Assembly (NCBI GenBank): GCA_000091205.1 | Contig: AP006494.2 | Length of the DNA: 64,000 nt | Reading direction: 5' to 3' (one strand) | Source of the DNA: Cyanidioschyzon merolae | Lineage: Eukaryota | Part shown: positions 1 through 64,000 of the stretch, one piece after another | How the letters are laid out: each line of letters starts with the position of its first letter | How positions within the stretch are numbered: the first letter of the stretch is position 1 | Translations under genes and position numbers: made by a program | Notes under the pieces: model-generated | Database searches by the model: none | What the model saw: only the letters and a program-made list of their open reading frames with translations | Told to the model about the DNA's origin: nothing

Positions 1-541
1 CTGCAACCACGATACATGGTTTCGCACCGAAGCCGAAGCGCATACGCTCCGCCTCGCCACCGTACCTGCAATATTCTATCGCCCTACCATCGTGGCATTT
101 TGGCGCACCTTCCCGTACATTTGGGCACGCTCTAGTAAGTGCGACAGCGATGAACACCAACACATTAGCCGCATTGTCGCTCAAATCATGAGAAGGCTTC
201 CGTATGCATCATATAACGCATTTGCCCTGGGCGAAAGAACGTTACCCACATTATTTCTAGTCAGAGTGCAGAGCCGAACGAAATTTTCATGATCAGAGAT
301 GGAAAACTGGAGGACTCGATCCGAGCTTGCGACCTAGCCCACAACGCTTTATATGCCGCTGCAATGATCTTTGTATTTACAAAACATGGAAGAGCAGCGG
401 GTACAACTTCCCATGCACGATTGGTGAAGGAAAGGCCTCGAGCGATCGCGTAAATGTACTAATCCATGTAAGTGCAATGGCGTAAATACCCGTTTCCTTA
501 AAAATTACGCCGGAGACGAAACTCGCGAGTCAGCTATGTGC

Positions 542-1819
542 CTATCGCGCTGGTGCCGAGGCCAGATCTGGTGTCCATCGAGGAGATACTTGTTCTGCTC
601 GCTCAGCATCGCGAAAGACCTTCTCGCGCAACATATCCAGCAACAAGTTGGGTACATGGTCAGCCCCATCTCCAATGACTTGCTTCTGTTTGGCCAGGAG
701 CTGCTCTAACATGTGGCGCAGTGCAGTCTCCAGCTCCGCTGGTGCCTGTGGAGCCGACACGGCCGCTCCTTGTGACTCTCCATGCTCAGAGTCTGTATGA
801 CGTGTCGCTTCAGTGACTGCGGATGCTTGAACAGCTCGCCGTCGGCTACTCAGCGAGGTTGTTCCAGGTGCCGCAATACGCAGCGCACGTGCGGCTCGCG
901 AGCTCTGCTTCGCATGTTTCCGCGTGCCACTAGACGAAGACTGGGAAGCCGTGGGCTGCGTAACACAAGTTTCGACAGTACTCCCTCGATCGGTCCCCTC
1001 TAGGACGTAGCCTATCGTCTGTAGCTCCTCAGCGGTGAAAAGAGCACATAATCGCGTCGCTCTCAGTTTGCGAGGCATTCGAATCAACTGCGAGTGGAAG
1101 CTGTTCCTAACGAGTAGTACAGCATCTTCAACCGCTTTCTGAATCTCTGAACAACAAAGTTCGACTTCCCGTTCAATATTCTTGATTTCCAACGCTTTCT
1201 TCGAATAGTCCATGGCTTCGTTCACCGCGAAAGCACAGAGCGGACCAATACCTCGAGAGACGCAGAGCGCTGCGTTCGCAACGGTCGTTTCCAGCGCCGC
1301 GCGCCCCGCAGCCTGCCCGTACGGCTGCACGCACGATTCGCTGCGTGCGCGATCTGCGGGCTCTGCGCCGTACGCCACCGTGCACGCGCCGCCGGGCGCT
1401 GCACGCTGTGCACTGGACGCCTCCAGGTGCAGTTTCTCTTGGCCTGCGTGCGAAACTGTGCCTGGAACTGCCGTATCGGTAAGACTTAATGATTGAACTT
1501 GTCGTTCACTCGGATGGAGTGTCTTCACCGGACTGGAACGCTGGAGAGGTTCCGCTCCGCGTTGCATATCAGGGCGAGCCTGGGGCGTACTCGGAATCAG
1601 CTGCAATCGAGTACTTTGGGGAAAATCTCCAGCTGGTGCCCTGTGAGACGTTCGAAAAGGTTTTTGAGCTTGTTGAGAAAGACGGCGCTGATCGAGCTGT
1701 TCTTCCGATTGAGAACTCATTGGCCGGAACGATCCACCGCAACTATGACTTGTTGCTCCAGCATCAACTCCATATTGTCGGTGAGGTCGACTTTTGCGTG
1801 CGACACTACTTGCTGGCAC
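542..1819 (-). CDS. Hypothetical protein. The true CDS may be shorter, for example starting at Met ~1213 (MDYSKKALEIKNIEREVELC...). The N-terminal 200 aa are low-complexity and overlap the prephenate dehydratase start on the other strand.
   Basis: Long ORF in the six-frame track. The C-terminal half looks helical/coiled-coil. No family recognised. The 5' part overlaps a strong + strand gene (1489..2514) and a + strand GC-rich ORF. Confidence 0.3.
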   Translation of the reverse strand: MPASSVARKSRPHRQYGVDAGATSHSCGGSFRPMSSQSEEQLDQRRLSQQAQKPFRTSHRAPAGDFPQSTRLQLIPSTPQARPDMQRGAEPLQRSSPVKTLHPSERQVQSLSLTDTAVPGTVSHAGQEKLHLEASSAQRAAPGGACTVAYGAEPADRARSESCVQPYGQAAGRAALETTVANAALCVSRGIGPLCAFAVNEAMDYSKKALEIKNIEREVELCCSEIQKAVEDAVLLVRNSFHSQLIRMPRKLRATRLCALFTAEELQTIGYVLEGTDRGSTVETCVTQPTASQSSSSGTRKHAKQSSRAARALRIAAPGTTSLSSRRRAVQASAVTEATRHTDSEHGESQGAAVSAPQAPAELETALRHMLEQLLAKQKQVIGDGADHVPNLLLDMLREKVFRDAERAEQVSPRWTPDLASAPAR

Positions 1820-2514
1820 TTGAGGGCGTCGAGTTGAAAGATGTGCGCGTTGTCCAGAGTCATCCGATGGCGCTTGCGCAGTGTGAAAAGTTCCTGTCCG
1901 AAAACGGACTTACCCGCGAAGTAGCGCTGGATACTGCAGGCAGTGCACGTCTCCTGCGCGATAAGGGCTATCGGGATCGTGCGGCTATCGCAGGGGCTCG
2001 TGCCGCGCAAATCTACGCTCTGAATATCTTGCGTGAAGATATAGAGGATGAACCTGAGAACTTCACGCGTTTCCTGATTCTGGCGCGAACGCCTTGCGCA
2101 GCGCCACCGCTTGGGGTACCGGCCAAGACATCGATCGCCTTCTCGCTGATCAACACGCCGGGAGCCCTATTCAAGGCGCTCTCGGTCTTTGCTCTCCGAG
2201 ATATTGATCTTACCAAAATTGAGTCCCGCCATTTGAGGTCCCTTCGACATCTGCGTTCCCGGGAGAGCGCGCAGCTCCGTGCAAGTTCGACGAACGGTAG
2301 GTCGGATACGCTTGCGTCCATTGCCAGCAGGGGAGTATCGGACAACGCCGACGTGGAGAACGTTCCAGATCGGCGTCGATGGGAGTACCTTTTTTACCTG
2401 GACATATCTGCCAGCCTCGCGGATACCAAAACGAATAACGCGCTTAACCACCTCGCAGAGATTACGACTTTCATCAGGGTACTGGGGAGTTACCGGCGTC
2501 ATTTGGCCGAGTAA
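1489..2514 (+). CDS. Prephenate/arogenate dehydratase (PDT domain plus C-terminal ACT-like domain)
   Basis: VAYQGEPGAYSE...VLPIENSLAGTIHRNYDLL...VVQSHPMALAQC are classic PDT-domain signatures. The C-terminus (SIAFSLINTPGALFKALSVFALRDIDLTKIESR) is an ACT regulatory domain. Assignment rests on established motif knowledge. Confidence 0.8.
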   Translation: MIELVVHSDGVSSPDWNAGEVPLRVAYQGEPGAYSESAAIEYFGENLQLVPCETFEKVFELVEKDGADRAVLPIENSLAGTIHRNYDLLLQHQLHIVGEVDFCVRHYLLALEGVELKDVRVVQSHPMALAQCEKFLSENGLTREVALDTAGSARLLRDKGYRDRAAIAGARAAQIYALNILREDIEDEPENFTRFLILARTPCAAPPLGVPAKTSIAFSLINTPGALFKALSVFALRDIDLTKIESRHLRSLRHLRSRESAQLRASSTNGRSDTLASIASRGVSDNADVENVPDRRRWEYLFYLDISASLADTKTNNALNHLAEITTFIRVLGSYRRHLAE

Positions 2515-3629
2515 TGCATCGCCTAGTTCTCGGCGAAGGACTCGCATTGAACTTGTGGAACGCAGCGGATGCACGCAAAAGCCATGCGTCTTCTCCGCTA
2601 CAGCGTCCTGATCCGGTGCAGCGTTCGCGATATCGATTCTTGGCCGAAAACTTGCACAGCTTCAGACACGCTTCATCGCTCAAACGCGAATGAGCAAGAG
2701 CGGCCACGTCCGCTGCTCCTCGGTTTGATCGCTGGCCCCGATGACCAGGGGTTCCCTCCGCCCCAACCGCCCGTGTCCAGTTGCACTGCACGTAGGGACG
2801 TCCTTACGCTAATACGCGGGCCCTTGGCACAGAATCCATGGCGATTCTCAGCGTCCAGCGCGACCTCTTACGTTGTTGCCGACAGCGCGGCCGTATATAA
2901 GCACTGTGTCGCGCTCACAACAACAGCAACACCAACGCGTCCATGCTCATGTAGATGCCTTTTCGGCGGAGAAATTCGTCTACGGCCACCGATACATTTT
3001 GCGTAAAAGCATATCACAGAAAGCCCATCGCAAGTCTCGAACCTGAAAAGCCATCCAAGGTCCTCCATAGCCTCCGACGTAAAGCATGCCACAAGCACAT
3101 TGCGTGCTGTCGATTGGAGCACCTCGACAAGCAGCACGCATCCAGCTTTCGTGCGACCTCTAGGCGCCGCAAGCAAGGCCACGTTGCTGTGAAACTGCAC
3201 TGAATTCATGCAATGCCCGCGATAGACGCTGCACCTGTTGGGTTATCGGACAAAGGAAGCCTCAGCCTATCAAAAGGAGACTCATCTGGTGCTAGTTGAA
3301 CGTAGAACGCGCTGTGGAGAAACTGCAATACCTGTTGGGACGCCGTATTCGCGCCACCTCGGGTGCCGGGTTCAGTCGACGCACGACACGCACATTCGAC
3401 GCCTTCCGAGAATCGCGTACCGCTGCGCACCGCCGCGACGCTTCACGCCAGTCGCTGGACGCTGGGGCGGCGGCTTCCATGGACTCTCTGTCCGCTTTGC
3501 TGGGAAGCGGACACCGCGGCGGCGGCGGCGTCGATCAAAATCCTTGGGGTGGTACCCGGGTTTGTCGGCGGCGTCCGGAGCAGAAGCAAAGTCAATTCTG
3601 ACGTTGTGCTTTACGCGTGAACACTGCGT

Positions 3630-5705
3630 ATGTTGCGTTTCCTGCTACGTGCAGGCGCTCGTGCCCTGCACAGGGCGCCGGCGTTGGCTACGCTGAAGGT
3701 TCCCGAACCGGTGGTGGAACTCCGTCAGCCGTCGCTCCTTCCGCAGCGACGCCTTCGCTCAACAGGCGCTGTACAAGGCGATGTCGTTGGAATCGACCTC
3801 GGCACAACCAACTCGTGCGTTGCGATCATGGAGGGTAAGGCGCCACGAGTCATCGAGAATGCCGAAGGACAGCGCACGACACCATCGGTGGTGGCGTTCA
3901 CGTCCAGCGGTGAGAGGCTCGTAGGCATTGCAGCGAAACGCCAGGCAGTAACGAACCCAGAGAATACGATATTTGCCGCCAAGCGTTTGATCGGCCGGCG
4001 CTACGAAGACCCGGAGGTTCAACGCGATGTGAAAATCATGCCCTATAAAATCGTTCGTGCCGACAACGGGGACGCCTGGGTGGAGGCCCAAGGCAATCGG
4101 TATTCGCCAGCACAGATCGGTGCATTCGTACTGCAAAAAATGAAGGAAACAGCGGAGTCCTTCCTGGGCCGCACAGTGAATAATGCAGTGATCACTGTGC
4201 CAGCCTACTTCAATGACGCACAACGGCAAGCGACGAAGGATGCTGGTCGTATTGCAGGGCTCAATGTTTTGCGCATTATAAACGAACCAACAGCGGCGGC
4301 GTTGGCGTACGGTTTGGACAAAGCGGATGAAGGCAGAGTTGTAGCAGTGTACGACCTCGGTGGTGGCACATTTGATGTATCGATCCTAGAAATCTCGGGC
4401 GGTGTCTTTGAGGTGAAAGCGACGAACGGTGATACGCACCTCGGTGGCGAGGATTTTGATAACGTGCTGCTGAACCATCTGGTGAGCGAGTTCAAGAAGG
4501 ATCAGGGCATCGATTTGTCGCGAGACCGGCTGGCCCTGCAACGCTTGCGCGAAGCGGCGGAGAAGGCCAAGGTCGAGTTGAGCAGTACCATGCAGACTGA
4601 GATCAACTTGCCTTTCATAACAGCGGACGCCAGTGGACCGAAACATATGAACATGAAGCTCACCAGAGCGAAGTTTGAGTCTTTAGTGGACCATCTTGTG
4701 CAGCGCACACTGGAGCCCATGAAGCTCTGCCTGAAAGATGCGGGAATGTCTGCGAAAGATATTTCTGATGTGCTACTCGTTGGCGGTATGACTCGCGTGC
4801 CTGCTGTGCAACGGCTGGTTCAAGACTTTTTCGGTAGAGCTCCGAACAAGAGCGTCAATCCCGACGAGGTCGTGGCGATGGGTGCGGCAATCCAGGGAGG
4901 CGTTCTGCGCGGTGACGTCAAAGATATCTTGCTCTTGGATGTAACTCCACTCTCGCTGGGCATCGAGACTCTTGGTGGGGTTTTCACGAAGCTGATTCCG
5001 AGAAACTCGACGATTCCAACGAAGAAAAGTCAAGTGTTCAGCACCGCAGCTGATAACCAGACTCAGGTTGGTATCAAGGTTCTCCAGGGCGAGCGACCTA
5101 TGGCCGCCGAGAACAAACTCCTGGGACAGTTCGATTTGGTCGGCATTCCCCCGGCGCCGCGTGGTGTTCCCCAGATTGAAGTGATTTTCGATATCGATGC
5201 GAATGGTATCCTCCATGTCAGCGCTGTTGATAAGGGTACTGGAAAACGGAATGAGGTGGTAATCACGAGCTCCGGCGGCTTGTCGAATGAAGAGATTGAG
5301 AAGATGATTAAGGACGCTGAAATGCACGCTGAAGAGGATCGGCGGCGCCAAGCAGCTGTGGAGGCGAAGAACGAGGCAGATTCACTTTTGTACACTACAG
5401 AACGAACGCTGAGCGAGCACCGGGCCAAACTCAGTGCTACTGACGTGGAGACCGTCGAAAAGGCTGCACAAGACCTGCGTGCAGTCCTCGAGAAAGACGC
5501 TACCGCTGCAGATACGATACGCGAAAAGACGAAGGTATTGCAGCAAGCGGCCATGCGCATCGGCGAGGCAATCTACCGAGCCTCGCAGGCCTCGCAATCT
5601 ACTCAGCAGGCGCAACAGTCTCAAAGCGAGACCCCCGAGGCAGAATTCAAGGATGTGAACCAGGACAGTGACGAGAAGAAGCAGCAAGGCAAGGGAGGTT
5701 CGTAA
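3630..5705 (+). CDS. Mitochondrial Hsp70 (DnaK-type, mtHsp70/SSC1/HSPA9-like) with N-terminal presequence
   Basis: 691-aa uninterrupted [48 protein letters not shown] and a C-terminal EEVD-less tail identify a DnaK-type Hsp70. The Arg/Ala-rich N-terminus [22 protein letters not shown] is typical of a mitochondrial targeting peptide. Confidence 0.93.
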
Positions 5706-6378
5706 AACCGTGCGGCAAACGCGTGTACGTTCATTTTATCCCAGATCTCAGCACTGGGTACAGCGCTACTGTTCGGCATGCGGCGGCGTTCCTGGCCCAG
5801 AGCCTGGAGGCAGTCCATTTGCACGACGTTGCGGCGATACCGCAGTGCACGCTCGGTTCTTTTCGACTAGTTTCGAGCGTAAGCGGTCCTCAAGACTTGA
5901 AACATAAACAGGAGCGTTATTGAACTCGAGACACGACGCGCAGTGCCACTGCTGGCGAGCACAACGACGCTGTGCCAAGAGCACCGCCACGTCCCGCGGC
6001 GTGCGGTGCCATGCTAGGCAGCCGCCTCTGCGACCGCCCACTCTCCAGACAGTGCAGTGGCCACGCACAGCACTTGTTGCGATCGTCCTATGCTTTGTTC
6101 GTTCTCCTGTAGCGTATTGGCTCGATGATCCTAACCAGAGTGTCCAGATCTGCGAAAATCACTTGCTTCGGAGCTATAATAGCGCCGGCTCCCAAAATTT
6201 CGCCCGCGTTCCCGCTCCTGAACAGTGCCATACTTTTAGCGACTGCAACACACCGCCATGCACATCACAACGTCTCCGCAGACAGTAGTCGTCATCCGGA
6301 TCCCGTTGCACACGGATGCAGTGCAGAGGAACGATGCGCGCACCAGCAAACGCCTTTCAGAAAGCGAACGACGCCAGC

Positions 6379-6660
6379 GGTGTAGAGTAGTGGCGGCAAC
6401 CGCGCCCTGGACAATACGTCTCCAGCTTAGGTGCAGACGCCTCCTCGTCTTTCTCGACCGGCCACCTACTACTGCCTCCAACTTTTTCTCATATAGTTCC
6501 ACTTTGAGTGATTGTCCGACAAAATTCTCTCTGGTCAGCTCCGCAGGTCTTGTATCCATCATTGCACCAAGCCCGGAGACTAACCAACAAGTCACTTGCG
6601 GCCTTCCGAGAAAAGATAACGAATTAACGGTACATTAACGAAGAAGCAACACCAATAGAG
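6379..6660 (-). mobile_element. Solo 3'-tail fragment of the TnpB/Fanzor-like element family, truncated at the RuvC-III region where the LINE-like element begins
   Basis: Minus-strand translation ...PAELTRENFVGQSLKVELYEKKLEAVVGGRSRKTRRRLHLSWRRIVQGA matches the copy-1 tail ...PPEWTRENFIGQPLKVELYAKKFEEVVCGRSRKTRRRLHVSWRRFVYGA. Upstream, only FVN of the NRDFNAAINI motif remains. Confidence 0.55.
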
Positions 6661-9600
6661 GACTCTACAATAGGAAAAGAGACCCAACCAGATACGGAGA
6701 GGGAGGCACAAAGGCCTCATGATCCACCTAGATGCAAAATAACCAGAGAAAGCAGCTCAGGAAAGAGCCCGAAGAAGAAGAAGGCCAACGAGAAAAAATA
6801 GATGAATAGAAAAAAGAACTCCCGAACGAGCCCATCACAACTTGTTCCCCGAAAGAGCACCCCAGCAGGAACTCAAGAAAGCTGCCGCCAAACCAAGTCA
6901 CCTACTCACAGCGCTGAAGATGCGAAAAGCCGTGCATACAAATCTTTAGACCAATTGGCACGCGAGTATGTAGATGGGAATCAGAAGATTGCCAGAGAGC
7001 TGGGACTGCTTGCACCAGAACGTAACAGTTGCAAACCTCAGTACCTGAAACGACGTACCAAAACTCGGATTGATGAATGCCACCGACTCTATAAAATCGT
7101 CAACCGCACCGCCATACGCGCCAACGCCGGAGACAAGGAAGCGAAGGCAGCGCTACCGGTGCCACAGGCGCAACATGAAGAAGCTATCAAAAGAAAGAAG
7201 AAACTTTCCAGAGAAGACAAACGAGAGGATCGAAACCGCAGAATCGCCTCCCTGGCGAAATCTATGTTGGAGAGCACCAACGAAGATGAGACCTGGCGCT
7301 ACATTCGATCGAGACTGGACCCACCAAAAAGTGCTTGGGGCTCACACCAATCGTTTATAAGAAAGCGCTGAGGACGGAGAGTGCCTCAGTGAATGAGGCC
7401 TGGACGGACCACGGCACAGAATTACATGAAGACGCAACTGGGCACTGCCAAGACAGAATCTATTGGCACCAATGTGCTGCCAAACTACAGCGCCTCGAAC
7501 CGGTACCGGAATGGAACGACCCAATCTTCTGGCCTGAATCTGTTCGGACCCTGCTATGCTCAAGCAACCGCAAAACACCTGGCATCGACGGTATCTCTGC
7601 GGAGTGGATGATACTGGTGACCCCAGAAGACGGGACAACAGGGACACCATCGATACCAGATGAACTTGACACAAGCTTAGGCAAACGCCTTTTGGAGCTC
7701 ATTCAACGCATGTTTGAAGAGGCGTACATCCCGGATGTATGGAGGACTGCCGAGGTCGTACCGATCCTCAAAAAGGACTCCCACACATACACAGACATGA
7801 ACATCTACCGGACTATGCGCCTCATCCCGTCAATCATGAAGCTACTTTGCGCCATGCTCACGAACCGGATCCAGAGGCGCCTCGAGGAACGCAAGTTCTT
7901 CGCCCCAGAACAGGCTGGATTCCGGAGCCGCGAGGAGTGCATGAGCCATGCCCTGACCCTCATTGAAGTGGCGCAACGTCGCTTCATTAGCGACCAACAA
8001 CCAGCTTACGTATGCTTCATCGACTTCCAAAAGGCCTTGGACCCGGTCCCGCATGAGGCTCTATTTCTGAAGATGCAACGAGCCGGAGTCTCCGGAAAGT
8101 GCTTAGCGTTCTTCCGTGCGCTCTATGCAGACTCGTGGATGCGCATCCAACTGGGCGACTGCTCAAGAACCCCTTCCATAAGAATCCACCGTGGACTGCG
8201 ACGGGGCGACCCCACATCCCCGCTCCTTTTCAAAATCTTCATCAACGATCTGCTGAACATCTGCAGACAATACGGGCTTGAGGTGCCGTGGATAGACTGT
8301 GGAGATGCCCGATGAGGAGCCCTCACATAGGAACCGCCTCGCAGGCCGTCTATTTGCGGACGATGTCGTGCTGTTGGCACCCGCCCCGGGAACGCTTGCG
8401 GCTAGCATGGAACAAGTCAGCGCCTGGGCCGATCGCTGGGAGATGAGCATAGGAGCATCGAAGTGCGGCGTCATGGTCATCCATGGAGACTCGCAGAGCA
8501 TTCGCAATCGCTCGTGGCGGTTGCAGAATCAGGAAATTCCGATCGGGGAAAAATATCGCTACCTGGGGGTCTGTCTCACGCCGACGCTCGACGAAAAGGC
8601 ACACGTTGACGAGATGATCGCCAAGATGCATAGACGTACAGCGATCGCACGCCCAGTCCTATCCGACCTATCCCCTTAGCAATCCGTACCAGGGCACTAA
8701 GGATGTGTATCATCCAGCCTGCGACCTGGGGTGCTGAATGGTGCGGCATGAAGCACCCAAATGCCTCGCGTCTGCAGACAGCCGCCAACAGGGCAATGCG
8801 ACTCGTTGTAGTTGGATGCTCAATGCAGAGCAGAGCAACCAACCCGCTGGCACTCGGACTTGAACTCCAAATAGCCTCGATAGAAGCGATAGCGGCAGGC
8901 TGCCGGGCACGCATATGGGCCAAAAGGGCCCACCATGTACACCTGGTTCAGTCGGAGTTTCATGCAGACCCCAACGCACCGCAAAAACACTTGGATGAAA
9001 TCAACGCAGATTTGGCTGAAGCGCCTCTTAGGAGACAACACGCTCCAATCGTTCCCCAGAAATATAGAATTCTCCCGTCTCCTGAAGCGAACGGTCCAAA
9101 CAACAGTACGGGAATGTAGACATGCAGTCAGTCGCGCGAGTGACGCCGGCTTGACTCTATACTGGAACTACAACCTAGCATACACATGCAAGTACTGGTG
9201 GGAGGCGCTGGGGTTCCCGGGACTTGCTCGCGGCAGCCAGTGGCTCGCCAAAATCCGCGTTGGTGGCTTCTGGCTGGCACCGGCTCTAAGCCGTATAGGA
9301 ACACCGGAATCGCACTGGGAATCACACTGTCCCTGCTGTGGAGACGAGATCCCCGAGACGATGACATATTTAGGCTTACAGTGCCCGCGCTGGAAACAGG
9401 AGCTGGACGTCACCGTGATATTCAAAGGCCGGACACTCACTTTGAGTGTAGCACTGGCAACTGATGGTCTGTTAACGGAGCCTCAGCGCTCATTAGTTGC
9501 GAACAAACTCACACTCTACCTTCTAGGCGGAAGGTCCAGCGAATCGGATGCGCACACGGGCCCAGTGCTCTCTGCGCCTACCTACTGGTGGGTGTCAAGC

Positions 9601-10030
9601 AGAAACCCGCATTGCCAACCGACAACAACGCATTCCATGCATGATCACGAAGGAGAGAGGCGGCTCCCAGGATTCATTCTAACAGTCAAGTTTCTCCAGC
9701 GTGTCGTGCGGCGAAGACAAGCCTGCATCCGCAGACTATCCAAGCACAAACTGACGATGAGACCGGATTCTACGTCGGGTGAACCATGCCTCGAGCCGAC
9801 GCCCTCTGTGGTATGGAAAAGCCGTTCTGTCTCCGTGCAGCGACCGCACCGGCGCTTTAGGCGCCATTGCTGTCGCTTTCGGCAGGCTCGGCACACGATA
9901 GGACGTATGAAACGACCAGAATATCCAAAACGAAGTACAGGTAATGTAACTTGAGTGTAAGGGGTTGATGGATACCTCACCGCGCACTGAAAAAACACAA
10001 AAAGAGAGAAAGAAAAGAAAAATGCGCACA
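6660..10030 (+). mobile_element. Degenerate non-LTR (LINE-like) retrotransposon: basic N-terminal ORF, RT domain, CCHC-like knuckle, A-rich 3' tail
   Basis: ORFs 6802..7371, 7335..8315, 8299..8679 and 8935..9954 are collinear but in different frames. RT motifs FIDFQKALDPVPHEAL and FADDVVLLAP (FADD box). The downstream ORF has HCPCCGDEIPETMTYLGLQCPRW. The element ends in the A-rich stretch 9990..10030. Confidence 0.7.
7335..8679 (+). pseudogene. Reverse transcriptase gene of the LINE-like element, interrupted by a frameshift near 8300
   Basis: The RT fingers/palm motifs are split over two overlapping frames (7335..8315 and 8299..8679). Confidence 0.65.
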
Positions 10031-10493
10031 ATCGGAGAACGCTGGCACAAGGAAACGTTTTGTTCATTCTAAAAATCGCACTCGTTAAGCGCACCTGGGA
10101 GATCAGGCGGTCACCTGACACGACGTGCATGTCGCCATTGAAGGGAAACGCGATCCTGATCAGGAGCGTACTGCTCTACTGTACAAAATTTTATTTGCGT
10201 TAAAGTCGTAGCAAAATACAGTTTTTCAATTCATTTGTGTTTCAACCCTCAAACAAGTCTAGTCAAGTGTTTGTTCGCAGTATATTATATAAGGGTTCAA
10301 AGAGCGTTCTTTTTCAAAAAACTAAAAAAAAGGAAACCTATGAAAAAGCAAGTCGACGATCCTGGAGGTCCAGGGCCGCAGGCTGCTAGAAAAAAACAAA
10401 AACACTGCCGAGTCCAGAAGAAAATGAAGAGAAGGAGGACTGAAAGGGGAGGCTCTACGTCGAAGGCGGCAAGAAAGACAACTGTACGACGAG

Positions 10494-12842
10494 ATGGTGG
10501 TGAAAGCCGGTCTTCTTGAACATATCAAGGATCCGTACAGGGAAAAGTTGCGAGACGCTATCAAAAAACGTCTCGATTCGTACTCCAAGAGTATTGTCAA
10601 GGCGTCGTCAGGACTGATGCATGTGACGAGGGAGATGTATGAAGACGTGACGCACATCGGAACGGTCGAGATTCCGGACGAGTTTTTCGACAAGACCTTT
10701 ATTCGTCATGTGATGCTTGGTACAGAGGAAGCACGGAAGGAAAATGAGCTAGTGCATGCCCTCCACGAAAACTTCGCGGAATTCCGCTTCGAGGGCACTC
10801 GGTACAAGGGTGACTCGGATATGTACACATATGGGGCAATGAAGTACATTACGAACCTGAAGAACCATTTGACAGAGAACCTCGAACGTTTCATGAAACG
10901 CGTCGTGTTTGCACTCTACCCAGGCATCTCTTGCAATGGAAAATGGGCGATTATCAATGGCATCACGAACGATCGAAAGTATGAAGATGAGATCGAATTT
11001 GTCGACAGGAAGGCGCCGAGAGTGAGCGCGAAAGAAGCTTCTGCGATCCGCGCGGTTTTACAAGAGCATCGTGCGCTACTGGGGCTGGCGAATCCAACAG
11101 ACAAGATATCAGAGTTGAAAAAAGATAAGGAAAGATACTATCGCCTCGTCCTGCGGTATTTCGTGTTTCTGGATCGTTAACTCGAACGCTAAGCGGAGAT
11201 GAAGCTGAGTGAAGAGACAAATGAAGAGTGGGAGAGACGGAAGGCTTTCCTAATGGGGAAGCGCTTCAACGGCGTTCCAATGTGCAAGATCAAGTCACAT
11301 TTTGTGACTATCGACTCCGCAGTCCTTCATGGCATCATGAAGGAGATCAGTCCGGAGTTCAGTGTCAGCAGGGAGGAATTCTCCGGTGAAAACCGGGAGA
11401 CGCACTGGAAGAATATCTTCGATTTCAAACGCCTCTAAGTAAGCAAACAAAGGGTATTTACAGGGTTGATCGAAACAGATGGAGTAGCCTTGTGTGTACA
11501 CTATCGGCGCTTGAAGACAGATCGTCCAGCACCGCCCGTTACGAAGGATGGAGAAAAGGAGGAGGCTGGTCCTGCGACACAGGAGGTGGAGGATAATGTC
11601 CTTGTCGTTGACGCGGCGAAGGATGAGGATCAGAAGGAAGCGGGTCTTGCGATGCAGGAAGTGCATGAGAAGGACCTTGTCGTTGACGTCACGAAGTATG
11701 AAGATGAGAAGGAGGCGGAACCTGCGATGCAGAATGTGGAGGATAACGACCTTATCGTTGATGCGGCGGAGCATGAGGAAAACAAAGAGGAGGATTCTGC
11801 GACGCAGGAAGTAGAGGATAACGACCTTGTCGTTAACGCGGAGAAGCATGAAGAAACCAAGAAGGCAGGTCCTGTGACACAGAAAGTGCAGGGTAACGAC
11901 TTTGTCGTTGGCGCGGACCCTGGGAATACGAATATTATAGCCGTCGCTGTACCCAAGCGTGCGGAAGATGGTGCTGACGGTAACTTGCGTCAGAAAGACA
12001 TGCGTCTGTTGAGGTTCTCGAGAGCAAGATACTATCGAGAATCCTGTATAATGAATGCGAGGAAGAAAATCGTCAAATGGAATTCAGGAATGAAAGATCA
12101 CCTGGAAGCTTTGAGCGAGGTGACGAGTCGAGGAGCGGACTTTAAAGCTTTTCGGGAGTTCATGAAAGTTCGCGTTGCCCATTGGGATGCACTGGGGGAG
12201 GAGTATACCAAGCCCCCGGTGGGCTCGTTTGCGTATGAATTTGTATTTTGGGAAGCAGCGGGCGTTCGCGAATTTTTTCAATCAATTGAGTGCCCTGAAG
12301 GATGATGAAAGTCAGAGGCTCGTAGTAGCGTACGGGGCAGGGCAATGGAAGACCCAAAAAGGAACTACGCCAGCTCCAACGACGAGGGTGTACAAGGAGT
12401 GCGCAAGGCGTTTTGTTACAATACCTGTAGATGAGTTCCGAACATCGTATACACACCACGACTTGGGGTGTACACTTCAGAGCGTGGAGTTAGAAAAGTG
12501 CCCGCGGAGCCTTGAGGATATAAAAAAGTATGGACCGCTGACGGTAGAGCAAAATGGAAAGGATGTCGAAAGTTCGTGGACTACTTGCATTAATAAGTAG
12601 AACCAGTGATGGTAAGAAACGTATGGAGTTTGTGAACCGAGATTTTAATGCCGCTATCAATATAAGGAAATGTGCGGTGCTGGAGAATAGACCTCCAGAG
12701 TGGACAAGAGAGAACTTTATTGGACAACCTCTCAAAGTGGAACTATATGCGAAAAAGTTTGAAGAAGTGGTGTGTGGCCGGTCGAGAAAAACGAGGAGGC
12801 GTCTGCACGTCAGTTGGCGACGATTTGTCTATGGCGCCGGCC
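10494..12842 (+). pseudogene. TnpB/Fanzor-like nuclease gene, originally about 780 codons, broken by two in-frame TAA stops (11178, 11193) and at least two frameshifts (about 12200 and about 12560)
   Basis: Pieces are 10494..11180, 11199..11438, 11466..12305, 12175..12600 and the first 96 codons of 12554..14959. Where copy 1 reads FLDR*LER*AEMKL, copy 2 reads FLERELERQAEMEL, so these are point nonsense mutations, not introns. Confidence 0.6.
11580..11885 (+). repeat. Four tandem 75-bp (25-aa) acidic repeats ([14 protein letters not shown]...Q) inside copy 1, directly abutting RuvC-I
   Basis: Units [25 protein letters not shown] / [25 protein letters not shown] / [25 protein letters not shown] / [25 protein letters not shown] are followed by [14 protein letters not shown]. 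Copy 2 has a single unit. Confidence 0.8.
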
Positions 12843-12889
12843 GCTACTACTGCACGCCGTTGGCGTCTTTCGACTTTCGAACGGCGTTG

Positions 12890-14959
12890 ATGATGCCCTG
12901 CGTTCGTATGAGGCGTTCGTTTTCGAAAATAGCGCTGTGTTCCGCTGCGGCTTTTGTTTCGTCTGCAACGGTGCTGTTGCTTGGCGGGTATGACTCGCGA
13001 TGGTACACCCCTTTGGTTGCGAGAGCGCACTCGGCTAGCGTGGCGTCTGTGGACCACGGGCCGTTGCCGGTGCTCGAGACGCCACCGCGTCGTCACGCGC
13101 AGCTGCGAGTGTTAAAAGAGAGCGGCATGCGTTATGAATCTGTCCAAAAACGGAAAGCCGAAGCTGGAGGCGACGGCTCATCAAAAGAGGCTATGAGTGC
13201 AGTGGTACCGAGCGCTTTGCCGGAAGACGGCCTCTTCGATATTCTCGTCGTTGGTGGCGGCGCGACCGGCTCCGGCGTTGCACTCGACGCAACGCTCCGT
13301 GGACTCCGAGTTGCTCTAGTAGAGCGGAACGATTTCGCGTCTGGCACGTCGTCTCGTTCGACGAAACTCATTCATGGTGGTGTCCGGTACTTGGAAAAGG
13401 CGTTCTTTCGTGCTGACCCTGCGCAACTAAAGCTCGTCTTCGAAGCTTTGCATGAGCGAGCGATCATGCTCCGTCAAGCGCCTCACTTGACACAACCGCT
13501 GCCGACGATCCTGCCGTGTTACAAATGGTGGGAGATCCCATTCTATTGGGCTGGGCTCAAGGCCTACGACTTTCTGGCCATCGCAGGCAATGGCGCGCTC
13601 TATATGAGCAAGTTCCTCTCGGCGGCGGAAGCGCGGCGTCAGTTTCCGACCCTTTCAGCGCGCCGTGGCCGGGACGGCGCCACCCTCAAAGGCAGTATTG
13701 TGTACTACGATGGCCAGATGGATGACGCGCGATTCAATGTGACGCTTGCAGTGACGGCGGCGCTACACGGGGCAGTGATTGCAAATCACACTGAAGTTTC
13801 GGGCTTGATCAAGGATGCCTCAACTGGAAAGGTCATTGGCGCAACAGTTCGTGATCGTTTCACCGGAGAAGAATTTCCGGTCTACGCGCGAGTGATTGTG
13901 AACGCAACCGGCCCGTTTGCGGATCGGATACGAGCGATGGACGAGGGACCTGAGGCGCTCGGTCCCCAACGCATGATAGTTCCGTCATCTGGGGTGCACG
14001 TTACTCTGCCCAGTTACTATTCTCCGGAAGGCATGGGTTTGATTGTACCAAAAACGCGCGACGGTCGGGTTGTCTTCATGTTGCCATGGTTGGGATCGAC
14101 AATTGCCGGCACCACGGATTCAAGCACGGAGATTACGGACATGCCACGTCCGCATGAGGCGGAGATTGAGTTTATCTTAGACGCGCTTCGTGATTATCTG
14201 AACGTGGAAGTGCGTCGAAAGGATGTTCAGAGCGCATGGAGTGGTATTCGACCGCTTGCAATAGACCCCAAAGCGAAGGACACACAGAATATCCTTCGTG
14301 AGCACACAGTCCACGTCTCTGGCTCGGGTCTGCTGACCATCGCGGGTGGCAAATGGACGACTTACCGAAAAATGGCACAGGACACTGTGGATACTGCTAT
14401 CAAAGTTGCAATGTTGGAGTCTCGCGTGAAGCACAAGTGCTTGACAGAGAAGGTCATCCTCACCGGAGGTCATACTTATGACCCGTCGTATTTCGCTTTT
14501 CTCACGCAGCACTATGAAAGAGTGAAATACTCTGTCAGTAAGGGTGCCAAACTCCAGACCACGACGCTGGACGTAGACATAGCGCAACATCTTGCTCGAG
14601 CCTACGGAGATCAAGCTTACAAGATCTGCGATATTGCGAGCAGGGAAGATGCTGGTTACGGCAAACGCATTGCGCATGGCTACCCGTATATTGAAGCAGA
14701 GGTCGTGTACGCAGCTGAAAACGAATACTGTGAGACAGCCCAGGACTTTTTGGCGAGACGCTCGCGTCTTGCGTTTCTGAACGCCCGGGCGGCGAAAGAG
14801 GCGCTTCCCCGCATCGCTGAGATTCTCGCTGAGATCCACGGCTGGAGTCGCACCCGCTTGCAGACGGAAATGAAGGAGGCAATGGAGTTTCTCGAGACGT
14901 TTGAGTCCGGTCGTACGACTGGTGAGGTCGGTGAACAGGTTGAAGCAGTGGCCGCATAA
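12890..14959 (+). CDS. FAD-dependent glycerol-3-phosphate dehydrogenase (mitochondrial GPD2/GUT2-type), about 690 aa
   Basis: DILVVGGGATGSGVALDATLRGLRVALVERNDFASGTSSRSTKLIHGGVRYLEKA is the FAD/GlpA-family N-terminus. Start placed at the in-frame MM at aa 113 of the ORF-track ORF 12554..14959; the upstream 112 codons belong to the transposon tail. Confidence 0.82.
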   Translation: MMPCVRMRRSFSKIALCSAAAFVSSATVLLLGGYDSRWYTPLVARAHSASVASVDHGPLPVLETPPRRHAQLRVLKESGMRYESVQKRKAEAGGDGSSKEAMSAVVPSALPEDGLFDILVVGGGATGSGVALDATLRGLRVALVERNDFASGTSSRSTKLIHGGVRYLEKAFFRADPAQLKLVFEALHERAIMLRQAPHLTQPLPTILPCYKWWEIPFYWAGLKAYDFLAIAGNGALYMSKFLSAAEARRQFPTLSARRGRDGATLKGSIVYYDGQMDDARFNVTLAVTAALHGAVIANHTEVSGLIKDASTGKVIGATVRDRFTGEEFPVYARVIVNATGPFADRIRAMDEGPEALGPQRMIVPSSGVHVTLPSYYSPEGMGLIVPKTRDGRVVFMLPWLGSTIAGTTDSSTEITDMPRPHEAEIEFILDALRDYLNVEVRRKDVQSAWSGIRPLAIDPKAKDTQNILREHTVHVSGSGLLTIAGGKWTTYRKMAQDTVDTAIKVAMLESRVKHKCLTEKVILTGGHTYDPSYFAFLTQHYERVKYSVSKGAKLQTTTLDVDIAQHLARAYGDQAYKICDIASREDAGYGKRIAHGYPYIEAEVVYAAENEYCETAQDFLARRSRLAFLNARAAKEALPRIAEILAEIHGWSRTRLQTEMKEAMEFLETFESGRTTGEVGEQVEAVAA

Positions 14960-16519
14960 TGACGTGAGCGCAGAGCGTATGTATTTCAAAAGTATCATCT
15001 TCTTGATCGACGAGACTGGCAAGTCACCTTGGTAACTAGGAGCGAGCGCGTGCCCTTTTACCCAGTCCCTGGTTCCAAACTGGAAACGATCGGGCGTACG
15101 GATGGATTTCGTATGCGTTGAACAGCGTCGCTGGTGCTTAGGCTTGGAGCGTTCGTCCTCATGAGCTGCTGAATGCTCTGCGATCAAGATATCTGTAAAC
15201 ATATCGTGCATGAGTGGCTGATCATGCGTGGCACCGAGAGCGCGCTGCAGCTGGATGAACCTGGAATCGACAAGCTGCGGTCTAGCTTGCACGCGGTGCC
15301 GCGCTAGAGTATCCTGGGTTCTTGGCAGCTCTCGAAACTGAGTTTGTACTGGACGGGAGACTCCCGAAGGCGGACACGTTAAGAAAAAGTAGCTCGCTGG
15401 CTGTACCGGACATTGACACTGCTTTTCCTGTTTCTCAGTGCCAAGAAACGAGTAATAGACAATAACGCGCATTTCCCTGAGTTGCTATCGTGGTTTTCGG
15501 CACCAGGCTGAGCCGACGGCTGAACACACGAGCACGACAGTTGACCCTGCTCCCAGAATCCTGTGCATCGATGCATCACCGCTGCGCTGCGCACTTGTTC
15601 GCCATCATTTCTTCTCGGGATCGAGCGCATTCCCAGGCGCATCTTTCGCTTGAACATGCCAGTCGCAGTGCAGTAACGAAACTGCATGAAATGGACGCGC
15701 ATGGGAAGCGCGATGTTCACGAGAGCGTCGTCACGCGCTGCGCCTTGTCAAAGGCAGATGCGATCAGTAACGCGACAAACGTTTTACGATCGTGGAGTAT
15801 GTCTATATATGTGTAGACCCGCCCCTAGACGCCCCCCGGCCTTTTGCGACCGGTCTCCTGTTATCCGCTTCAGTCTATGCAGACACACTTCGCGCCTGAG
15901 AGGCTACACCATGGAGTTGGATGGACCCAGCTCCTTGGGTCTCGTCTACAGAATCACACATCCTCTGATACCGATTGCGGCGTTGACTGCTCTACGTTCA
16001 CGAAGTCCTTGCGTGCAGTTCTGTTAGTTGAACTCACTATTGCAAGGGTTGCGAGGACATGTGCCCTCTGTGCCACTACAGTCTCCTGTACCTCCACTGT
16101 TCTTCTTCTTGTTTGTCACTTGCTCTCCTTGGCTCTATGGTCGGCGAGTAGAGGATTTTTCGGTTTTTTAATCGAACCCGGCGCCACCGGGCCTCCATGA
16201 TCTTTGACTTTTATATTTGTAACTTTCACTTAGATTATTTATTCTTTTTAAATGAACGCACTTCGAGAGCATCTGTTATAAACCGCGACAAAGAACTTGG
16301 TGACGCGCATCTGAGGGATGGAACACAATTCAGATGAAAGACCGCAAGTGTGCACAACGAGTGCAGTTCGTTTGTGCGCGGGGCCCTTTGGAGGTAACTG
16401 GTACAATATGTATTCTTTTCTTGCGTATTTCAGAGCAAACGATATGTCTGTTCGCACCATCGCATCCGCGCATGCGCCTTCGCGGAATACCGGGTTCAGA
16501 AGCTCTTCTCCTTTATCTT

Positions 16520-17990
16520 TTGGGACGAAATAGACAACTCTTCTAGTCTTTTAACTCAGTTTTGGTCCGCGCACGCTGAATGGAATAGAATGCTATTTGG
16601 TAGTGGATAGCACGAGATCGACGTCAAGATGCAATGCACCCTATAGATCGCAGACGAATTCAGTATAGGATATGTATTCTATGCTGACCAGTACACGGAG
16701 CACTGGATTCCTCTTTAAGATCAGTGATACTACAGTACTCTGATGGTTGAGGAACACTGAACGAAAGAAGTGCATGCGCTCTGGGACAAGAACCAATATG
16801 CCCACGGCGTGCTTGCGATCAATGCTAGGAAACGACCCGTTGATCACTTTAGGGAACGTAAAAGTGCCGATCGTAGTCGCCACGGGCGTCTCTGTTTCTC
16901 AAAGGCTTGTTTGCGTGCTCCTGGAAACACCGGGATACAGTCGCCTAGAAGAATCCCAGCTCACTCACTACCACCATCCACCGAAAGCTGAACGACAGCG
17001 TTACGGGAGCGTTGCGATCTGTGTAGAGTACAGGGACGTCGATGGGTCCCAGTCGATGAGACATCCCTCGGAAGATACCATCGAAGCGTATAAGGATATT
17101 CGTGGAGCAGGGCACCTATTGTGCGCACCATCAAACTCGAAGAGACTAACGACATCATCGACTTTTCTAGCAGCAGTGGACTCATTTGGCAGCCTCACTT
17201 TCGCTGCTAGAGAAGCTCCATCTAACAGCACCAAACTCTTTGCCGAATCATTGAAGACTTTTCCCTGACGTCCGGCGACGTCATTCTATTAAACAACATG
17301 GAATTTTACCATTCCACTTGCGTCCGAGTATTTGCCCGTACTCTCGAAGTGTAGAGCTGGTTTTCACACCCGAGTACGCTCCATGCTTCAACCCATCGAA
17401 GGAGTGTTTTCTGCTGTGAAACGTAATGATCGCTCCATCGGGCGAATTGCTGACGCGTTCTCAGCGCACGGCGACGCGGGGACACATGTGGCCTCTCTTG
17501 CACAAGTCCTACCTCCTCCGGTGATGTCCTCACCGACGAGCATAGACAAGTGCGTTCATTTGAAGAAATAAAAAATCCAAGGGAAAGTCATGTAAATGGA
17601 AATCGAAGATCCTAGAGAGGCATCATCGCCGAGTTCGACAAAAAAATCCTCTTCTCGCCAAACATCAAGCGAAGAAGAACGACTGAGAAAGGAGAAAAAG
17701 AAGAAGAAGGCAGGAGATAGACCAGAGAAATGCTTGCCTAACCAGGCGATGACGAGATTGTGGCGCCACAGCGAGCACGACTTCTAGCAATCCTTGCATT
17801 GGTGAGTTCAACCGGCGTCAATGCACGCAAAGAGCTCGTGAACCGAGAATTCAACGTCGCCATCAGTATCAGACGATTTTTGGTGCTGAAAACGAGACCC
17901 ACGGAGCTAATGCGATCCAACTTCGTGGGCAGCCCCTCAACTTCGAAGAAATACCTGAATAAACTGAAACCGATTGCAGGCGGGCGGGGG
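16520..17990 (+). mobile_element. Composite dispersed repeat, copy A (about 1.4 kb): 5' module with a DE(T/S)xF-like remnant, then the Fanzor-like 3' tail (17800..17990)
   Basis: Collinear about 70% nucleotide similarity with copy C (60520..61640) and with the reverse complement of copy B. It shares the 24-mer gccacgggcgtctctgtttctcaa with copy C. The tail translates ...KELVNREFNVAISIRRFLVLKTRPTELMRSNFVGSP...KPIAGGRGVRK. Confidence 0.5.
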
Positions 17991-18273
17991 GTCAGAAAAT
18001 GCCCGGAGGCGTCTACATGCGGGTATCTATATTTACTCTCTGTGGTCTTGAAACGTTTACCGTTTCAATGCTCACACATATTGCAACAGCCATATCGCGT
18101 CATCGCACAGGCGATGTGTCCATCGGCAACGCCTAGCTGTTGATCAAACGATCCGGCGGGCGCGATATGCCACCCTCGGAGTGCGATCAAACATCCAGGC
18201 TCACAGGCGGACGCTGCGAGTGTACTTCCCTCGCAAGCCGCTGAGGTGTGCCTAGCGCTCGCTTTGAAGCAGT

Positions 18274-19413
18274 ATGCAGCCCAAAGGATTATTGCGAATA
18301 TATCGCAAGTTCTGCACAACCGTGACGTCACCGGTGGGGTCTACAGCTAGCACCGTGCCAAACTGGGAAAAAGTTGTTACGGACGCCCTGGATCCTCATG
18401 TTCAGGTTCGCTCAGACTGGAGTAGAAGAGACGTAGAGGAAACCTATTGGCAGCCGTTGCACCAATTGATCTTCCAGGCAGCCGCAGTTCATCGTGTTGC
18501 TTTCAAGGCTAACCAGGTGCAAAAGTGCACACTGCTGTCCATCAAGACCGGAGGATGCCCGGAAACCTGCAAGTACTGCTCCCAGTCTGCGGCGTACAAA
18601 ACGGACGTGAAGGCAGAGCCGCTTATGCAGGTCGAAGAGGTGCTTCGCGAGGCGCGCCTTGCGAAGGAGCGAGGCTCGACGCGTTTCTGTATGGGAGCAG
18701 CGTGGCGAGGCCCAGCACAGGTGGGTCCCCGTCAGTTCCAGCGGGTGCTCGACATGGTCCAGGGCGTGCGGGCGCTGGGCCTTGAAGTATGCGCCACACT
18801 CGGGTTGCTGAACGCTGAGCAAGCAAAGGCGCTGAAAGAGGCAGGCTTGACGGCTTACAATCATAACCTGGACACAAGCCGAGAATTCTACAGCACCATC
18901 ATCTCCTCACGGTCGTTTGAGGACAGGCTTGCAACTATTAGGCATGTTCGAGCCGCTGGCATTCAGGTCTGCTGCGGCGGAATTCTTGGCCTCGGTGAAT
19001 CCCACGCCGATCGCATCTCGCTCCTGCAAACGCTGGCGACGATGCAACCCCATCCCGAGTCTGTTCCGGTGAATATGCTTGTGCCGAGCAAGGGCACGCC
19101 ACTGGAAAGTTCGCAACCGATTCCGTTCTGGGACTTGTGTCGTATGATCGCTACAGCTCGTATCCTTATGCCAGCGAGCATGGTACGCCTCAGTGCGGGT
19201 CGTATTTCGCTATCAGAAGCGGAGCAAATGATTTGCTTCATGGCGGGTGCGAATAGCATTTTCACGGGCGAGAAACTGCTCACCACCCCGAACAATGATC
19301 TTACAGAGGATGACGCTATGTTCAGACGCCTCGGTTTTGAGGGAAAACCACCGTTCGTTGAAACACGACGAATACCGTCCTCTGCGAAGCCGCAGATTTC
19401 CCTAAGCCAGTAG
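18274..19413 (+). CDS. Biotin synthase (radical-SAM, BioB/BIO2 type) with N-terminal presequence
   Basis: GGCPETCKYCSQS radical-SAM CxxxCxxC cluster in BioB context, plus LKEAGLTAYNHNLDTSREFY and ICFMAGANSIFTGEKLLTT, which are typical of biotin synthase. Confidence 0.9.
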   Translation: MQPKGLLRIYRKFCTTVTSPVGSTASTVPNWEKVVTDALDPHVQVRSDWSRRDVEETYWQPLHQLIFQAAAVHRVAFKANQVQKCTLLSIKTGGCPETCKYCSQSAAYKTDVKAEPLMQVEEVLREARLAKERGSTRFCMGAAWRGPAQVGPRQFQRVLDMVQGVRALGLEVCATLGLLNAEQAKALKEAGLTAYNHNLDTSREFYSTIISSRSFEDRLATIRHVRAAGIQVCCGGILGLGESHADRISLLQTLATMQPHPESVPVNMLVPSKGTPLESSQPIPFWDLCRMIATARILMPASMVRLSAGRISLSEAEQMICFMAGANSIFTGEKLLTTPNNDLTEDDAMFRRLGFEGKPPFVETRRIPSSAKPQISLSQ

Positions 19414-19746
19414 GTGCACTTAAAGATGCTCTGAATACAACAACCGCTATCCTGTTGGGCAAGAACGGCTCGCAGGAGCGAAGCGGTCGCGCGAAAAGCA
19501 CTGGTTCTGTAGACCTTGTGGGATCCCCGGCAATACAGAACCCGGAGTGCGTCGCCCGCTGGTGTCGTAAACAACGCGGCCCTCGAGATGTTCCAGAGGT
19601 TTACGGCGAGAGCTGCTTGCCGGTCGTTTTCCGTAGGCCGACCCGGCAATGCTGCTCAATGCAATGAACAGAGATTCAATTCTAGTTTGAGGGTTATACA
19701 AGGTGTACGTCGCTGCAGCACAGCTGGAACGAGTCCATGCAGTGGC

Positions 19747-19791
19747 AGCGTCCGCGAGGCGTCCGCGAGGCGTCCGCGAGGCGTTCGCGAT
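19747..19791. repeat. Tandem 12-mer (GCGTCCGCGAGG) about 3.5 copies
   Basis: Seen directly: gcgtccgcgaggcgtccgcgaggcgtccgcgaggcgttcgcga. Confidence 0.9.
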
Positions 19792-19814
19792 GGGCGGCAG
19801 GCAGGCCGCTTCCA

Positions 19815-21596
19815 TTACTGATGCGATGCCATTCTTTGACGGAGTGCTGATTCCTCAAACGTCGTCGAGTCCAAATCGTTGATAAAGCTCTCTATCGGAG
19901 GTGACGTGGAACGATTGACGCTGATATCGGGCAGACGTAACGGATTGGCGGTGTCGCCCACCGAGGCATGCGGGCTCTCCGTTGTTGAGGCGCTTGTGAC
20001 GTTGCCGGATGGATCTGGGGAGCTCGACCAGGTGCGATTTTCACTAGAATGCACGGATTCGCCGTCGTTGACTTCCTGTCGCACGGTGGATTCCGCATTC
20101 GCAGGCAACCTGCTTTCTGAGGTTTCAGATGCCGCTGCTATCATCTTTGAGCTGTTGTTGGCTTCTTGCTTTTCGATGAATGTGCGTAATGCGATCAGCG
20201 TATCTTCGGTGAAGATTCGCCCGCCACTTTGAGACATGACATCGTCAATACTGACGAGTTCAACGAACTCGACCTCTTCAGCTTGCGGCCTGATTCGCTG
20301 TCGCGGCTCTTCGAAAGGATCAAAAATGGCCACGTAGACCTGGCCAAACACTCGCGTCAGGTCCGACTCATATCGGATTGGTCCGACCGGCTCGAGCGCC
20401 AAATCAAGGCCGAGCTCCTCGGCGAGCTCTCGTCGGGCTGACTCTTCGTAGCTCTCACCTGCCTGAACAACACCGCCTGCTGCTGCATCATACATGCCGG
20501 GATGAATGTCTTTGGTTGGTGTGCGCTTCTGAATGTAGATTCTATCTCTCTCCGGATTCAACACCAGGACGTAGGTGGCACGATGCCATAGATTCTCTCG
20601 CCGCATTTCAGCCCTGGTCACGACCCGAAGCGGTTCATTGAACTCGTTCGTTACAATGACGCGCTCGCGACTAGCCTCTAACGCAGCATCCCTTCCAGCC
20701 GAGACGTTCGCTGCAGGGGGTTCTTGCCAAGCGGAGCTACTAAACAAAGAAGCTGACAGAAGATTCGATGCCCTGGTACTTTCATCAAGACTGTCGCTTG
20801 TGCCATGTTTGGTCCATTCCAGGGCCATGGAGCGCTGCTCTACCTCCGTCAGCGTTACGCTGGCATCGCCATCGCCCTGCCTCAGGAGAGAAATAGACTG
20901 CTGCTCTGACTCTATAACTGAAACAAGTCGACTTTTTGACGTCGACTCCCAAGTTTCCTCTTTTCCTTGGGATCCAAATCCAGTATCCTGTGACTCGTTC
21001 TCAACAGCTGCGCTATGCCGAAGCGCTGAACCTGATGCGTCAACCTGAAGGCCCGTAGAACGCTCTGGAAATGTCTCAGGAACGAGCTCCTTTCCTGCGG
21101 TGGAAGCATCCGACTCTGGCACCGAAGGTCGTCTCTCACCAACAAGAGCATCACTTTGAAGTGCTATTGTTTCCCTCCAGGAAGGACGAGGCTGACCTGC
21201 AGAGCCCGAAAGCGACTCAGATGAGGTCGCCAGCAGCTCGCTCGAATCACTCGGATACGCAGCAGAAACGTCCTGGCTCGCTGAGCTAACGTTAGCCGAG
21301 GCCTGGTCGTCAGAAACGGCTTCGCTGCGCCGACGCTCGCGGCGGTTACGGTCCCACCGTCTGGCCTCCCGGAGTAACCAGACAACAGCGAGAAACCCCA
21401 CTACACTCGTGAAGCTTCCGCGTTGTCTTTGGCGGCTGGGCCCCGTCGACTGTCCCCGCTCTGAACTTTCCTGACCTCCGCGCCGTTGTTTCCGTTTCCT
21501 TGCCCTATGTGTACTTGTCCCAGCGGCAGCAGCAGCAGCAGCGTTGTCTGGCTCTTTCTGTGCTTGCGAGCGGTTATCGTTCTCCATAAGGCTCAC
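19815..21596 (-). CDS. Nudix hydrolase domain protein with long low-complexity flanks
   Basis: Nudix box GGVVQAGESYEESARRELAEELGL (GX5EX7REUXEEXGU) preceded by ATYVLVLNPERDRIYIQKRT. Confidence 0.6.
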   Translation of the reverse strand: MSLMENDNRSQAQKEPDNAAAAAAAGTSTHRARKRKQRRGGQESSERGQSTGPSRQRQRGSFTSVVGFLAVVWLLREARRWDRNRRERRRSEAVSDDQASANVSSASQDVSAAYPSDSSELLATSSESLSGSAGQPRPSWRETIALQSDALVGERRPSVPESDASTAGKELVPETFPERSTGLQVDASGSALRHSAAVENESQDTGFGSQGKEETWESTSKSRLVSVIESEQQSISLLRQGDGDASVTLTEVEQRSMALEWTKHGTSDSLDESTRASNLLSASLFSSSAWQEPPAANVSAGRDAALEASRERVIVTNEFNEPLRVVTRAEMRRENLWHRATYVLVLNPERDRIYIQKRTPTKDIHPGMYDAAAGGVVQAGESYEESARRELAEELGLDLALEPVGPIRYESDLTRVFGQVYVAIFDPFEEPRQRIRPQAEEVEFVELVSIDDVMSQSGGRIFTEDTLIALRTFIEKQEANNSSKMIAAASETSESRLPANAESTVRQEVNDGESVHSSENRTWSSSPDPSGNVTSASTTESPHASVGDTANPLRLPDISVNRSTSPPIESFINDLDSTTFEESALRQRMASHQ

Positions 21597-22065
21597 GAGT
21601 TCAACAGATATGCGCAGCTCGTGCGCCCGATTTCGAATTGAAACGCTCCGAGATTCCGTTCTGCGGTGCTGTGCCCGGCGCCGCCCGGTACCCCTTTACG
21701 TGTGTCGACCCGGCGGCCGTTCAGGCGCTGCAAAGCGGGTGCATCTCTCCAGGGCACCGGATTTCCCTGTTTCGCAGTTTGTTGACACCCAGAAGGGATG
21801 TTTCCGTTTGGTCGCTTGATATCAGCGCTCGGAGTAGCATCCATCGTTCCTCGCCCTACTTCCAAATTCCACTACCGACAGTCGCCCTCAGAGGTGCTGG
21901 TGATTTTCCACCTTATATCGTGCGTCAAGTGCCCGTCGTGAGCGGCCTCGATAGCCTGTATAGCGCAAGCGCGAATACAGTACGTAAACGGAACGGCTTT
22001 GTCATACTGCTGAAGGCGTGGGCTCGAAGTACAGGGAGCGGGATGCACCACCGAGGCAGGCGTCT

Positions 22066-22190
22066 GCCGTGGGCTCAGTATCCGCAGGAACGCTGAACAA
22101 ATTGAAGCCCCGTTTCCGCAGGCAAATACTGTGCTGAAGGCTTAGGCTCAGCATCCGCAGGAACGCTGAACAAATTGAAGCCCCGTTTCC
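22066..22190. repeat. Direct duplication of an approximately 74-bp unit
   Basis: atccgcaggaacgctgaacaaattgaagccccgtttcc occurs twice (about 22079 and 22152), each preceded by ggctcag(t/c). Confidence 0.85.
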
Positions 22191-22935
22191 ATGGAGAAAC
22201 ACCGCGGTCAATCCAGATATACGAATTAGGCAACCCCGAGTGACGGCGGGCGCTTCTGTCGTGTCCGGTGGCCTGGTGAACCTCCGAAGAAACCTGGGTG
22301 GATGACTCAGTATTGCGCCACGAAACGCGGCAGCAACGTGTTGGCAGCGGCGGTACTCGTTGGAGGCAACTCTTGAGAGCAGCGTTGCCGGTTTTCTATC
22401 CATGCGCGTCGTGAAACCATCGAGCTGTGCAGTTCACCAGGAAACGGCAAGAATATACGAAATCGAAAAGTTTATGCAGGCGTGCTTTCTGTACTAGTCT
22501 TTCGGATGTAGTGCGGGCAGCGCGATGACCGTCGCTCTCTCTGCTGGGCAGCTGCCGCGGCGCATCTGCACTGAACTGCTTGCTCACACGCTGGGTGACG
22601 CCTCGACGAAGGATGCAGCTGCGCTTCCGTGACTGAAAGGCCACCGACTGCAGCGATCGAGTCGTGCGCTAGTGCATTTGCGTGACGCCCCAAGCTCAGC
22701 GCTGAATACATCATTAGGTTTCTTGGCAGACATGGTCAGCCATTTGTGCACAGGCTCATTGAGATCGAAATCGCAGGTGTCAACCGCGCGCTCATTTGCC
22801 GCCAAATACAGGCGCGTGGTGCGGTCGCCAGACGAGTGCTGGAGCAAGCAGCAGCTCGCAGGGGGAGCTCACGGATCAGGCGCTTCTCCAGTCGCCACTT
22901 TGCTGGTGTCAGTATAACAGCAGGATCAAAGGAAA

Positions 22936-25191
22936 ATGGTCAAGTTGCCGACTTTGAGACGAAGCATTCGAGACCAAGTTCGACGGCTGCGTAGTCTACA
23001 GAGGTCGGAAAGTGTTTGCGACGCTAACCGCCTGAAGGCACTGGAGAGCTTTATGGACGCCGTGGAGGCGGCGGATGTTGAGATGCTCTTTCGTAAAGGC
23101 GACTGGGACATGGTAATTTTCGCTTTAAATGACATTATTTGGAACGCTCCGTTAGAGGTAGCTGCACGGGGCGCGAGTGTGCTCAGTCGCACGAATCGCC
23201 GGTTGCTCGCAGTGCACGGCGCTCTCCACGAGCAGCCTCCTGGACGAGCTTTGACCACACCCATTCTCGTCGCAGAACGAAGCGAGCGTCTCACAAGGCT
23301 TGCAGCATTTGCGCGCACCCGCGTTCTTACCTTGCCGGTGCTCATACGCCGCCTTTTTCGAGCTGTGCTCGACGCTCCAGCTGCAAACTCGGAAGCATGC
23401 ACGCTGCTCCAGAATGCCGTTTTCTCCTGTCTCAGTACGAATTGCGGCACACAAGATGCGCAGCATTCGCAGATTTCCCTAAGCTCTCGACTCAGTCAAC
23501 TGATATATTCCCTGGTATGCTTTGCGTATGAGGTGGATCAGGCATCTCTGGATGTCCTGTTGGATCACGTCTGTGCGATTTGGAGGTCTGTTGCTACAGA
23601 GCCTTCCGGCTGGAATGCCCCGCTTCCGTGGATGCTGGAAGCACCCTCATCGATAACAGATGCCTTTTGGGCGTCATCGGCTCCGTGCTTGGAGCGGCAG
23701 TGCGACATGGCTACGGCCTCTGTACATGCTGTTCTCGCCGCTCTGTTGAGCGATATGAAACTGGCGGCGGATGCGCAGCGACGACTCCTGTACCGAATTC
23801 ACTCGATGATACAGGAGCTGCGTGCGGCCAGAGATAGCTTTCACGTCGCCCCAGTCTCTTCGATACCATACGCATCCGAATGGTTCTTCGAAGCGCTGAC
23901 CACGCGGCTTGTCGATGAGCCCCAGCTGGTCTGCTTAATCCTGTCGAAATTATGTGGCTTCGAGGACGACAATCCGGATACAAGCGCGATGCTTTTGGTC
24001 AGTCAGACGCAGATGAGATGCCTGGTACGCACGATCACGTTACGACATTTGCTGCGGCAGGCAGAAGCCTGCGAAGCAGCCGCACGCATTCTCCTTCTGC
24101 TACTAAGCTCCAGCGTCGTCGTGAAGAATTTAGAAGCTTGCGACTTTGCGTTGTGTATATTCGTGGCATGCCTTATGCTGAGCGACGCCAGAAATTACCC
24201 CGGAGTGCACCAAAGCCGGTCTGTCGCGGCAACGAATGGGCTCGAAGATAGAACAACGGTTCAAGGCGAGAACTGGAGACATCAGTACGGCGATTTGTTG
24301 CTGAGCGCTCTTGTTTCGGTGTTCGGCGATACGCAGCTGCGACCCGTACTGCTTTTCAACATGCTACACTACAGGTGCTCGAAAGCGATGATCAGATTTC
24401 TCGGAACTGGCGGTGAAATCAATATCCGCGACGCTTTCGCGGTGTCTGTTCTGCGAGATGAACAGCATATCGCCGCTCAGGTGCAAGCAGCGCTCGGCCA
24501 GACTCGAGAGCGACTCGAATCGCTCTTCGCTGAGGAGCCTGTACCAGAATACAATGAAGCCTTTCCACAGATTCGAAGCGCCCTGCACGCTGCTGCTTCT
24601 GCTGTGGAGCAAGGAGTCCGCAGTGCCTGCACCGCGAGCGCGATCATGAAGCAAGGCGAAGCGGGTGCCGGATGCGTCTCCATCTCGTCGGTCTCGGAGG
24701 CGACGCGCCCATCCATGGCATCGTGGGCGTGGACGGCAGCTTTGAGCGTGTATGCTCGGGAATATCAAGACGCTGCACCGCATTTCGCCGATGCCTCGCA
24801 CGCTTCTGACTTTTCATGTTCGCCGGCAGACGTTTACGCTGCGCTCAATACGTTGCACGGCCTATTGGCCGAAGAGATCGTTATCGAGGCCCGCAAGGCA
24901 ACAGATGCTGCATGGCGATACGAGCGCTTGCGAATACAGAAAGCAGCGGAGCTGGAAATTCTACGCAAATTGCTTGACGAAGCTGATGCCGCGAAACGTG
25001 AACTCGAACAAAGCACTCAGTGTCCGGTCTGTTTCGAACGCCTACACGCCCCGTCGGCGCTGGTTCCATGTGGGCACGTGCTCTGCAAAAGCTGCTTCGT
25101 CACCTTAACGACAACACTTGAGGAGCACCTCTGCCCTACATGTCGTCAAGTCTTCGATCCGATTTCGGCACTACGCATCCACTTGAACTAG
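22936..25191 (+). CDS. RING-finger (C3HC4) E3 ubiquitin ligase-like protein, 751 aa
   Basis: C-terminal CPVCFERLHAPSALVPCGHVLCKSCFVTLTTTLEEHLCPTCRQ preceded by a coiled-coil segment. The remainder is unassigned. Confidence 0.6.
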   Translation: MVKLPTLRRSIRDQVRRLRSLQRSESVCDANRLKALESFMDAVEAADVEMLFRKGDWDMVIFALNDIIWNAPLEVAARGASVLSRTNRRLLAVHGALHEQPPGRALTTPILVAERSERLTRLAAFARTRVLTLPVLIRRLFRAVLDAPAANSEACTLLQNAVFSCLSTNCGTQDAQHSQISLSSRLSQLIYSLVCFAYEVDQASLDVLLDHVCAIWRSVATEPSGWNAPLPWMLEAPSSITDAFWASSAPCLERQCDMATASVHAVLAALLSDMKLAADAQRRLLYRIHSMIQELRAARDSFHVAPVSSIPYASEWFFEALTTRLVDEPQLVCLILSKLCGFEDDNPDTSAMLLVSQTQMRCLVRTITLRHLLRQAEACEAAARILLLLLSSSVVVKNLEACDFALCIFVACLMLSDARNYPGVHQSRSVAATNGLEDRTTVQGENWRHQYGDLLLSALVSVFGDTQLRPVLLFNMLHYRCSKAMIRFLGTGGEINIRDAFAVSVLRDEQHIAAQVQAALGQTRERLESLFAEEPVPEYNEAFPQIRSALHAAASAVEQGVRSACTASAIMKQGEAGAGCVSISSVSEATRPSMASWAWTAALSVYAREYQDAAPHFADASHASDFSCSPADVYAALNTLHGLLAEEIVIEARKATDAAWRYERLRIQKAAELEILRKLLDEADAAKRELEQSTQCPVCFERLHAPSALVPCGHVLCKSCFVTLTTTLEEHLCPTCRQVFDPISALRIHLN

Positions 25192-25359
25192 AATTCGCAG
25201 CCCAAGGGACGGCATTGGTACGCCCTGTCTGGGCCGCCTCATCACCAATTTCCAAAGTCGAACGTTCGACAGAAGCCGAGCGATCCCGAACCCTAGTACA
25301 CGGAGCGTGTGCATGGCGCATCACTCATTTTTAATCTAGTCCAGAATCAAAACTTGCCC

Positions 25360-26544
25360 CTAGACCACACCAAGACACCTGAGCATAATAGCATTCTGTG
25401 CGTGCATTCGATTTTCTGCCTGCTGGAAGACAACGGACTGTGCGCACTCCATGACTTGATCGGTTACTTCACGGCCTCGCTCGGCTGGTAGGCAGTGCAT
25501 GAAAATCGTATCGCTTACGCCAGTGGCCTCCAGGAGCTCCATCGAAATTTGATAACCAGCAAACGCCCGCTCACGCTCAGCGATCTGATCCTTTTGGCCC
25601 ATGCTCGCCCAGACATCCGTGTAAATCACATTCGCTCCTAACACCGCAATCTGCGGATCGTGTATGATCTCTACCCGACTGCGTCCGGCTGCTCGCGCGC
25701 GGCGCACCAGGTCCGCGTTGGGCTCAAAGCCCGGCGGGCAACAACAAATGAATTCAAACGGAATGCAGCAGGCCATTTCTAGCCAACTATGGACAATATT
25801 GTTCCCGTCGCCAATATACACAACGCGCTGGTTCTCCAGCGACCCGCGACACTCCATGATTGTCAAAGCGTCCGCCATGATCTGGCACGGATGGTTCCAG
25901 TCAGTGAGTCCATTGATGACTGGCACTGATGCGTAGGCTGCCAGCTCAAGCAAGTCCTCATGCGCATACAGCCGCGCCATGATAATGTCATTAAACCTGG
26001 AGACAACTCGTGCGATGTCTTTGGTTGCTTCCCTTTTGCCGATACCGATCTCATCGCCCAGCAGCAAAGCGTGGCCTCCCAACCGGTAGAAACCGGTCTC
26101 GAAAGAGATGCGTGTGCGTGCGGAGGGTTTCGCAAAGATCATAGCAAGCGTCAAACCGGCGAGCGGTTTCGCACCAGAGAAAACCTTGCCTTCCTTGAGA
26201 TCGCGCGCAAGTTGAAGAGTGCTCATGATTTCTTCTGGAATCCAGTCAGTGATGGCGAGAAAGTGGCGTTTTCCGCCCGGAAGTGCGTGCACAGTGCCCT
26301 TTGTATCCCTGCAAGCCAGCGACAGGGAGGAAGCACGTGACACTCGCTGTGCCCCGCGCGGAGTTAGGATCTGCCTTCTGGTGCGGTAACCCACTGGGAC
26401 CACAAGACATTTATGCGGAAAACTCTGAGTTGAGAGAAGTGCAGACGTCGTTATAAAACCCAGTACAGTCATAGAGAGCGTGTCGCAGATCCCCTGCAGT
26501 TGGAGCCGGTAGCGCAACGCGCACAGCAGTGGCGAGCGCCGCAT
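25360..26544 (-). CDS. Ornithine carbamoyltransferase (mitochondrial-type; the true start may be an internal Met)
   Basis: STRTRISFETG (carbamoyl-phosphate binding STRTR), HCLPAERGREV (HCLP ornithine-binding motif), DVWASMGQ. The roughly 70-aa N-terminal extension is presequence-like. Confidence 0.85.
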   Translation of the reverse strand: MRRSPLLCALRYRLQLQGICDTLSMTVLGFITTSALLSTQSFPHKCLVVPVGYRTRRQILTPRGAQRVSRASSLSLACRDTKGTVHALPGGKRHFLAITDWIPEEIMSTLQLARDLKEGKVFSGAKPLAGLTLAMIFAKPSARTRISFETGFYRLGGHALLLGDEIGIGKREATKDIARVVSRFNDIIMARLYAHEDLLELAAYASVPVINGLTDWNHPCQIMADALTIMECRGSLENQRVVYIGDGNNIVHSWLEMACCIPFEFICCCPPGFEPNADLVRRARAAGRSRVEIIHDPQIAVLGANVIYTDVWASMGQKDQIAERERAFAGYQISMELLEATGVSDTIFMHCLPAERGREVTDQVMECAQSVVFQQAENRMHAQNAIMLRCLGVV

Positions 26545-27399
26545 CGGCAGCTATATTGATCGACTGGCGCTGTGAAGCAGCAGCGCTTTGCTTTTGCTCC
26601 GTTGCTGATTCTGCTGCGGAAACGTTGACGGACGCGTCTCAATGCTTGTTCATCGAATGGGCGCATTAGTCGCTGCTCTGACATACAACACAGATTCCCC
26701 ATGTTGTTCAACGTTGACGATGCATTCGATAGGGCAAGTGGCGGCACCCCGGAGACCCGCCTCCGCGCAATGGCGTGCATGGACCGCGTTCTTGATCTTG
26801 CCAATCAATGAGCTTCAGCGTGTGTCGCAGTTCATGGATGAGTGCCGATCGACAAGAAAAAGTTCAAGCCATACTCATTGACGTATCCGTAAATGTCACC
26901 GCATTCGGAATCTCTCGAAGCACAAGAAAGCAAAATCGCATCCGGGAGATGCTGGTTCGATCCATCGAGCTCAAGTCACTTTACTTGCAACGCCAATACG
27001 GACACCGTCTGGCATAGCAGAGTCCCGTCGACGGCAGACAGGCTGTATTCTATGCACCAAATCATGCCACCAGCGCCGAAGAGACCCATTCCAGCGTCTG
27101 GTGTACGACGTCTCGAAAACCGAGGTCATCCGTGATGCGGCAAAGCCGTTCCGCTTCCGTCTGCGCCCGCAGCAGGTACTCACGGCAACTTCAGCACCTG
27201 GAGGATCATAGGAATGAACCATGATCCTTAAAGGAAAGTATGGGTGGTTGCTGGTGAAGAGCTTTACGATCAAGTGAGCCATAACTGACGTTCTCCTGGA
27301 CGTCGATGGCCATGGAGCACAATCGAGGATGCCCAGGTTCCCGTGAACGATGCGACATCTGCATTTGCACACATGTCAGTGAAACAAGAAATGTCCCAC

Positions 27400-28900
27400 G
27401 ACCACTTATTGTAAATGAGTACCACAAGCGCACACGCCTCACAGCTTTTTCTGACCGGCCGCCTGCAATTAGTTTCAGTTTCTGCTTGTACACATCGAGC
27501 GTGAGAGGCTGCCCCACAGGTTTGCCTCGTGTCAGCTCTGCGGCTCTTTTCTGCAACACCACAAATCGTTTGATATTGATGACGGTGGTAAAGTCTCAGT
27601 TCACGAACTCCATGCGGGTATTTTCTCTGGGAGAACCTATCAGTGGAAAGAGTCCTCGAACTCGTGCCATTTTGTGCGGTGGCAGCTATACGCGCTTTTC
27701 TATCGCGAAAGCGCTCCGCTGCCCTCTCTCGAACTCGAACTTCTATAGCATACATATCAGCTCATTCCCTGTTTTTTTGCATGAACTACTTCTTCATGCC
27801 CTTCGGTGAGGACGTTCCCGAAGGAAGCAGGACTTGCGGAAGAGAGACCGCATGTGTCTCGGTGTAATCGCGTGTCTCCGTGTGTTGAACGCTTCAGCGA
27901 TTCGCCCAGTGGAGCGATCGTCACGTTTCATAAAGACAATGCTCATTAGATGCGGTTGAACCACGGAGTGTATAGACGAACGTAAAGCAGCTCTATTCTC
28001 GGATAGATTCGGCAAAAGCTCGAACGCGATTGGAACGGTTAGATGCGACGTCGCCCAATAGAATGACGTCGTCACGGTTCTCGAGACAAGTGTTCAATGA
28101 TTCGACAAAGTGGTTGGTGCTGTTGTATGGCCTTTCTCTACGGGCGAAACTGAGTCCGCCAAATGAGTCCACTAAAGCTAGAACAGATGATGATGCCGTT
28201 GGTCTCTTCGCGTTCGATGGTAGGCACAACGGGCGCCCTGCCCCGCGAATACCCATGTACGCTCCGAGCGCTTTATCCGAAGCAAGTCTCATCGACTGGC
28301 AAAACAAATCGACGTCCATGTGCTTCATTCGGATCGCAACGTTCCAGGAACTTTGCTGTGGGTGTGATTTCGGTGGAAGATGGCCGTACATGACATTGGT
28401 CGTCTTTTTTGTTACTGTATCCCAGTGTTTTCAGGATCACACGAACTAGCCGCCGAGAATCAGAGATGCACGTGACGACTATAATCCTCTGCTTTGCTTT
28501 CCGTGAGGTAATCAAGGAGTTAATTTTTTGTACAATTCATCGCAAGCAGTCTTCAAGATTGTCGGTTTTCGGCACGGAGCACATATACTTGTTTCTTTCA
28601 GTGTTCATCAAGCATCAGCGTGCTGGAGCGTGACGAATCTGAAGGAGGCAAAGCAGCACTCCCAGCGCTCTACAGTAAAGAGTATATATCCTACCGGAAA
28701 TTCGTCTACGATCTATCGAATACATTGCATCATGATGTCGACCGCCTGATGTATATTGTGAAAAAGCATCCGATTCCATACAGCGGGATGAAAGTAATAG
28801 AGTTGAAACACTGGAGAAGAGAATGAGCGGTGGCACTCATAAACGCTGCACTGCGCTCGATGCGCGACGCAACAGCGCGGCGTCGACGTCATCTGCAGTG
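27400..28900 (-). mobile_element. Composite dispersed repeat, copy B (minus orientation), ending in the Fanzor-like 3' tail (27400..27620)
   Basis: Minus-strand translation ...RMEFVN*DFTTVINIKRFVVLQKRAAELTRGKPVGQPLTLDVYKQKLKLIAGGRSEKAVRRVRLW. The upstream module matches copies A and C (for example KRDDRSTGRIAEAF vs KRNDRSIGRIADAF, and ...RRFVLPVDETCFG). Confidence 0.5.
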
Positions 28901-31900
28901 CACGATGCTGGCGAGCCACGGAGCTGCGGAGACGTCTGCTTGCTCTACGCTTACCGACCAGCCGACCGACCTACATACCGGGACACCGGTGTCGTCATCG
29001 TGTCGACGAAACGTAGCGGGCGTCGTGCGTGCAGCATCAGAGCGCACGTTCTACCGGAAAGATCACGGAGCATATGAAGCTGCTGGGCGTTTGGTGTGCG
29101 CAAATAGCTGTGTGAGTGCTCTTTGCTCTTTTGTGGACAGCTTGAAGGTGGAGCAGCCTCCTGGTGCTTTCAGATGTGCGTGGAACAAGACGAATCTATG
29201 ACAGCTGCTCACCATGCAGGCGAGGAAAATTATGGGTTGAATAGTTCTAGGGAGCTTGGAGACGCTCTCGGGGCGACAGAGGATGAGGCGGCGCGCGTGC
29301 GGCTCTTACTGGCTGCGACAGTGCAGGAGCCTGTGACGTGTCCGCCGGCAGCGCACACCGCGGATGCCGGCTCTGCTGGTTCGCAGCCAGCACGTCGATC
29401 CTGGCGCTACCGTTTATCGGTTTGGTGGTATCGCTACAAGGTATTTACCTTGTGGGTGGTTCTCGAACCGAGCGAAGTTGCAGTCACGCAGACGATTTTG
29501 TGGTCGACGATACTCGTCATTGGGTATCGAGTTCTGATGCGTATTTGGCGTTTTCTCCGATGACGGTTCACGTGTTGGCGCCGTTTCCATCTGGCGGCTG
29601 TTGTGGGAATCCAGCAGCAGACAAGTCCGTGACGGTATTGTTGGCAGAGCTTGCATCGCATGCTAACCCATGATCTCGGTTGACAAAGGTGGGCGCAGTT
29701 TTGCAGTAGTCTCATCGCGACATGGAGTACAGATTGAAATTGAATGAATGGGCATGAATCAGGATTACATGTGCTAAACCGTGCCTGATGACTCTCATGC
29801 GAAACCGTTTGTGCGGGGCTTCCCATCGAGCGCACCAAACAAATGGCAAGCCGCTTCTCGAAAATGCCCAGCTCGAGGTTTTAGTGCGGACACTGAGTCG
29901 CTCAGAGGCTGCTCGTGTGCTTTCAGGGCACTGATTCGGTGCAAGGAGCGAGCGTTCGGAGTCGTCGACCGCCGGCTGCGGGACGGTTCGTTCCGAGCGC
30001 CGTACCGGGCGCGTGCAGGCTCTATGGTGCCGAAAATAGCGGCAAAAATGCGAAACACGGACTTGTGCAGCGCTCTGGTTGGATACGAGCGAGATCGCCG
30101 GGATCGACGCTGGACGCCACCGATACTGGTGTTGCAGGTTGCGTTTTCGAGCGCCGTGCGTTGTGCACCAAGCAGTGAGTTGCAGAAAAACCGTGCCATT
30201 GCACCCTTTTTGTTGATGTTTGCTTCTCTCGCATCTATTCAACAAAAGCGGTTCATCCTGTAGGTTGGATAAAGATCGCGGGAGGACTTGATGCCATCAC
30301 TGGCACGTTACGGAAAACGACGTTACTTGTGCAGATCAGTGATTCTATGGTCAACAGATGGACGAGCCACCCTTCTCGTCGTTCTTATCGTGTACGCGGT
30401 GCTCCAGAGAACAGCGCTTACCAAACGCTATCTACCCGGCTGTGCCCTCGTCAACTCAATCGACTCTGTACGCACTCAGACGTATAGAATCAATGACCCC
30501 ACCGGATGAGAAGATTCTATTCGATTGATACGAACGGTGATAATGCTTCGCTGATGGACCCACAAGAAAGCACGTTTCTCTTGGAGGCCGTCACATGTCC
30601 AACAACACAGCATCGATTTCGTAGTAAGACGTGGACGCGTCTTCCAGTCGAGATGGGCGTTCGTCTCACTCGTTGAGACTTCGTTCGGGATAAACAGCAG
30701 ACCCGTGTATGGGTACGCAAAGAGGCGCAAACCTCTGTTCGTAAAGAAGAGACAGTCGGGTATTCCGAGAGCGTGAGCCCTCGCGGCGTTTCAATTGTTT
30801 GTTCGGCTAAAAAGTATCTAACGGACAGGATCGTTCGGCAGTTCATCCTTCCAGGCAGCACCTCCTGGCTCGTCCCCCGCAGCTTATTCCGTCTTGATCT
30901 TAGACAACGTCGCTCTCCGTCACGAAAAGAAAAGCCGCCCAGGAGAACGCGGCAGAGGCTAACGTTGAGAGACTCTTCATGCAAGCTTATCCTCTAGGGT
31001 TTCAACCAATCGAAGGTGTCGCGTATCTCATCAGACCCCATTTCTATGATCACGAATAAATACACGAGTCGTTTGCATCCGCGATTGTGAAGCGCGTACG
31101 GCCGTTCTTGATCAACAGGTCTCTCTCTATACGCTACTAGCTACAAAGTGCTGTGATGCTCGTCTTCTCGAGCGCGTGAGGACGCTGAAACGCTCGCTTG
31201 AGTCGGTGGACGCGCTCGCGATGGACACGGTGATAAAAAGGTACTTGGGGAGTCGAAGAAACAGAAACAGAAGGGACGGGCTTCGGCGCCACAGTGCACA
31301 CTTTTCGTCCGTATCACGCGATAAACAACGGATCTAGAAGCTACCGAACTCAGCAGCGTAAAGAAGAAGGCTGAAGATAAGAAGGAGAAGCAATCAACGG
31401 ACATAGATGTCGAAGATCTTGCCCCGAAAGAGGTTAACGATGGACTGGAGAAAAACTGACCGAGCTTATAGATCAGTCTGGAACCGTTTTCCACGCCGCC
31501 CTTGGAAAACAAATCAACAGGGGGGGTCTTCCAAATAGTAATAAGTAGGACCTGCTAGGGATCGCATGGCTGCTTCTCACTTGAGTAAGTCTCATCTTGC
31601 CGCTCCCACGATGACACGGCTCTTCAGGCAACTGATCGTTAGAGTCCCCGACTCTGGGCTGTCAGTTGCCTACGTACTACTTGAATTATTCGTTCAAAGC
31701 TTCCTACGACGGCAGAGCTGAGGCTCAGGACAAAAGCTGTAATTGCGCCTGATCTTTGGATTCGGGGTTCAGTGTATGTGCTTCTCGGAATACCTTGACG
31801 CATCGCAGCGCCACCTTGGCGTGCGGAACGTCGACCGGGCAGTCGGCAGATTCGATCCTATCGAGCATCGAGGCTCATTTCCGACCAGTCAAGGTAGACG

Positions 31901-33774
31901 AAGAGAAAGACTTCATGTTGAGCATGGATACCAGGTTCAAGGGCATCGCAGCCGTTACCATTCCACTTATTCAAGAGGACGGAGCCAAAGACGTGAAGAG
32001 AAAGCAGAGGAAGCCGCTGAAGTTTTCTGGGGCTTGGTATTATCGGGTGTCGATCATAATGGACTCCAGGAAGCATAGCAATAGGTGGAATGTCGGCATA
32101 CGGATCCACCTGCATGTTCTGAGAATCATGTTGCGTTGAAGCAGGGGCGTTGCTTTGTGTGTTTCAGTTGGAGAGTCGTTGAGCGTGCAGATAGCACGTA
32201 AGGACCCCCTTTGGCTGGTTAGCATGCGATTGCGCCAGACTCGCCAGCGGTTTCGGTTGTGCATAAGTACAAAGCGTGAATTCGCCAACTTGTGCAGTGA
32301 GTCGGAAAAGCAAAAGACAGAGAAGGCGCGTCGTTTAATCGGAGCCTATGACGCTGGACATACTGTAACGCACGGGGGCTGGTTTCCTGCGCCTTCGACA
32401 TGACGCGGCAACGCGTGAAAGAATCGATTCTGCACGATTCGCATCCATGAATTAGGGACGATTTACGCGGATCTTGGATACATATCCAAGCTGAAACTCG
32501 TCGAGAAGAAGAACGTGAAACAGAGCAAGGTGCACGAGATGGTATTTGGTTAGCTGACTGAACATCAGATTGCGAGCCAGTTGAAGGTGACATGCTTCCT
32601 TGCGCTCGATTCCGCTGGGAACAATGCGCGCAAGCACTTTCTGCACTGGGACTTGAACCCCTCGATCAGCCTACGGAAAGCACTGGCGCCTATGGAGCAC
32701 TCAGCGGTTTTTTGTCCAGCGAGTTTTCGCGGCAGTCTTTTCGTACTCAGGGTAAGCACGGGGCAGAAATGCCGTAGACGTGCAGAGAAAAAAACGAGTG
32801 GCCAGGAGAGCGCATTGGATTACCGCCTGAAGTAATGCACTGGTATGGTACGATGTAGCAATGCAAAAAGCATACAGGACCGGATGTATACGCAGAGAAC
32901 GCCTCTTCTGGGCAATTGCTGGACACTCATGGTAATCCATTATTCGATAGGACAGCGTTTGCGTCTCCCATAGGAATGAGACGCTGCGCGATCCCAGCGC
33001 ACAGTGGAGACCGATTACTGTTTCCTGCTAGATGATGAATGCTACTGCCCCATTGGTCCGTGTTGTTGATTCGGAAGCGGCAAACGCTCCGATGAAAAGG
33101 ACCTGCAGAATCGCTATCTGAAGCGGAAAGGTTCTCGCGTGTTGCCGCTGTGCGGTGCAACGCAGGAGCTCTTCGGCGCGGCTGCTGCGACGGCCAAGTT
33201 TTTCCATTTGTTTCGCCGTTTCCGTGAATCGAGCACCTGCTGCACAAAAATTCCACACACCGGAATCGGACCTGGTGCGGATTATGAAGAGACCCTCAAT
33301 AACGAGGCGCGAATTGCTGGCGCTGCAAGCATTGCCGATCATTCCGTGGATTCGCTCTGAGCGGGAGTAAGCCGCTGGCGAGTCACATGGCCACTGTACC
33401 GCATACGACCTGCGACATCGAGTGACAAACGAGGTGCTTTACGTTTTCCACGGGAACCCGAGATCCATTCGATGCATACAGCCTGGCGCTGGGACAGCTT
33501 CAAACCCGCGCAATGGACCGGGTGCATCGACTAGGCAGTGGCCGCAGTTCTGCGTACGATTCGATGCGCTTTGCTGAACACCAATGTCGTATAAAGCGCC
33601 GATGGATAGCTGAGGTTTTCCGAGCAATCCGTTAGCGAGGGTCTTCGGTTTGCAGGCACGGGATATCCTAGTCCGTGGTGCATACTCCTGGCGAGTCTCT
33701 AGGCCGTTCGCGTGCTCGGCAGCCGCGGAGGTACCGCGCGAGGCACCGGTCGCTTTTCCCGCCAACCGTACGCA

Positions 33775-33804
33775 TCACCACCACCACCACCAGCACCACC
33801 ACGA
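33775..33804. repeat. (CCA/CAC)n microsatellite
   Basis: caccaccaccaccaccagcaccaccac. Confidence 0.8.
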
Positions 33805-33966
33805 GGAGCGCGCATAGAATTATTTCACGGAACATGTCCAGCGAAGTGGTTGCTTCGTTGCCGCTCAAGCTATGCAGGCGAAAAACAGCATGCTTACAGG
33901 CGGTGCGCGCCTTGTGCGCTGTTTTCACGATATCTGCTTCGTGCCGCACGACAGGGTAGAGCTGTT

Positions 33967-36900
33967 TCAGGTAGCGTCCGATTCATCGGTGTTGGTGTTG
34001 CGAAAGCGGGACGCATGCCGTGGCTGCTCGAACTGCCTATCTCGTGCGGGGAGAAGGCGCTCCAAAAGGGGGTCTCGTGCTGTCATTTCCAGCTCCAGAC
34101 GAGTCTCGGGTGCGCTAGAGGCTGCTCTGCGCACTCTCGATGCTTCGATATCGCTCTCTCCCGACGCATCTATTTCATCCGCACTGCTACCAGAGTTGGC
34201 AGAATCCTCCTCCTCGTCCTCCTCCTCCTCCTCCTCGGAGAGAGAATGGACGGAACCCGCCTGCTCTGCTGGATCATTTGGTCTGGTTTGCGGTGCGACG
34301 CCTACAATAGGTTCCAAATTGATGTAAAAGAGTTCGTACATGTCGAGCCAAGCACCGCGCAGCTCGTTCCGCGGTCTTCCCTCCTGCCGGTGATACGTGC
34401 TCGCTTCGTGTACAATACGACTCAAGTCGCGGATACGGCGCGGCATGGGCGCTTCTGGTCGCCACAGCTTGATCGTGGCATCAATGCCGCAAGTCACCAG
34501 GTACGGCTCGTAGGGATGTTTCTCGACGCAGTTGACAACGTCGCGATCTGCGAGGAAAACCTGGATCAAATCGCCGGTGTAGCGATCCCATATGTACACG
34601 CGACCATCATCGCTACCCGAGATGACGTACTCGTCGTTTGGACCGTAAAAGTTCACCTCCTTGATGGTGATGGCGTTGCGATGCCCCAGAAAGCAACGCA
34701 CATAGGAACCGTCTGGCGAGCAGCGCGTCGTCAGCCAGCGAGGTACTCGCGTCCAATCACCGGGCGGCTCCAGCTCCTCGTCGGCAGGCGAGGTTGCGCC
34801 ATCCACCGCCAAAGTGCTCCGCATCTGGCCCCGGACCTGCATCGATTCAGCCGCTTCGTATTCCTGCGGCTCAGATGACCCCCTTCGCAACACCCTCGGA
34901 CGATTTGCGCTCGATACGTCGACGCTGGTGCGCACCGAAGGATGCGATGCCATTGCTGCTGGAGGCGCACTGAGGCGGCTCACGAGCGAATGCGTCTCCG
35001 GACGAGAGCCCGCGGGCTCATCAGCGGTACCAGCAAAGCTCTGCATGTTTCGCTCTGCGACTTGGAGTACTGCATCGCGTCCAGGCGGACCCACTCCGAG
35101 GTCTGTGGCGCCATCCAAACGAGATAGACTGCTTTCCGCTTGTTCGCCCGAGGTAGCAGTTGCGCGAATGCAGTCAGGAGGTAGGCTTCGCGATCCCGTC
35201 ACACTACCCGTTGGCCGAATCGCATGCGAAATGCTCACCTCCGAGTGTTCGGATAGCGTTGTGGACGTCATTGGTTGAGGTTGTGATGCTGTGTGCGCCT
35301 GTGCGCTCATGGAATCCGCCTGGATTACTCGATCACTGTGACTAGCCTGCGTCTGGATGCGCAGCGAGTGGGCCCTTCTCCGCGTGATTGGCCTTGAAAC
35401 GCCCTCACTCTGCAGATCATGAGGTATCGAAGTCCGCTCGCTGCTATCATCTGCGAACAGGGGTGCATTGCTTGCGACAATAGGCTGTTGCTGCTGCTGT
35501 TGATGCAGCTCTACCCTGCTGCTCCGCTGATCCATAGCATCGACGATTGTTTCCGCGGGCCTTTCAGAGGGCGCTTCATAATCACCACCACTACCACCGC
35601 CACCGCCACCACCACCACAGAGAAAAGAGCCTTTCTTCGGCTCGGTATCGAAGAGATAGATGGCATCGTGTGCGTAGCTTGCCAGAAGCTGAGAACCGTC
35701 CCGAGAGAACGCCACACCGGTAATCGAAACGCTCTCATACATCTCTTGGAGAAGCATACGACCGAGCCGACCGAGGATCGGTTCCGTATCAACCAGACCG
35801 CCACCCGCATCGTCGGGGTCAGTATCTTCGTAGACATGCCCAGCTGGATTGACAAGTCGACGCAAGTTGCGCCGGCGGACCCGGGCGGCACGACGTTCTC
35901 TCTCAAGGAGCACCTGGCGATACGCCTCACGTTCTTGACGATGTTGCTCCGCGACCGTGCGCCTCTCTAGTGGGGCATACACTCGAACAGGCCCTCGCAA
36001 CTGACTCAACATTCGTCGATCATAGAGCTGAACAAATTCATTGGTTCCAGCGACAACAAACCGATTCGAATCCAACGGATGTAGTTTGAGGCTGTAAAGT
36101 TCAATGGAAGGTTCCGTGATGAGCAGATTTCTCTGCGGCGAGAGTTGCCGCAGGCGATAGGTCCGCTCGTGCTCGCTATCGAACGCCTGTTCCTGAAAGG
36201 AGGCATGAATACGACGCCAATCGATCTCATTCACATCGAGGAGGATGTTCTGACAACGGCGGGTGTCACGGCTATGTCTCAGTGTCGGACGACATCGGTG
36301 TCGATGCGCTTCACGCAAATCAAACTGTCTCACAGTGCCGTCCTCGGAGCAGCTTAATATCACCTGCGGGTTCTGCGGGTCCACAGCGAGCTTCTTGACG
36401 CGCCCCGTGTGGCAGCAGACAGTGCGAATACATCGCCTCTCGAGGTCGCAGACACGGATCTCGTGGTCACCCGCACAGCTGACAATCACCCGATCGCCGG
36501 TGAACGGAACGAAGCGAACGTCGAAGATATTTGCCGAGTGTCCAGTTTGAAAGGTGAGGAGCGGGCGCTGACGCCAACGCTCCGGCGACACACCAGGAGC
36601 CGCTCTGGGCTCATCCTCCGCCGCCAGGTACCGCTCGTAGTCATTTGGCTCTAAAGGTCCCCTACGTGTCGTACTCCGAGCGTTTGGCAGCCACAACTCC
36701 CCGTCCTCGTTGAGGTGCTGGTAGTTCAGGTTCCAGAGCGCGATGCGAGTGTCATCCGAGCCAGACAGGCACAGGGTTCCGCTATCGTTCCAGCAGAGCG
36801 CGTTCACACAGCCGGTGTGCCCGTCCCAGACAGAGCAAAGCGCTAACCGATAGAGGAACGCTCGACTCGCACCGACGGCAGCCTCGGTTGTTCCCGGGTG

Positions 36901-37023
36901 CGTCGCTCGAACTGGCCACAGGGGCTCGCAGTACCGGCCCGAGGGTGACGGTTCAAAGTGGGCTCGAATGCCAAGCTCGCGTGCTCGCAAGAGCGTCGCA
37001 GTCGAGCCCAGCCCACGTTGCAT
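33967..37023 (-). CDS. WD40-repeat protein of the DDB1-CUL4-associated-factor (DCAF8/WDTC-like) type, 1018 aa with poly-G/poly-Q/poly-E inserts
   Basis: N-terminal WD repeats (GHTGCVNALCWNDSGTLCLSGSDDTRIALWNL) and C-terminal ...YVISGSDDGRVYIWDRYTG...VTCGIDATIKLWRPE, a pattern typical of DCAF8-family proteins. Long low-complexity middle. Confidence 0.65.
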   Translation of the reverse strand: MQRGLGSTATLLRARELGIRAHFEPSPSGRYCEPLWPVRATHPGTTEAAVGASRAFLYRLALCSVWDGHTGCVNALCWNDSGTLCLSGSDDTRIALWNLNYQHLNEDGELWLPNARSTTRRGPLEPNDYERYLAAEDEPRAAPGVSPERWRQRPLLTFQTGHSANIFDVRFVPFTGDRVIVSCAGDHEIRVCDLERRCIRTVCCHTGRVKKLAVDPQNPQVILSCSEDGTVRQFDLREAHRHRCRPTLRHSRDTRRCQNILLDVNEIDWRRIHASFQEQAFDSEHERTYRLRQLSPQRNLLITEPSIELYSLKLHPLDSNRFVVAGTNEFVQLYDRRMLSQLRGPVRVYAPLERRTVAEQHRQEREAYRQVLLERERRAARVRRRNLRRLVNPAGHVYEDTDPDDAGGGLVDTEPILGRLGRMLLQEMYESVSITGVAFSRDGSQLLASYAHDAIYLFDTEPKKGSFLCGGGGGGGGSGGDYEAPSERPAETIVDAMDQRSSRVELHQQQQQQPIVASNAPLFADDSSERTSIPHDLQSEGVSRPITRRRAHSLRIQTQASHSDRVIQADSMSAQAHTASQPQPMTSTTLSEHSEVSISHAIRPTGSVTGSRSLPPDCIRATATSGEQAESSLSRLDGATDLGVGPPGRDAVLQVAERNMQSFAGTADEPAGSRPETHSLVSRLSAPPAAMASHPSVRTSVDVSSANRPRVLRRGSSEPQEYEAAESMQVRGQMRSTLAVDGATSPADEELEPPGDWTRVPRWLTTRCSPDGSYVRCFLGHRNAITIKEVNFYGPNDEYVISGSDDGRVYIWDRYTGDLIQVFLADRDVVNCVEKHPYEPYLVTCGIDATIKLWRPEAPMPRRIRDLSRIVHEASTYHRQEGRPRNELRGAWLDMYELFYINLEPIVGVAPQTRPNDPAEQAGSVHSLSEEEEEEDEEEDSANSGSSADEIDASGESDIEASRVRRAASSAPETRLELEMTARDPLLERLLPARDRQFEQPRHASRFRNTNTDESDAT

Positions 37024-37361
37024 CGAAGCAGGAGTGCTCGCAAACGAGGCCCCGAGGCGTGCCGCTCGCTTTCGGGTCGAGCGGTGCGGCTTCGGCGAAC
37101 ACCAGCAACGCCGACTATGGAGCCAAAAGCCGTGTCCAACGGTGCACGAACGACGAACGCTCTACCTGTTCGTATGCTGGTTGTTTCTAAACAACCAGAG
37201 TCACGGTTACAGGTAGGAGTTCCACCAGGTCGACGGCGTCTTCGAACGACACCCCCAGGTTTACGAAAGTGCCCCGAGGTCGAAGCCATTTCGTCATAGA
37301 ACGCGTTGCTCCTGGGTCGACGCACTAGCACACGCTGCCGCTGCTCCTTTACCAGAGACTG

Positions 37362-37904
37362 GTGTCGCTTATGACAACACTTCGCAAGTTCGTCGCCACA
37401 GACCTTTTCAATTTCAACTTGATCAATCTGGACCGGTTCACAGAGACCTATAATCTTGGTTTTTATGGGTACTACTTTACGCGCTGGCCTTGGTTGCAGC
37501 GGGTCGTGGTGGCCCCCGACGGCACGCTGGCCGCCTACATCCTTGGCAAAGTGGAAGGAAGTGGCCGCATGCTGCACGGACACATTTCCGCGGTCACAGT
37601 CGCACCGGAGTACCGCCGCCTCGGTGTGGCACGGGCACTGTTGCAGTTTCTCGAACAGGTCTCGGAGCAGCACGCGGGGGCTTTCTTTATCGACTTGTTC
37701 GTACGGGTGAGCAACCGTACCGCCGTGGACATGTACCAGAGACTCGGATACGCGATTTATCGTACTGTAGTTGGCTACTACGCTGACTCCGAAGACGCCT
37801 ACGACATGAGGAAACCGTGTCCCAGTCGTGACCCTACCGGAAGCTGTCTGGTTTGCGCTCGCAACCGCCGTCGCGTCCGTCCGCATGAATTGGAGTTCGA
37901 CTAG
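37362..37904 (+). CDS. NAA20: N-alpha-acetyltransferase 20 (NatB catalytic subunit, GNAT fold)
   Basis: MTTLRKFVATDLFNFNLINLDRFTETYNLGFYGYYFTRWP...HGHISAVTVAPEYRRLGVARALLQFLE...YRTVVGYYAD matches the conserved NAA20/Nat3 sequence almost along its full length. 180 aa is the expected size. Confidence 0.88.
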   Translation: MSLMTTLRKFVATDLFNFNLINLDRFTETYNLGFYGYYFTRWPWLQRVVVAPDGTLAAYILGKVEGSGRMLHGHISAVTVAPEYRRLGVARALLQFLEQVSEQHAGAFFIDLFVRVSNRTAVDMYQRLGYAIYRTVVGYYADSEDAYDMRKPCPSRDPTGSCLVCARNRRRVRPHELEFD

Positions 37905-38172
37905 TTCTGGTGGCCTGGTGATGAGCTTGGAGCCCTCAGATAACAAGGCCCAGTATCCGAGCACATGCGTTCGAGTTCGATGAGGTCTGGTGGCGGGGCG
38001 ACAAGAGCGAGCGCTGAAATAGCAAGGCCATATTTTGTTCACGGGTGCAGAGGCAGCTGGCGATTCGCCTTGACACCGGCACGCCAACATCTCGACACTA
38101 CCATAGGGGGTGCGAGGTTTTTACGAAGCGCTGAAGGAGGCGTCACGGGCCTTGGTTCACGATCCTTGTCAT

Positions 38173-39381
38173 CTACAACGCGTCATCCAGTTCCTCCGAG
38201 CACATGACATCAACTTCTTCAGGTACAAGGGCCGACGACGATGACGATAATCCGAGGCCTGACGTCTCATGATCACCATCGCCACCTCCACGAAACGGAA
38301 CAACTGGTGGCGGCATGCAGAGACGTGGACGCTTCTTCGGGGCCCCAGAAGGATAGAAAGTGCGATCAAAGAACAAGCTTTCAGATGAGAGCAAATACGA
38401 GTCTTCATGTGCGTCTCCAGAGATGTTCTCCTGGGATGCGGCAGTCCTTTCGAGGTACGCCGCAAGCTCCATGACAGAACGAGGCGACTGGGACGATTTC
38501 ACTGAGGACAGGATAGGGCGTCGCGAAACCTGGTGTTGACACAAATCCTCGATCCCTGCCAGGCATGCCTGCACATCACTCGCTGCATCGGATAGAAACT
38601 GACCCAAACGGAGGCCCGCCTCGATCGAACCGGGCAGTTGATGGCTCGCACACAGAATGCTCGCTGCTGCGACGACTGATGGCCGATACGAAAGCGCGAT
38701 AGAGGAAGCTCGCAAGGCGATATCCGCGAAACGCAACGACTCGGCAAGGAGGGCGTACGCGAGCGGACTGCGACCCTGACGCCGATCCGCCTGTGTGGAT
38801 ACGCCTTTGCTTCTCGCTGGCTCACTGCCTTGCTTCCCCGACAAGCAAACCCACCCATCATGCATCGGAGTATCCATTGTGGACGTCATGTCGATTTCCA
38901 TAAAATAATAGATAAATGGAATTGCAGACACTCGGACGACGTCCCATTCGAGTATACGCAACAGCTCCTGCTCCATGCGCACGATAGCTGACTTGGAGTA
39001 GAAGCCCGCATTCAATGCATGTAACTTGTGCAAGACCGCCGGGTCGCTCTCCGTCTCTTCACACTTTGCCGCCACTAGGATACACGCGCTCGCCAGCAGT
39101 TGCCACACGTTGCACGACACGCCCTTGTTTCGCGCGAAATACTCGTCGAAACAACTGACGGCGCTATGCACGGTACTTCTCTCGAGGCGCAGCACCTCGC
39201 CGGCATCCAACATCCACTCGACCACTTGCCCGCGATAGAACGCGTACTGCTGCGGAAAACAGAAGCGTTCAGCGACATTGGCATAGAGAAAACGAACGCG
39301 GCGCTCTCGCTCGAAAAACACAAGCCCAGCGTCGTCCCATTCAGATCCCTTCGTTTCAACCAGCATGACCACTCGATCCAC
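38173..39381 (-). CDS. Cyclin (cyclin N-terminal box domain protein)
   Basis: Cyclin-box pattern: ...FLYANVAERF...RGQVVEWMLDAGEVLRLERSTVHSAVSCFDEYF...WQLLASACILVAAKCEETE...LLRILEWDV. Confidence 0.7.
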   Translation of the reverse strand: MDRVVMLVETKGSEWDDAGLVFFERERRVRFLYANVAERFCFPQQYAFYRGQVVEWMLDAGEVLRLERSTVHSAVSCFDEYFARNKGVSCNVWQLLASACILVAAKCEETESDPAVLHKLHALNAGFYSKSAIVRMEQELLRILEWDVVRVSAIPFIYYFMEIDMTSTMDTPMHDGWVCLSGKQGSEPARSKGVSTQADRRQGRSPLAYALLAESLRFADIALRASSIALSYRPSVVAAASILCASHQLPGSIEAGLRLGQFLSDAASDVQACLAGIEDLCQHQVSRRPILSSVKSSQSPRSVMELAAYLERTAASQENISGDAHEDSYLLSSESLFFDRTFYPSGAPKKRPRLCMPPPVVPFRGGGDGDHETSGLGLSSSSSALVPEEVDVMCSEELDDAL

Positions 39382-40059
39382 GACAGAACGCTTTCCTGTA
39401 GCCCAAAGCAGAAAACTTGGCCCTGTCGCTGCTGCTGCTGCCGTCGTCGTCGTCGCTGTTCAGGAGACTGCACAGCTCGCTTAGGTACCCGAGCAGTGGC
39501 GGACGCTTCCTCGAGCGCCGGTGTCGCCAAGTCGCCTCCTGCAATTGAGTTCCCCGCTATGCTTGGTATGTCAGACCCCCAGCTGATCTGACTGCAGGAG
39601 GAAAGCGACGTTGCCACACAGCGTGGCAGCCTGGGCACCTGTTTCCAAGCGATACCGCCGAGGGGCGTCACTACTGCAAGGTAGAGAGCGAGAAATATCT
39701 GGGGATGGGCGGGAGGCGGCTGGCGGCGACGTCTCCCGCCGCAGCTGCCGCTGCTGCTGTTGTAACGTGTGACCGTTGCGTTGGATGATCGACGCGCGCG
39801 CGCGCTGCGATCTGGGATTTTTTCTCAGATGACGAAAAGTGCCCAGTGATCAGGGATCCCAGATTGCGGGATGGGTAGGTATTCGTTATCGAAAAAGCGT
39901 CCATGATGCTTCACGATACCTCCAAGTTCCATTACTTGTGCCTCCGTTAGGATGCACTGGTCGTTTCGTACGTTCTATCGAGCGCTGAGTGTCTGCTTTG
40001 CTGCACCCTGCTGAAGCGTCTACACCGACAGAGCAGATGCTGCGCGGAGACAGCGCGGC

Positions 40060-40340
40060 GTTACTGTACCACTGATGACTTCGGCTCGAGGCGCGGTCCA
40101 TCTGATAAGGGATCAGGATTCATGATCATTCTGGGATCCAGCGATCTGCGTAGGCGTTGCTGTGCCACTGATGACTTCGGCTCGAGGCGCGGTCCATCTG
40201 ATAAGGGATCAGGATTCATGATCATTCTGGGATCCAGCGATCTGCGTAGGCGTTGCTGTGCCACTGATGACTTCGGCTCGAGGCGCGGTCCATCTGATAA
40301 GGGATCAGGATTCATGATCATTCTGGGATCCAGCGATCTG
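40060..40340. repeat. Tandem repeat, approximately 90-bp unit x about 3.1
   Basis: The unit ccactgatgacttcggctcgaggcgcggtccatctgataagggatcaggattcatgatcattctgggatccagcgatctgcgtaggcgttgctgtg repeats three times. It lies about 240 bp upstream of the left end of Fanzor-like copy 2. Confidence 0.9.
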
Positions 40341-40576
40341 CGTAGACAGACGCACTGGCTGCGGCAGCGCGAAGCGATATGCTACGAGATAATCGTCATA
40401 TTGGCGACGCCCAGACGCAGTCTAAGTGTACCTGGTCTCGGAATAAACCGCGTTGCCGACGAGTTACTCAGATCTCAATAGAGTACTAGGCACTGGGTGC
40501 AGCATGGAGCACCAGCCTGGCAGACTTGTCCGGCTCGCAGGACATTCCGCCTGGAAGGTAAACGTTCGAAAATATG

Positions 40577-43120
40577 GAAACATTTTCCCCCTTTGAACGT
40601 TTACCGTAGAGGGGAAAGAACATTTTATCCACTTGGTAGTTAGTCCTTGGTTTATGATCTTTTTTGTACATGGTGCGCTCGATATGCGCACACCCATATC
40701 TGGCAGGCATGCGACCTAGCATGTGCATCTCGCCGCTGAGGGGAAACGCGAACCTGATCATGAGCGTGTTGCTCTGACTTACAAGATGTATTTGCGTTCA
40801 AGGCACAAGAGAGTATGTTTTTCTCAGTTCAATTGTGTGTCAGCTCTCAAGTGAGTGTATTCGAGCGATTTTTCGCGGGTTGTAGCAGAAGCTTTCAAAG
40901 TGCGTTGTTTTGAAAAATAGTCGAGATAAATCGGGAAAAATATGGTTGTAGAAGTGGAGGATCCTGGAGGGCCCCGTATCGCCGGCTGCCGCAAAAAAAA
41001 AACCGAAGAACAGTGCCAACCAAAGAGGAACAACACAGGACCAGGAAGCAAGGCGGCGAGGGCCGACACCAAAACCTGCAGGGAAAACGACAGTACGACG
41101 AGATGGAAGTGAAAGCCTGTCTTTTACGCTGCGTCAAGGATCCGTGCAGGGAAAAGTTGCAAGAGGGCATCAGAAACCGTGTCGATTCGTACTCCAGGAG
41201 TATTGTAAAGGCCTGTTCAGGAATGATGCATGTGGTGAAGGTGATGTGTCGCGACGTGACGGACATCCAAACCGTCGAGGTTCCGGACGAGATTTTCGGC
41301 AAGACCTTCATTCGTCACCTGATGGTTGGAACAGGGGAAACGTCGAGGAGAAATGAGCGAGTTCGTGCCCTCCACGAAAATTACATCAAATACCGCTCCA
41401 ACGGTACTCGATACACGGGAGACTCGCGTATTTACGAATACGGGGCGATCAAGTACCTCACGAACCTGAAGAACCACGTGACCATGAACCTCAAAGGCTT
41501 CATGATACGCTCCGTCTTTGCCCTCGACCTGGAGCTGTCTCGCATAGGGATACGGGCCATCATCGACGGCATCAAGAACGATAGTCGGAATGAACAGGAG
41601 ATCGAATTTGCCGACAAGAAGACATCAAGCAGAGGAAAGAATGAACCTTCTGGAATCCCTGCGGCTATTCAGGAGCACCGTGCAGACTTGGGGCTTGTCA
41701 ACCCCGCGGATAAAGTATCAGAGATGAAAAAGATGACGAAAGATTTTATCCCCGCGTCCAGCGCTATTCCGTGTTTTTGGAGCGAGAACTCGAACGCCAG
41801 GCGGAGATGGAGCTCACTAGGGGAATACGTGAAGATTCGGAGAAGCGGAAGGCTTTCGTAATGGGTAAGCGCTTCAACGTCATTCCATTATGCAACAGCA
41901 AGTAGCACTTTGTGCGAATCGACGCTAGCGTCCTTCATGGCATCACGGGGGAGATGTGTCCGGAGTTCAGTTTTTTCAGGAAGGAGTTCGCCGGCGAAAA
42001 CCCGGAATCGTACTGGAAGAGTATCTTCGATTTCAAATGTCAGAATACAAGCAAAGAAAGATGTATACGGGGAATATCGAAAGAGATGGGATTCTGATGA
42101 ATGTGCACTACGGGTGCTTGATGGCGGATCTTCCTATTCTGTCTTTGTCGGTGCCTTTGACGGAGCATGAGAAGGACAAGGAGGTCGGTCCACGACGCAG
42201 GAGGTGCAGGAGAACGACTTTGTCGTCGGCGTGTGATACCGGGAACACGAATATCGTGACCATCGCTGCACCCAATTTTGCGGAAGATGGCATCGACGGT
42301 AACTTACGTCAGAGAGACATGCGTCTTTTAAAGCTCTCGAGAGCGAGATATTACCGAGACTCGGGAAAAATGAATGCAAGGAAACAAATTGTGACGTGGA
42401 ATGCTGGAGTGAAAGAGCACCTGGAAGCGGTCAGCCAGGTGACTAGTCGTCGAGCGGACCGCTGAGCATTTCTGGAATTCATGAAAAGTTGCGTTGCTCA
42501 TCAAGAGGAGCTGTGGAAAGAGTACACCAAGCCCCGGTGGGTTCGTCAGCATATAACTTTTGTACTGTGGAAAACAACCTGCATTCGCGAACTTTCTTAA
42601 TCAGTTGAGCGCCCTCATAGAGGACAAGAGTCGAAGGCTTGTAGTAGCATACGTTGCAGGTCGCTGAGCCTCCAAAACCAGGGAGCATATCTGCTCCATC
42701 GACAAGAGCGTACACGTAGTGCGCACATCGTTCCGTTACAGTACCGACAGATGAGTTCTGAGCGTCCTACATACACCATGAGCTGGGATGTACACTTCAG
42801 AGGGTCGAGATGGCGAAAAGCCAGCGGAGTCTTGAGGATATAGAAAGGTACGGAGAGCTTGCAGAACAGGAAATTGCACAGAGGGCACGAGCACGAGGAC
42901 TTGTCGCACTGCTTCGTACCACTTGTGGCAAGAAACGCATGAAGTTCGTGAACCGTGACTTTAACGCCGTTATCAAGATCCGATGATTTGCGGCGCTGGA
43001 GAGGAGACCCGAGCAGCTGACGCCATCTAACTTTGTCGGGAAACCGCTCCGGGTCGAGATGAATAAGGAGAAAGTGAAGCCAGTAGTTGGCGACCGGTCG
43101 ACAAAGACTGGGAGCTGTCT
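40577..43120 (+). mobile_element. TnpB/Fanzor-like RuvC-nuclease element, copy 2 (decayed; boundaries approximate)
   Basis: Collinear with copy 1 from the shared 5' non-coding leader (gggaaacgcga(a/t)cctgatca...) through the N-terminal domain (41013..41861), DTGNTNIVTIAAP (RuvC-I, about 42240), and the tail KKRMKFVNRDFNAVIKI...NFVGKPLRVEMNKEKVKPVVGDRSTKTGS (about 42940..43120). Confidence 0.6.
41013..43120 (+). pseudogene. TnpB/Fanzor-like nuclease gene, copy 2, with different disabling lesions from copy 1
   Basis: In-frame stop at K*HFV (about 41905), where copy 1 has KSHFV. TGA at VDEF* (about 42735), where copy 1 has VDEFR. Several frame changes. It lacks the 75-bp repeat expansion. Confidence 0.55.
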
Positions 43121-43365
43121 CCTTATCGATGGATTGACATCCAGTCTATGGCGGGCGGCGCGCCGCTCGCCACTATTGGACCCCGCTTATGTAGCGTACG
43201 CCGCTCGGAAGGCATGTCGTTGTTACCGGTGCGACGGATGCGTTGATGCTGGCTCTGCTGGGGCAATGCAGCTGGTGCTTGAAGCACTGCGGGTGCGCTC
43301 GTTGATGCGCTGCTGCTTTGATCCTCGGGCGACTCGTCTCGACGGCTGCGTACGACCGGACGACG

Positions 43366-43389
43366 CTGATGCTGATGCTGATGCTGATG
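43366..43389. repeat. (GATGCT)4 microsatellite
   Basis: gatgctgatgctgatgctgatgctgatgg. Confidence 0.85.
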
Positions 43390-44130
43390 GCGTACGATCG
43401 CGAGCGAAACTGTTTCTATGTGCATAGTGAGGGCGTATTCGATGTCAGAAACAGACTGGGTCACGTTTCCGGTACACTGGTCATGCGGATCATCAGAATG
43501 CTGTTACCAGTGGCATTGGAAATGCGATGATGCGCTTGCATCCGCGTCTGAACACAATGTGGGCTTTCGCGAGCTCCCCCGGACTGCATGCGACGCGTGA
43601 GCACGCATCGCGCACCGATCGCCACAGCTGTTTGCGCGTTTGTGGAACAGCAGCTGCCTTGGCGCTCCGACTTGTCGCTGAAGCACCTCATTGCGATTCG
43701 GTGGCAACGCAGATCCATTGCAGGCGTCAGCATCCGTCCCTGGGCAATGTCCAGGTTGCAGGTACGCGATCCATGCTTCAGCAATATGCACAAAACATAA
43801 TGATAGCCTCGTGACGCTTGCAGAGCAAACGTCGTCCGAGTCCCTTGTTTGGGCTGATGCACATGAACCAGAGATCCCGGGTTGCGCGATGGACGCTGTT
43901 TTCTTGCACTGACGGCAACTTTCGGGAAATCGCCCTAGATCCGGGTACTCCCCAGTCCAGTAGGGCGCCGCAGCGTATCGAGCAGCGCACGCTCTAGGTG
44001 GACACCATGGCAATGTCCAAAATAATCCATTTTATACTGATTTACCTCCGGATCACTCGTGGACGGTACGTAGCGCCTGCCGCGATCCGGCCCGCAGCGC
44101 TTTGTCCATCCTGAACTGTTTCGTCCGCGA

Positions 44131-44733
44131 GTGCTTCTATTTTTGTTGACGAAGACGCAGAATGCCCCGTGCTCGATGGGTTTGATTTTCCATGTAGTGG
44201 TCCTCATCGCTGAGGGTATCTCGTTGGCGTTTCTAGGTTTTTCTCTTTTGGTAGGTATTCAGGCGCTCACTGGTCTCGCGGAGGAGTTCCCAACTTCGTC
44301 CAAGCGACTGTTACGGGCGCTGGCACTGCTCGTGTTGCTTCTGCAAGTGCTACTCCTTGCGATCGACGGCCTTCCTCCTGTGCCAGTGGCGGTTGGCTGC
44401 CTCGCGCACTACACCTACTATTTATGGACTTGGAAGGACAACTTTGTTCGTGTGCGCGTGCGGCAGCTCCTGTTGATCAGCACTGTTGTACTGTTTCTCG
44501 TGTCCAACGTAGTGTGGGCGCAAACGTTATGGCACTTTTACGACCCGTGGATATACAGCCATCGTATGACAAGCGATGTGGCAAGTTGGCGCGAGGGTTT
44601 GCTGGCGCGGAACACGTTTACTGCCGCACACATCATGTTTATTTGCGTCTGGCTCTTGCCACTAAGTCTGCTCCTGGTCTTTGGAAGCAGAGAGCGCGAT
44701 GCAGAAAATAGTTTTGCACGCGACCAATCATGA
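44131..44733 (+). CDS. Predicted small multi-pass membrane protein (about 200 aa, 4-5 hydrophobic segments); family not recognised
   Basis: Hydrophobic segments LIFHVVVLIAEGISLAFLGFSLLVGI, LRALALLVLLLQVLLLAI, LLISTVVLFLVSNVVWAQ and ICVWLLPLSLLLVFG in the ORF-track ORF. Confidence 0.35.
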   Translation: MLLFLLTKTQNAPCSMGLIFHVVVLIAEGISLAFLGFSLLVGIQALTGLAEEFPTSSKRLLRALALLVLLLQVLLLAIDGLPPVPVAVGCLAHYTYYLWTWKDNFVRVRVRQLLLISTVVLFLVSNVVWAQTLWHFYDPWIYSHRMTSDVASWREGLLARNTFTAAHIMFICVWLLPLSLLLVFGSRERDAENSFARDQS

Positions 44734-45101
44734 ATGGCTAGTCTCCTGGCTCCATAGACGCATCGTGCGTGTTGTCAGCGATGCTGCGGGGCGTCTGGAC
44801 GGGAGCGGGCTGCTTGCGTGGTTGCGCGTGGGCGCTGGCGACCCGCCGCAAGACCTGCATGATGCCAGGCACTGGTCTGGATGTTGTGAGCTGCAGGCAC
44901 CGAAGCGAGTGTACGCAGACGGGTAATCGTCAAAGACGCAGCGCCGGGGCGGTTGCCCAGAGCGGATGTGTTGCCGTCTGCTGCAGCCGCTGGGGTATGC
45001 GCATCTCTTCTGGCAAGTTTCGATGATGCACATTGACTACGGATATTTATTCGGATTGCGGGACGGTTTCGATGCATACAGAACGACCGAATCCTAGCTA
45101 G

Positions 45102-46601
45102 TCACATAATAAAGACCTTGCGGCATATATCGCGACTAAACTCGTGACCCGTTGCAGGGTCGCGCACAAAGCGTCCATCAGGTCGTTGTTCGGTAAGCAG
45201 GTCCACAGCTTCGGCACTGTACACGTTGCCGTTTGGTAAGACAATTGGCGGATTATGCTCATCCATCAGTTTTCCGGTAACGCGGCATAGCAGAATGGAG
45301 TGCGTATGCGAGCTGTATGGGAGGTCCTTGGCAAGCGCGTTAAAGGGATAAGCGCAGGTCGGACACAGTCGAGCGCGATCGCCCAGCGCACTGACATGCT
45401 CGTCGAAAGCCGAGGAAGCGAGCTGGCCTCGCTCAGCGTCGCCTGTCGACATGCTGACTTCTTGGTGTCGCGCATGCCCGACGGGGCCCTCTATTGACGT
45501 TGGGCCTTGGCTCGCTCTCCCTGCACGTGTCGCAGGGTTCGTTTCCAAGGTGTACGGCTTGCACTTGCGGGTCTTCAGGGCGGCGAGGCCCGGCTCAATG
45601 AGCAGATCGAGCAACGGCACGGATGGTAGCATATTCAATTCAAAATGGGTGGATAGGAACTTTTCGATCAGAGTATCCCACCGTTTCGGATCATAGAGCC
45701 GCCTGTAGGGTTCGCATGATGTTTCCGGCGGATATGCCAGCAGCGTGACGCATCGTTTCACCAGAGCGTACTCCTCCAGCGCGCGTGGATCGGCGTCAGC
45801 GTCAGGCTTGCTCGCAAGGAGTCCATTGAAATGTTTCCGAGCATAGAGCACTGCCGCATTCACCTCACGTGCCCGACATAGTTCTATAAACTCTTGAACT
45901 CTGAGGTTCAGCTCTAGACTGGAGCCCAGTCGAGACAAGCGACGGCGATTTTCCGCACAGTACTGAAGCGCCTCGGTAGCGCGATTCGCTCGCAGCCCAA
46001 CCACCACTGGAACTATGGCTTCAAATACGCCCATGTCAACAAAGGGTGCCAGTCCCCAGCGCTCAATAGCGCGTCGCGCAGTTTCGAGATACCCCTGTCT
46101 GAGCATGAAATCGACCAGGAAACGAAGCAGGCGATGCTGGGTGGCGTCCGTGGATACCTCCCTTTGGCTCAGGTCGCATTGTCCGCTGTCCATCGCCGGC
46201 TCCCTAGCACGCTCGGTTGTATCTTTTGCATCAGAATCCGTGACCTGGTATCTCGCAAACGCCGGGGTTTGGGCGCTCTCTTGCGCCAAGTCAAGCATTT
46301 GGGTATCGAGGCCAGCCTCCGTCAGCAAAATCCTCAAACGCTGCCTCAAGTTACTGATCTGCTCCTGGTCTTTTCGATCCCAGCTCTCCAATGCAGTACG
46401 GAACTCGTCAATTTCTTTTGAAAGCTCTTCAAGGACGCTCGCCACAGTGGCACTGTCACCAGCGTCACCAAGCTGGCTGAGAAGCGTTCGCAGCTGCTCC
46501 GCCTTGCGATCGCAGAGCCGTTTGTGATTACGCAGGTTCACTTGAAAGGCCTCAGCTGGCAAGACCAGCATGGCTCTTTCGAGCTCCATGGTTTTACGCA
46601 C
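45102..46601 (-). CDS. MAEA/Fyv10-like subunit of the GID/CTLH E3 complex (LisH-CTLH-CRA plus degenerate RING-Gid)
   Basis: C-terminal CPTCAYPFNALAKDLPYSSHTHSILLCRVTGKLMDEHNPPIVLPNGNVYSAEAV resembles the MAEA/RMD5 RING-Gid region (NPPMMLPNGHVY...). CTLH-like helical middle region. Confidence 0.65.
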   Translation of the reverse strand: MRKTMELERAMLVLPAEAFQVNLRNHKRLCDRKAEQLRTLLSQLGDAGDSATVASVLEELSKEIDEFRTALESWDRKDQEQISNLRQRLRILLTEAGLDTQMLDLAQESAQTPAFARYQVTDSDAKDTTERAREPAMDSGQCDLSQREVSTDATQHRLLRFLVDFMLRQGYLETARRAIERWGLAPFVDMGVFEAIVPVVVGLRANRATEALQYCAENRRRLSRLGSSLELNLRVQEFIELCRAREVNAAVLYARKHFNGLLASKPDADADPRALEEYALVKRCVTLLAYPPETSCEPYRRLYDPKRWDTLIEKFLSTHFELNMLPSVPLLDLLIEPGLAALKTRKCKPYTLETNPATRAGRASQGPTSIEGPVGHARHQEVSMSTGDAERGQLASSAFDEHVSALGDRARLCPTCAYPFNALAKDLPYSSHTHSILLCRVTGKLMDEHNPPIVLPNGNVYSAEAVDLLTEQRPDGRFVRDPATGHEFSRDICRKVFIM

Positions 46602-47418
46602 CCCGCTATAGGACGAAAGGAAAACCCCTGCACACTCGTATGGAACGCGTGCTAAGCAAACCTAGCTGCGACGAGTACCCGAGGCTGCGGCTGCAACCTG
46701 CCTGTTGGCGAGGCGATCTGCGTCCGTTACGATGGGCGTCACGCGCTGCAGCGGCGCGACGCTGGGGTCGTCACCCGGCCCTGTGGGGGCACACGCGCTT
46801 CCACGGCAGTAGAGGTCGTCTAACGCCGATGCGAAGCCCTGAACACGGGTATACATGGTGGAGCGCTTCAGCACCCAAGAGCCGCTATCTGTGTTCCTGA
46901 TTAGTAGTGGTAGCAGATGTTGTTGCTGTAGCTGTAGATGCAGCACGAATTGGAGATGCTCTCAGCAATTTCCCATCTGTGGGCCAGAGCGTCCGAGGAA
47001 CATCTCATCGACACAAGGGTCCTTGCTCGTTCTGTCCACAACTAGTTTCGCGAGGAACCTGTAACAGAGCTGACGCGCTCGCTATCCCGTCCGAATCGGT
47101 AGCGTTCCAGAGGCTCACTTTGCCAGCAACCTGCCTGTCGCTTGACGCACCTTCAGCAATGCTATTGGAGCGGTCGTTGGCGCTGCAGGCCACCAGGGCC
47201 TCAGCGCAAACTGCCCGTTCGAAGCTGGTCTCGTGAACGCTGACGGGACAAGTTTTGAACTTGGATGGTATGCCGTCCAGAACGATCCCCGTATCGGTGC
47301 TGCGTGAAATGGTGCTTGCAAGTTAGAAAGGGTTACTGCATCGCCTGCTGAACGCGCGATGGATCATGCCTTTTCTATGAACGTGACTCCTGCTCTTTTT
47401 ATTTGCGGGTTCTGGGTT

Positions 47419-47432
47419 TGTGTGTGTGTGTA
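47419..47432. repeat. (GT)7 microsatellite
   Basis: gtgtgtgtgtgtgt. Confidence 0.8.
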
Positions 47433-47959
47433 TAAAATCATATACGCTATACGGGGCTTCTCGATTGCGTGATGCTCATCGGCTACCGGGAAGACGTCCA
47501 GCGTTCCGCACCAGAGCAGCGCGTTTTCCCTGCCATCAACGCGAAACCCCGGACATTCCCCTTCATGAGATCCCTCGTCAACGAGCGTATGGTGCAGTCC
47601 AGAGGGGACTGAGTGATGCGGAAATTCCTTCGTTATATAGGGTCGAATTCTGGTGCAATTTCAGGGAGACACGGTGGCGTCGTCATCACGAGCTCACCTG
47701 TGCAGATGGCCTCCATTCGGTGAGCTGGTGTGGCGGACGCCCCCGTCCCGCCCTCAAGTCTCTATCGCCGGAGGCATTACCTGAGCACGCAGCGGCTCGC
47801 AAATGCGAGTTGCATGCCCCAGTCTGGGTCAGTACGCACCGGCACCCTGTCGATACGAGGCAGCGGTACTGGCAACGGGATCCAAACCCCTGCCAGATGC
47901 AGTGCTGGGGAATTTTAACGGGTACTCGGGGCGCTGCCCTGGGCCGCTCCCGAGGATCG

Positions 47960-47974
47960 CCCCCCCCCCCCCCC
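47960..47974. repeat. Poly-C homopolymer, about 15 nt
   Basis: cgccccccccccccccccagc. Confidence 0.85.
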
Positions 47975-48304
47975 AGCACCGAATCCCCTGGTACGGCACG
48001 ATTCAGGGATTAAATTTTTGAGTTTTGAGCGAGTTGCAAGAGCGATCTCCCGCGACCAGCACGATTAACAGCAGCTAATACCTCTGTCCGAGTATCGAAA
48101 AGATCTGGAACCTTTAAAAGCGTTTCTTTTGTGTGCGTGTGTCGCAGAGCAGAGGACTGTATACTGCCCACTACTGCCTGCTCCTGCGCACTGTAGGGAC
48201 TCCGTCCGGAACCGGTAGCTGGCGTGCCCGGAGCGCGACGCAGCGTGCCTGTACGCAGGCTGCATAGAGCAGTGCGCTCGCTTGCTTCAGAAATAGAGCA
48301 GCGA

Positions 48305-49681
48305 ATGACCTCTGGATCGAATCCTGCAGAGGCTGTAGAGAGCAGCGTGCTTGCTGACGGCACGTACGACGTGGTGATTACTGGAACCGGCCTCACCGAG
48401 TGCATCCTTTCAGGGCTGCTCTCCAAGCGAGGTTTCAAAGTGTTGCATATCGATCGCAATCCATACTATGGCGGTGCGTGCGCCTCGTTGGATCTCCAGC
48501 AGATGTGGAAAAAGTTCTGTTTGTCGGGTTCGATTCCCGAGGAACTGGGGAGTGCTCGTGAGTACAACATCGACCTGATTCCCAAGTTTATCCTTGCGAC
48601 TGGGAAGCTGGTGCGGATTCTCGTTTATACGGGAGCGACGCGTTACCTGGATTTCAAGCTGGTTGACGGATCCTTTGTTCACACAGGTGACCGACCGCAC
48701 CGCGTACCGTCGACACCCATGGACGCCCTGCGATCCAGCCTGTTTAGCCTTCTGGAAAAGAACCGTTGCCGTCAGTTTTTTGGGTTCGTCCAATCGTACG
48801 ATCCGGAGCAGGTCACCCAGCGGGGGCCCGATCCCAGAACGATGACCATGCGAGCGCTCTATGACTATTTCGGTCTCCAGGAGACAACGCGAACACTCAT
48901 CGGACATGCGATAGCGCTCTACACGAACGACGCCTATCTGGAATGGCCAGCGCTGCCAACCATCGAGCGAATCAAAGTTTACGCACAGAGTGTTGCCCGA
49001 TACGGCAGTTCCCCTTATATCTATCCGATGTACGGTCTGGGCGAATTACCCCAGGCATTCGCTCGACTCAGCGCTGTTCACGGGGGCGTCTATATGCTCC
49101 GAACCGACGTTGAAACGATTCTAACCGACACCGAAACTGGACGTGTATGTGGAATTCGGACCCCAGATGGCCGCGAAGCGCGTTGTCGCTTTGTTGTGGG
49201 CGATCCGAGCTACTTTCCAGATTTGGTGCATCGAGTGGGGCGTATCATCCGATGCTACTGTATCCTGCGGGCGGCACCGGCACACATCCGTGAAGCATCA
49301 TCCTGCCAAGTCATTGTACTGCACCGAGCAGTAGCCGCTGAGCGCCGCAACGACATCTACGTACTGGTACTCAACAGCGCACACCGCGTCGCTGCGCCGG
49401 ATCGCTATATCGCCTTGGTGAGTACCGTCATGGAAACCGCGGACGCGGAGCAGGAGATTGAGGCAGGTCTAGCAATTCTCGGTGGTGAAGCCAATATTCT
49501 CGCCCGTTTCCTCACGGTCGACGACGTTTTCGAACCGATACACGACGGTCGAGAATGCGGTATCTTTGTGAGCAGAAGCTACGACGCAACGACGCATTTT
49601 GAATCGACAACTGAGGACGTGCTCGATCTCTACAGGCGCATCGTCGGTGAAGAGTTGATGTTTGATGACAAGCCCGTTTGA
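48305..49681 (+). CDS. Rab GDP-dissociation inhibitor (GDI)
   Basis: YDVVITGTGLTECILSGLLSKRGFKVLHIDRNPYYGG...IPKFILATGKLVRILVYTGATRYLDFK...IYPMYGLGELPQAFARLSAVHGGVYML is the highly conserved GDI/REP signature. 459 aa from the in-frame Met at aa 28 of ORF 48224..49681. Confidence 0.9.
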   Translation: MTSGSNPAEAVESSVLADGTYDVVITGTGLTECILSGLLSKRGFKVLHIDRNPYYGGACASLDLQQMWKKFCLSGSIPEELGSAREYNIDLIPKFILATGKLVRILVYTGATRYLDFKLVDGSFVHTGDRPHRVPSTPMDALRSSLFSLLEKNRCRQFFGFVQSYDPEQVTQRGPDPRTMTMRALYDYFGLQETTRTLIGHAIALYTNDAYLEWPALPTIERIKVYAQSVARYGSSPYIYPMYGLGELPQAFARLSAVHGGVYMLRTDVETILTDTETGRVCGIRTPDGREARCRFVVGDPSYFPDLVHRVGRIIRCYCILRAAPAHIREASSCQVIVLHRAVAAERRNDIYVLVLNSAHRVAAPDRYIALVSTVMETADAEQEIEAGLAILGGEANILARFLTVDDVFEPIHDGRECGIFVSRSYDATTHFESTTEDVLDLYRRIVGEELMFDDKPV

Positions 49682-50823
49682 ACCTGGCGTAAATGCGTTG
49701 ATTTGTGCGCAGCAGCGTTTTACCTTTCCCAGGGAGCGGGGTCAAGGCGAATGAGTGCCATTGATGGAATCCAAGGCACGAGTCAACATGCTCACCGTAG
49801 GCTTGTCACCGATTTGCATGCACTGGTTGTCGCTCATTGCATCACAGGATGACAAGGCGAGCGCTCCTGCAGAACAGAGTGCCCAATCCCAGCGAATTGC
49901 ACCCACCGCCAAGTACACTGCGTGCGCGGCGGCAACGAAATGCACCCAGTGATCCATATTCGAATGAGCACCGAAGGCTTCTCTGTGCGCTGCAAATCCT
50001 GTCCGATTCTCTGCGCAGGAAGCGCACGAACAGCGCGCAGTCCGTCCGGGGGACAGCGAATGCTCGGCACAATCGCTGGGCCTCGGCAGGAACAGAGCGC
50101 CTGCTTGTGTTCCCTTCGACGAAAGAGGGCGACTTGTGAGCAATTGGTATCGATAAAGATGAGGTTCCATCGGGTTCTGAGCCGCACACGATGGCGCTTG
50201 CCCCCGCGCCTCCATAGACTCGCAATTTCCCTGGGGTAGAGATTTCAACCAAATGAAGCCGTGAGCGGCTCTGAGACAAAGTCTAGCGCCTTAAACCCTC
50301 TTGTTTGATACAGTACAAGAGTCGGCACAACCAGGTGATGCAAAAACAAGGTCCATAGCTTTGATTCATGCATCGCGGCGCTTTAGAGCGGATCGCCTAG
50401 GTGCATACTCTCGATCGATCTATCATTCATGCACCAGTGCGTAAATCCTCTTACGCACAAATCCTTGCATTTGCTGATACAGGAAGCACGCAGTCAGATA
50501 CCCTACCACAGCGTTCTTGCAACGATCCCACGGATGCAAACGGGTATCCGTTTGCATCATGGCTTTCAGTATGGCACATGCTTCTCGATCCCGGGACGGC
50601 GTCACAAGAGACGCTGCAACTGATGCAGCGCTCGGGACAGCTGCATGTTCACGCTCATCTTGCGGGCATTTTGTACAAGTCAGCGCCTTTCCAGAAACCG
50701 TTCGATATGCTTGCGGCAGCGTTTCGGGCAAGCTGCAAGCGACACACGTGACGAAGCTCCCGCCGTCACGTGTACGGGGCGTCCACGCGCATCCACCAGC
50801 GCCTGTGTATGTGTATGTGTTTT

Positions 50824-51678
50824 TCAAACACAAGACGAAGCGTCTCGCTGCATTGCGTCCGATGGTGATGATGATGATGCCTGAACGCCGAGCCACTCGA
50901 CCAGCGTCCTCACGCCGTGCTTCCCGCCAAGCGCCCTACGAACACGAGCAGGCAGAGGTTTTTCCATGAATTCACAACCCTCAACATCCAAACGCCGCAA
51001 GGACGGAGCGATGACCTGGATCCCGAGTGGCAGCTGTCGCAGACGAGCATTGCCACGGAGGTCGAGGCTCCACAACCGGTGCCAGAGACGAATGGAGTCG
51101 GGCAGCTCCTCCAGATCGCAGTACTCCAGTTTAACTACCCTGATGTTGCTCGTATGCATTGAGCAGAGCCCAATTATCCGCTTTAAACCCGTATAGCTGA
51201 GGTCTATAACACGGATTGGATGGGTGCACGCCAAACCGGTGATCAGCGTTTGAGGAAGCGCTTGGACTTGGGGATTGTGTGCCAGCGACAAGACTTCCAA
51301 CTCAGGTAAGCGAGCAAGCTCAAGACCATCCAGCGGCGACGCTAGATGATTATTTGACAAGTCTAGTACGCGAAGTGTTTCGCCGACTTCCTCAATCAGC
51401 CAGCTGGGAAAGTGTTGCAGCCGGTTGTGGGCAAGGTTCAGGTACCAAACGGGACACGGAGGCGTGTCAGGGCAGACTTCATTTTCTAAACACCGAAACT
51501 CTCTCCAAACCTCAAGTAACTCGACGTCTACAAGGCAAAGTCCACTCAGGTCGACAATACCGAGTTTGTCACCGACACTCCGCTCCAGTTTCCGCCGCGT
51601 CTCCGCAGCGAGGCAACGTCGGTCGTCGACGACATCCTTCGTGCAGCCTGCTCGCTGTAACTCGATTGCATGGTTCAT
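50824..51678 (-). CDS. Leucine-rich-repeat protein
   Basis: Repeated LxxLxLxxNxL units: LRVLDLSNNHLASPLDGLELARLPELEVLSLAHNPQVQALP, LWSLDLRGNARLRQLPLGI. Confidence 0.5.
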   Translation of the reverse strand: MNHAIELQRAGCTKDVVDDRRCLAAETRRKLERSVGDKLGIVDLSGLCLVDVELLEVWREFRCLENEVCPDTPPCPVWYLNLAHNRLQHFPSWLIEEVGETLRVLDLSNNHLASPLDGLELARLPELEVLSLAHNPQVQALPQTLITGLACTHPIRVIDLSYTGLKRIIGLCSMHTSNIRVVKLEYCDLEELPDSIRLWHRLWSLDLRGNARLRQLPLGIQVIAPSLRRLDVEGCEFMEKPLPARVRRALGGKHGVRTLVEWLGVQASSSSPSDAMQRDASSCV

Positions 51679-51943
51679 CCAGTGCTAACCTGCCAACCTT
51701 TCTATTCTGAATATGACAGAGACAGGGAGTTTTCCGTGTCACCAGTACCAGCAGCCGTGGCTAGGGACCCGCGTGTACCCCGGGCGGGCAACAGTTCTCG
51801 CAAGCTTCGCCACAGCGCATGCTCGCTCGACAGCGGCATGCGGTTTTGTTGGGACACAGCAAGCACCGGGTTGCTGTTGCAGGTTGCAGGGCTAGAACGC
51901 CCGATGCTATCCGGAGCGCGTTTTCCGCACGGGTTAAGATGAG

Positions 51944-53245
51944 ATGACCAGGCAGAAGCTTTTGGAGGAGCTCGAGCTGCGGCTACAGGAACGCAAACGG
52001 CGGGGGCTCTGGAGAGCGCTTCGCTCACCGGGTGAGGCCGGTGCTCAAGATCCGGCCTACGAGTTTGCATCAAACGACTATCTTAGCTTTGCACGAAGCC
52101 CTGAGCTGGAAGAACTCACAGCAAAGCTGGTTGAGGAGGCGCGATGGAGCGGGAGTCTCAGGAACGGCTCTGGTGGCTCGCGGTTACTCACAGGTGACTC
52201 GGGGTTCGCGCACGCCGTCGAGAAGCAGATTGCGCACTTCCACGAGGCAGAGGCTTGTCTGCTTTTCAACTCTGGTTACGACTGCAATCTCGGTGTTTTC
52301 AGTTGTATTGCAGCTGCCGGCCGGGACGTCGTGCTCGTTGACGAGCGCGTGCACGCGAGTATTCACGACGGATGTCGTTTGAGTCGAGCCCGCACTGTTC
52401 GACGCTTTCGACACAACGACCTCACTGATCTGAGGGAAAGTCTATCGACACTCCGCAAGGCGCTGGGCGACGAGTGCTGGATCTTCGTGGGCGTGGAATC
52501 CTGTTATTCAATGGATGGCGACCTACTAGCTCGCCCAGGAGAGCTACTCGACATGTGTGGTGCTTTTGGAGCGCTCCTTATCGTCGATGAGGCGCATTCC
52601 GTTGGTGTTCACGGACCGGATGGCCGCGGTCTCCTGCACCCATATAGAGCGCACCCAGCGCTGTTGGCGCGCGTGGTGACGTTTGGTAAGGCATTTGGTC
52701 TGCATGGGGCTGCGGTCCTGGGCGCACAACCACTCCTGCAGTATCTGCTGAACTATGCGCGACCGCTCATTTATAGCACCTCGCTACCACTGCACAGCTT
52801 GTGTGCTGTGAGCGCGGCGTACCGGCTCATGGCGACAGAGACCGCGGCACATCGGCGGAAGCTGCTCTGGGAGGCGGTTCGAATGTTCCATTCCCTCACG
52901 AGGGATCTGCGTTCGCGTTGCCCCCAGTTGCCACCGCCTTTAGTGAATCGGGAGAGTCCCATTCAGGCGATCATTATTCCCGGCAATGAAAACTGTGTCT
53001 TCGTGGCCAATGAACTTCGTCAGCGCGGTTTCGACGCCCGTCCAATTCGGTATCCAACCGTAGAGCGCGGAGCAGAGCGCATTCGAGTGGTGCTACACGC
53101 GCACAACACACCTGAGGCGATCAACGCCTTCGTACAGGCTCTGATCGATATCGTCGGGCAGCTTCCTAGTGCCATGTGTGACGCTAGGGGCACTCACCAG
53201 TCGGGTGCGCCGTTGCGTCCGGCGCTGTTGAACGCACGACTCTAA
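51944..53245 (+). CDS. 8-amino-7-oxononanoate (KAPA) synthase-like class-II PLP aminotransferase (BioF family)
   Basis: AONS/BioF-family pattern: ...DYLSFARSPEL..., SGYDCNLGVFSCIAAAGRDVVLVDERVHASIHDGCRLSRAR, YSMDGDLLARPGELLDMCGAFGALLIVDEAHSVGVHGPDGRGL (PLP-Lys neighbourhood lacks the canonical SxGKxxG; here TFGKAFGLHGAAVLG). Fits the expected 433-aa size. Confidence 0.72.
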   Translation: MTRQKLLEELELRLQERKRRGLWRALRSPGEAGAQDPAYEFASNDYLSFARSPELEELTAKLVEEARWSGSLRNGSGGSRLLTGDSGFAHAVEKQIAHFHEAEACLLFNSGYDCNLGVFSCIAAAGRDVVLVDERVHASIHDGCRLSRARTVRRFRHNDLTDLRESLSTLRKALGDECWIFVGVESCYSMDGDLLARPGELLDMCGAFGALLIVDEAHSVGVHGPDGRGLLHPYRAHPALLARVVTFGKAFGLHGAAVLGAQPLLQYLLNYARPLIYSTSLPLHSLCAVSAAYRLMATETAAHRRKLLWEAVRMFHSLTRDLRSRCPQLPPPLVNRESPIQAIIIPGNENCVFVANELRQRGFDARPIRYPTVERGAERIRVVLHAHNTPEAINAFVQALIDIVGQLPSAMCDARGTHQSGAPLRPALLNARL

Positions 53246-56200
53246 GGCGTCAATGAATGCCCTTTGGCTGTATTATCCATAGCGCTCCAGGCATGACCCT
53301 GCGTCGAGGTATCGGCTATGGAAATTGTAATGCGTATTGGTGCTCGTTGCTGGATCCTGGAAACACGGGCGCTGGACAGGCTTCGTGCGAAAGAGTGGTG
53401 CAATGTGACAGCGATCCGCTAGGCGCCCTCATGACAGTCACAGCCTAGCTGGAGGTGATTCTCGGGATTTTCGAATTGTGTCTCTGTTGATCGTTGCATC
53501 GCTGCTGTCGGCGCCCATCCGATTATGCCTTGCGTATCCTGATTCGTATGATGTATTCGTGTGGACGCCTGTGCTCGTCGCGAGCTGAGCAATAGCACCT
53601 ACCCTGGTTTTTTTTTGAATCTGAGCAGGCAACTGAACCGCTTCATCGTGTTCAATGGAGGTCCCAGCAGTGCAGCTCTATTCGAGATGCACCGCAGAGA
53701 ATGGGCAACGCTCGCCGCATTCCGGTTTACACCACGTAGTTGCTGCAAATGGAAACCCAGGAATGTCTAGCGCTCTCGAATTCCAAACAACAAACACCCT
53801 GGTGGAGCGCAGGGCATCGCTACCCAGTATGCGTTCGAATCCTTGGGATTGATGCTCGATGCATCCTCTGTTTGATGAACGCGCCACTGAACGTGACGTA
53901 TACCTGATTAGATGCCCATGCTCGTATGCGTTTGGTTGGCCTTGGAAGAAACGAATCCAGATTGCAAGCCCGCGAACGAGATTACCAGATGCTGTTGAGA
54001 CTCGTCGTGTACAGTACGCAATGGAGCCTGAGCGAAACGGAACTGGCGAAACTGCCGCCCAGGCGGTGCGGAGACTTGTAGCGCCTTCGCCTTGCGCGAC
54101 ATTCTGGCGCCGGGCTCTGTGCATCTTTACGTAGGATAGCAGTGACGAGCCAGCCTGGATGGTCGAAGCGGTTACCCTTGTCTATGCAGCAACGCTAGTC
54201 AGTAAGCAACCAGCCTCCGAACAGCACGTTGAAGCAAATGCTGGTGCAAACCGAGCACGCTACTCGCTATTCGCTGGACACGATGCATGTATCAATCCAG
54301 AGGCAGCTTGACATCAGTAGGAACCCTCTAGGACAGGGCATAACAGTGGCCCTGGTATTCGGTGCTCGCGAGCAATAGCACTGCCCTGCAAAGCGACGTA
54401 TATGATGAATACGTTATCTTCTTGGCGTCCGTAGACGCGTGCACCGTCTGCTGTCCCGTCAGCGGGTTAGCATACGCAGTGCACCTGCGCAGTGCTCCCT
54501 GATCCAAGGACTCGTTTTCTTGGGGAAAGCTCTCCACAGACCTCGACCTCGTCTCGAATAAGCTCGTTGAAGAAGAGTCTGTACTCCTGGCCGAGTGCAC
54601 CAGCGTGTAGAGCAAATTCCACGCGGGCGTCGTTCGCCACTCCAGGTCGCAGAGTGAGAGAAGGGATCAAAGCTCTTTGATCTTAATGTGGTGCGGCAGA
54701 ACTTGAACATCCGGGTCTTTATTAAAGGTAGCGTTCGCAGCTGCTGCCGCTGTTTCTTGAAAATGCCGAGTCCGGTGATGCTGGAAGCGAGCCTGCTCTT
54801 CGCAGTACAGCGGTATCAGACGAACACGTACCTTTGAATTGGTCGCTCTGCTTCTTATTTCGGGGTTTTCCGAAATTTTTTAGACTCACAGCCTCAACGT
54901 TAGAACTGCAGAAATAAAAATGGTTTGCGTTCTCATCCGTACTGGTTTTGGATTCTCGATCGTCTTTTAGGAGTGCCGCCTTGGACTCTTTCCCGCTAGA
55001 TTTCGTTCTGTTATCGAAGTCTAACTTATTCGCTAGGCAGTTGAACAACAATTTTTTTCAAAATGAGAGATATCAATCGTAAATTCATACGTAGAAAACT
55101 CCACTCTTCTCCTCTCTTGACATCTACTATGTTCAAATAAGGCAGCCTTCAACCTTTCTATCAACGCAAGTTGCAGGCGCAGCAATGCACGCCGCATCTT
55201 AGACGACGTCGTCCCTTTAGGACGCGATCGCAAGCTCAGGTCGAAATTTCACTGAACTTGCTACGTAAAATAACCGATTTCGGTAGAGAAACAACTCCTC
55301 ATTTCGTAGTGGCCACTGACAAGAAAAGATTCGACAGCACCACGATATCGCTCATGGGATATGCTTAGGGGGGATCCCGTCACTTCGATTCTGGTTTGCG
55401 TGAGAACGGGTCTCAGACTTGAACTACAATCATCGCAGCGATCGCGCCTAGTGGAGCGTGCGTGATCGCTTTGCAGGAAGGGAGCGTAGACTTAGCGAAC
55501 TTGCTCTGCGTCTTTGTCAGCGAGAATTTTCCTGTAGGTACTTGGTCCATTACGGACAACATCGCGTTCCAACAATGATTTATCGAGTGAAACAGCAAGC
55601 GCTTGCGTTTGCCGCGCACAGCATACTTGCCCAGAAGACCGCCTCAAAGATGTCTGGAGTTGTCGGGCACGGCACTGGGTGCGATAGCGGAGCGAGGCAT
55701 CAAGGAGCGCCTCCTTCATTCATGAAGGACATGTACCCAGCGTTGTAGGAAACCGTCCGGGGCCATAAGGCGAAGCTTGAAGCATTGCGAAGTTCGGTGG
55801 ATATATGGAAACACCTGAATACAGCCATATATCATCGCTACAAAGGCACACTGAGGCTAGATACAAAGAGGAAGATACTGGCAAGCAGAGCCTAGACCGC
55901 AACTCCCGCCTGTACACGAAATGCGTAAACAACTACCGGAAATAGCGGAATCTGTATACTAATGCTGCCATCTACATCCTCCGACTACGACCAACGGAGC
56001 TCGAGTCAAGGAAGCGACCGGCTCATTTAAAGCCCCCGATAAGGGAGAGAAAGTGGACCCTGCTGCGGAGAACACCCGAAAAAGTCAGAGACTGATGGCG
56101 CATGACGCATGTAACTGGGACAAATCGCACCTGCGTTGTGATGCGCACACAACGCACCTCGCGCTCCGCACAGCATGCCGTATTCTGTATCGTATCTGTG

Positions 56201-56394
56201 TTGCGGAAAGGACGGGTGAGCGTTGTTTGTTTGTTTGGTTGTTCGTTCGCGGTACTCAGCGGGTGTACGGCAACGCTTGTCGACAACACTTCAACTAGTC
56301 CTGTTTGTCGAGTGTATAAGAAAAAGTTAGTGCCCGACAAGGTGCGCTGCTCGTGTGAAGAAGTGCTGTCAGTGGGGAGACCTGGTGGCTGCCC

Positions 56395-56426
56395 ACACCA
56401 CCACCACCACCACCACCACCACCACG
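56395..56426. repeat. (CAC)10 microsatellite
   Basis: caccaccaccaccaccaccaccaccaccacgc. Confidence 0.85.
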
Positions 56427-56537
56427 CAGGTTAACGGTGGCGCGACGTTCACGGGGAGCGAGTCCCTTTCAGGTACCGGTGTTGGTTCTAACGTGGTCAC
56501 TGCACGACGAGAAGCATACAGATACAGTAATCGATAG

Positions 56538-58181
56538 TTGTTCACTCAGGATACAAGGGTCTGTTCCGAGCGCATGTTCGGGCGTCAGCGGCTCCTGCTG
56601 TGGGCGTATGCTCATTCGCCGTCTAACGGAAAGCACGCGCGCGGACGTTCCGAGTCCCAGCTCTGTCCGTCCAGTTCTCCAGAGGTTCGGGCTATCCGTA
56701 GTCGGTTTTTGGGTTGCTCACGAAGTGCGCACAGCTGGCTATCAACGAAACTAGTTAGGCAGCGGCAGCGGTGGCGTCCAGGCCTCACTGAACTTTCAGC
56801 CTCGTCGACCGCGGATGCAAGCGATAACTCCAGACGACCTCGTGGATCCGGACGCCTGATACGTAGACTAGCACTCATATCAGATGTGCATATCTTCGAT
56901 CCTGAGGGTATCGGACAGGAATCGGTCACGAACTTTATGAACTTACGCTTACTGGGCCTGCTGAACATTTGGCTGCTGCGTGGACCTGAGCGCTTCTCCG
57001 AGCGCATTCTGCGCGCAGCACTGCGGGATATGCAAGAACATATGCATGTAGACCATTTAATCCTAGCGGGCGATATCACGAATCTCTCGCTGGAGTGTGA
57101 GTTCTCTCGCGCTGCCGGCGCTTTTGCGCACTTCGCCGCTAACGATCCGCAGCGAATAACTGCAGTGCCGGGAAATCACGACCTCTACAACAATTTCGAG
57201 GCACTGCGACGCCCGACACTCTTCTCGAAATACTTTGGGCAGTATGCGCGGAGCGATGTTCCCCGACCATCGTACGCGTGGAATCTGGTAAACGGGATGA
57301 GCGGTCGTTCACAAGGCCTTCTGCGGCGGCTCTATGGCGAGCGCAAGATGATGAAACAACGCGCTCGCTTGGCGAGGCTCGGAGAGCCACTGTGGGACGG
57401 CGGACGCCTGTCTACGGCGGTCCTGGAGGAACCCACGGATGTAGATGTTCCTCAGCAAACGACCAGGTTTACGCCAAGTGATACAACACCATCGTCTACG
57501 ACTGAGCAAAATGCAGATAACAAGGGGGGCGAGTTCCCATTCATCCAGCTTCGAGGCGATGTTCTTTTCATTGGGTTGAACACCGCGCTTCCGGGTACTG
57601 CACAAGGTGAAGTAGGTGCGTCACAATGGAAGCTGTTGCGCACCATGATGGATTCACCTCTAGGCAGAAAGCTGCGTGACCGGGCACAACTACGGGTGAT
57701 GGTTCTGCACCATCCGGCACAGGACCCAGATGTTCGTGGGTTGCCCCTCATTCGTGACATCGGTCATGATTTGAAGGATTGGGCGGAAATCCCGCCAATA
57801 GCGAAAGCGTACAATATTGATCTCGTGGTCCATGGTCATAACCACGTGCCGTACATCGGATGGCTGAAGGATGCACCGAACACCCTCGTGCTGGAGGGCG
57901 GCTCTGGCACCCTCATTGACCTGAAGCATCCCGAACGCATGGCTCGTTACACGGTTTTCGAGCTGGACGAGACGGGACGCATCGCACGAATTGTGGCGCG
58001 GGTCTGGAACCACGCCTACTATGATAGCATATGCAGTCTGCTGGGTCGCCCTGAGCCGCTACCATGCGATGTTTTCCGCACCGTGGAGATCGCGATCCCG
58101 AGTCACTGGAACCTCGAACGCTGGGACACGTCGCGACCACAGCCTCGAAAACGCACCCTATTCCGCGGCTTGCCGCTCTAG
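56538..58181 (+). CDS. Calcineurin-like metallophosphoesterase (the true start may be downstream)
   Basis: ISDVHIFDPEG..., LILAGDITNLS, VPGNHDLYNN, VLHHP, VVHGHNHVPY are the metallophosphoesterase motif series (D-x-H, GD-x-x-D, GNH[D/E], H, GH-x-H). Confidence 0.65.
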   Translation: MFTQDTRVCSERMFGRQRLLLWAYAHSPSNGKHARGRSESQLCPSSSPEVRAIRSRFLGCSRSAHSWLSTKLVRQRQRWRPGLTELSASSTADASDNSRRPRGSGRLIRRLALISDVHIFDPEGIGQESVTNFMNLRLLGLLNIWLLRGPERFSERILRAALRDMQEHMHVDHLILAGDITNLSLECEFSRAAGAFAHFAANDPQRITAVPGNHDLYNNFEALRRPTLFSKYFGQYARSDVPRPSYAWNLVNGMSGRSQGLLRRLYGERKMMKQRARLARLGEPLWDGGRLSTAVLEEPTDVDVPQQTTRFTPSDTTPSSTTEQNADNKGGEFPFIQLRGDVLFIGLNTALPGTAQGEVGASQWKLLRTMMDSPLGRKLRDRAQLRVMVLHHPAQDPDVRGLPLIRDIGHDLKDWAEIPPIAKAYNIDLVVHGHNHVPYIGWLKDAPNTLVLEGGSGTLIDLKHPERMARYTVFELDETGRIARIVARVWNHAYYDSICSLLGRPEPLPCDVFRTVEIAIPSHWNLERWDTSRPQPRKRTLFRGLPL

Positions 58182-58986
58182 TCCATTACGATGGAAACTC
58201 GTGCAGGGAGGGAGCTTTTTGGTGAACGATGCAATAGCGAGGCACTTGCTTGGCTTGCCGCCCTGGTCCATTTCGAAGCAAACGAGCGCGCGTAAGGAGC
58301 GTCTCTTGAACGGTGCAATGGCAAAGACCTTTTTTGCTGGTTTGAAGAGTTATCCGAAACCGTGCTGCGCACCTGGAGAGAATCCCAGGACAACCATACG
58401 CATTGCTGTCGAGGCACAGTGAACTTGTTCACGAGTGTTTCTATGGCGAACGCGATGACGCGCAACCCGATTAATCAGCAGCACGGCATTCGGAGTGGGG
58501 TCCCAGAAGATTCAATGGAAGCGTCTGGGCTCCTTTGGAGAAACGATGTACCCGTGGCACCTTTGAGAACTTTGTGCATCCGTGGTCGGAAAACGCAGGC
58601 GCGAAATCCTGTTATGTACATTTGTGAATCGATAAAGTGGGAGGGATACGGCATTGTAACGCCAAGTTCATGTTCTGGGATCGCAGCGATACACCAAATC
58701 GCTTTTGTTGACGTATTCTGTCTAGAGCACCGTCGGCTTCCAGTGTCCACTACAGAAAGGCGCATGCGCACCTGTTGATGGCACCTTGTCCAGACTATCG
58801 TTATCGACTTGGCATCCGCCGGGTATGCTACTGGATTCTGTGCCATGCGCTTCGGAAAGGTCCGCGTTTTCCCGTCATCCACGCTCTAGGCGGCATTTTT
58901 CGGAAATGTTCAGAGCACCGCACAGCAGTGCAACCGCACGCATCCCTGGAACGAATTCATGAGGTCAATTTGCATCCATGGGTATC

Positions 58987-60360
58987 CTACATTCCCGTGC
59001 GAATCCAGCTGAGCGCACTCGGTTGCACTAGCCCAAAGAGGGCTCTCCTCGAGGCCCTAGTTCGAAAGACCTCTTCCGGATACCAGACTCCACTCTCGTA
59101 TGGTACATCAACACCGAGTCTATCGGGAAAGAGCCGCGCTAACGAGAACGCTGCAGTGCACTCACCAACAGCGTCCGTCAGACGGTCATGTACGTAGAGA
59201 AAATGGGTACGCGACGCCGGCCCCGATACGACATCCTGGTACCAACAGTCGACGCGTACAGCAGTGCGTGCCCCGACCAGCATATCTACCAGGCGTACGA
59301 GCGGCAGGCTTGCCACAGTGATTCCAGTCATTCGCTTCCGGAGAATTTCCGGTCGCAGGTAACGAGCCATGCACCACATGAGTCCGTTCCACAATGCGGG
59401 AGCGGTCCCGAATCGAGCCTCCACGTGCCCAACTCCGTGCACTATATGCGCAGAGCGCACCTCCGGCAAGTTCAACAGGTAGGCTGTGCGATGACCTCCG
59501 CATGCCGGGCCAAAGTCAATGCGCTGGGGATCGCTGAATGCGGGTCTCCAGCGAATCTCACCGTTTTCAACAGTGTACACCGGCTCTGCCAGCAACAGGT
59601 AGGTCGCACTGAGAATCGTGGCACCGGCACCACCAGAGCCAGCAGTGAAGTACGAGAATGCTATGCCGAATTTACTTGGAGCGGCTCGTTCTCCCAGTAG
59701 GTCGGTCATTTGGTCGAGCAAGTCTGCTGCCATGAGATTGCTCACACCCGGATAGATACCCGTACTTATCCAAGCACTGATCTTCGACTGCTTCGCCGCA
59801 GACGCGTAGCGCTTGCGGCACCATTCGGCATGATGCATATCGTCCGCCACATCCTGGTAGGCGACTCCAGCCCGGATACACGCGTCTAGGAGACGGCCAG
59901 CCTTTTCCTCGCGATTCTGGAACGGGCCTGCTGTGTGGATAACCAGGTCGTATGGACGGAGTATCTCTACCAGGGTCTCAGGGCGATATTCGGACCAGTC
60001 AAGCTGGACGTGGTCCTGGACCGCGGAGCGCTCCACATCCGATGCGAGACGCTGCCGAAGACGCTGGGCAGCCGCCTGTCCACGCTCGCGGTCACGGCTG
60101 CCGAGGTCGATGCGCACGCTCGGTGCTACACCGAGCTGGTACGCTTTCTTCACAAGGTGCTCGGTAACAGCGCTGCCAACACGCCCACTGCCACCAACTA
60201 CAAGAATTCGATGAGAAGCGGCTGACGAAAGCACGGTTAGGACTGCCGGTCGTGATTGCCGTTCCCGACGAAGGCGTCCACTGCGTGCTCGGCGCTGGAC
60301 TCCCTGAGTGCGTTGCAGGCACGCCATCCGAAAACCTGGGGCTTTCTGGGCAAGGAACAT
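58987..60360 (-). CDS. Saccharopine-dehydrogenase-like NAD(P)-binding oxidoreductase
   Basis: Rossmann ILVVGGSGRVGSAVTEHLVKK near the N-terminus. Overall layout resembles Sccpdh-family proteins. Family-level call only. Confidence 0.6.
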   Translation of the reverse strand: MFLAQKAPGFRMACLQRTQGVQRRARSGRLRRERQSRPAVLTVLSSAASHRILVVGGSGRVGSAVTEHLVKKAYQLGVAPSVRIDLGSRDRERGQAAAQRLRQRLASDVERSAVQDHVQLDWSEYRPETLVEILRPYDLVIHTAGPFQNREEKAGRLLDACIRAGVAYQDVADDMHHAEWCRKRYASAAKQSKISAWISTGIYPGVSNLMAADLLDQMTDLLGERAAPSKFGIAFSYFTAGSGGAGATILSATYLLLAEPVYTVENGEIRWRPAFSDPQRIDFGPACGGHRTAYLLNLPEVRSAHIVHGVGHVEARFGTAPALWNGLMWCMARYLRPEILRKRMTGITVASLPLVRLVDMLVGARTAVRVDCWYQDVVSGPASRTHFLYVHDRLTDAVGECTAAFSLARLFPDRLGVDVPYESGVWYPEEVFRTRASRRALFGLVQPSALSWIRTGM

Positions 60361-60519
60361 AGCGTGCTGCTATACAGAAATCTTTCCTACTGAATCCAGC
60401 CCTGCTGCCTGGTACCTCCTTGATCAGGCACCTTGCTTGTCCAGACCAGAGCCAGTATTGCACGTGGAGAAGCGCCGCTGCCTGCGCATGAGCGGCAGCG
60501 TGTCACCGGGATCAAGAGT

Positions 60520-61640
60520 CGCATTGGGGAAGTTGTCGTATTTCACTTTTGTACCAGCCCCGCTGCTGGGGTGTATAGAACGAGATCGAAATCACGATGC
60601 AAAGTATCGTAGAGATCGTGGATGAACTGCGTGTGGAGTACATGATCTTTACTGAACAGTACATGGAGGGCTGCATTCTTCCTCCAGATCAGTCATAGTA
60701 CAGTACGCACGTAGTTTGGGAACAATGAAAAAAAAGTAGATGCGCTCTGCGCCAAAACCGATATGCTCAAAGCGCCCATGCGGTCAATGGTAGAAAATGA
60801 CGTGTTGGTCATCTTACGGAAAGCAAAATGAGAAGATCATAGCCACCACGGGCGTCTCTGTTTCTCAATAGCTTGTTGATGTGCTCCTGAAATCACTGGG
60901 GTACAGTCACAAACAAATTCTAGGTCACGGACGGTTACGTTCCACCGATATTGCCCCTGGGGAGTTCCTGGAACGTCGCGGTCGCTATGAAGCAGAGGGA
61001 CGTTGGTTTTATTTTCCAGTAGATGAGACTTTCTTTGGACGAAACGGTCCGAGCGTATCTAAGCATTCGAGGTGAGAGGAGCCAACGGTACCGACCATGG
61101 AACTCGTAGAGAACGACGACATCGTCATCTATCCTAACTGGAGTGGATTCATTTTTGGTGGTCTTATTTCCGCTCGTAGAGAAGACGCATACAACAGCAT
61201 TCACTTCTGCGAACCATTACAGACATTTCTGCTAAGGTCTGGTGACTTCCCTCTATAGGACAATGTAGTATTTCACCGTTTAGCATATGTTCAAGCGTAT
61301 GCGGATTCTATCGGGATAGAGCGACTTTTCACTCTTCCGTATTCGCCATGGTTCAACCGCACCAAAGCATGGTCGAGATGGTGCGAAGCCTGCGGAGTGC
61401 TTCGGCGATACAAAAGCACGGAGAGCTGACACACCAGCATATGGCAGAGAGAGTTCGAGGAATCCTCGATATGATGAGTTCATTCAGAGGCAATAAACGC
61501 ATGGAATCGGTGAACCGAGACTCCGGTGCTGGTATTCATACCAGACCATGTGCGGTGCTCCAGAAAAGACCTGAGGAGCTGACGCAAGTCCGCTTGTGCG
61601 GCAGCCTCTCAGACCCGAAACACCCAAGGAGAAGCTGAGA
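60520..61640 (+). mobile_element. Composite dispersed repeat, copy C, ending in the Fanzor-like 3' tail (61470..61600)
   Basis: Collinear with copy A from about 60520. Contains ...WFYFPVDETFFGRNG... The tail translates ...GNKRMESVNRDSGAGIHTRPCAVLQKRPEELTQ. Confidence 0.5.
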
Positions 61641-62239
61641 CCGGTGGCGCGGGGCCGGATAAAAAACGTCCGGAGGCACCTCTGGGTGGATATTAATGTA
61701 CCCGACATGGTAGGCAGACATTTTTTGTTTCATTCACGACGTATGCGTGTGTACGATCGGATTCATCGACCTGTCCGTTTCTCTAACTTCAACCTATTCG
61801 GCGCAGCGTTTCAGCTCGTGCGAAACAAGCACTCCAACAATGACCGTATACATATTCTTCGCTATGCTTCTTATCCCTAAATCCATTTTGTCATCAGCAT
61901 ATGCAACAGTTGCATTGAAAAATAGGTTTCCTGGAAACAAATCGTCGATGAACGACGCGCTCACCAGTCGCTGCACATGGGGTTCCGCCTGCGTGCCTGC
62001 CGCACCAGGGCGATCTCGCCGCCCGCGGGATCTCGGAAGCATGCGTGCGCGGATCGCATGCGTGCGCGGATCGCATCCATGCAGCGCATGTTCGCCGCCG
62101 TTCATTCGATCGCCAGCGGTGTCGAGAAGCCCTCATGCGTGTGCGTGCGCGCATGCATGCATGCGCTTCTGGAAGCTCGTCTGCGTGAAGCGTTCGTTAT
62201 CTTCTACAGCGAGGACTGGGGCTGCTCGAGTTTGCTTTG

Positions 62240-64000
62240 ATGGCTAGTGCGGCTGGAAAGAATCAACGAGCCCCTCATTCTTTAGGTAGAGCAGAGGTAG
62301 TTCCTGTAACTGGCACGGCCGGTCGTGTTCCCGTGCCGCAACCTGGACAGGATGCGAGACCGCCTGTAGAGCACCGTGACTCCCCGGCGCGTTACCCCTG
62401 GGTCGGGCCTGCATCGCGTCCCGCTGCTGGGGGTCGTATGGCGCAAGCGGCACAACCACCAAAGCCTAATATGGACCTCTGCCGCGAGGCACTTCAGCTT
62501 CGTATTCTGCGGTCGCACGTGGCGCTCTGCAGTGGCTGGGTCGAGGCTAAGAAAAGTTCGGAGCCTGTTCCGGTGCCTACACGCCCGTTACCGCGGGATT
62601 CATCGGGTTCGCTTTCAGTGACTTCGGCGGTGAGTGAGCGAACTCCCTCACAGGGAGACGACGAGAAGGTAGATAGACACAAGTTACGACGCGAGTTTTC
62701 ATCTCCAGATCTGGGTGAGTTCAATAACCTCTCAGTTGAACAGCGGAGTGTGCCTCATCGACCACTGCTTCCCGAGTTTGCACACGCGGGGAGCAGAAAG
62801 CTGCAAAGCGCGCGACAGCAAGGAGACTCCGGCGGGGTAGCGATAGCGTCCGTACAATCGTCAACGTCGGACGGCTCGCAGGCGAGCGTCGATGCAGCGA
62901 GCCACTCGGAGCAGGAAGCATCCCCGAGCCCAGCAGAGCGTCGACCGCATGAATTCGACCATACGCAGCGGGACCAAGCCATAACAAAAACATCAAAAAA
63001 TGAGACTTCTCGGCAAGCGGTTTCCAAAATGGGCACCAAGCCCGCTGCGTCAACGGGTCGCGGGGGGACCCCGCCAGCACCCTCGCACAGGGAGAAGGGT
63101 GCCGAACGGGACAAAGGCCGCGTAGCAAAGACGTTTTCCAAACTGCTGATCCCGCGGAAATTGTCGCTGGAATCACTTGCGAAGAAGATGACCTTTGGTC
63201 TGGTACGAAAGAAACCTCAGCGTGAGCCGTGGCAACTGCTTTGGGCTGAGGTTCGTGCCGGTTTGCTCATCTTCTACCAGTGCGATAAGGCAAAATCACG
63301 AGGAATGCCCTGTCCATATGCCATTGTTCCTCTGCTTGGATGTACAGTTTACAGTCGAACGGTGGATCTGTGCCGCTCAGAAAAGGAGCAGGGTGCCTGT
63401 GCGATTACATATCAGGCCGGTGCAGGCGTTTCGAGTTCCTCTGGTACAGATTCGTCTGTGGCGAGTGAATGCCCATGCAGATCCGCATATGATGCGGTCT
63501 CCCAGTACTATGCTCGAGCCGGAAAATCCGGCCAATCTGGTAATGATACGAACGACGATGGGCCGCTCGTTCTCCAGTTGGAGCCGAATTCCGAATTTCT
63601 CCATCGATCGAACGAAACCTCGCACAATCCCCAATTCCGTTCCATTCGAATGCGATTCCAGACCGTGGAGGAGCTCTTCCACTGGCATCATGTGCTCTCT
63701 CTATATTCGTCACATCGCGTGGTCACACGTGCAGACTTTGATCTCATTTGCCTGTTAGGACGGGGTGCGTTCGGACGGGTCGCCCTCGCTCGAGACCTTC
63801 ACGGCTCGGGAGCGTTAGTCAGCATTAAGTTTATCGACAAACGCATGATTTTTAGCAGCCGCGACAAACTGCGGCGTATGGTGGATGAGCGCCTCATCCT
63901 CCAAGCTGTCACAGGGAAACCGTATTTTGTCCGACTTTTGTACGCTTTTGAAACTGGCGACTCGCTTTGCATGGTCAATGATTTTTGCGAGGGAGGTGAC
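62240..64000 (+). CDS. AGC-family Ser/Thr protein kinase with N-terminal low-complexity region and PH-like domain; 3'-partial (runs off the window)
   Basis: Frame not in the ORF track because no stop falls inside the window. Hand translation gives MASAAGKNQRAPHS...PWQLLWAEVRAGLLIFYQCDK... (PH-like), then FDLICLLGRGAFGRVALARD...VSIKFIDKRMIFSSRDKLRRMVDERLILQAV...YFVRLLYAFETGDSLCMVNDFCEGGD (kinase subdomains I-V). Upstream in-frame TGA at about 62186. Confidence 0.75.
   Translation, partial: MASAAGKNQRAPHSLGRAEVVPVTGTAGRVPVPQPGQDARPPVEHRDSPARYPWVGPASRPAAGGRMAQAAQPPKPNMDLCREALQLRILRSHVALCSGWVEAKKSSEPVPVPTRPLPRDSSGSLSVTSAVSERTPSQGDDEKVDRHKLRREFSSPDLGEFNNLSVEQRSVPHRPLLPEFAHAGSRKLQSARQQGDSGGVAIASVQSSTSDGSQASVDAASHSEQEASPSPAERRPHEFDHTQRDQAITKTSKNETSRQAVSKMGTKPAASTGRGGTPPAPSHREKGAERDKGRVAKTFSKLLIPRKLSLESLAKKMTFGLVRKKPQREPWQLLWAEVRAGLLIFYQCDKAKSRGMPCPYAIVPLLGCTVYSRTVDLCRSEKEQGACAITYQAGAGVSSSSGTDSSVASECPCRSAYDAVSQYYARAGKSGQSGNDTNDDGPLVLQLEPNSEFLHRSNETSHNPQFRSIRMRFQTVEELFHWHHVLSLYSSHRVVTRADFDLICLLGRGAFGRVALARDLHGSGALVSIKFIDKRMIFSSRDKLRRMVDERLILQAVTGKPYFVRLLYAFETGDSLCMVNDFCEGGD

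Follow-up and report, generated by a model that had tools for sequence, protein, structure and literature searches.

Two described repeat families of Cyanidioschyzon merolae are the closest known counterparts of the sequences considered here. Bao & Jurka (2013) listed a C. merolae family of Fanzor1 elements, CMe-1A, which has no terminal inverted repeats (TIRs) and no known target-site duplications (TSDs) and is unclassified (PMC3627910). Nozaki et al. (2007) described a 253-copy, 3.2-kb novel interspersed repeat with a WSV486-like ORF, which CMe-1A matches, as well as 26 class I elements that are non-LTR retrotransposons; furthermore, the interspersed repeats of C. merolae were reported as transcribed (PMC1955436). 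Both families encountered at the present locus, i.e., the CMe-1A type of Fanzor1 and the non-LTR retroelements, are these already-known C. merolae repeats. The locus lies between the genes for mitochondrial Hsp70 and mitochondrial glycerol-3-phosphate dehydrogenase (G3PDH), within a window of 64,000 nucleotides (contig AP006494.2), this being the whole stretch of DNA that was analyzed. With a probability of approximately 0.78, this intergenic spacer of C. merolae 10D holds an ordinary nest of defunct mobile elements.

The interval between Hsp70 and G3PDH

The features of the interval and its flanks are as follows.

3630..5705, + strand: mitochondrial Hsp70 (DnaK-type) gene, left flank (Pfam HSP70, 2e-277)
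5706..6348 (643 bp): unique, unrepeated intergenic spacer, not transposon sequence
6349..6567, - strand: isolated Fanzor1 (CMe-1A-type) 3′ terminal fragment, 219 nt (inverted repeat, blastn)
6568..6610: 43 nt belonging to neither the fragment nor the LINE
6611..10072, + strand: non-LTR (LINE-like) retroelement, 5′-truncated and degenerate (ORF pieces in two frames)
10075..12888, + strand: Fanzor1 element copy 1 (CMe-1A-type), full-length, degenerate pseudogene (ends from other copies)
11542..11916, + strand: five 75-nt tandem repeats within the Fanzor ORF (acidic 25-residue units)
11910..11933, + strand: RuvC-I motif GADPGNTN (D/G columns invariant in the homologue alignment)
12427, + strand: RuvC-II-region VDEFRTS
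12635..12673, + strand: RuvC-III motif NRDFNAAINIRKC (aligns with RuvC-III in Parasitella Fanzor1)
12830..12832, + strand: TAT codon where the family usually has a TAG stop
12554..14959, + strand: 801-aa read-through ORF, Fanzor tail plus G3PDH (ORF-calling artefact)
12890..14959, + strand: mitochondrial FAD-dependent G3PDH coding sequence (BAM80805.1, 689 aa, exact match)

The product of the Hsp70 ORF exactly matches C. merolae 10D BAM80803.1. A preliminary description had found three transposon pieces and no host gene between the two flanking genes, which is correct as far as the pieces and the missing host gene are concerned, although positions 5706-6348 are unique spacer: compared with 85 loci, this sequence matches only its own locus and is presumably what remains of the ancestral Hsp70–G3PDH spacer. 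The annotated gene BAM80804 was sought among the ORFs of the cluster, and none of those tested is an NCBI protein.

The comparison with an orthologous locus that the preliminary description had proposed is provided by Cyanidiococcus yangmingshanensis, from the sister genus, in which Hsp70 and G3PDH are adjacent in the same gene order, are separated by 858 bp, and have no recognizable counterpart of the elements between them; blastn of this spacer against the window detected nothing resembling the window's elements. The spacer thus measures ~7.2 kb in C. merolae versus ~0.7–0.9 kb in Cyanidiococcus, and the difference equals the 6.5 kb of transposon sequence. Outside the coding regions the spacers of the two species are alignable nowhere, apart from ~10 nt of similarity just 5′ of the G3PDH ATG; because the intergenic DNA of the two genera is unalignable, the insertion point in the ancestral spacer was deduced from length and from these ~10 nt. 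On the simplest reading, which draws on one outgroup, the transposons would have arrived after the split of Cyanidioschyzon and Cyanidiococcus; their loss from the Cyanidiococcus spacer, in place of a gain in C. merolae, is a less simple account of the same difference.

The arrangement is not an assembly artefact, since independent metagenome contigs cover both halves of the locus, from Hsp70 through the tail fragment to the LINE (L001–L005) and from the LINE through Fanzor to G3PDH (L026 and L008). The upstream part of a further contig (L011) was set aside as a chimera with a bacterial integrase. Between strains, single-copy DNA is ~99.95% identical, so that the comparison is uninformative on constraint at the junction with G3PDH, and differences occur only in patches inside the Fanzor body, from either gene conversion or chimeric assembly.

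The two mobile elements

The LINE-like element carries a reverse transcriptase (RT) at ~7767–8572 (Pfam RVT_1, 2e-14), whose best PDB matches are L1 ORF2p (5e-14) and R2 (6e-12), followed by a CCHC knuckle at 9328–9384. The copy is frameshifted and shows 86% protein identity with C. merolae proteins named 'retroelement, alive'. Its 3′ end, set from free copies (L014, L069, L038, and L076), is ...TGTTCATTC at 10063 and is followed by a short A-run; the free copies have A7–9 tails, and 5′ truncation points vary within the family. Homology with other copies begins at 6611–6616, and these copies extend 5′ of 6611; the window LINE is therefore 5′-truncated relative to them. The L1/R2-type RT, the CCHC motif after the RT, the short A-tail, and the 5′ truncation are shared with other C. 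merolae non-LTR elements. No endonuclease domain was found: Pfam matched neither an APE-type N-terminal nor a restriction-like C-terminal endonuclease in the 320 residues before and the 339 residues after the RT, nor any endonuclease domain in those family fragments that extend furthest towards the N-terminus, a negative result weakened by the degeneracy of the copies.

The boundaries of the Fanzor1 copy were set by self-comparison, by an intact element elsewhere, and by distinct copies drawn from 71 metagenome loci (38 for the 3′ end, 33 for the 5′ end). The copy aligns over its full length with the intact element (L014, 2673–5416) at 83–85% identity, and intact relatives elsewhere encode a protein of 752 aa (P0001). 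A reading obtained from tblastn of P0001 in three frames and from three-frame translation reveals in-frame stops at 11178, 11190, and 11436, frameshifts at ~12215 and ~12552, and the loss of the element's own stop. RuvC-I, the RuvC-II region, and RuvC-III follow one another in canonical order, the D, E, and D columns being invariant across the homologue alignment, and the number of tandem repeats varies between copies. A profile of eight homologues matches Parasitella Fanzor1 (PDB 9cf0) with an E value of 9.3e-14 in two collinear stretches, whereas the single stitched copy matches Spizellomyces punctatus Fanzor1 (PDB 8gkh) weakly (E 0.91). Pfam returned no matches on the raw ORF pieces and a marginal zinc-ribbon match alone (TNB, PF07282; E 0.066) on the stitched sequence; a significant match to this domain was obtained solely in a distant homologue (P0059, 4.8e-6), and the C. 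merolae copies have degenerate zinc-ribbon cysteine pairs.

The Fanzor-like assignment of the preliminary description is accordingly borne out by the RuvC motifs, by the profile match to Parasitella Fanzor1, and by the listing of the family as CMe-1A. Judged by sequence, the protein would resemble Parasitella and Spizellomyces Fanzor1 in a collinear REC-like region, RuvC-I, VDE(F/Y)xTS, and RuvC-III, and would differ from characterized Fanzor1 nucleases in its degenerate zinc-ribbon cysteines and in its weak single-copy match. The assignment of the window copy to CMe-1A follows the published description: the organism is the same, the element measures ~2.8–3 kb, copies are ~80% alike, the ORF is of the TnpB/RuvC type, neither TIRs nor detectable TSDs are present, and most copies are degenerate. 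Differing from the published family, the window copy is a pseudogene in which the lost stop opens into a neighboring gene, and a LINE 3′ end borders it on the 5′ side, whereas most copies have other upstream modules there. The 3′ 110 nt of the element are well conserved and contain palindromes, but RNAalifold gives only -4.4 kcal/mol, and in this region, compared among 28 distinct copies, hairpin covariation does not exceed that of shuffles, which gives no support for an RNA structure; a guide RNA (fRNA) encoded at this end could not be demonstrated. Copy 1 should be masked in annotation.

Relationship among the element copies

The junction between the LINE and the Fanzor copy recurs elsewhere, so that the two may not be independent insertions. 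The LINE 3′ end with its A-run joins the Fanzor 5′ end at an identical base in at least four further diverged loci; a complete LINE 3′ end with A7–9 adjoins this base, the first of the Fanzor core, in 5 of the 33 distinct copies, and the LINE parts at these junctions differ in 5′ truncation. An unlikely explanation is that LINE and copy 1 form a composite of a LINE 3′ end and Fanzor, propagated as a unit either by read-through (3′ transduction) or by template switching in reverse transcription, or that LINE cDNA is preferentially taken up at breaks at the Fanzor left end. Apart from the base-exact junctions, it is favored by an oppositely oriented, truncated LINE abutting the same Fanzor base in L014/L015, by an upstream module (class C) that includes a LINE-derived piece, by a LINE family with no recognizable endonuclease, and by the lack of TIRs, known TSDs, and classification in CMe-1A. 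It is opposed by the LINE parts themselves, which are not monophyletic when adjacent to Fanzor, the 3′ end of the window LINE being 87% identical to a free LINE copy versus 75–81% to the other Fanzor-adjacent ones. Moreover, Fanzor is joined at this point by two further long upstream modules (classes B and C), the Fanzor 3′ ends are precise and without A-tails, no TSDs were found around the LINE, the Fanzor, or the LINE-plus-Fanzor pair (four loci), and the nesting of transposons is expected in a gene-dense genome. The junctions were sampled from metagenome contigs, which break at repeats. If confirmed genome-wide, the recurrent junction could bear on the movement of Fanzor1 elements, which have no transposase.

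The preliminary description had proposed a LINE insertion into an older Fanzor copy, and the isolated tail bears on this point. The fragment is the reverse complement of 12672–12888 (80% identity over 220 nt, E 6e-48, blastn) and shows 75–83% identity with the tails of many other copies. It reaches ~6575 at the protein level, comprises the last ~50 codons and the ~58-nt non-coding end, and terminates in GGCGTT at 6349, facing Hsp70. It begins ~11 codons past the catalytic Asp, at the point corresponding to CAVLENRPPE, and lacks RuvC-III. The earlier placement of the tail at 6379–6660, with a cut right at RuvC-III that coincides with the LINE start, is thus corrected to 6349-6567, with a break past the motif and 43 nt short of the LINE; these 43 nt (6568–6610) show no Fanzor homology above shuffles.

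Under the proposed history, a full-length minus-strand Fanzor would be the older element, and the LINE would have inserted at its RuvC-III motif, leaving the solo tail. The interval of 43 nt only between the tail and the LINE 5′ end speaks for this sequence of events, as does the fact that LINE insertions are often 5′-truncated and can delete target DNA. Nevertheless, it is unlikely: the break lies beyond the motif and not within it, and no other half stands beside the tail or beyond the LINE, a search for remnants of a minus-strand copy at 6568–6800 and 9950–10130 giving local alignment scores of 7–9 against a shuffle mean of 9. The far side of the LINE is instead the 5′ end of the plus-strand copy, at the recurrent junction, and no TSD was found. 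The origin of the tail fits both a truncated insertion and a deletion remnant. A further candidate, in which the tail is a left TIR of copy 1, was rejected, as an inverted tail is missing from the 5′ flank of all 33 other distinct copies and the published family is without TIRs (PMC3627910).

A broader proposal appears improbable, namely that CMe-1A is mechanistically coupled to an endonuclease-less LINE, that the present cluster is such a composite, and that its outward-facing Fanzor 3′ end drives G3PDH. In such coupling, Fanzor may have spread as read-through or template-switch products of the LINE, or LINE cDNA may have entered breaks made at the Fanzor left end; either form would account for the base-exact junction that recurs, for the variability of the 5′ modules, and for the absence of TIRs and TSDs.

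The read-through frame and the start of G3PDH

The ordinary nest ends directly at a housekeeping gene, the Fanzor end at 12888 being 1 nt before the annotated ATG at 12890 and 19 nt before a conserved Met at 12908; the preliminary estimate of less than 50 bp was correct and the element is closer still. The G3PDH protein falls in the same 90%-identity cluster as its Cyanidiococcus orthologue (P0069), which starts with MRRSFSK, corresponding to position 12908. Conservation with the Cyanidiococcus protein sets in at Met 12908 and does not include the Met that follows, so that a true start further downstream, as considered previously, is unlikely. The real G3PDH would start at 12890 or 12908 with a predicted mitochondrial-type N-terminus, basic and then hydrophobic. 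The exact Fanzor end is uncertain by ≤7 nt, a subset of copies sharing GWTGGTG after the consensus GGCGTT; if GWTGGTG belongs to the element, the annotated ATGATG of G3PDH is element-derived.

Because almost no ancestral upstream sequence is left next to G3PDH, its transcription would have to begin within the Fanzor 3′ region or run on from the element. A promoter or 5′ UTR of Fanzor origin is a reasonable inference for G3PDH; read-through transcription, or a minimal promoter across the junction, would serve equally well in place of a Fanzor promoter. The situation resembles exapted transposon promoters and 5′ UTRs in that an element end lies 1–19 nt from a conserved housekeeping start codon and in that the repeat family is reported as transcribed (PMC1955436). 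The C. merolae genome is among the most compact known in eukaryotes, and a Fanzor1 this close to the start codon of a gene for a conserved mitochondrial enzyme makes the G3PDH locus a clean candidate for promoter or 5′ UTR supply by a transposon.

The fusion frame seen in the preliminary description, running from 12554 to 14959 with no intervening stop, was recovered: the other two frames contain 4 and 6 stops in the interval 12554–12890, and the G3PDH domains (Pfam DAO, 3e-58; DAO_C, 9e-37) begin at residue 229 of the 801-aa ORF. The tail, previously taken as the last 96 codons of the Fanzor copy, is indeed in the same frame as G3PDH, although ancestral coding sequence accounts for only ~92 of the 112 upstream codons, because the family stop lies at 12830–12832; in many copies a TAG occurs 64 codons after the R of RDFNAA, in sequences ending ...SWRRFV*. 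The last 20 codons are 3′ non-coding element sequence and junction. The ORF exists because this TAG has become TAT, the last 57 nt are open in frame, and the junction is in frame.

A genuine, expressed fusion of the Fanzor C-terminal tail with G3PDH is extremely improbable, even though the frame is open from 12554 and pipelines call the 801-aa product, since the ATG at 12554 encodes a Met in the interior of a frameshifted pseudogene, the Cyanidiococcus orthologue begins at the counterpart of 12908, the basic/hydrophobic mitochondrial N-terminus would sit 112 residues inside the protein, in a metagenome contig of the same locus (L013) an in-frame stop interrupts the tail while G3PDH is unchanged, and 20 open non-coding codons in the correct frame have a chance of ~0.1. 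The expectation that automated annotators could emit a chimera has been realized: 801-aa and 823-aa entries named 'glycerol-3-phosphate dehydrogenase' occur in JGI/ENA/UniParc, whereas the curated BAM80805.1 starts at 12890. The main value of the locus is accordingly annotation hygiene, as these database entries are transposon::gene chimeras, called as a gene only in metagenome annotations.

Identity of the locus and of its transposon pieces

The ORFs at 3630-5705 and 12890-14959 are identical to BAM80803.1 (Hsp70) and BAM80805.1 (glycerol-3-phosphate dehydrogenase, G3PDH) of C. merolae 10D, the latter lying on an 859,119-bp record. Assembly artefact is excluded for the order Hsp70-tail-LINE-Fanzor-G3PDH, because it is spanned by JGI/ENA metagenome contigs carrying this locus at 98.6-99.9% identity, of which L001-L005 cover Hsp70, the tail fragment, and the 5′ part of the LINE, and L026 and L008 cover the LINE, Fanzor, and G3PDH.

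Transposon pieces between Hsp70 and G3PDH
6349-6567 (-), isolated Fanzor1 3′ piece (tail fragment)
6611-10063 (+), non-LTR retroelement (LINE)
10075-12888 (+), degenerate Fanzor1 element (copy 1)

In self-comparison, the tail fragment matches 12672-12888 in inverted orientation (80% over 220 nt, E 6e-48), and 10125-12693 matches a second Fanzor copy (copy 2) at 40723-43009 (73%). The intervening stretch encodes a reverse transcriptase (Pfam RVT_1), whose best solved relatives are L1 ORF2p (5e-14) and R2. Together with an 801-aa ORF confirmed by ORF reading, these are the four features of the preliminary description, and all are real. The LINE shares 86% identity with C. merolae proteins that carry the annotation "retroelement, alive" and is 5′-truncated, since other copies extend further 5′; no endonuclease domain was detectable in the family.

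Read in three frames, copy 1 yields a collinear TnpB-type protein, broken by three stops and two frameshifts, with GADPG (11910), VDEFRTS (12427), and NRDFNAAINIRKC (12635). Among the many close metagenome relatives of the stitched protein are intact ORFs (e.g., P0001, 752 aa, 76%) as well as full-length relatives at 30-42% identity; one relative contains the Pfam Cas12f1-like TNB domain (4.8e-6), and a profile of eight relatives matches the solved Parasitella parasitica Fanzor1 (9cf0, E 9.3e-14). The nest was correctly recognised and is built of already-described families. Fanzor1 CMe-1A, of about 3 kb, has about 150 copies in C. merolae, about 80% identical to the consensus, and lacks TIRs, with TSDs undetermined and classification unknown (Bao and Jurka, 2013, PMC3627910); a transcribed 3.2-kb interspersed repeat with a WSV486-like ORF (253 copies) and 26 non-LTR elements were reported by Nozaki et al. 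(2007, PMC1955436). All three pieces are degenerate, and nothing suggests a function of the cluster's own. The Fanzor 3′ region contains conserved palindromes, and covariation, sought there as a sign of a Fanzor guide RNA, was not found. Five 75-nt tandem repeats within the Fanzor ORF (11542-11916) encode acidic 25-residue units, and their number differs among copies: copy 2 has about 1, P0001 has 4, and the homologue P0002 has 2.

Metagenome contigs depart from the window only in patches, 100-800 nt long and 9-15% divergent, within the Fanzor body (equivalent to 11843-12660 in L011; 12200-12400 and 12700-12800 in L013; 10300-10500 and 12700-12800 in L026), and the single-copy DNA around them is essentially the same. 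The pattern points to ectopic gene conversion between copies or, alternatively, to chimeric assembly of repeats; a comparison of strains that differ only in these patches is uninformative on constraint. Positions 1-1500 of L011, where a bacterial tyrosine-recombinase gene and a long poly-T run are fused to the C. merolae locus, are a probable misassembly.

Boundaries and origin of the cluster

Element boundaries were defined from 71 further loci, which gave alignments of 38 distinct 3′ and 33 distinct 5′ ends. The Fanzor 3′ consensus, ...CGCCACTACTGTACACCGTTGGCGTCGTTCGACTTTCGAACGGCGTT, beyond which flanks are unrelated and rather G/T-rich, indicates that copy 1 ends at 12888, with an uncertainty of up to 7 nt owing to GWTGGTG, common to a subset of copies after GGCGTT. 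The 5′ core starts with CGCTCGGTGAGCGCACCTGGGAGATC (~10075-10088), and an intact element at metagenome locus L014 (2673-5416) aligns to 10075-12885. The 3′ flanks often open with G/T-rich words such as GATGGTG, and microsatellite-like runs of (GGTGGC)n or (GGTATC)n follow some 3′ ends (L081 ~1215-1250; L076 ~1775-1810).

The tail had been placed at 6379-6660, cut exactly at its RuvC-III motif where the LINE starts, and read as the remnant of an older minus-strand Fanzor copy into which the LINE had inserted. This was over-interpreted: the fragment lacks the motif, starting ~11 codons past it, and is separated from the start of LINE homology at 6611 by 43 bases assigned to neither piece. Under the scenario, the remainder of that copy should lie beyond the LINE, whereas 9950-10130 and 6568-6800 resemble Fanzor no more than shuffles do, and the next feature past the LINE-Fanzor composite is the G3PDH start codon. 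Instead, the tail fragment may have inserted in truncated form or have been left behind by a deletion; short 5′-truncated Fanzor copies are rare but present among the sampled loci.

The LINE 3′ end, defined from free copies as ...TGTYCATG plus A7-9, adjoins the first base of the Fanzor core in the window and in four other diverged loci, where the LINE parts are truncated at differing points; in L014 and L015 a LINE of opposite orientation adjoins the same base.

LINE/Fanzor junctions
10063-10088, window
~1180-1200, L029
~1040-1060, L032
~2600-2620, L035
~2650-2680, L043
2665-2680, L014 (truncated LINE, opposite orientation)

In most other Fanzor copies, the same point is the junction with one of two other long conserved upstream modules (classes B and C). 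The Fanzor-adjacent LINE parts do not form a single clade in a small tree, and no target-site duplications were found around the composites. This recurrence, which may have arisen by simple nesting, the genome being gene-dense, or through a mechanistic link, makes the independence of the LINE and copy 1 insertions less secure, and the small residual interest of the locus lies here and in the G3PDH promoter.

The G3PDH start and the read-through ORF

The ORF at 12554-14959 (801 aa) is indeed free of stops from the Fanzor tail to 12890, the other two frames containing 4 and 6. Fanzor ORFs most commonly end with TAG 64 codons past the R of RDFNAA (...SWRRFV*), a position (12830-12832) occupied by TAT in copy 1. 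The read-through therefore results from three accidents, namely the loss of the stop, the absence of any stop from 57 nt of non-coding element sequence, and a junction that happens to keep the frame; the chance of 20 open codons is about 0.29 from composition, the frame adds a factor of one third, and the outcome is unremarkable in a family of 150-250 copies. The fusion is an artefact, and the anticipated chimeric models do exist: JGI/IMG, ENA, and UniParc list the 801-aa product, and also a variant of 823 aa, under the name "glycerol-3-phosphate dehydrogenase".

At the orthologous locus, comparison with which had been proposed in the preliminary description, Cyanidiococcus yangmingshanensis has the same gene order (ClpS, RRM, PDT, Hsp70, G3PDH, biotin synthase, NUDIX, RING) with an 858-bp Hsp70-G3PDH gap, and blastn of this spacer against the window gave no match except in both coding regions. 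Non-transposon spacer in C. merolae amounts to 643 + 43 + about 19 bp, near that length, and is consistent with insertions that deleted little, although no alignment is left between the two spacers. In C. merolae, the curated model begins at 12890 (MMPCVR-MRRSFSK), and the Cyanidiococcus N-terminus, MRRSFSK, aligns with its third Met, 12908, from which the protein is conserved between the genera; the curated annotation is right to within six codons. The next downstream Met is not conserved, and a start still farther downstream, as had been considered, is unlikely. Copy 1 ends 1 nt before the annotated ATG and 19 nt before the conserved ATG, well within the 50 bp proposed. Because the ancestral upstream region now lies 6.5 kb off, we infer from the sequence that G3PDH transcription must start within the Fanzor 3′ region or read through it, a candidate arrangement and the sole biological consequence of the cluster deemed worth testing.

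Other repeats in the window

Fanzor-related repeats elsewhere in the window
15817-16300 (-), short element with Fanzor-tail homology
16574-18024 (+), short element with Fanzor-tail homology
27434-28785 (-), short element with Fanzor-tail homology
60571-61611 (+), short element with Fanzor-tail homology
31900-32754 (+), degenerate RuvC-half of a divergent Fanzor-like ORF, about 32% amino-acid identity to P0001/P0043

The short elements, probably non-autonomous relatives, share only the Fanzor C-terminal/3′ tail together with about 1 kb of non-Fanzor sequence; one small, inverted piece sits just 3′ of the G3PDH stop. The much more divergent ORF possibly represents a second family in the genome. 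Three 96-nt tandem repeats (98-100% alike; 40057-40345), ~330 nt upstream of copy 2, adjoin a LINE-derived piece at 39923-40100.

Follow-up and report, generated by a model that had tools for sequence, protein, structure and literature searches.

Fanzor1 proteins are eukaryotic TnpB-like, RNA-guided nucleases, and their biochemistry and structures were established in 2023-2024. The closest described system for the locus considered here is CMe-1A, a Fanzor1 family of Cyanidioschyzon merolae that was presented by Bao and Jurka (Mob DNA 2013; PMC3627910) as a Repbase-type consensus of 3169 bp encoding a 734-aa protein, CMe-1. A copy number of ∼150 was given, with each copy ∼80% identical to the consensus, and the family was called old; its 5′ 635 bp correspond to TE-N2_CMe, and the family lacks TIRs and TSDs (PMC3627910). 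The CCCC zinc finger forms part of the motif by which these authors defined the proteins; nevertheless, CMe-1 was placed in their Fanzor1 group (PMC3627910). In PUl-1 of Pythium ultimum, a Mariner transposase and a Fanzor1 protein are found in one element (PMC3627910).

The structurally characterized Fanzor1 proteins SpuFz1 (8GKH), PpFz1 (9CF0), and GtFz1 (9CER) share with CMe-1 a whole-length REC/WED/RuvC architecture, the DPG motif, a relocated catalytic Glu, and RuvC-III, but the sequence identity is only 13-16%. Prokaryotic TnpB (ISDra2) and Cas12f have in common with CMe-1 the RuvC fold and descent from RNA-guided nucleases. In the rearranged RuvC-II site of Fanzor1, Gly or Pro occupies the place of the canonical Glu, and an alternative conserved Glu is found downstream, directly ahead of the zinc-finger position (PMC10530073, PMC10711439).

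Two decayed CMe-1A insertions

The window, i.e. the whole 64,000-nucleotide stretch that was analyzed, is nuclear DNA of C. merolae 10D. Given that the window encodes three proteins identical to BAM80803 (mitochondrial HSP70), BAM80805 (G3PDH), and BAM80806 (biotin synthase) of this strain, the host is that of CMe-1A. An earlier note, made by eye from the sequence, had reported two paralogous copies of a TnpB/Fanzor-type RuvC-nuclease element in a eukaryotic genome, both dead through independent lesions, and this reading was borne out. The supplement of PMC3627910 provided the consensus DNA (3169 bp) and CMe-1 protein (734 aa); by BLASTN and global alignment, copy A was 86.1% identical to consensus positions 631-3169 and copy B was 79.7% identical to positions 1-3169. 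BLASTN comparison of the window with itself aligned 10125-11429 with 40723-42037 (74.5%) and 11845-12693 with 42164-43009 (73.5%), and a more sensitive self-comparison paired 10078-11613 with 40675-42231 and 11827-12836 with 42145-43153 at 71-72% identity. The 75-80% previously estimated by eye was thus slightly high (measured, 71-74.5%). The extents proposed at that time (10045-12842 and 40577-43120) are replaced by wider ones (Table 1), and the intact protein has 734 rather than ∼780 residues; the expectation that the consensus would be a single intact ORF agrees with the published sequence.

Table 1. Positions and strands of the features assigned in the window
Feature	Position	Strand	Basis or remark
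Fragment H, solo CMe-1A 3′ end (consensus 2950-3169)	6340..6567	-	
TE-N2_CMe sequence (CMe-1A consensus ∼2-534)	9517..10068	-	inverted; abuts start of copy A
Copy A, Fanzor unit	10060..12895	+	CMe-1A consensus 631-3169; without direct 5′ TE-N2_CMe module; pseudogene
Copy A, Fanzor1 ORF remnant	10340..12832	+	three-frame translation; alignment to 734-aa CMe-1 protein
75-nt (25-codon) tandem repeat, five units	11542..11916	+	just upstream of RuvC-I; TRF and alignments
RuvC-I, DPGNTNI (in GADPGNTNI)	11916..11936	+	catalytic Asp; Fanzor-type DPG
VVAYGAG	12322..12342	+	canonical RuvC-II position; Gly in place of Glu
DEFRTS (in VDEFRTS)	12430..12447	+	alternative catalytic Glu; then YTHHDLGC at first CxxC of zinc finger
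RuvC-III, NRDFNA (in NRDFNAAINI)	12635..12652	+	
Copy A, 3′-terminal stem-loop	12858..12892	+	folds and family-wide tests
Fragment G, Fanzor 5′ leader piece (16156-16342) and weak C-terminal remnant (15862-16073)	15862..16342	-	
Element D, DDE_3 + Fanzor composite	16538..18101	+	
Element E, DDE_3 + Fanzor C-terminal ∼110 codons + 3′ hairpin	27349..28821	-	
Copy C, old divergent Fanzor RuvC-domain remnant	31894..32688	+	tblastn; six-frame hmmsearch
Copy B, full-length CMe-1A	39827..43214	+	pseudogene
Copy B, Fanzor1 ORF remnant	40942..43149	+	translation and alignment
Element F, DDE_3 + Fanzor composite	60571..61746	+	third breakpoint

Each copy carries its own stops and frameshifts relative to the published consensus. 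The ORF remnant of copy A starts with an ATG at 10340 and contains four in-frame stops (TGA at 10441 and TAA at 11178, 11190, and 11436) and four 1-nt frameshifts (at 10397, 10446, 12213, and 12551); the former stop position, 12830-12832, now reads TAT. Copy B contains six stops, and its reading frame is shifted by twelve indels. The window holds no intact copy, and therefore nothing here can be active; A and B have no role as genes within the window. Their divergence from the consensus agrees with the ∼80% identity reported for the family. With copies 14-20% diverged and a family called old (PMC3627910), the suggestion in the earlier note of activity not very long ago is not upheld. It is close to certain that A and B represent insertions of CMe-1A that have decayed and are no longer functional. 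CMe-1A is a multi-copy nuclear transposable element of C. merolae 10D, and its only gene codes for a Fanzor1 protein.

The differences between the consensus and the two copies are not essential. Copy B has the direct 5′ TE-N2_CMe module, with a 3 x 96-nt duplication at 40057-40345, whereas copy A has an inverted TE-N2 instead. The 75-nt repeat of copy A is an in-frame expansion of 288 nt, with only one unit being present in the consensus and in copy B. Consensus positions 631-3169 correspond to window positions 10060-12886, to which ∼9 nt of hairpin arm are added in copy A; the terminal hairpin seems to extend ∼9 nt past the last position of the consensus. The divergence of copy A from the consensus is 11.1, 8.5, and 19.1% at codon positions 1, 2, and 3, respectively, and 43% of its substitutions are synonymous against a random expectation of 22%. 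From this codon-position pattern and synonymous excess, it follows that the CMe-1 protein was under selection in the past.

Fanzor1 motifs, sequence profile, and fold

Copies A and B belong to Fanzor1 by motifs, sequence profile, and fold, the last being taken from the AlphaFold model of a relative. The RuvC-I, DEFRTS, and RuvC-III motifs that had been read by eye are all present, and the case is a useful check that a Fanzor can be recognized by such reading. In copy B, the motifs are DTGNTNI (42235-42255), in which the P of DPG is mutated to T, TDEF followed by a stop (42747-42758), and NRDFNA (42951-42968). Conservation of the catalytic residues, proposed earlier as a check, was confirmed in 33 and in 81 relatives: D431, E603, and D672 of CMe-1 are invariant, as are the D and G of RuvC-I, and the P is near-invariant. 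Gly-570 (VVAYGAG) and Glu-603 (VDEFRTS), which lie 33 residues apart, are also invariant, and the relatives' alignment shows R671, D672, N674, A676, and N678 of RuvC-III to be invariant.

Pfam gave no significant match on the window ORF pieces, a frame-corrected copy, or the CMe-1A consensus (PF07282: E=0.33 on the reconstructed copy and none at E≤0.01 on the consensus); PF07282 was matched by 10 of the 33 relatives. A phmmer search of PDB with one reconstructed copy returned SpuFz1 only, at E=0.45, and profiles were needed. Here, the profile of the 33 relatives matched PpFz1 (9.9e-22), SpuFz1 (5.6e-14), and GtFz1 (1.2e-11), these Fanzor1 chains being its only PDB matches, with no other PDB family found. 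The fold test was run on P0124, a relative 42% identical to CMe-1, rather than on the window copies. The best seven Foldseek matches of its AlphaFold model (pLDDT 88.9) were all SpuFz, PpFz, and GtFz (E 1.6e-17 to 7.5e-16), with TM values of 0.5-0.7 against Fanzor1 structures over ∼690 columns, i.e. the whole length; weak matches to Cas12f (E about 3e-4) and Fanzor2 (1e-3) were also obtained. For this relative, the model predicts a Fanzor1 fold from end to end, the enlarged REC/N-terminal part included. A long N-terminal domain, formerly regarded as atypical, is ordinary for Fanzor1, unlike compact TnpB, and, from profile position 90 onward, that of the CMe-1 group can be aligned with Parasitella Fanzor1.

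Prokaryotic TnpB is much shorter and has D-hydrophobic-G and the canonical RuvC-II Glu (PMC10711439), whereas CMe-1 has DPG and a Gly there. An assignment to prokaryotic TnpB (IS200/IS605, IS607) was ruled out by the DPG motif, the Gly at the canonical position, the length of 734 aa (versus ∼400), and the lack of a Pfam match above threshold. By analogy with SpuFz1 and others, we infer that intact CMe-1 would be a nuclear RNA-guided double-stranded-DNA endonuclease with a RuvC site composed of the D of GADPG, the relocated E of VDEFRTS, and the D of NRDFNAAINI. On the same analogy, transcription of the element's 3′ end would yield the guide RNA, and transposition of CMe-1A would depend on another enzyme.

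The zinc-finger position and the 3′-terminal hairpin

SpuFz1 and ISDra2 TnpB have a CCCC zinc finger. By contrast, no C4 (CCCC) finger was found between RuvC-II and RuvC-III of CMe-1, where HHELGC is followed by no second Cys pair. The finger of the NUC/TNB region of SpuFz1, PpFz1, and GtFz1 is missing in most close relatives as well, with both Cys pairs retained in only 6 of 117 close cluster representatives. The finger had been described as degenerate and ascribed to loss of cysteines; the observation was right. Given that nearly all of the closest intact relatives are also without the cysteines, their absence is a common trait of these relatives and not decay.

The 3′ hairpin of CMe-1A is conserved. 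Because two end subtypes are out of register in the raw alignment, per-sequence folds and a test of own arms against swapped arms were used; RNAalifold applied to the raw 55-sequence 3′-end alignment recovered one 4-bp helix only. Across the family, the terminal stem-loop had a mean folding z of -2.05, compared with 0.02 for coding controls. In the per-copy test, own arms paired better than swapped arms (p≤2e-4), and 70% of cells were paired versus 34-54% with the partners slid. Rfam and tRNA scans of the window gave no matches. The conserved terminal hairpin may mark a putative guide RNA (omega/fRNA) at the CMe-1A 3′ end. The start codon of the host G3PDH gene (BAM80805), the ATG at 12890, falls within the 3′ arm of the copy A hairpin.

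Further copies, DDE_3 composites, and rival explanations

Six further copies or fragments, missed in the earlier count of two, are present in the window, and in three of them the Fanzor sequence is linked to a decayed DDE_3 (Tc1/mariner-type) transposase. Copy C has ∼35% amino acid identity to copy A and is a single frame with four stops, and fragment H is 82.7% identical to the consensus and 79% identical to copy A. In element D, the DDE_3 transposase (∼16538-17548) is followed by a Fanzor N-terminal remnant (17548-17646) and then by the Fanzor C-terminus with its 3′ hairpin (17760-18070). The deletion breakpoint of E is unlike those of D and F, and in F the Fanzor remnant comes directly after the transposase YSPWFN motif. 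The frame-corrected consensus of these three copies matched PF13358 at E=3.1e-11 (43.8 bits; cut-off, 28.6), whereas a single copy of this type matched the DDE_3 profile at E=0.005 only. D, E, and F carry a Tc1/mariner-IS630 (DDE_3) transposase domain.

The three copies are ∼70% identical and their left boundaries are blurred. When the surroundings of A, B, D, E, and F were searched for inverted repeats that could be TIRs, no convincing pairs emerged, and tblastn of the PUl-1 Mariner transposase against the window gave no significant match. The order in D, E, and F, and probably in C, is PUl-1-like, in that Fanzor lies downstream of the DDE transposase and both are on the same strand; unlike in PUl-1, no TIRs or TA duplications were found for the window elements, and internal deletions affect the Fanzor genes in D, E, and F. 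As a tentative reading, which we regard as possible rather than probable, CMe-1 and most of its closest relatives would form a Fanzor1 branch without the CCCC zinc finger and with an invariant triad, in which the unit ends in a covarying 3′ stem-loop (a possible guide RNA core, transposition-machinery signal, or both) and older same-genome members retain a fusion to a DDE_3 transposase. Such a fusion, if true, would name the vehicle of the CMe-1 family, which has so far been “unclassified.”

The sequence immediately 5′ of the G3PDH gene is formed by copy A, and the annotated product of this gene (BAM80805, 689 aa) starts at 12890. On the other side of copy A, the inverted TE-N2_CMe sequence is contiguous with LINE-like RT ORFs at 6802-9954; LINE and TE-N2 are likewise contiguous in L001. 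In an 801-aa ORF (12554-14959), the Fanzor C-terminus runs into G3PDH, and an 801-aa product is reported by metagenome gene callers.

The earlier note had suggested an undescribed Fanzor variant from the degenerate zinc finger and the long N-terminal domain, to which the lack of Pfam matches on the copies could be added. Such a new lineage is highly improbable and is refuted by the match of both copies, over the full length, to the 2013 CMe-1A consensus at 80-86% DNA identity; a clade of 3891 cluster representatives at E≤1e-3 and the whole-length Fanzor1 fold modeled for P0124 also speak against it. The element of A and B was described in 2013 and is not new, and the discovery value is small, given that element, protein, copy number, and odd 5′ module were all published then; relatives without the zinc finger, the 3′ hairpin, the DDE_3 linkage, and the LINE-tail adjacency are small additions to the description. 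It is scarcely conceivable that the copies arose by segmental duplication of a host gene or represent a domesticated one, a reading that could draw on the single ORF spanning the Fanzor C-terminus and G3PDH and on the 801-aa metagenome product. Against it, the annotated G3PDH start at 12890 lies beyond the end of the element, the flanks of A and B are unrelated, many stops interrupt both, at least eight CMe-1A/Fanzor copies or fragments lie within 64 kb, and at least 334 relatives occur in hot-spring metagenomes.

Carriage of CMe-1A as the passenger of a LINE-like retroelement (by read-through and 3′ transduction with target-primed reverse transcription) instead of by a DNA transposase is unlikely, even though LINE or TE-N2 sequence adjoins the Fanzor unit at its 5′ start in the window, L001, L062, and the consensus. 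The family's lack of TIRs and TSDs (PMC3627910), the solo 3′ end (fragment H), the conserved 3′ stem-loop, and the reported LINE association of Fanzor1c would also fit such carriage. Fanzor1c is reported to associate with Mariner/Tc1 elements as well. However, over the ∼1.1 kb examined, no 5′ truncation was seen in 65 of 80 metagenome copies, the LINE occurs in either orientation relative to Fanzor, and the older same-genome relatives are joined to a DDE_3 transposase and internally deleted, as is typical of cut-and-paste elements.

CMe-1A was observed to adjoin a LINE tail recurrently. The unit number of the 75-nt repeat varies among metagenome relatives too.

Identity and decay of copies A and B

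The ORF listing and three-frame translation revealed one long protein, differently broken, at ~10.3-12.8 kb (copy A) and 40.9-43.1 kb (copy B). When the window was compared with itself by BLASTN, 10125-11429 aligned with 40723-42037 (74.5% identity) and 11845-12693 with 42164-43009 (73.5%). The frame-corrected translations are 51% identical overall, gaps counted, and align end to end except for one 100-residue gap, which corresponds to a 25-codon tandem repeat of five units in copy A and one in copy B. Together with the positions of three motifs in both copies, these data confirm the two paralogous broken copies proposed in the earlier note. The copy A array, an acidic 75-nt repeat, lies in the linker before RuvC-I, and its unit number varies in metagenome relatives too. 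A 96-nt array of three units lies within the TE-N2 part of copy B and is recent, given that its units are 98% identical.

A protein search returned hundreds of fragments from hot-spring metagenomes at 60-85% identity, together with a few intact relatives (~620 aa, 31-34% identity). Bao & Jurka 2013 (PMC3627910) list in their supplement the protein CMe-1 and the DNA consensus CMe-1A, which, judged by sequence, plainly represent the element of copies A and B. According to that study, C. merolae carries ~150 CMe-1A copies, each ~80% identical to the consensus; the element is without TIRs, its target duplications are undetermined, its 5′ 635 bp match a separate repeat (TE-N2_CMe), and the family is old, yet some copies still encode intact proteins. 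Copy A matches consensus 631-3169 (86.1% identity; four stops and four 1-nt frameshifts), and copy B matches 1-3169 (79.7%; six stops and twelve frameshifting indels); both copies are dead. Thus, copies A and B are a rediscovery of this known family; their assignment to Fanzor was correct, and the suggestion of an undescribed variant is refuted.

Relative to the consensus, copy A differs at 11.1, 8.5, and 19.1% of codon positions 1, 2, and 3, respectively, and at 20.6% in non-coding parts, and 43% of its substitutions are synonymous versus 22% expected at random. The skew is weaker in copy B (17.6, 17.2, and 24.6%; 36% synonymous). Part of the divergence therefore predates death and arose under protein selection, and the rest followed death. 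Given that the copies are 14-20% diverged from the consensus, the view that they were active not very long ago is not borne out.

Fanzor1 affiliation and the missing zinc finger

A profile of the fragments and relatives from the protein search had SpuFz1 as its sole PDB match (E 1.9e-8). An exhaustive profile search yielded 3891 cluster representatives, of which 497 scored E≤1e-30; many are 600-700 aa long and span the whole profile. When the CMe-1 consensus was aligned with 32 representatives (25-42% identity), D431 (GxDPG), G570 (AYG), E603 (DEFRT), and R671/D672/N674/A676/N678 of RDxNAAxN were invariant. In the literature, Fanzors are marked by DPG at RuvC-I and by a canonical RuvC-II position that is occupied by Gly or Pro, an alternative Glu lying farther downstream; the CMe-1 clade shares the DPG, a Gly at the RuvC-II position, and the downstream Glu. 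In the PDB, all chains matched by the 33-sequence profile belong to Fanzor1 (PpFz1, 9.9e-22; SpuFz1, 5.6e-14; GtFz1, 1.2e-11), and the PpFz1 alignment begins at profile position 90, inside the N-terminal helical domain.

The AlphaFold model of P0124, a relative 42% identical to CMe-1, was confident (pLDDT 88.9, pTM 0.87; 81-sequence alignment). Its seven best Foldseek matches were all SpuFz, PpFz, or GtFz structures (E 1.6e-17 to 7.5e-16; TM 0.5-0.7 over ~690 columns), followed by Cas12X, Cas12o1, Cas12f, and Fanzor2, which were >10 orders of magnitude weaker. Because both the profile alignment and the P0124 fold match Fanzor1, the N-terminal domain, previously described as atypical, is normal for this group.

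One defining Fanzor1 feature is absent from CMe-1, namely the CCCC zinc finger common to SpuFz1 and ISDra2 TnpB; CMe-1 instead has YTHHELGC, without the second Cys pair. Both pairs are kept in only 6 of 117 close representatives, and 101 of the 117 have at most two cysteines in this stretch. The loss is a clade trait and not decay; the cysteines noted earlier as missing are indeed missing. No comment on this loss was found in the literature; it may have been noticed already. Among close relatives (alignments A4/A8 and proteins P0124-P0269), nearly all lack CCCC and the D-E-D triad is invariant; one Cys, in an RGLLWC motif, is conserved.

LINE and transposase neighbors

Fanzor-related and neighboring features (window positions)
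Feature	Position	Strand	Description
Copy A	10060-12895	+	CMe-1A copy
DPGNTNI	11916-11936		RuvC-I, copy A; matching place in copy B
DEFRTS	12430-12447		copy A; matching place in copy B
NRDFNA	12635-12652		RuvC-III, copy A; matching place in copy B
75-nt array	11542-11916		copy A, five units
Copy B	39827-43214	+	CMe-1A copy
96-nt array	40057-40345		copy B, three units
C	31894-32688 (wider 31702-32700)	+	old divergent Fanzor copy
D	16538-18101	+	decayed transposase, internally deleted Fanzor
E	27349-28821	-	decayed transposase, internally deleted Fanzor
F	60571-61746	+	decayed transposase, internally deleted Fanzor
G	15862-16342	-	Fanzor-related piece
H	6340-6567	-	solo 3′ end
LINE-like RT ORFs	6802-9954		RVT_1
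TE-N2_CMe	9517-10068		inverted
TE-N2_CMe	21818-22027	+	isolated fragment
TE-N2_CMe	27085-27175	-	isolated fragment
Transposase fragment	30664-30737		weak, upstream of C
Hairpin	12858-12892		copy A
Hairpin	18047-18069		D
Hairpin	~27375-27400	-	E

At its start, copy A adjoins an inverted TE-N2_CMe that continues from the C-terminal ORF of a LINE-like RT element on the opposite strand (6802-10068, +). A LINE likewise runs into TE-N2 sequence in metagenome locus L001 (4510-5675); there, a 5′-truncated LINE abuts the Fanzor unit. Given this contiguity in two independent loci, TE-N2_CMe, the "unclassified" 635-bp repeat, is probably the opposite-strand reading of that LINE's 3′ tail. The exact 5′ boundary of the Fanzor unit is repeatedly occupied by LINE or TE-N2 sequence, and both orientations occur.

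Pairwise identity among D, E, and F is ~70%, and in each ~1 kb of decayed transposase precedes the deleted Fanzor gene. The transposase of their frame-corrected three-copy consensus matched Pfam DDE_3 (E 3.1e-11, above the curated cut-off), and they constitute a second, older repeat family with a DDE_3 (Tc1/mariner-IS630 type) transposase. The Fanzor deletion breakpoints differ (consensus 2851, 2737, and 2762), which suggests a longer ancestor with a transposase and a full Fanzor1 gene, as in Pythium PUl-1. C and its upstream transposase fragment (30664-32688, +) possibly belong to this type of family. C retains one reading frame of ~800 nt with four stops and no frameshifts, and its motifs are badly eroded (MDTRF where ADPGN is expected). 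Jiang et al. reported an association of Fanzor1c with LINE and Mariner/Tc1 elements; the LINE and transposase associations seen here therefore fit published patterns. The DDE_3-Fanzor link was found in a genome whose Fanzor family vehicle is listed as unknown.

The 3′ hairpin and host genes

The element ends 3′ in an imperfect hairpin of 15-20 bp, the arms of which change together between copies and subfamilies (copy A, D, E, and loci L006-L085). Among 55 distinct copies, of which the window supplied 3 and metagenome loci 52, the terminal 55-60 nt had a mean folding z of -2.05 (42% below -2; coding control, 0.02), 3′ arms paired at -16.4 kcal/mol with their own 5′ arms versus -14.1 with those of other copies (permutation p≤2e-4), and 70% of alignment cells were paired versus 34-54% with partners slid, although subfamily kinship inflates these tests. 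The outer arm reaches ~9 nt past the published consensus end, and the hairpin of D, E, and F differs in sequence. The hairpin is treated as real; it may serve as a guide-RNA stem, transposition signal, or terminator.

From its homology with SpuFz1 and the other Fanzors tested so far (PMC10432273, PMC10530073, PMC11423790), we infer that an intact CMe-1 would act as an RNA-guided DNA endonuclease, imported into the nucleus and guided by RNA from the element's 3′ end. By eye, the N terminus of the CMe-1 consensus is K/R-rich.

Intact eukaryotic genes, among them those for mitochondrial HSP70, FAD-dependent G3PDH, Rab GDI, and a WD40 protein, account for the window's large ORFs. In exact-sequence look-ups three were identical to C. 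merolae 10D proteins (BAM80803, BAM80805, and BAM80806), which places the window in the nuclear genome of this red alga. Copy A reaches its consensus end at 12886, 3 nt short of the annotated ATG (12890) of mitochondrial G3PDH (BAM80805), so the whole proximal 5′ flank of this gene is transposon sequence, and the ATG itself is located within the 3′ arm of the hairpin. Prokaryotic gene callers join the Fanzor C-terminal part and G3PDH into an 801-aa product, which was rejected as an artefact given that the annotated ATG follows the consensus end.

Follow-up and report, generated by a model that had tools for sequence, protein, structure and literature searches.

The DNA analysed here, referred to as the window, is a 64 kb stretch assigned by an exact protein match to Cyanidioschyzon merolae 10D; it carries two long copies of CMe-1A, a Fanzor1 transposon family of this organism to which Bao and Jurka (2013, Mob DNA 4:12; PMC3627910) ascribe ~150 copies and no terminal inverted repeats (TIRs). 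Set against the 3169-bp consensus that PMC3627910 gives for CMe-1A, copy 1 (10060..12886, + strand) is 5'-truncated, covers consensus positions 631-3169 at 84-87% blastn identity and ends exactly on the last consensus base. Copy 2 (39828..43214, + strand) is near full-length and 79% identical, matches consensus 2-3141 in blastn and contains a 96-bp tandem triplication at 40057-40345, its right end at ~43214 being placed from the alignment. Membership of CMe-1A was taken as similarity along the length together with the same termini, and copies 1 and 2 align to the consensus at 79-87% blastn identity, copy 1 and the copy at 6351-6567 stopping at its final base; the left end (CGATGACAAAACGTTT...) and right end (...GAAAGGCG) that we derived independently agree with the published consensus, and no TIRs are recognisable. 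A divergent, decayed third Fanzor body lies at 31909..32679 (+ strand), where similarity to Fanzor covers amino acids 469-725 at 35% identity. A non-LTR element (6802-10030) abuts the left end of copy 1, and another CMe-1A locus, L005, has the same sequence inverted at that junction.

The Fanzor1 3' end and the right boundary

The conceptual translation contains the RuvC I, II and III motifs in order, RuvC-III being FVNRDFNAAINIR, and its C-terminal half shows the arrangement by which Fanzor1 was recognised, D ... [TS][TS]-x-x-(Zn finger) ... RD. Fanzor-like proteins in the database share 66-86% identity with the window protein, which also agrees with the CMe-1 protein as published; this bears out the proposal, made in an earlier note on this DNA, of a Fanzor/TnpB-type element. 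A local Pfam scan of the Fanzor proteins returned no family; the precomputed tag is PF26935/DUF8286. Judged by these similarities, the segment on which that note centred, here called the tail, is the 3' end of the gene that encodes Fanzor1, a TnpB-like RuvC nuclease, in the CMe-1A transposon. As delimited by tblastn, translation and a codon-position test, its coding part (12600..12829, + strand) holds the last ~77 codons of the gene, that is, the RuvC-III motif and a ~60-codon C-terminal extension ending ...RRLHVSWRRFV. Three-frame translation of copy 1 reveals stops and two frameshifts, which make its gene a pseudogene, and the family stop codon at 12830..12832 (+ strand), TAG in the consensus of 35 loci and in the published consensus (...RRFV*), has become TAT, so that ORF 12554-14959 runs through into the host gene. 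A non-coding right terminus of 54 nt follows (12833..12886, + strand), in which the alignment of loci, the published consensus and predicted folds place GGCG..CGCC and a terminal hairpin at ~12855-12886.

Copy 1 ends ...TTCGAACGGCG and the published consensus ends ...GAAAGGCG. In the boundary alignment of 35-37 independent loci, drawn from among the matches listed, a sharp right end at 12886-12892 is common to the loci and the published consensus, and identity across 37 loci falls from ~0.8 to 0.39 at 12886-12894. The tail thus adjoins a sharply defined right terminus, beyond which the flanks of the copies diverge immediately, both as had been predicted. The boundary common to all copies had, however, been put at ~12842, a position 10 nt beyond the ancestral stop codon, at which protein similarity ends. 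Nor is there a single stopping point, since an older lineage ceases to match at ~consensus 3080 (~window 12800-12806) whereas CMe-1A copies continue to 12886. The right end of CMe-1A in the window (12886) and the position of the lost stop codon are now fixed.

The tail had also been thought conserved at the nucleotide rather than the protein level, on the strength of broken reading frames in the short copies. All window copies, both long ones included, are pseudogenes with stops and frameshifts, and the broken frames are therefore uninformative. In 21 full-length loci among the matches listed, the tail (12600-12830) shows a coding pattern like that of the RuvC body, third-position divergence exceeding that at positions 1-2 by a factor of 1.7-2.6 in the tail, against 1.9-2.8 in the body, and third-position identity being 0.72-0.79 versus 0.71-0.77. 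The C-terminal motif 'RP..L.R.NF.GQ.L' is still present in intact orthologues that are only 42-43% identical, and the orthologues P0035, P0045 and P0046 have the same C-terminus as the tail. Because third positions diverge about twice as fast and the peptide is kept in intact orthologues, the conservation is at the protein level, and its nucleotide-level appearance is the footprint of a protein C-terminus.

Tail copies and derivative elements

A 67-aa tail query finds seven copies in the window by tblastn, counting the query itself (12617-12817). The others lie at 6422-6565 (-, E 3e-21), 42933-43109 (+, E 2e-17), 27425-27616 (-, E 5e-15), 17826-17990 (+, E 4e-13), 61495-61602 (+, E 3e-8) and 15826-15993 (-, E 4e-6). 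The six places listed previously all hold the segment; the count of six becomes seven with the last of these, which had been overlooked. Within the window, depth on the CMe-1A consensus is 2.0 over the body, 5.84 at positions 2801-3000 and 4.78 at positions 3001-3169, so the claimed excess of the tail, 2.4-2.9 times deeper than the element body, is real. At genome scale, 23 of the 26 uncut CMe-1A-type tails among the matches listed sit on full-length elements.

The description of the short copies as 'solo' did not survive. Three of them (e3, e4 and e5) directly follow a shared ~1-kb DDE_3 transposase pseudogene, and those at 15827-16342 (- strand) and 17548-18017 also contain a piece of the Fanzor 5'UTR and N-terminus. 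The DDE_3 units comprise 16544..18067 (+ strand), recognised by alignment and domain match, in which the pseudogene (16544-17560) precedes a mini/tail unit (17548-18067), and two members of the same family in which the pseudogene accompanies a Fanzor 3' end, 27378..28800 (- strand; consensus 2737-3084) and 60555..61733 (+ strand; consensus 2762-3078, with an internal deletion). On a stitched six-copy consensus, the body that they have in common proved to be DDE_3 (PF13358; E 6.6e-20, with 71.9 bits where the cut-off is 28.6); Pfam found nothing in single decayed ORF fragments. Among the matches listed, the DDE_3/Fanzor junctions are collinear in e3, e4, e5, L061 and L054, and the left boundary of the DDE_3 body is common to six copies. 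At L068 the body stands immediately upstream of a full Fanzor.

The 'mini' at 15765..16342 (- strand) is, from blastn on the consensus, an internal-deletion element in which positions 790-969 (Fanzor 5'UTR and N-terminal piece) are joined to 2833-3082 (tail) and followed by an older-lineage terminus. Two such 0.5-kb copies lie in the window, inverted, on either side of one DDE_3 body, and the mini junction is common to four loci among the matches listed, L073 and L049 included. At 6351..6567 (- strand) a CMe-1A element is truncated to its right end, which covers consensus 2950-3169 at 82.7% identity, reaches the last consensus base and lies beside a non-LTR retrotransposon identified by its ORFs. 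This end was considered as the left TIR of a 6.5-kb composite around copy 1 and rejected, as other CMe-1A loci are without an inverted tail and the published family is without TIRs.

The 3'-end derivatives stem from the older lineage, whose tail peptide is ~45% identical to that of CMe-1A and whose terminus is different. The metagenome relatives are the best 80 of 371 matches, ranked on similarity to copy 1, and the older lineage is consequently under-sampled. In agreement with the earlier note, the extra copies are relics retaining the right end; the tail copies are not independent but go back to some three to five ancestral deletions or truncations, the products of which were then amplified. 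In PMC3627910 over-representation is given only for the 5' 635 bp (TE-N2_CMe, ~70 copies), and its searched passages make no mention of the DDE_3+tail and mini derivatives seen here.

Origin of the tail excess

Intact metagenomic relatives (L091-L094, among the matches listed) have the order TIR - DDE_3 transposase - Fanzor1 - structured non-coding stretch - TIR. The non-coding stretch between Fanzor1 and the TIR is 160-230 nt long, the right end is sharp, and the TIR is imperfect, ~30 bp (22/30) with TA at the ends, as read by eye from the aligned ends. Their DDE_3 is 42% identical to the window DDE_3 consensus (E 2e-50), and the right end of the older lineage resembles their TIR by eye; an inverted-repeat search of L068, L091 and L092 at seed lengths of 8-10 gave no convincing TIR. 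Associations of Fanzor1 with Mariner/Tc1 are known (Jiang et al. 2023, PMC10530073), and Bao and Jurka (2013, PMC3627910) include the Mariner/Tc1-Fanzor1 composites PUl-1 and PGv-1. In the window, too, the DDE_3 pseudogene comes first and the Fanzor 3' end second, but, unlike in those composites, most of the Fanzor gene has been deleted, and the decayed copies are without recognisable TIRs or TA duplications.

These comparisons establish what the tail is, where it ends, that it was under coding constraint, which junctions are shared and how the parent element was built. Beyond this, we consider it probable that the tail, as the coding 3' end of Fanzor1 plus the right terminus, owes its excess to propagated deletion derivatives that kept the right end. 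The parent had the architecture that survives in the metagenomic relatives. The derivatives comprise a ~1.45-kb family in which an IS630/Tc1-mariner-type DDE_3 gene is fused to the last ~130 Fanzor codons and the right end (three window copies), the ~0.5-kb mini in which the Fanzor 5'UTR and N-terminus are joined to the tail (two window copies), and the one truncated CMe-1A end. The tail would be over-represented because the derivatives themselves propagated, and its sequence would have been conserved, while the lineages were active, because it encoded protein. The right end may owe its retention to a cis requirement in mobility, and, by analogy with characterised Fanzors, the last ~125 nt may in active copies also overlap the guide-RNA scaffold. 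Neither TIRs nor a target-site duplication is evident for the DDE_3+tail family, on its decayed window copies, or for CMe-1A, so that the transposition mechanism and the cis requirement of the right end are what we infer, and about five independent events are too few to prove a bias.

It is unlikely, in our estimation, that the tail was instead kept and multiplied as a guide-RNA gene, its tail-only copies being solo fRNA genes with their 3' flanks as guides. Such an arrangement has precedent in the characterised Fanzors, where the fRNA comes from the 3' end beside the transposon right end, and in the about 20 extra fRNA-only copies of C. reinhardtii (both PMC10530073). The consensus of the last 132 nt also has a strong predicted fold (-57 kcal/mol, z -3.40, with 0/200 shuffles as good), in which a 13-bp long-range helix (12766..12851, + strand) would pair the last ~25 codons (12766-12784) with the non-coding end (12835-12851); copy 2, at 79% identity, retains this helix. 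In three intact relatives the non-coding interval that separates the stop codon from the right TIR is conserved and has compensatory changes in 16/49 predicted pairs; a ~70-nt insertion in a putative stem-loop distinguishes CMe-1A from the three. The immediate divergence of the flanks beyond the shared end fits guides, but would be expected for any transposon. Against this, only 54 nt lie beyond the stop codon, and at third codon positions the tail is no more constrained than the rest of the ORF. Nor did the covariation anticipated by the earlier note emerge: within 35 loci among the matches listed it is not above shuffles (111-195 of 500 reach the observed values), and RNAalifold finds almost nothing within the family (-4.1 kcal/mol). 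An Rfam scan of 12300-13000 gave one chance-level match only, older-lineage tails are by eye without the long-range helix (L016_525 retains only its 3' strand), and the tail-only copies have decayed equally with their surroundings, at 65-70% identity throughout.

A chance outcome of a few truncations and deletions, with a 3' end that has neither a cis-acting nor an RNA role, would accord with the small number of ancestral events, with the decay of all copies to pseudogenes and with the existence of body-only fragments (window 31909-32679; L005 2431-2706 and L049 7287-7499 among the matches listed). We nevertheless regard it as decidedly unlikely, for each of the two derivative families recurs at several loci that are unrelated, with an identical internal junction and with defined ends, which implies that they spread after the deletion and must carry the ends that mobility needs; the same end is kept by every derivative type, and 37 loci among the matches listed have a sharp right boundary. 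That the tail lies within long TIRs of a DDE_3 transposon, and so occurs twice per element, is very improbable as a general explanation and largely refuted, being true of one element only, in which 15817-16263 (- strand) and 17548-18024 (+ strand) form a ~450-bp inverted repeat of 65% identity around the DDE_3 body at 16544-17560, whereas an inverted tail is missing from the left ends of e4, e5, L061 and L054 and from the CMe-1A loci L004 and L005, the inverted unit also stands alone at L073 and L049, and the TIRs of the intact relatives are only ~30 bp.

Termini, the guide-RNA question and implications

Helitron2-like elements are marked by hairpins at both the 5' and the 3' end, asymmetric terminal inverted repeats and a RepHel partner. 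Like the non-autonomous, Helitron2-type Fanzor1 carriers of Chlamydomonas (CRe-1, CRe-2 and CRe-3), CMe-1A is without recognisable TIRs and has a hairpin at the 3' terminus. By eye and at few loci, the 5' terminus of CMe-1A also reads as a palindrome (AAAACGTTTT), and a 9-nt stretch of its 5' end (GACAAAACG) has an asymmetric match at a 3' subterminal site (CGTTTTGTC), but this inverted match on the 3' side is ~60 nt away from the end as opposed to 20-30 nt. Its left flank is T-rich and its right flank mostly starts TT, again by eye at few loci. Judged by its termini, CMe-1A is a candidate Helitron2-like element, as a lead only.

As in characterised Fanzor fRNA and TnpB omegaRNA loci, the 3' end of the nuclease gene abuts the right end in CMe-1A, and structure prediction gives the consensus 3' module a strong fold; solo fRNA copies, too, have their precedent in C. 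reinhardtii. A scaffold of this kind is a separate non-coding transcript of the 3' end, which the nuclease binds and whose 3' guide runs on beyond the right end. CMe-1A differs in having 54 nt of non-coding sequence, whereas in the mimivirus ApmFNuc element (PMC10530073) ~200 nt follow the ORF, and in having neither covariation within the family nor excess synonymous conservation; our literature search found no characterised fRNA for this Fanzor1 clade. The module features a predicted stem (CAGUAGUGG/CCACUACUG) and the terminal hairpin, the latter occurring in two variants of the sequence, the folds of which differ in register. Since the module has a z of -3.4 and its predicted stem resembles one in the relatives, the last ~125 nt could have an RNA role, and this may contribute to tail retention. 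A guide-RNA scaffold overlapping ~12762-12886 is plausible, the predicted helix at 12766..12851 being the part most likely to overlap it; the bulk of 12600-12760 gives no sign of one.

It is a long shot that the last ~125 nt of CMe-1-type elements are a working fRNA module of stem and terminal hairpin into which the ORF has grown, with tail-only derivatives acting, or having acted, as extra guide-RNA genes. If true, such derivatives would supply flank-derived guides to Fanzor1 in trans and form a dispersed guide library, not inert relics. A region of 125-190 nt is now defined in which the guide RNA of this Fanzor1 clade may be sought. Metagenomes contain intact, nearly identical composites of DDE_3 and Fanzor1 whose ends are clean, and these are candidates for a still-active pair of transposase and RNA-guided nuclease.

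Tail copies and their parent element in the window

A 67-residue peptide from the tail, the 3' end of the Fanzor1 gene near 12600-12842 in copy 1, matched all six places named in the earlier note (tblastn, 64-kb target), but that count was short, since the same search of the window finds a further copy at 15826-15993(-); with this copy included, E-values run from 3e-21 to 4e-6. The window also holds a 457-aa ORF identical to BAM80819.1/XP_005536855.1 of Cyanidioschyzon merolae strain 10D, and several hot-spring metagenomes contain contigs 99% identical to it. The parent element is CMe-1A, the one Fanzor1 family that Bao & Jurka 2013 (PMC3627910) described in C. merolae, with about 150 copies at roughly 80% identity to a consensus of 3169 bp, no terminal inverted repeats (TIRs) and, in 2013, an undetermined target-site duplication and an unknown class; its 5' 635 bp are a separate element, TE-N2_CMe, of about 70 copies.

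We mapped the consensus from supplementary file 2 of PMC3627910 onto the window, which gives copy 1 at 10060-12886 (+; consensus 631-3169, 84-87% identity), copy 2 at 39828-43187 (+; consensus 2-3141, 79% identity) and a truncated CMe-1A end at 6351-6567 (-; consensus 2950-3169) adjoining a non-LTR retrotransposon. The latter (6802-10030, +), whose ORFs encode reverse transcriptase and whose 3' end is A-rich, separates the truncated end from copy 1. The termini derived independently from metagenomic copies, CGATGACAAAACGTTT... on the left and ...GGCG on the right, agree with the published consensus. About half of the metagenomic copies carry the 5' 635-bp part and half begin at about consensus 630-650, and isolated TE-N2_CMe-like pieces (consensus 48-534) lie at 9517-9953 (-), 21818-22027 (+) and 27085-27175 (-). 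In the metagenomic locus L005 the counterpart of window 10063-8843 is inverted, yet it meets the Fanzor unit at the identical nucleotide (10075 = L005 7673). Two tandem repeats were also seen: a 96-bp unit (consensus 222-318) triplicated at 40057-40345 (+) in the left part of copy 2, whose units, at 98-99% identity, are far more alike than the element and its relatives, implying a recent event; and in-frame 75-bp repeats at 11537-11917 (+), directly before RuvC-I, encoding an acidic 25-residue unit present about five times in copy 1, three or four times in protein P0001 and once in the published consensus.

Recurring parts of the element were located with a conceptual 798-aa protein built from copy 1. 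The N-terminal two thirds of Fanzor occur twice (10494-12287 and 41103-42573), the RuvC body three times and the last ~80 residues seven to eight times. The third body, at 31909-32679 (+; residues 469-725), is a strongly diverged and decayed relic of 35% identity, missing from the earlier list, and is perhaps left over from the lineage behind the tail-only copies. Along the consensus, the body is covered to a depth of 2.0, positions 2801-3000 to 5.84 and positions 3001-3169 to 4.78, and five tail-only copies stand against three with a body; the over-representation of the tail within the window is real. It does not extend to CMe-1A proper, for which the tail is not over-represented genome-wide in a sample that favours CMe-1A-like tails: 23 of 26 anchor copies uncut by a contig end are full length. 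Of the bystander copies in the same 270 kb, which were unselected, one is a full element, three to four have the tail only and two are fragments of the body only. As CMe-1A copies are mostly full length, while the bystanders and the window are rich in tail-only copies, we attribute the excess to an older lineage of diverged tails with its own terminus, and to its two derivative families.

The right terminus and the coding constraint on the tail

A metagenome scan with the tail-peptide alignment yielded 371 confirmed tails, the best 80 of which represent 37 distinct genomic loci, aligned together with 400 nt of downstream flank per locus. Column identity is 0.73-0.95 up to 12884, 0.62 in the bin from 12884 and 0.39 from 12894, and every aligned locus, like the published consensus, ends in ...TTCGAACGGCG or a variant. 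This sharp end bears out the proposal that the tail adjoins the transposon right terminus. The single boundary at about 12842 proposed for all six copies marks where the protein ends; the element itself runs on for 54 nt past the stop, to 12886, and the older-lineage copies lose their likeness to CMe-1A earlier still, near consensus 3080 and some 25 nt ahead of the stop. Pairwise identity over the 54-59 nt past the stop is 0.65, below that of the ORF and far above that of the flank (0.36).

The consensus reading frame terminates in ...RRLHVSWRRFV-TAG. In copy 1 this stop has become TAT (12830-12832), so that the ORF continues into a mitochondrial-type glycerol-3-phosphate dehydrogenase gene as one 801-aa frame (12554-14959, +). 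Copy 1 ends within a few bases of the first ATG codons of that gene (12890-12895), and therefore lies in its promoter or 5' leader.

Conservation of the tail had been taken to act on nucleotides rather than protein. Pairwise identity in 30-codon windows, for 21 non-redundant full-length loci aligned to the almost intact L005, indicates otherwise: the ratio of divergence at position 3 to that at positions 1-2 is 1.7-2.6 in the tail (aa 691-780) and 1.9-2.8 in the RuvC body (aa 481-690), with position-3 identities of 0.72-0.79 and 0.71-0.77. Since these figures match, the tail evolved as ordinary coding sequence under selection on the protein, and its synonymous sites show no added constraint. 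The intact orthologues P0035, P0045 and P0046, only 42-43% identical, retain '...NRDFNAAINIRKC.IL.(D/E)RP..L.RS.F.G..LVH.VG...(K/R)R*', and the frame breaks of the short copies are uninformative because the long copies are likewise broken.

The CMe-1A 5' terminal GACAAAACG (consensus 5-13) has its reverse complement, CGTTTTGTC, ~60 nt inside the 3' end (consensus ~3093-3101, window ~12816-12824); about two thirds of the right flanks open with TT, and the left flanks are rich in T. Taken with hairpins at both ends, these features recall Helitron2-type ends in an element left unclassified in 2013 (PMC3627910).

Composition of the short copies

Four tails had been described as solo. Apart from the truncated CMe-1A end, they have partners. 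Window self-comparison reveals a common ~1-kb sequence at 16574-17559, 28785-27781(-) and 60571-61280, upstream of the tails at 17782-18017, 27430-27765(-) and 61371-61677, respectively; a six-copy consensus stitched across frameshifts identifies it as a DDE_3 transposase (PF13358, E 6.6e-20). All six copies begin at a common left boundary and join the Fanzor 3' end collinearly near residue 650-665; they therefore go back to one deletion event and make up a ~1.45-kb family, with L061, L054 and L016_525 as further members. In a second, ~0.5-kb mini unit, consensus 790-969 (the 5'UTR plus the lysine-rich start of the coding sequence) is fused to ~2833-3085, with an identical junction at 15827-16342(-), 17548-18017, L073 and L049; two such units, inverted, flank one DDE_3 body in the window. 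The four tails thus go back to some three ancestral events, the products of which then propagated.

Other loci suggest the parent architecture. In L068 a DDE_3 body lies immediately 5' of a full Fanzor; more telling are intact relatives on four contigs of nearly the same sequence, each from a different sample (L091-L094), in which an intact 401-aa DDE_3 gene directly precedes the intact 699-aa Fanzor1 gene of P0046, with an 18-bp tandem repeat (CGTCTCGACCATTTCG..) between them. Their transposase is 42% identical to the window DDE_3 consensus (E 2e-50). All four have the same sharp right end, ...GGTGTTCCACAATTCATTTTCATGAGTATA, which falls 184 nt past the stop, and the left end, TATACTCTGTATACTAAATAATGGAACACC, is by reading an imperfect inverted copy of it (22/30 bases); with these ~30-bp imperfect TIRs and TA at its ends, the element looks recently active. 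The gene order is the Mariner/Tc1-Fanzor1 arrangement known from PUl-1 and PGv-1 (PMC3627910) and reported also by Jiang et al. 2023 (PMC10530073). The window DDE_3+tail elements are best read as deleted composites of this kind, in which most of the Fanzor gene would be gone and the right-end neighbourhood left. By eye, their right termini look like the right TIR of the relatives; neither TIRs nor TA duplications were demonstrable on the decayed window copies.

A guide RNA or structured 3' module

Fanzor fRNAs arise from the 3' non-coding region adjoining or overlapping the right end and may co-fold with the end of the ORF. In C. reinhardtii about 20 fRNA-only copies have been described (PMC10530073). 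The earlier note placed a candidate guide-RNA scaffold over 12600-12842. Several results speak against a scaffold of that span: only 54 nt are non-coding past the stop, the synonymous sites of the tail are unconstrained, and Rfam gives no match in the tail region. RNAalifold on 35 loci returns -4.1 kcal/mol with one compensatory pair, and covariation for the consensus-derived structure is no better than in shuffles (111-195 of 500 reach the observed measures). The last 132 nt of the published consensus, in contrast, are predicted to fold at -57 kcal/mol (z -3.40, equalled by 0/200 shuffles), with a putative ~13-bp helix pairing CAGUAGUGGGUGGC, within the last 25 codons, with GCCGCCACUACUG in the non-coding end. 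This helix is retained in copy 2 (z -2.47) and partly in copy 1 (z -1.78), while the truncated copy folds poorly (z +0.67); L016_525 keeps the 3' strand without its partner, and older-lineage tails lack the helix by eye. A terminal hairpin occurs in two variants, ACGUCGUUCGA-CUU-UCGAACGGCGU and CGUUUUUC-UUUU-GAAAGGCG, whose different registers suggest selection for the hairpin as such. In three intact relatives the non-coding stretch from stop to right TIR is conserved, with a consensus fold of -28.5 kcal/mol and 16 of 49 pairs compensatory, indicative only for three sequences; its inner stem base (CAGCAAGGG/CCCUUACUG; UAGAGG/UCUCUA) resembles the CMe-1A helix by eye with compensatory differences, a lead. 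A role as RNA or as single-strand DNA is plausible for about 12762-12886 and unsupported for 12600-12760, and the copy-number excess can be explained without it.

The repeated Fanzor 3' ends were thus correctly sighted, with their anatomy partly wrong and their conservation over-read. The CMe-1A family, the Mariner-Fanzor association and, for other Fanzors, guide RNAs from the 3' end and solo copies of the fRNA are already published; judged against the consulted parts of that literature, what may be new are the two C. merolae derivative families, the precise structure of the right end and the indication that metagenomes contain intact DDE_3-Fanzor1 composites.

Follow-up and report, generated by a model that had tools for sequence, protein, structure and literature searches.

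Decayed copies and related fragments in the window

The 64-kb stretch of DNA analysed in this study (the window), from the red alga Cyanidioschyzon merolae 10D, contains three copies of a decayed repeat, designated A (positions 16534 to 18080, plus strand), B (27366 to 28825, minus strand) and C (approximately 60520 to 61753, plus strand), whose ends were set by the points at which homology among independent copies starts and stops. Sensitive blastn aligned A 16574-17559 with B 28785-27781 (70.7% identity over 1010 columns; E 8e-131), A 16603-17313 with C 60571-61280 (68.3%; E 1e-65), and B 27951-28741 with C 61361-60586 (68.3%; E 3e-73); a three-way alignment gave pairwise identities of 0.71, 0.67, and 0.67. 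These 67 to 71% identities, together with a tail of approximately 300 bp in each copy, bear out a preliminary description of the window, in which the three copies were collinear over more than 1 kb and ended in Fanzor-like tails. The copies it reported are real; however, its right ends fell approximately 100 bp short, and its left end for B lay approximately 75 bp too far out. The 24-mer that it gave as common to A and C is exact in A (16879-16902) but has one mismatch in C (60845-60868); 0 matches would be expected by chance.

All three copies lie within 1 kb of a gene end, as had been described: the biotin synthase ATG (18274) lies 194 bp beyond the right end of A, a saccharopine-dehydrogenase-like gene has its 5′ end (60360) approximately 160 bp from the left end of C, and the right end of B is approximately 820 bp from the OTC 5′ end (26544). 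No long open reading frame (ORF) is found in any of them, and their substitution spectrum is transition rich and symmetric, the latter ruling out a RIP-like mutation bias. A, B, and C are inactive pseudogene copies that are decaying neutrally. Inspection of their termini, which had been proposed earlier, revealed no convincing terminal inverted repeats (TIRs) or TA duplications, the ends being too decayed; the points at which homology starts and stops bear a weak, degenerate resemblance to the canonical TIR of the relatives described below, and matches to that TIR in A, B, C, and the divergent copy D were weak and nondecisive. The right end of C (...GTGTGTA, at 61753) has TGTTTCATT-N14-GTGTA spacing, which is identical to that of the right TIR of one relative, L005.

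The two long Fanzor-like copies in the window, F1 and F2, are members of the published CMe-1A Fanzor1 family, which has a consensus of 3169 bp and for which approximately 150 copies, an unknown classification, and an absence of TIRs were reported (Bao and Jurka 2013, PMC3627910). F1 (10067 to 12888, plus strand) corresponds to consensus positions 638-3169 (84 to 88% by blastn), carries no transposase, and contains a 75-bp tandem expansion (repeat family D1). F2 (39828 to 43120, plus strand) is a full-length element that corresponds to positions 2-3082 (79.5% over 2885 columns) and includes the 5′ TE-N2_CMe part.

Three further pieces were missed in the preliminary list of copies. The first, S-left (15754 to approximately 16490, minus strand), is a short copy that lies head-to-head with A, approximately 45 bp away, and comprises a CMe-1A-type leader, a Fanzor N-terminal relic, and a tail, both genes being essentially deleted. 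A 17548-18024 matches S-left 16263-15817 at 65% identity (blastn), and S-left 16342-16156 matches CMe-1A positions 790-969. The idea that A is a long-TIR or foldback element with 450-bp inverted repeats was considered and rejected, since the 65% identity of S-left to the tail of A is typical of the divergence between copies and its CMe-1A-type leader is absent from A, which makes S-left a separate short element. S-left alone fits the short form, devoid of both genes, of a MITE or other nonautonomous element; A, B, and C, which have a near full-length transposase pseudogene inside them, are not elements without transposase coding capacity in this sense.

The second piece, copy D, comprises a divergent transposase pseudogene (30251 to 31083, plus strand; summed E 2e-27 by tblastn with the intact homologue P0002, and E 5e-11 to 6e-20 with other homologues) and, downstream on the same strand, a Fanzor relic (31900 to 32679) that covers CMe-1 residues 422-681, from RuvC-I through RuvC-III. 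This relic is 32% identical to the CMe-1 protein over 263 residues (tblastn, E 4e-31) and matches F1 by tblastx (E 8e-19). Copy D is heavily decayed, and the N-terminal half of its Fanzor is missing or unrecognizable; it nevertheless places the tandem parent architecture inside the window. The third piece is a tail-only CMe-1A fragment (6351 to 6567, minus strand; consensus positions 2950-3169, 82.7% by blastn; inverted repeat I3). More generally, relics of transposable elements (TEs) are concentrated in a few large intergenic regions of the compact C. merolae genome.

A transposase gene in the 5′ module

The 5′ module of A, B, and C is what remains, after decay, of an IS630/Tc1/mariner-superfamily transposase gene. 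In A, tblastn with the intact homologues P0002, P0004, P0008, and P0010 (E 2e-14 to 6e-16) delineated a pseudogene at 16634 to 17500 (plus strand) that begins with an ATG relic at 16634, covers residues 13 to 284, approximately, of a protein of some 295 residues, and is interrupted by many stops and frameshifts. The relic in B (approximately 27949 to 28725, minus strand; ATG relic at 28725) covers residues 1-252 (E 1e-14), and that in C (approximately 60602 to 61384, plus strand) covers residues 22-268 (E 9e-18), so that the three copies together span residues 1 to 284 or thereabouts. When the stitched peptides of A, B, and C were searched singly, the sole Pfam match of each was DDE_3 (PF13358), at 18 to 22 bits (E 1e-4 to 2e-3), below the gathering score of 28.6. 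A search of the module against transposase profiles had been suggested in the preliminary description, and it succeeded with the A/B/C majority consensus, which matched DDE_3 at 54.5 bits (E 1.5e-14), above the gathering score. Sub-cutoff matches of the consensus to HTH_23, HTH_Tnp_Tc3_2, and HTH_33 (E 0.03 to 0.05) fell at the expected N-terminal positions.

Intact homologues of 285 to 303 amino acids (aa) (E 1e-35 to 1e-52) score 88 to 109 bits on DDE_3 and 121 to 141 bits on the NCBIfam IS630 model, for which the cutoff is 100; their N-terminal HTH Pfam matches (E 2e-4 to 3e-3) were also below the cutoff. The catalytic triad is conserved in 11 intact homologues, in which 34 residues separate the second D from the E (DD34E), and their alignment contains the conserved motifs DETSFGR, VILLDNVxFH, and PPYSPWFNPIEG. 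The A/B/C consensus retains the triad residues D (PVDET), D (ILLDNV), and E (FNRIE), with spacing blurred by frameshift joins; triad residues have been lost in individual copies in the window. The PVDETxFG motif had been put forward as a Tc1/mariner lead, which was correct; however, the homologue alignment shows that it carries the first catalytic D and is not the catalytic-E region. An antisense peptide (NEST..LFEFDG) that had also been noted is an echo of conserved DNA rather than coding sequence, because Pfam searches of the consensus matched DDE_3 in the sense frames and nothing in the antisense frames. At greater distances, a profile of the transposase family matched the Sleeping Beauty catalytic domain 5CR4 (E 7e-4), and the PUl-1 "Mariner" transposase of Pythium was 27% identical to the intact homologues over its full length (E 4e-23); the consensus transposase alone gave no meaningful match in the PDB.

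By tblastx, nothing in the 5′ module resembles the F1 and F2 Fanzor bodies, in agreement with the earlier statement that it lacks a counterpart in the two long copies. Two origins had been offered for it: a nonautonomous Fanzor derivative that captured foreign sequence, or a fragment of a larger host transposon that contributed the module 5′ and Fanzor 3′. If the module were an unrelated piece of host DNA, or if the copies were segmental duplications, its dissimilarity to the CMe-1A body would be accounted for; however, it is a full-length transposase gene with a DDE triad and a putative HTH region, all of its copies are scattered and decayed, and related genes in many organisms belong to mobile elements. 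Capture of host sequence is effectively refuted by the DDE_3 match of the consensus, by the intact homologues, and by the 41 of 51 tandem loci described below. Because the transposase belongs to the element itself and A, B, and C retain its remains, the captured-sequence alternative finds no support. It is the second origin that agrees with the identity of the transposase and with TIR-enclosed two-gene relatives.

Fanzor remnants and their relation to CMe-1A

The tail of each copy consists of the last approximately 100 codons of a CMe-1-like Fanzor1 gene and its 3′ terminal region; the segments that match the last approximately 300 bp of the long copies are 17775-18012 in A, 27434-27765 in B, and 61371-61611 in C. 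Copy A retains the most complete order, namely the left end, the transposase relic, the Fanzor start with approximately 70 N-terminal codons, the C-terminal tail, and the right end, and a single blastn high-scoring pair spans 16540-18030 against each of two other loci, L019 and L013b. The leader and N-terminal region of A (17548 to 17760, plus strand) include a leader of approximately 35 bp in common with CMe-1A, a start-codon relic at 17596, and a lysine-rich relic; the local alignment of this leader (AAGTGCGTTC..AAATAAAAAA) with CMe-1A has a score of 36, which was reached by 0 of 300 dinucleotide shuffles. The C-terminal tail and right terminal region of A (17760 to 18080, plus strand; tblastx against F1 and F2, E 5e-13 to 5e-16) contain the RuvC-III relic NREFNVAISI, followed by a lineage-specific right terminal region of approximately 85 bp, and are 71% identical to CMe-1A positions 2851-3020 (blastn). 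Copy B has a Fanzor start relic near 27755 and a tail at 27430-27765 (minus strand; 66% identity to CMe-1A positions 2737-3084), and the tail of C occupies 61371-61700 (plus strand; 68% identity to positions 2762-2983). All that tblastx could detect of the nuclease centre in these tails was a mutated RuvC-III relic.

The CMe-1 family is Fanzor1, by homology to solved Fanzor1 structures and by its RuvC D..E..D triad. The CMe-1 protein alone had no match in the PDB or Pfam and a family profile was needed; a profile of CMe-1 and 22 partner ORFs matched SpuFz1 (8GKH; E 5e-10) and GtFz1 (9CER; E 8e-5), and the triad residues D431, E603, and D672 show little or no variation.

A, B, and C do not belong to CMe-1A: they match its consensus at 66 to 71%, at positions 2737 to 3084 or so only (for A, also at approximately 868 to 1040, the leader and N-terminal relic), and differ from it at both termini. 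What they share is the Fanzor gene and approximately 35 bp upstream of it; the last approximately 85 bp differ, and the place taken by the transposase in A, B, and C is occupied in CMe-1A by an unrelated leader of 230 bp and TE-N2_CMe. Judged by sequence, A, B, and C represent a sister lineage of CMe-1A. No transposase or left-end remnant was detectable in F1, F2, or the CMe-1A consensus. Two candidates that appeared alike by eye were rejected. A transposase 3′-end remnant in the CMe-1A leader (PIEG..KR, GAAGCGTTC) did not survive a shuffle test, in which only the 30 bp upstream of the Fanzor ATG was significant in A (0/300) and the best match of B was not significant (23/300). Similarly, for a left end or 5′ untranslated region at CMe-1A positions 560-760 (ATAGCGCGGTCGA, resembling ATAGCACGAGATCGA), the alignment scores of A, B, C, L019, and L013a were at or below the shuffle means.

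It is plausible that an element with an IS630/Tc1/mariner-type transposase and a Fanzor was the parent of the CMe-1 Fanzor repeats. In the window, the CMe-1A repeats and the transposase relics may be read as parts of one element type, with the descent of CMe-1A from such a transposon inferred from the relatives in other organisms, given that no transposase or left-end remnant is present and that the last approximately 85 bp differ. We consider it unlikely that CMe-1A both descends from the IS630/Tc1-type two-gene element and, having neither transposase nor TIRs, came to outnumber its transposase-bearing relatives some 20-fold (approximately 150 CMe-1A copies compared with about eight transposase relics reported genome-wide). 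If this descent were true, the family would have spread without a DDE transposase, e.g., by homing or copying driven by Fanzor and its guide RNA, and the reciprocal transposase-only derivatives described below would mean that each gene could persist alone.

Intact relatives, deletion forms, and the proposed history

The architecture proposed for the parent is seen in relatives elsewhere. Loci L005, L006, and L007 carry a transposase followed by a Fanzor ORF on one strand, and a Fanzor lies downstream in 54 of 80 related metagenomic loci, on the same strand every time. In the subset of 51 related loci whose sequence continues for 1.5 kb or more beyond the transposase, Fanzor1 was downstream in 41, with a median gap of 90 bp. 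Well-preserved relatives have TIRs of 23 to 32 nucleotides (nt) that start with TACACTC, are flanked by TA, and enclose both genes, and the TIR-bounded elements are 2.98 to 3.19 kb long. Clear TIRs were found in L005, L006/L043, L017, L028, L032, L036, and L037; the canonical TIR is TACACTCNGNCAAGTGAATAATGTTACA, adjoining TA. In the well-preserved relatives, each end has TA next to CACTC/GAGTG, and the TIR itself may begin with TA. A transposase and a Fanzor1 within a single TIR pair are the normal intact architecture of this clade. In C. merolae, no intact copy with both genes was seen; in the window, D has both genes on one strand, and the relics in A, B, and C have the same order and strand. 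The preliminary description had allowed that the module might simply lie upstream of Fanzor in intact copies as part of the same element, an arrangement that is found in D and the 41 tandem loci but not in the two long CMe-1A copies.

These loci also bear on whether two independent transposons, an IS630-like element with a transposase only and a Fanzor element, have repeatedly come to lie side by side by chance because of where they prefer to insert. In favor of such nesting, CMe-1A copies lack a transposase and end differently, and TE relics in C. merolae are clustered in a few large intergenic regions; however, order, strand, and a spacing of approximately 90 bp are constant in 41 of the 51 loci, which come from many unrelated sources, both genes lie inside one TIR pair, deletion junctions are common to independent loci, and the published elements PUl-1 and PUl-2 share the layout. 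Nested insertion is therefore very improbable.

The deletions fall into two types. A, S-left, L019, and L013b have the type I junction; B, C, and L004 have the type II junction, C being type II-like in that the C terminus of its transposase is deleted too. The junctions differ between types but within each type are common to independent loci, and the breakpoints, at approximately CMe-1A positions 2785 (type I) and 2745 (type II), are well inside the coding sequence. Each of the seven deletion copies that were compared (A, S-left, B, C, L004, L019, and L013b) lacks the Fanzor body but keeps the last approximately 100 codons and the sequence downstream. We conclude, with a probability of close to nine in ten, that A, B, and C are dead deletion derivatives of a Fanzor1 element borne by a Tc/mariner transposon, in which the transposase was kept and most of the Fanzor was lost.

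Abortive gap repair is the usual source of deletions in DNA transposons, and TnpB has been shown to favor element retention by cutting. The intact element would have been approximately 3 kb long, with a short TIR, a DD34E transposase of approximately 290 aa, a spacer of approximately 90 bp, a Fanzor1 gene on the same strand, and a right TIR. Its Fanzor, directed by a guide RNA from the 3′ end of the element, may have cut empty or donor sites, so that the element was retained. Internal deletions would have arisen by abortive gap repair, and the deleted forms could then have been moved by their own transposase through TIR binding, excision, and reinsertion at TA. We infer such self-mobilization from the junctions shared by a handful of copies; if the deleted forms transposed in this way, Fanzor would have been dispensable for movement. 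All copies are now inactive, and CMe-1A (F1 and F2) would be of the reciprocal kind, with the Fanzor kept, the transposase absent, and different termini.

The consistent survival of the tail permits another reading, in which the deleted copies were guide-RNA satellites: the tail would have been kept as the predicted scaffold of a Fanzor guide (omega RNA or fRNA) together with the right end, the CMe-1A Fanzor would have served in trans, and tail retention would reflect element-level selection beyond the usual survival of transposon ends. All seven deletion copies lost the Fanzor body and retained the tail, as this would predict; according to Jiang et al. (2023, PMC10530073), the fRNA of Fanzor continues past the ORF and overlaps with the right end and TIR of the transposon; and the CMe-1A 3′ region folds slightly more stably than shuffled sequences (z = -2.1; 3 of 200 shuffles were as stable). 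However, internal deletions of DNA transposons retain both ends anyway, and breakpoints well inside the coding sequence are as expected for random deletions. RNAalifold detected no conserved structure in 10 tails (-2.55 kcal/mol, with essentially no covariation), for which decayed copies are poor material, and the tail had no Rfam match. Moreover, the tails are only 66 to 71% identical to CMe-1A, which makes cross-recognition by its Fanzor uncertain. The present data do not support a guide-RNA role for the tail, and satellites of this kind seem quite improbable.

The transposon-borne parent proposed for A, B, and C closely resembles PUl-1 and PUl-2 of Pythium ultimum and PGv-1, which have a transposase followed by Fanzor1, TIRs of 24 to 33 bp, TA duplications, and lengths of approximately 3 to 3.8 kb (PMC3627910). 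Bao and Jurka (2013; PMC3627910) described such Tc/mariner elements together with Fanzor-only relatives and TA duplications, and Fanzor-only relatives likewise accompany the present clade. The two groups differ in that the PUl-1 TIR starts with TTATGAAAGGCACC and that of the present clade with TACACTC, their transposases are distantly related, and, unlike the PUl-1 type, every C. merolae copy is dead and carries an internal deletion. DDE_3, a putative N-terminal HTH, DD34E, short TIRs, and an end-adjacent TA are features that the intact homologues have in common with bacterial IS630 and eukaryotic Tc1 elements; unlike these, the present element has a second large passenger gene, Fanzor1, and its transposase of approximately 290 aa is shorter than typical Tc1 transposases. 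In addition, unlike bacterial IS630, the clade is found in eukaryotic and possibly giant-virus DNA.

The two-gene logic of a transposase and a TnpB-type RuvC nuclease is reminiscent of IS200/IS605 and IS607 (TnpA and TnpB), in which the 3′ end of the element encodes the TnpB guide RNA; however, the enzyme here is an unrelated DDE transposase and not an HUH enzyme or a serine recombinase, the ends are TIRs with TA and not hairpins, and the corresponding guide RNA of the present element is putative only.

That Tc/mariner transposons can carry Fanzor1 was reported in 2013 and surveyed again in 2023, and there is nothing categorically new in our results; the sole new element is the link between the C. 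merolae Fanzor and an IS630-like transposase. Eight bacterial-like transposase relics were reported in the C. merolae genome (Nozaki 2007, PMC1955436). In the literature searched, we found no description of the transposase-bearing copies in C. merolae and no link between those eight relics and the CMe-1A repeats. This 64-kb window contains four of the approximately eight reported relics, whose deletion forms are complementary. An IS630-like transposase clade that is so tightly coupled to Fanzor1 offers a clean system for determining what use the nuclease is to a cut-and-paste transposon. A further observation concerns the right ends that contain AAACGTTT, which may be related to the ends of TE-N2_CMe.

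Transposase origin of the 5' module

A sensitive self-comparison of the window upheld the preliminary description of three collinear repeat copies with a Fanzor-like tail: A (16574-17559) and B (28785-27781) are 70.7% identical over 1010 columns, and C is 68.3% identical to A (C positions 60571-61280) and 68.3% identical to B. In each copy, the 5' module is followed by a segment that matches the final ~300 bp of F1 (10067-12888, +) and F2 (39828-43120, +), the two long Fanzor-like copies; as had been proposed, translated comparison found no similarity between the module and the F1/F2 body. A 24-mer described as common to A and C occurs unchanged in A and with a single mismatch in C. A long open frame is absent from all three copies. 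The differences between them are symmetric and transition rich, which is the pattern expected of neutral decay and not of RIP.

On the strand of the tail, the module encodes, in order, HTH-like segments, PVDETxFG, G-R-G-x-x-P, ILLGDVxxxRS, YSPWFNxI, and KRxDRS..IAxAF. DDE_3 was the sole Pfam match of the frame-stitched A, B, and C peptides, each below threshold; their majority consensus scored 54.5 bits on DDE_3 (gathering score, 28.6; E = 1.5e-14), with weak Pfam HTH matches in its N-terminal part. A protein search with this consensus as the query returned intact homologues of 285 to 303 aa (E = 1e-35 to 1e-52), which lie above the NCBIfam IS630 equivalog cut-off, contain a Pfam DDE_3 domain and weakly matching HTH domains, and start with MYPxDRRK, a start still discernible in A (16634) and B (28725). 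When these homologues were aligned, DETSFGR, VILLDNVxFH, and PPYSPWFNPIEG were invariant and the second D was separated from the E by 34 residues; a profile built from them also matches the catalytic domain of Sleeping Beauty. Used as queries, they cover transposase residues 13 to 284 in A, 1 to 252 in B, and 22 to 268 in C. The DDE_3 score, the intact homologues, and this near-complete coverage show that the 5' module is a transposase pseudogene of nearly full length and of the DDE_3/IS630 type, which bears out an earlier Tc1/mariner lead. Of the two origins first considered, captured foreign sequence was wrong, since the module is a transposase pseudogene, and a fragment of a larger host transposon was right. 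An antisense peptide echo (NEST..LFEFDG) had also been put forward; the antisense frames that hold it match nothing.

Parent two-gene elements and copy D

At three loci (L005, L006, and L007), a second large ORF lies directly downstream of the intact transposase on the same strand. When one metagenome scan was run with the transposase alignment, 80 loci were recovered. A Fanzor homologue lies downstream in 54 of these, on the same strand every time; where at least 1.5 kb of downstream sequence was available, a Fanzor followed in 41 of 51 loci (median gap, 90 bp). Well-preserved elements measure 2.98 to 3.19 kb and carry 23- to 32-nt inverted repeats sharing TACACTCNGNCAAGTGAATAATGTTACA, and TA is present at each end. 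A profile built from 23 partner ORFs, the C. merolae protein included, matches the Fanzor1 structures 8GKH (Spizellomyces; E = 5e-10) and 9CER (Guillardia; E = 8e-5), and the RuvC D, E, and D residues are conserved among these ORFs. AT-rich contigs, namely, L009 (JGI Ga0485826_0000144) and NCBI 'JACC...' metagenome contigs (including L006/L043, L020, and L038), hold many intact transposase-Fanzor elements; a Herpes_ori_bp-domain protein is also encoded on L009, and this suggests that part of the clade has a giant virus or a protist as its host.

Within the window, the sole tandem transposase-Fanzor copy is D (30251-32679). Its transposase relic (30251-31083, +), the fourth in the window, was found by tblastn and is more diverged than those of A to C; downstream on the same strand is a Fanzor relic spanning RuvC-I to RuvC-III (31900-32679, +; E = 4e-31). 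D lies 1.4 kb from B, head to head, and a search for its termini found none.

Tc/mariner elements that encode a transposase and Fanzor1 (PUl-1 and PGv-1) have been described, as have Fanzor-only relatives that share their TIRs and TA duplications (Bao and Jurka 2013, PMC3627910); autonomous Mariner/Tc1-Fanzor associations have likewise been listed (Jiang et al. 2023, PMC10530073). Along its entire length, the PUl-1 transposase shows 27% identity to the clade of A, B, and C. We conclude that A, B, and C are inactive copies, shortened by deletion, of a Fanzor1 transposon of the Tc/mariner or IS630 type. Such transposons are a known class, and these copies are newly recognised here as belonging to it in C. 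merolae; a literature search found no paper linking the Fanzor family of this alga to this transposase.

Element ends and deletion types

Element ends were placed where homology starts and stops between independent loci, including hot-spring metagenome contigs (L004 and L013-L019). On this basis, A extends from 16534 to 18080, B from 27366 to 28825, C from ~60520 to 61753, and S-left, a short inverted copy beside A, from 15754 to ~16490; convincing TIRs or TA duplications were not readable in these decayed copies. Two deletion types were found. In type I (A, S-left, L019/L015, and L013b), a ~35-bp leader, the start of Fanzor, and ~70 of its N-terminal codons are retained, and the sequence picks up again near CMe-1A position 2785. 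In type II (B, C, and L004), the initial few codons of Fanzor are joined to about position 2745, and C additionally lacks the transposase C terminus. Both junctions recur at different loci, which argues that the deleted forms themselves propagated. We postulate that they moved by their own transposase and that Fanzor would not have been needed for this movement.

S-left (15754-16490, -) was rejected as an inverted repeat of A. It is a separate short copy, comprising a leader of the CMe-1A type, a relic of the Fanzor N terminus, and the tail; it diverges from A as much as any other pair of copies, and just ~45 bp separates its inner end from the left end of A. It has no transposase, yet it has A's type I junction; recombination between lineages may have produced this combination.

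The CMe-1A family and the transposon load

The CMe-1A consensus (PMC3627910 supplement) maps to F1 over positions 638-3145 (84-88%) and to F2 over positions 2-3082 (79.5%). About 150 copies of the family were reported, lacking TIRs, with their duplications undetermined and labelled 'classification unknown' (Bao and Jurka 2013, PMC3627910). A, B, and C are only 66-71% identical to CMe-1A and have a different ~85-bp region at their end; they form a sister lineage and do not belong to the family. The CMe-1A leader contains no detectable transposase or left-end remnant beyond the 30 bp preceding the Fanzor ATG; support for descent from a two-gene element therefore comes from how its nearest relatives elsewhere are organised, such as L021 and L024-26, whose Fanzors are 42-43% identical to that of CMe-1 and are located behind a transposase.

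No conserved RNA structure was found in the tails, nor any Rfam match; the consensus 3' region is only marginally stable (z = -2.1). A guide RNA has been placed over the right end and TIR of Fanzor elements (Jiang et al. 2023, PMC10530073), and by analogy with that literature the tail may have a guide-RNA function.

TE-N2_CMe, which makes up the 5'-most 635 bp of the CMe-1A consensus, is inverted just upstream of F1 (9517-9953, -), direct in F2 (39828-40460, +), and a solo fragment at ~21.9 kb (21855-22027, +); in L019, it is inverted after the tail. It thus behaves as a separate element that is repeatedly found beside Fanzor elements. The palindromic AAACGTTT lies near the right ends of A (18040-18080), S-left, B, C, and L004 and near both TE-N2_CMe ends (consensus positions 8-20 and ~578-590), with similar neighbours (e.g., CGATCGTAAAACGTTTGTCG versus CGATGACAAAACGTTTACAT). 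These shared sites hint at TE-N2_CMe as a possible short relative whose ends are related.

Tandem units occur in both long copies: 75 bp, about five times, in the acidic/lysine-rich linker of the F1 Fanzor ORF (11537-11911), and 96/97 bp, three times and 98% identical, in the TE-N2_CMe part of F2 (40057-40345). In the region 12865-12895, the right end of F1 stops about 5 bp short of the first ATG (12893) of a mitochondrial-type glycerol-3-phosphate dehydrogenase ORF, whose Pfam DAO domains start ~115 codons after this ATG; the Fanzor tail joins this ORF in one uninterrupted frame (12554-14959). If ATG 12893 is the real start, the 5' UTR and promoter of the gene would lie inside the transposon.

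Two flanking proteins of the window exactly match C. merolae 10D BAM80806.1 and BAM80819.1. For this genome, the number of class II elements was put at only eight, and they were called 'most closely related to bacterial transposases' (Nozaki 2007, PMC1955436), a description that fits IS630-like relics such as A to D; four of the eight would lie in this window. The window also holds a non-LTR retrotransposon relic (7335-9954, +), in which ORF 7335-8315 matches Pfam RVT_1 (E = 2e-14) and ORF 8935-9954 has no Pfam match and carries a Cys/His motif typical of LINE C termini. The whole genome contains 0.7% transposons plus ~5% 3.2-kb repeats (PMC1955436). Recognisable transposon relics in the window, counting the CMe-1A copies, A, B, C, D, S-left, a tail fragment (6351-6567), and the LINE, amount to ~16 kb, roughly a quarter of its 64 kb.
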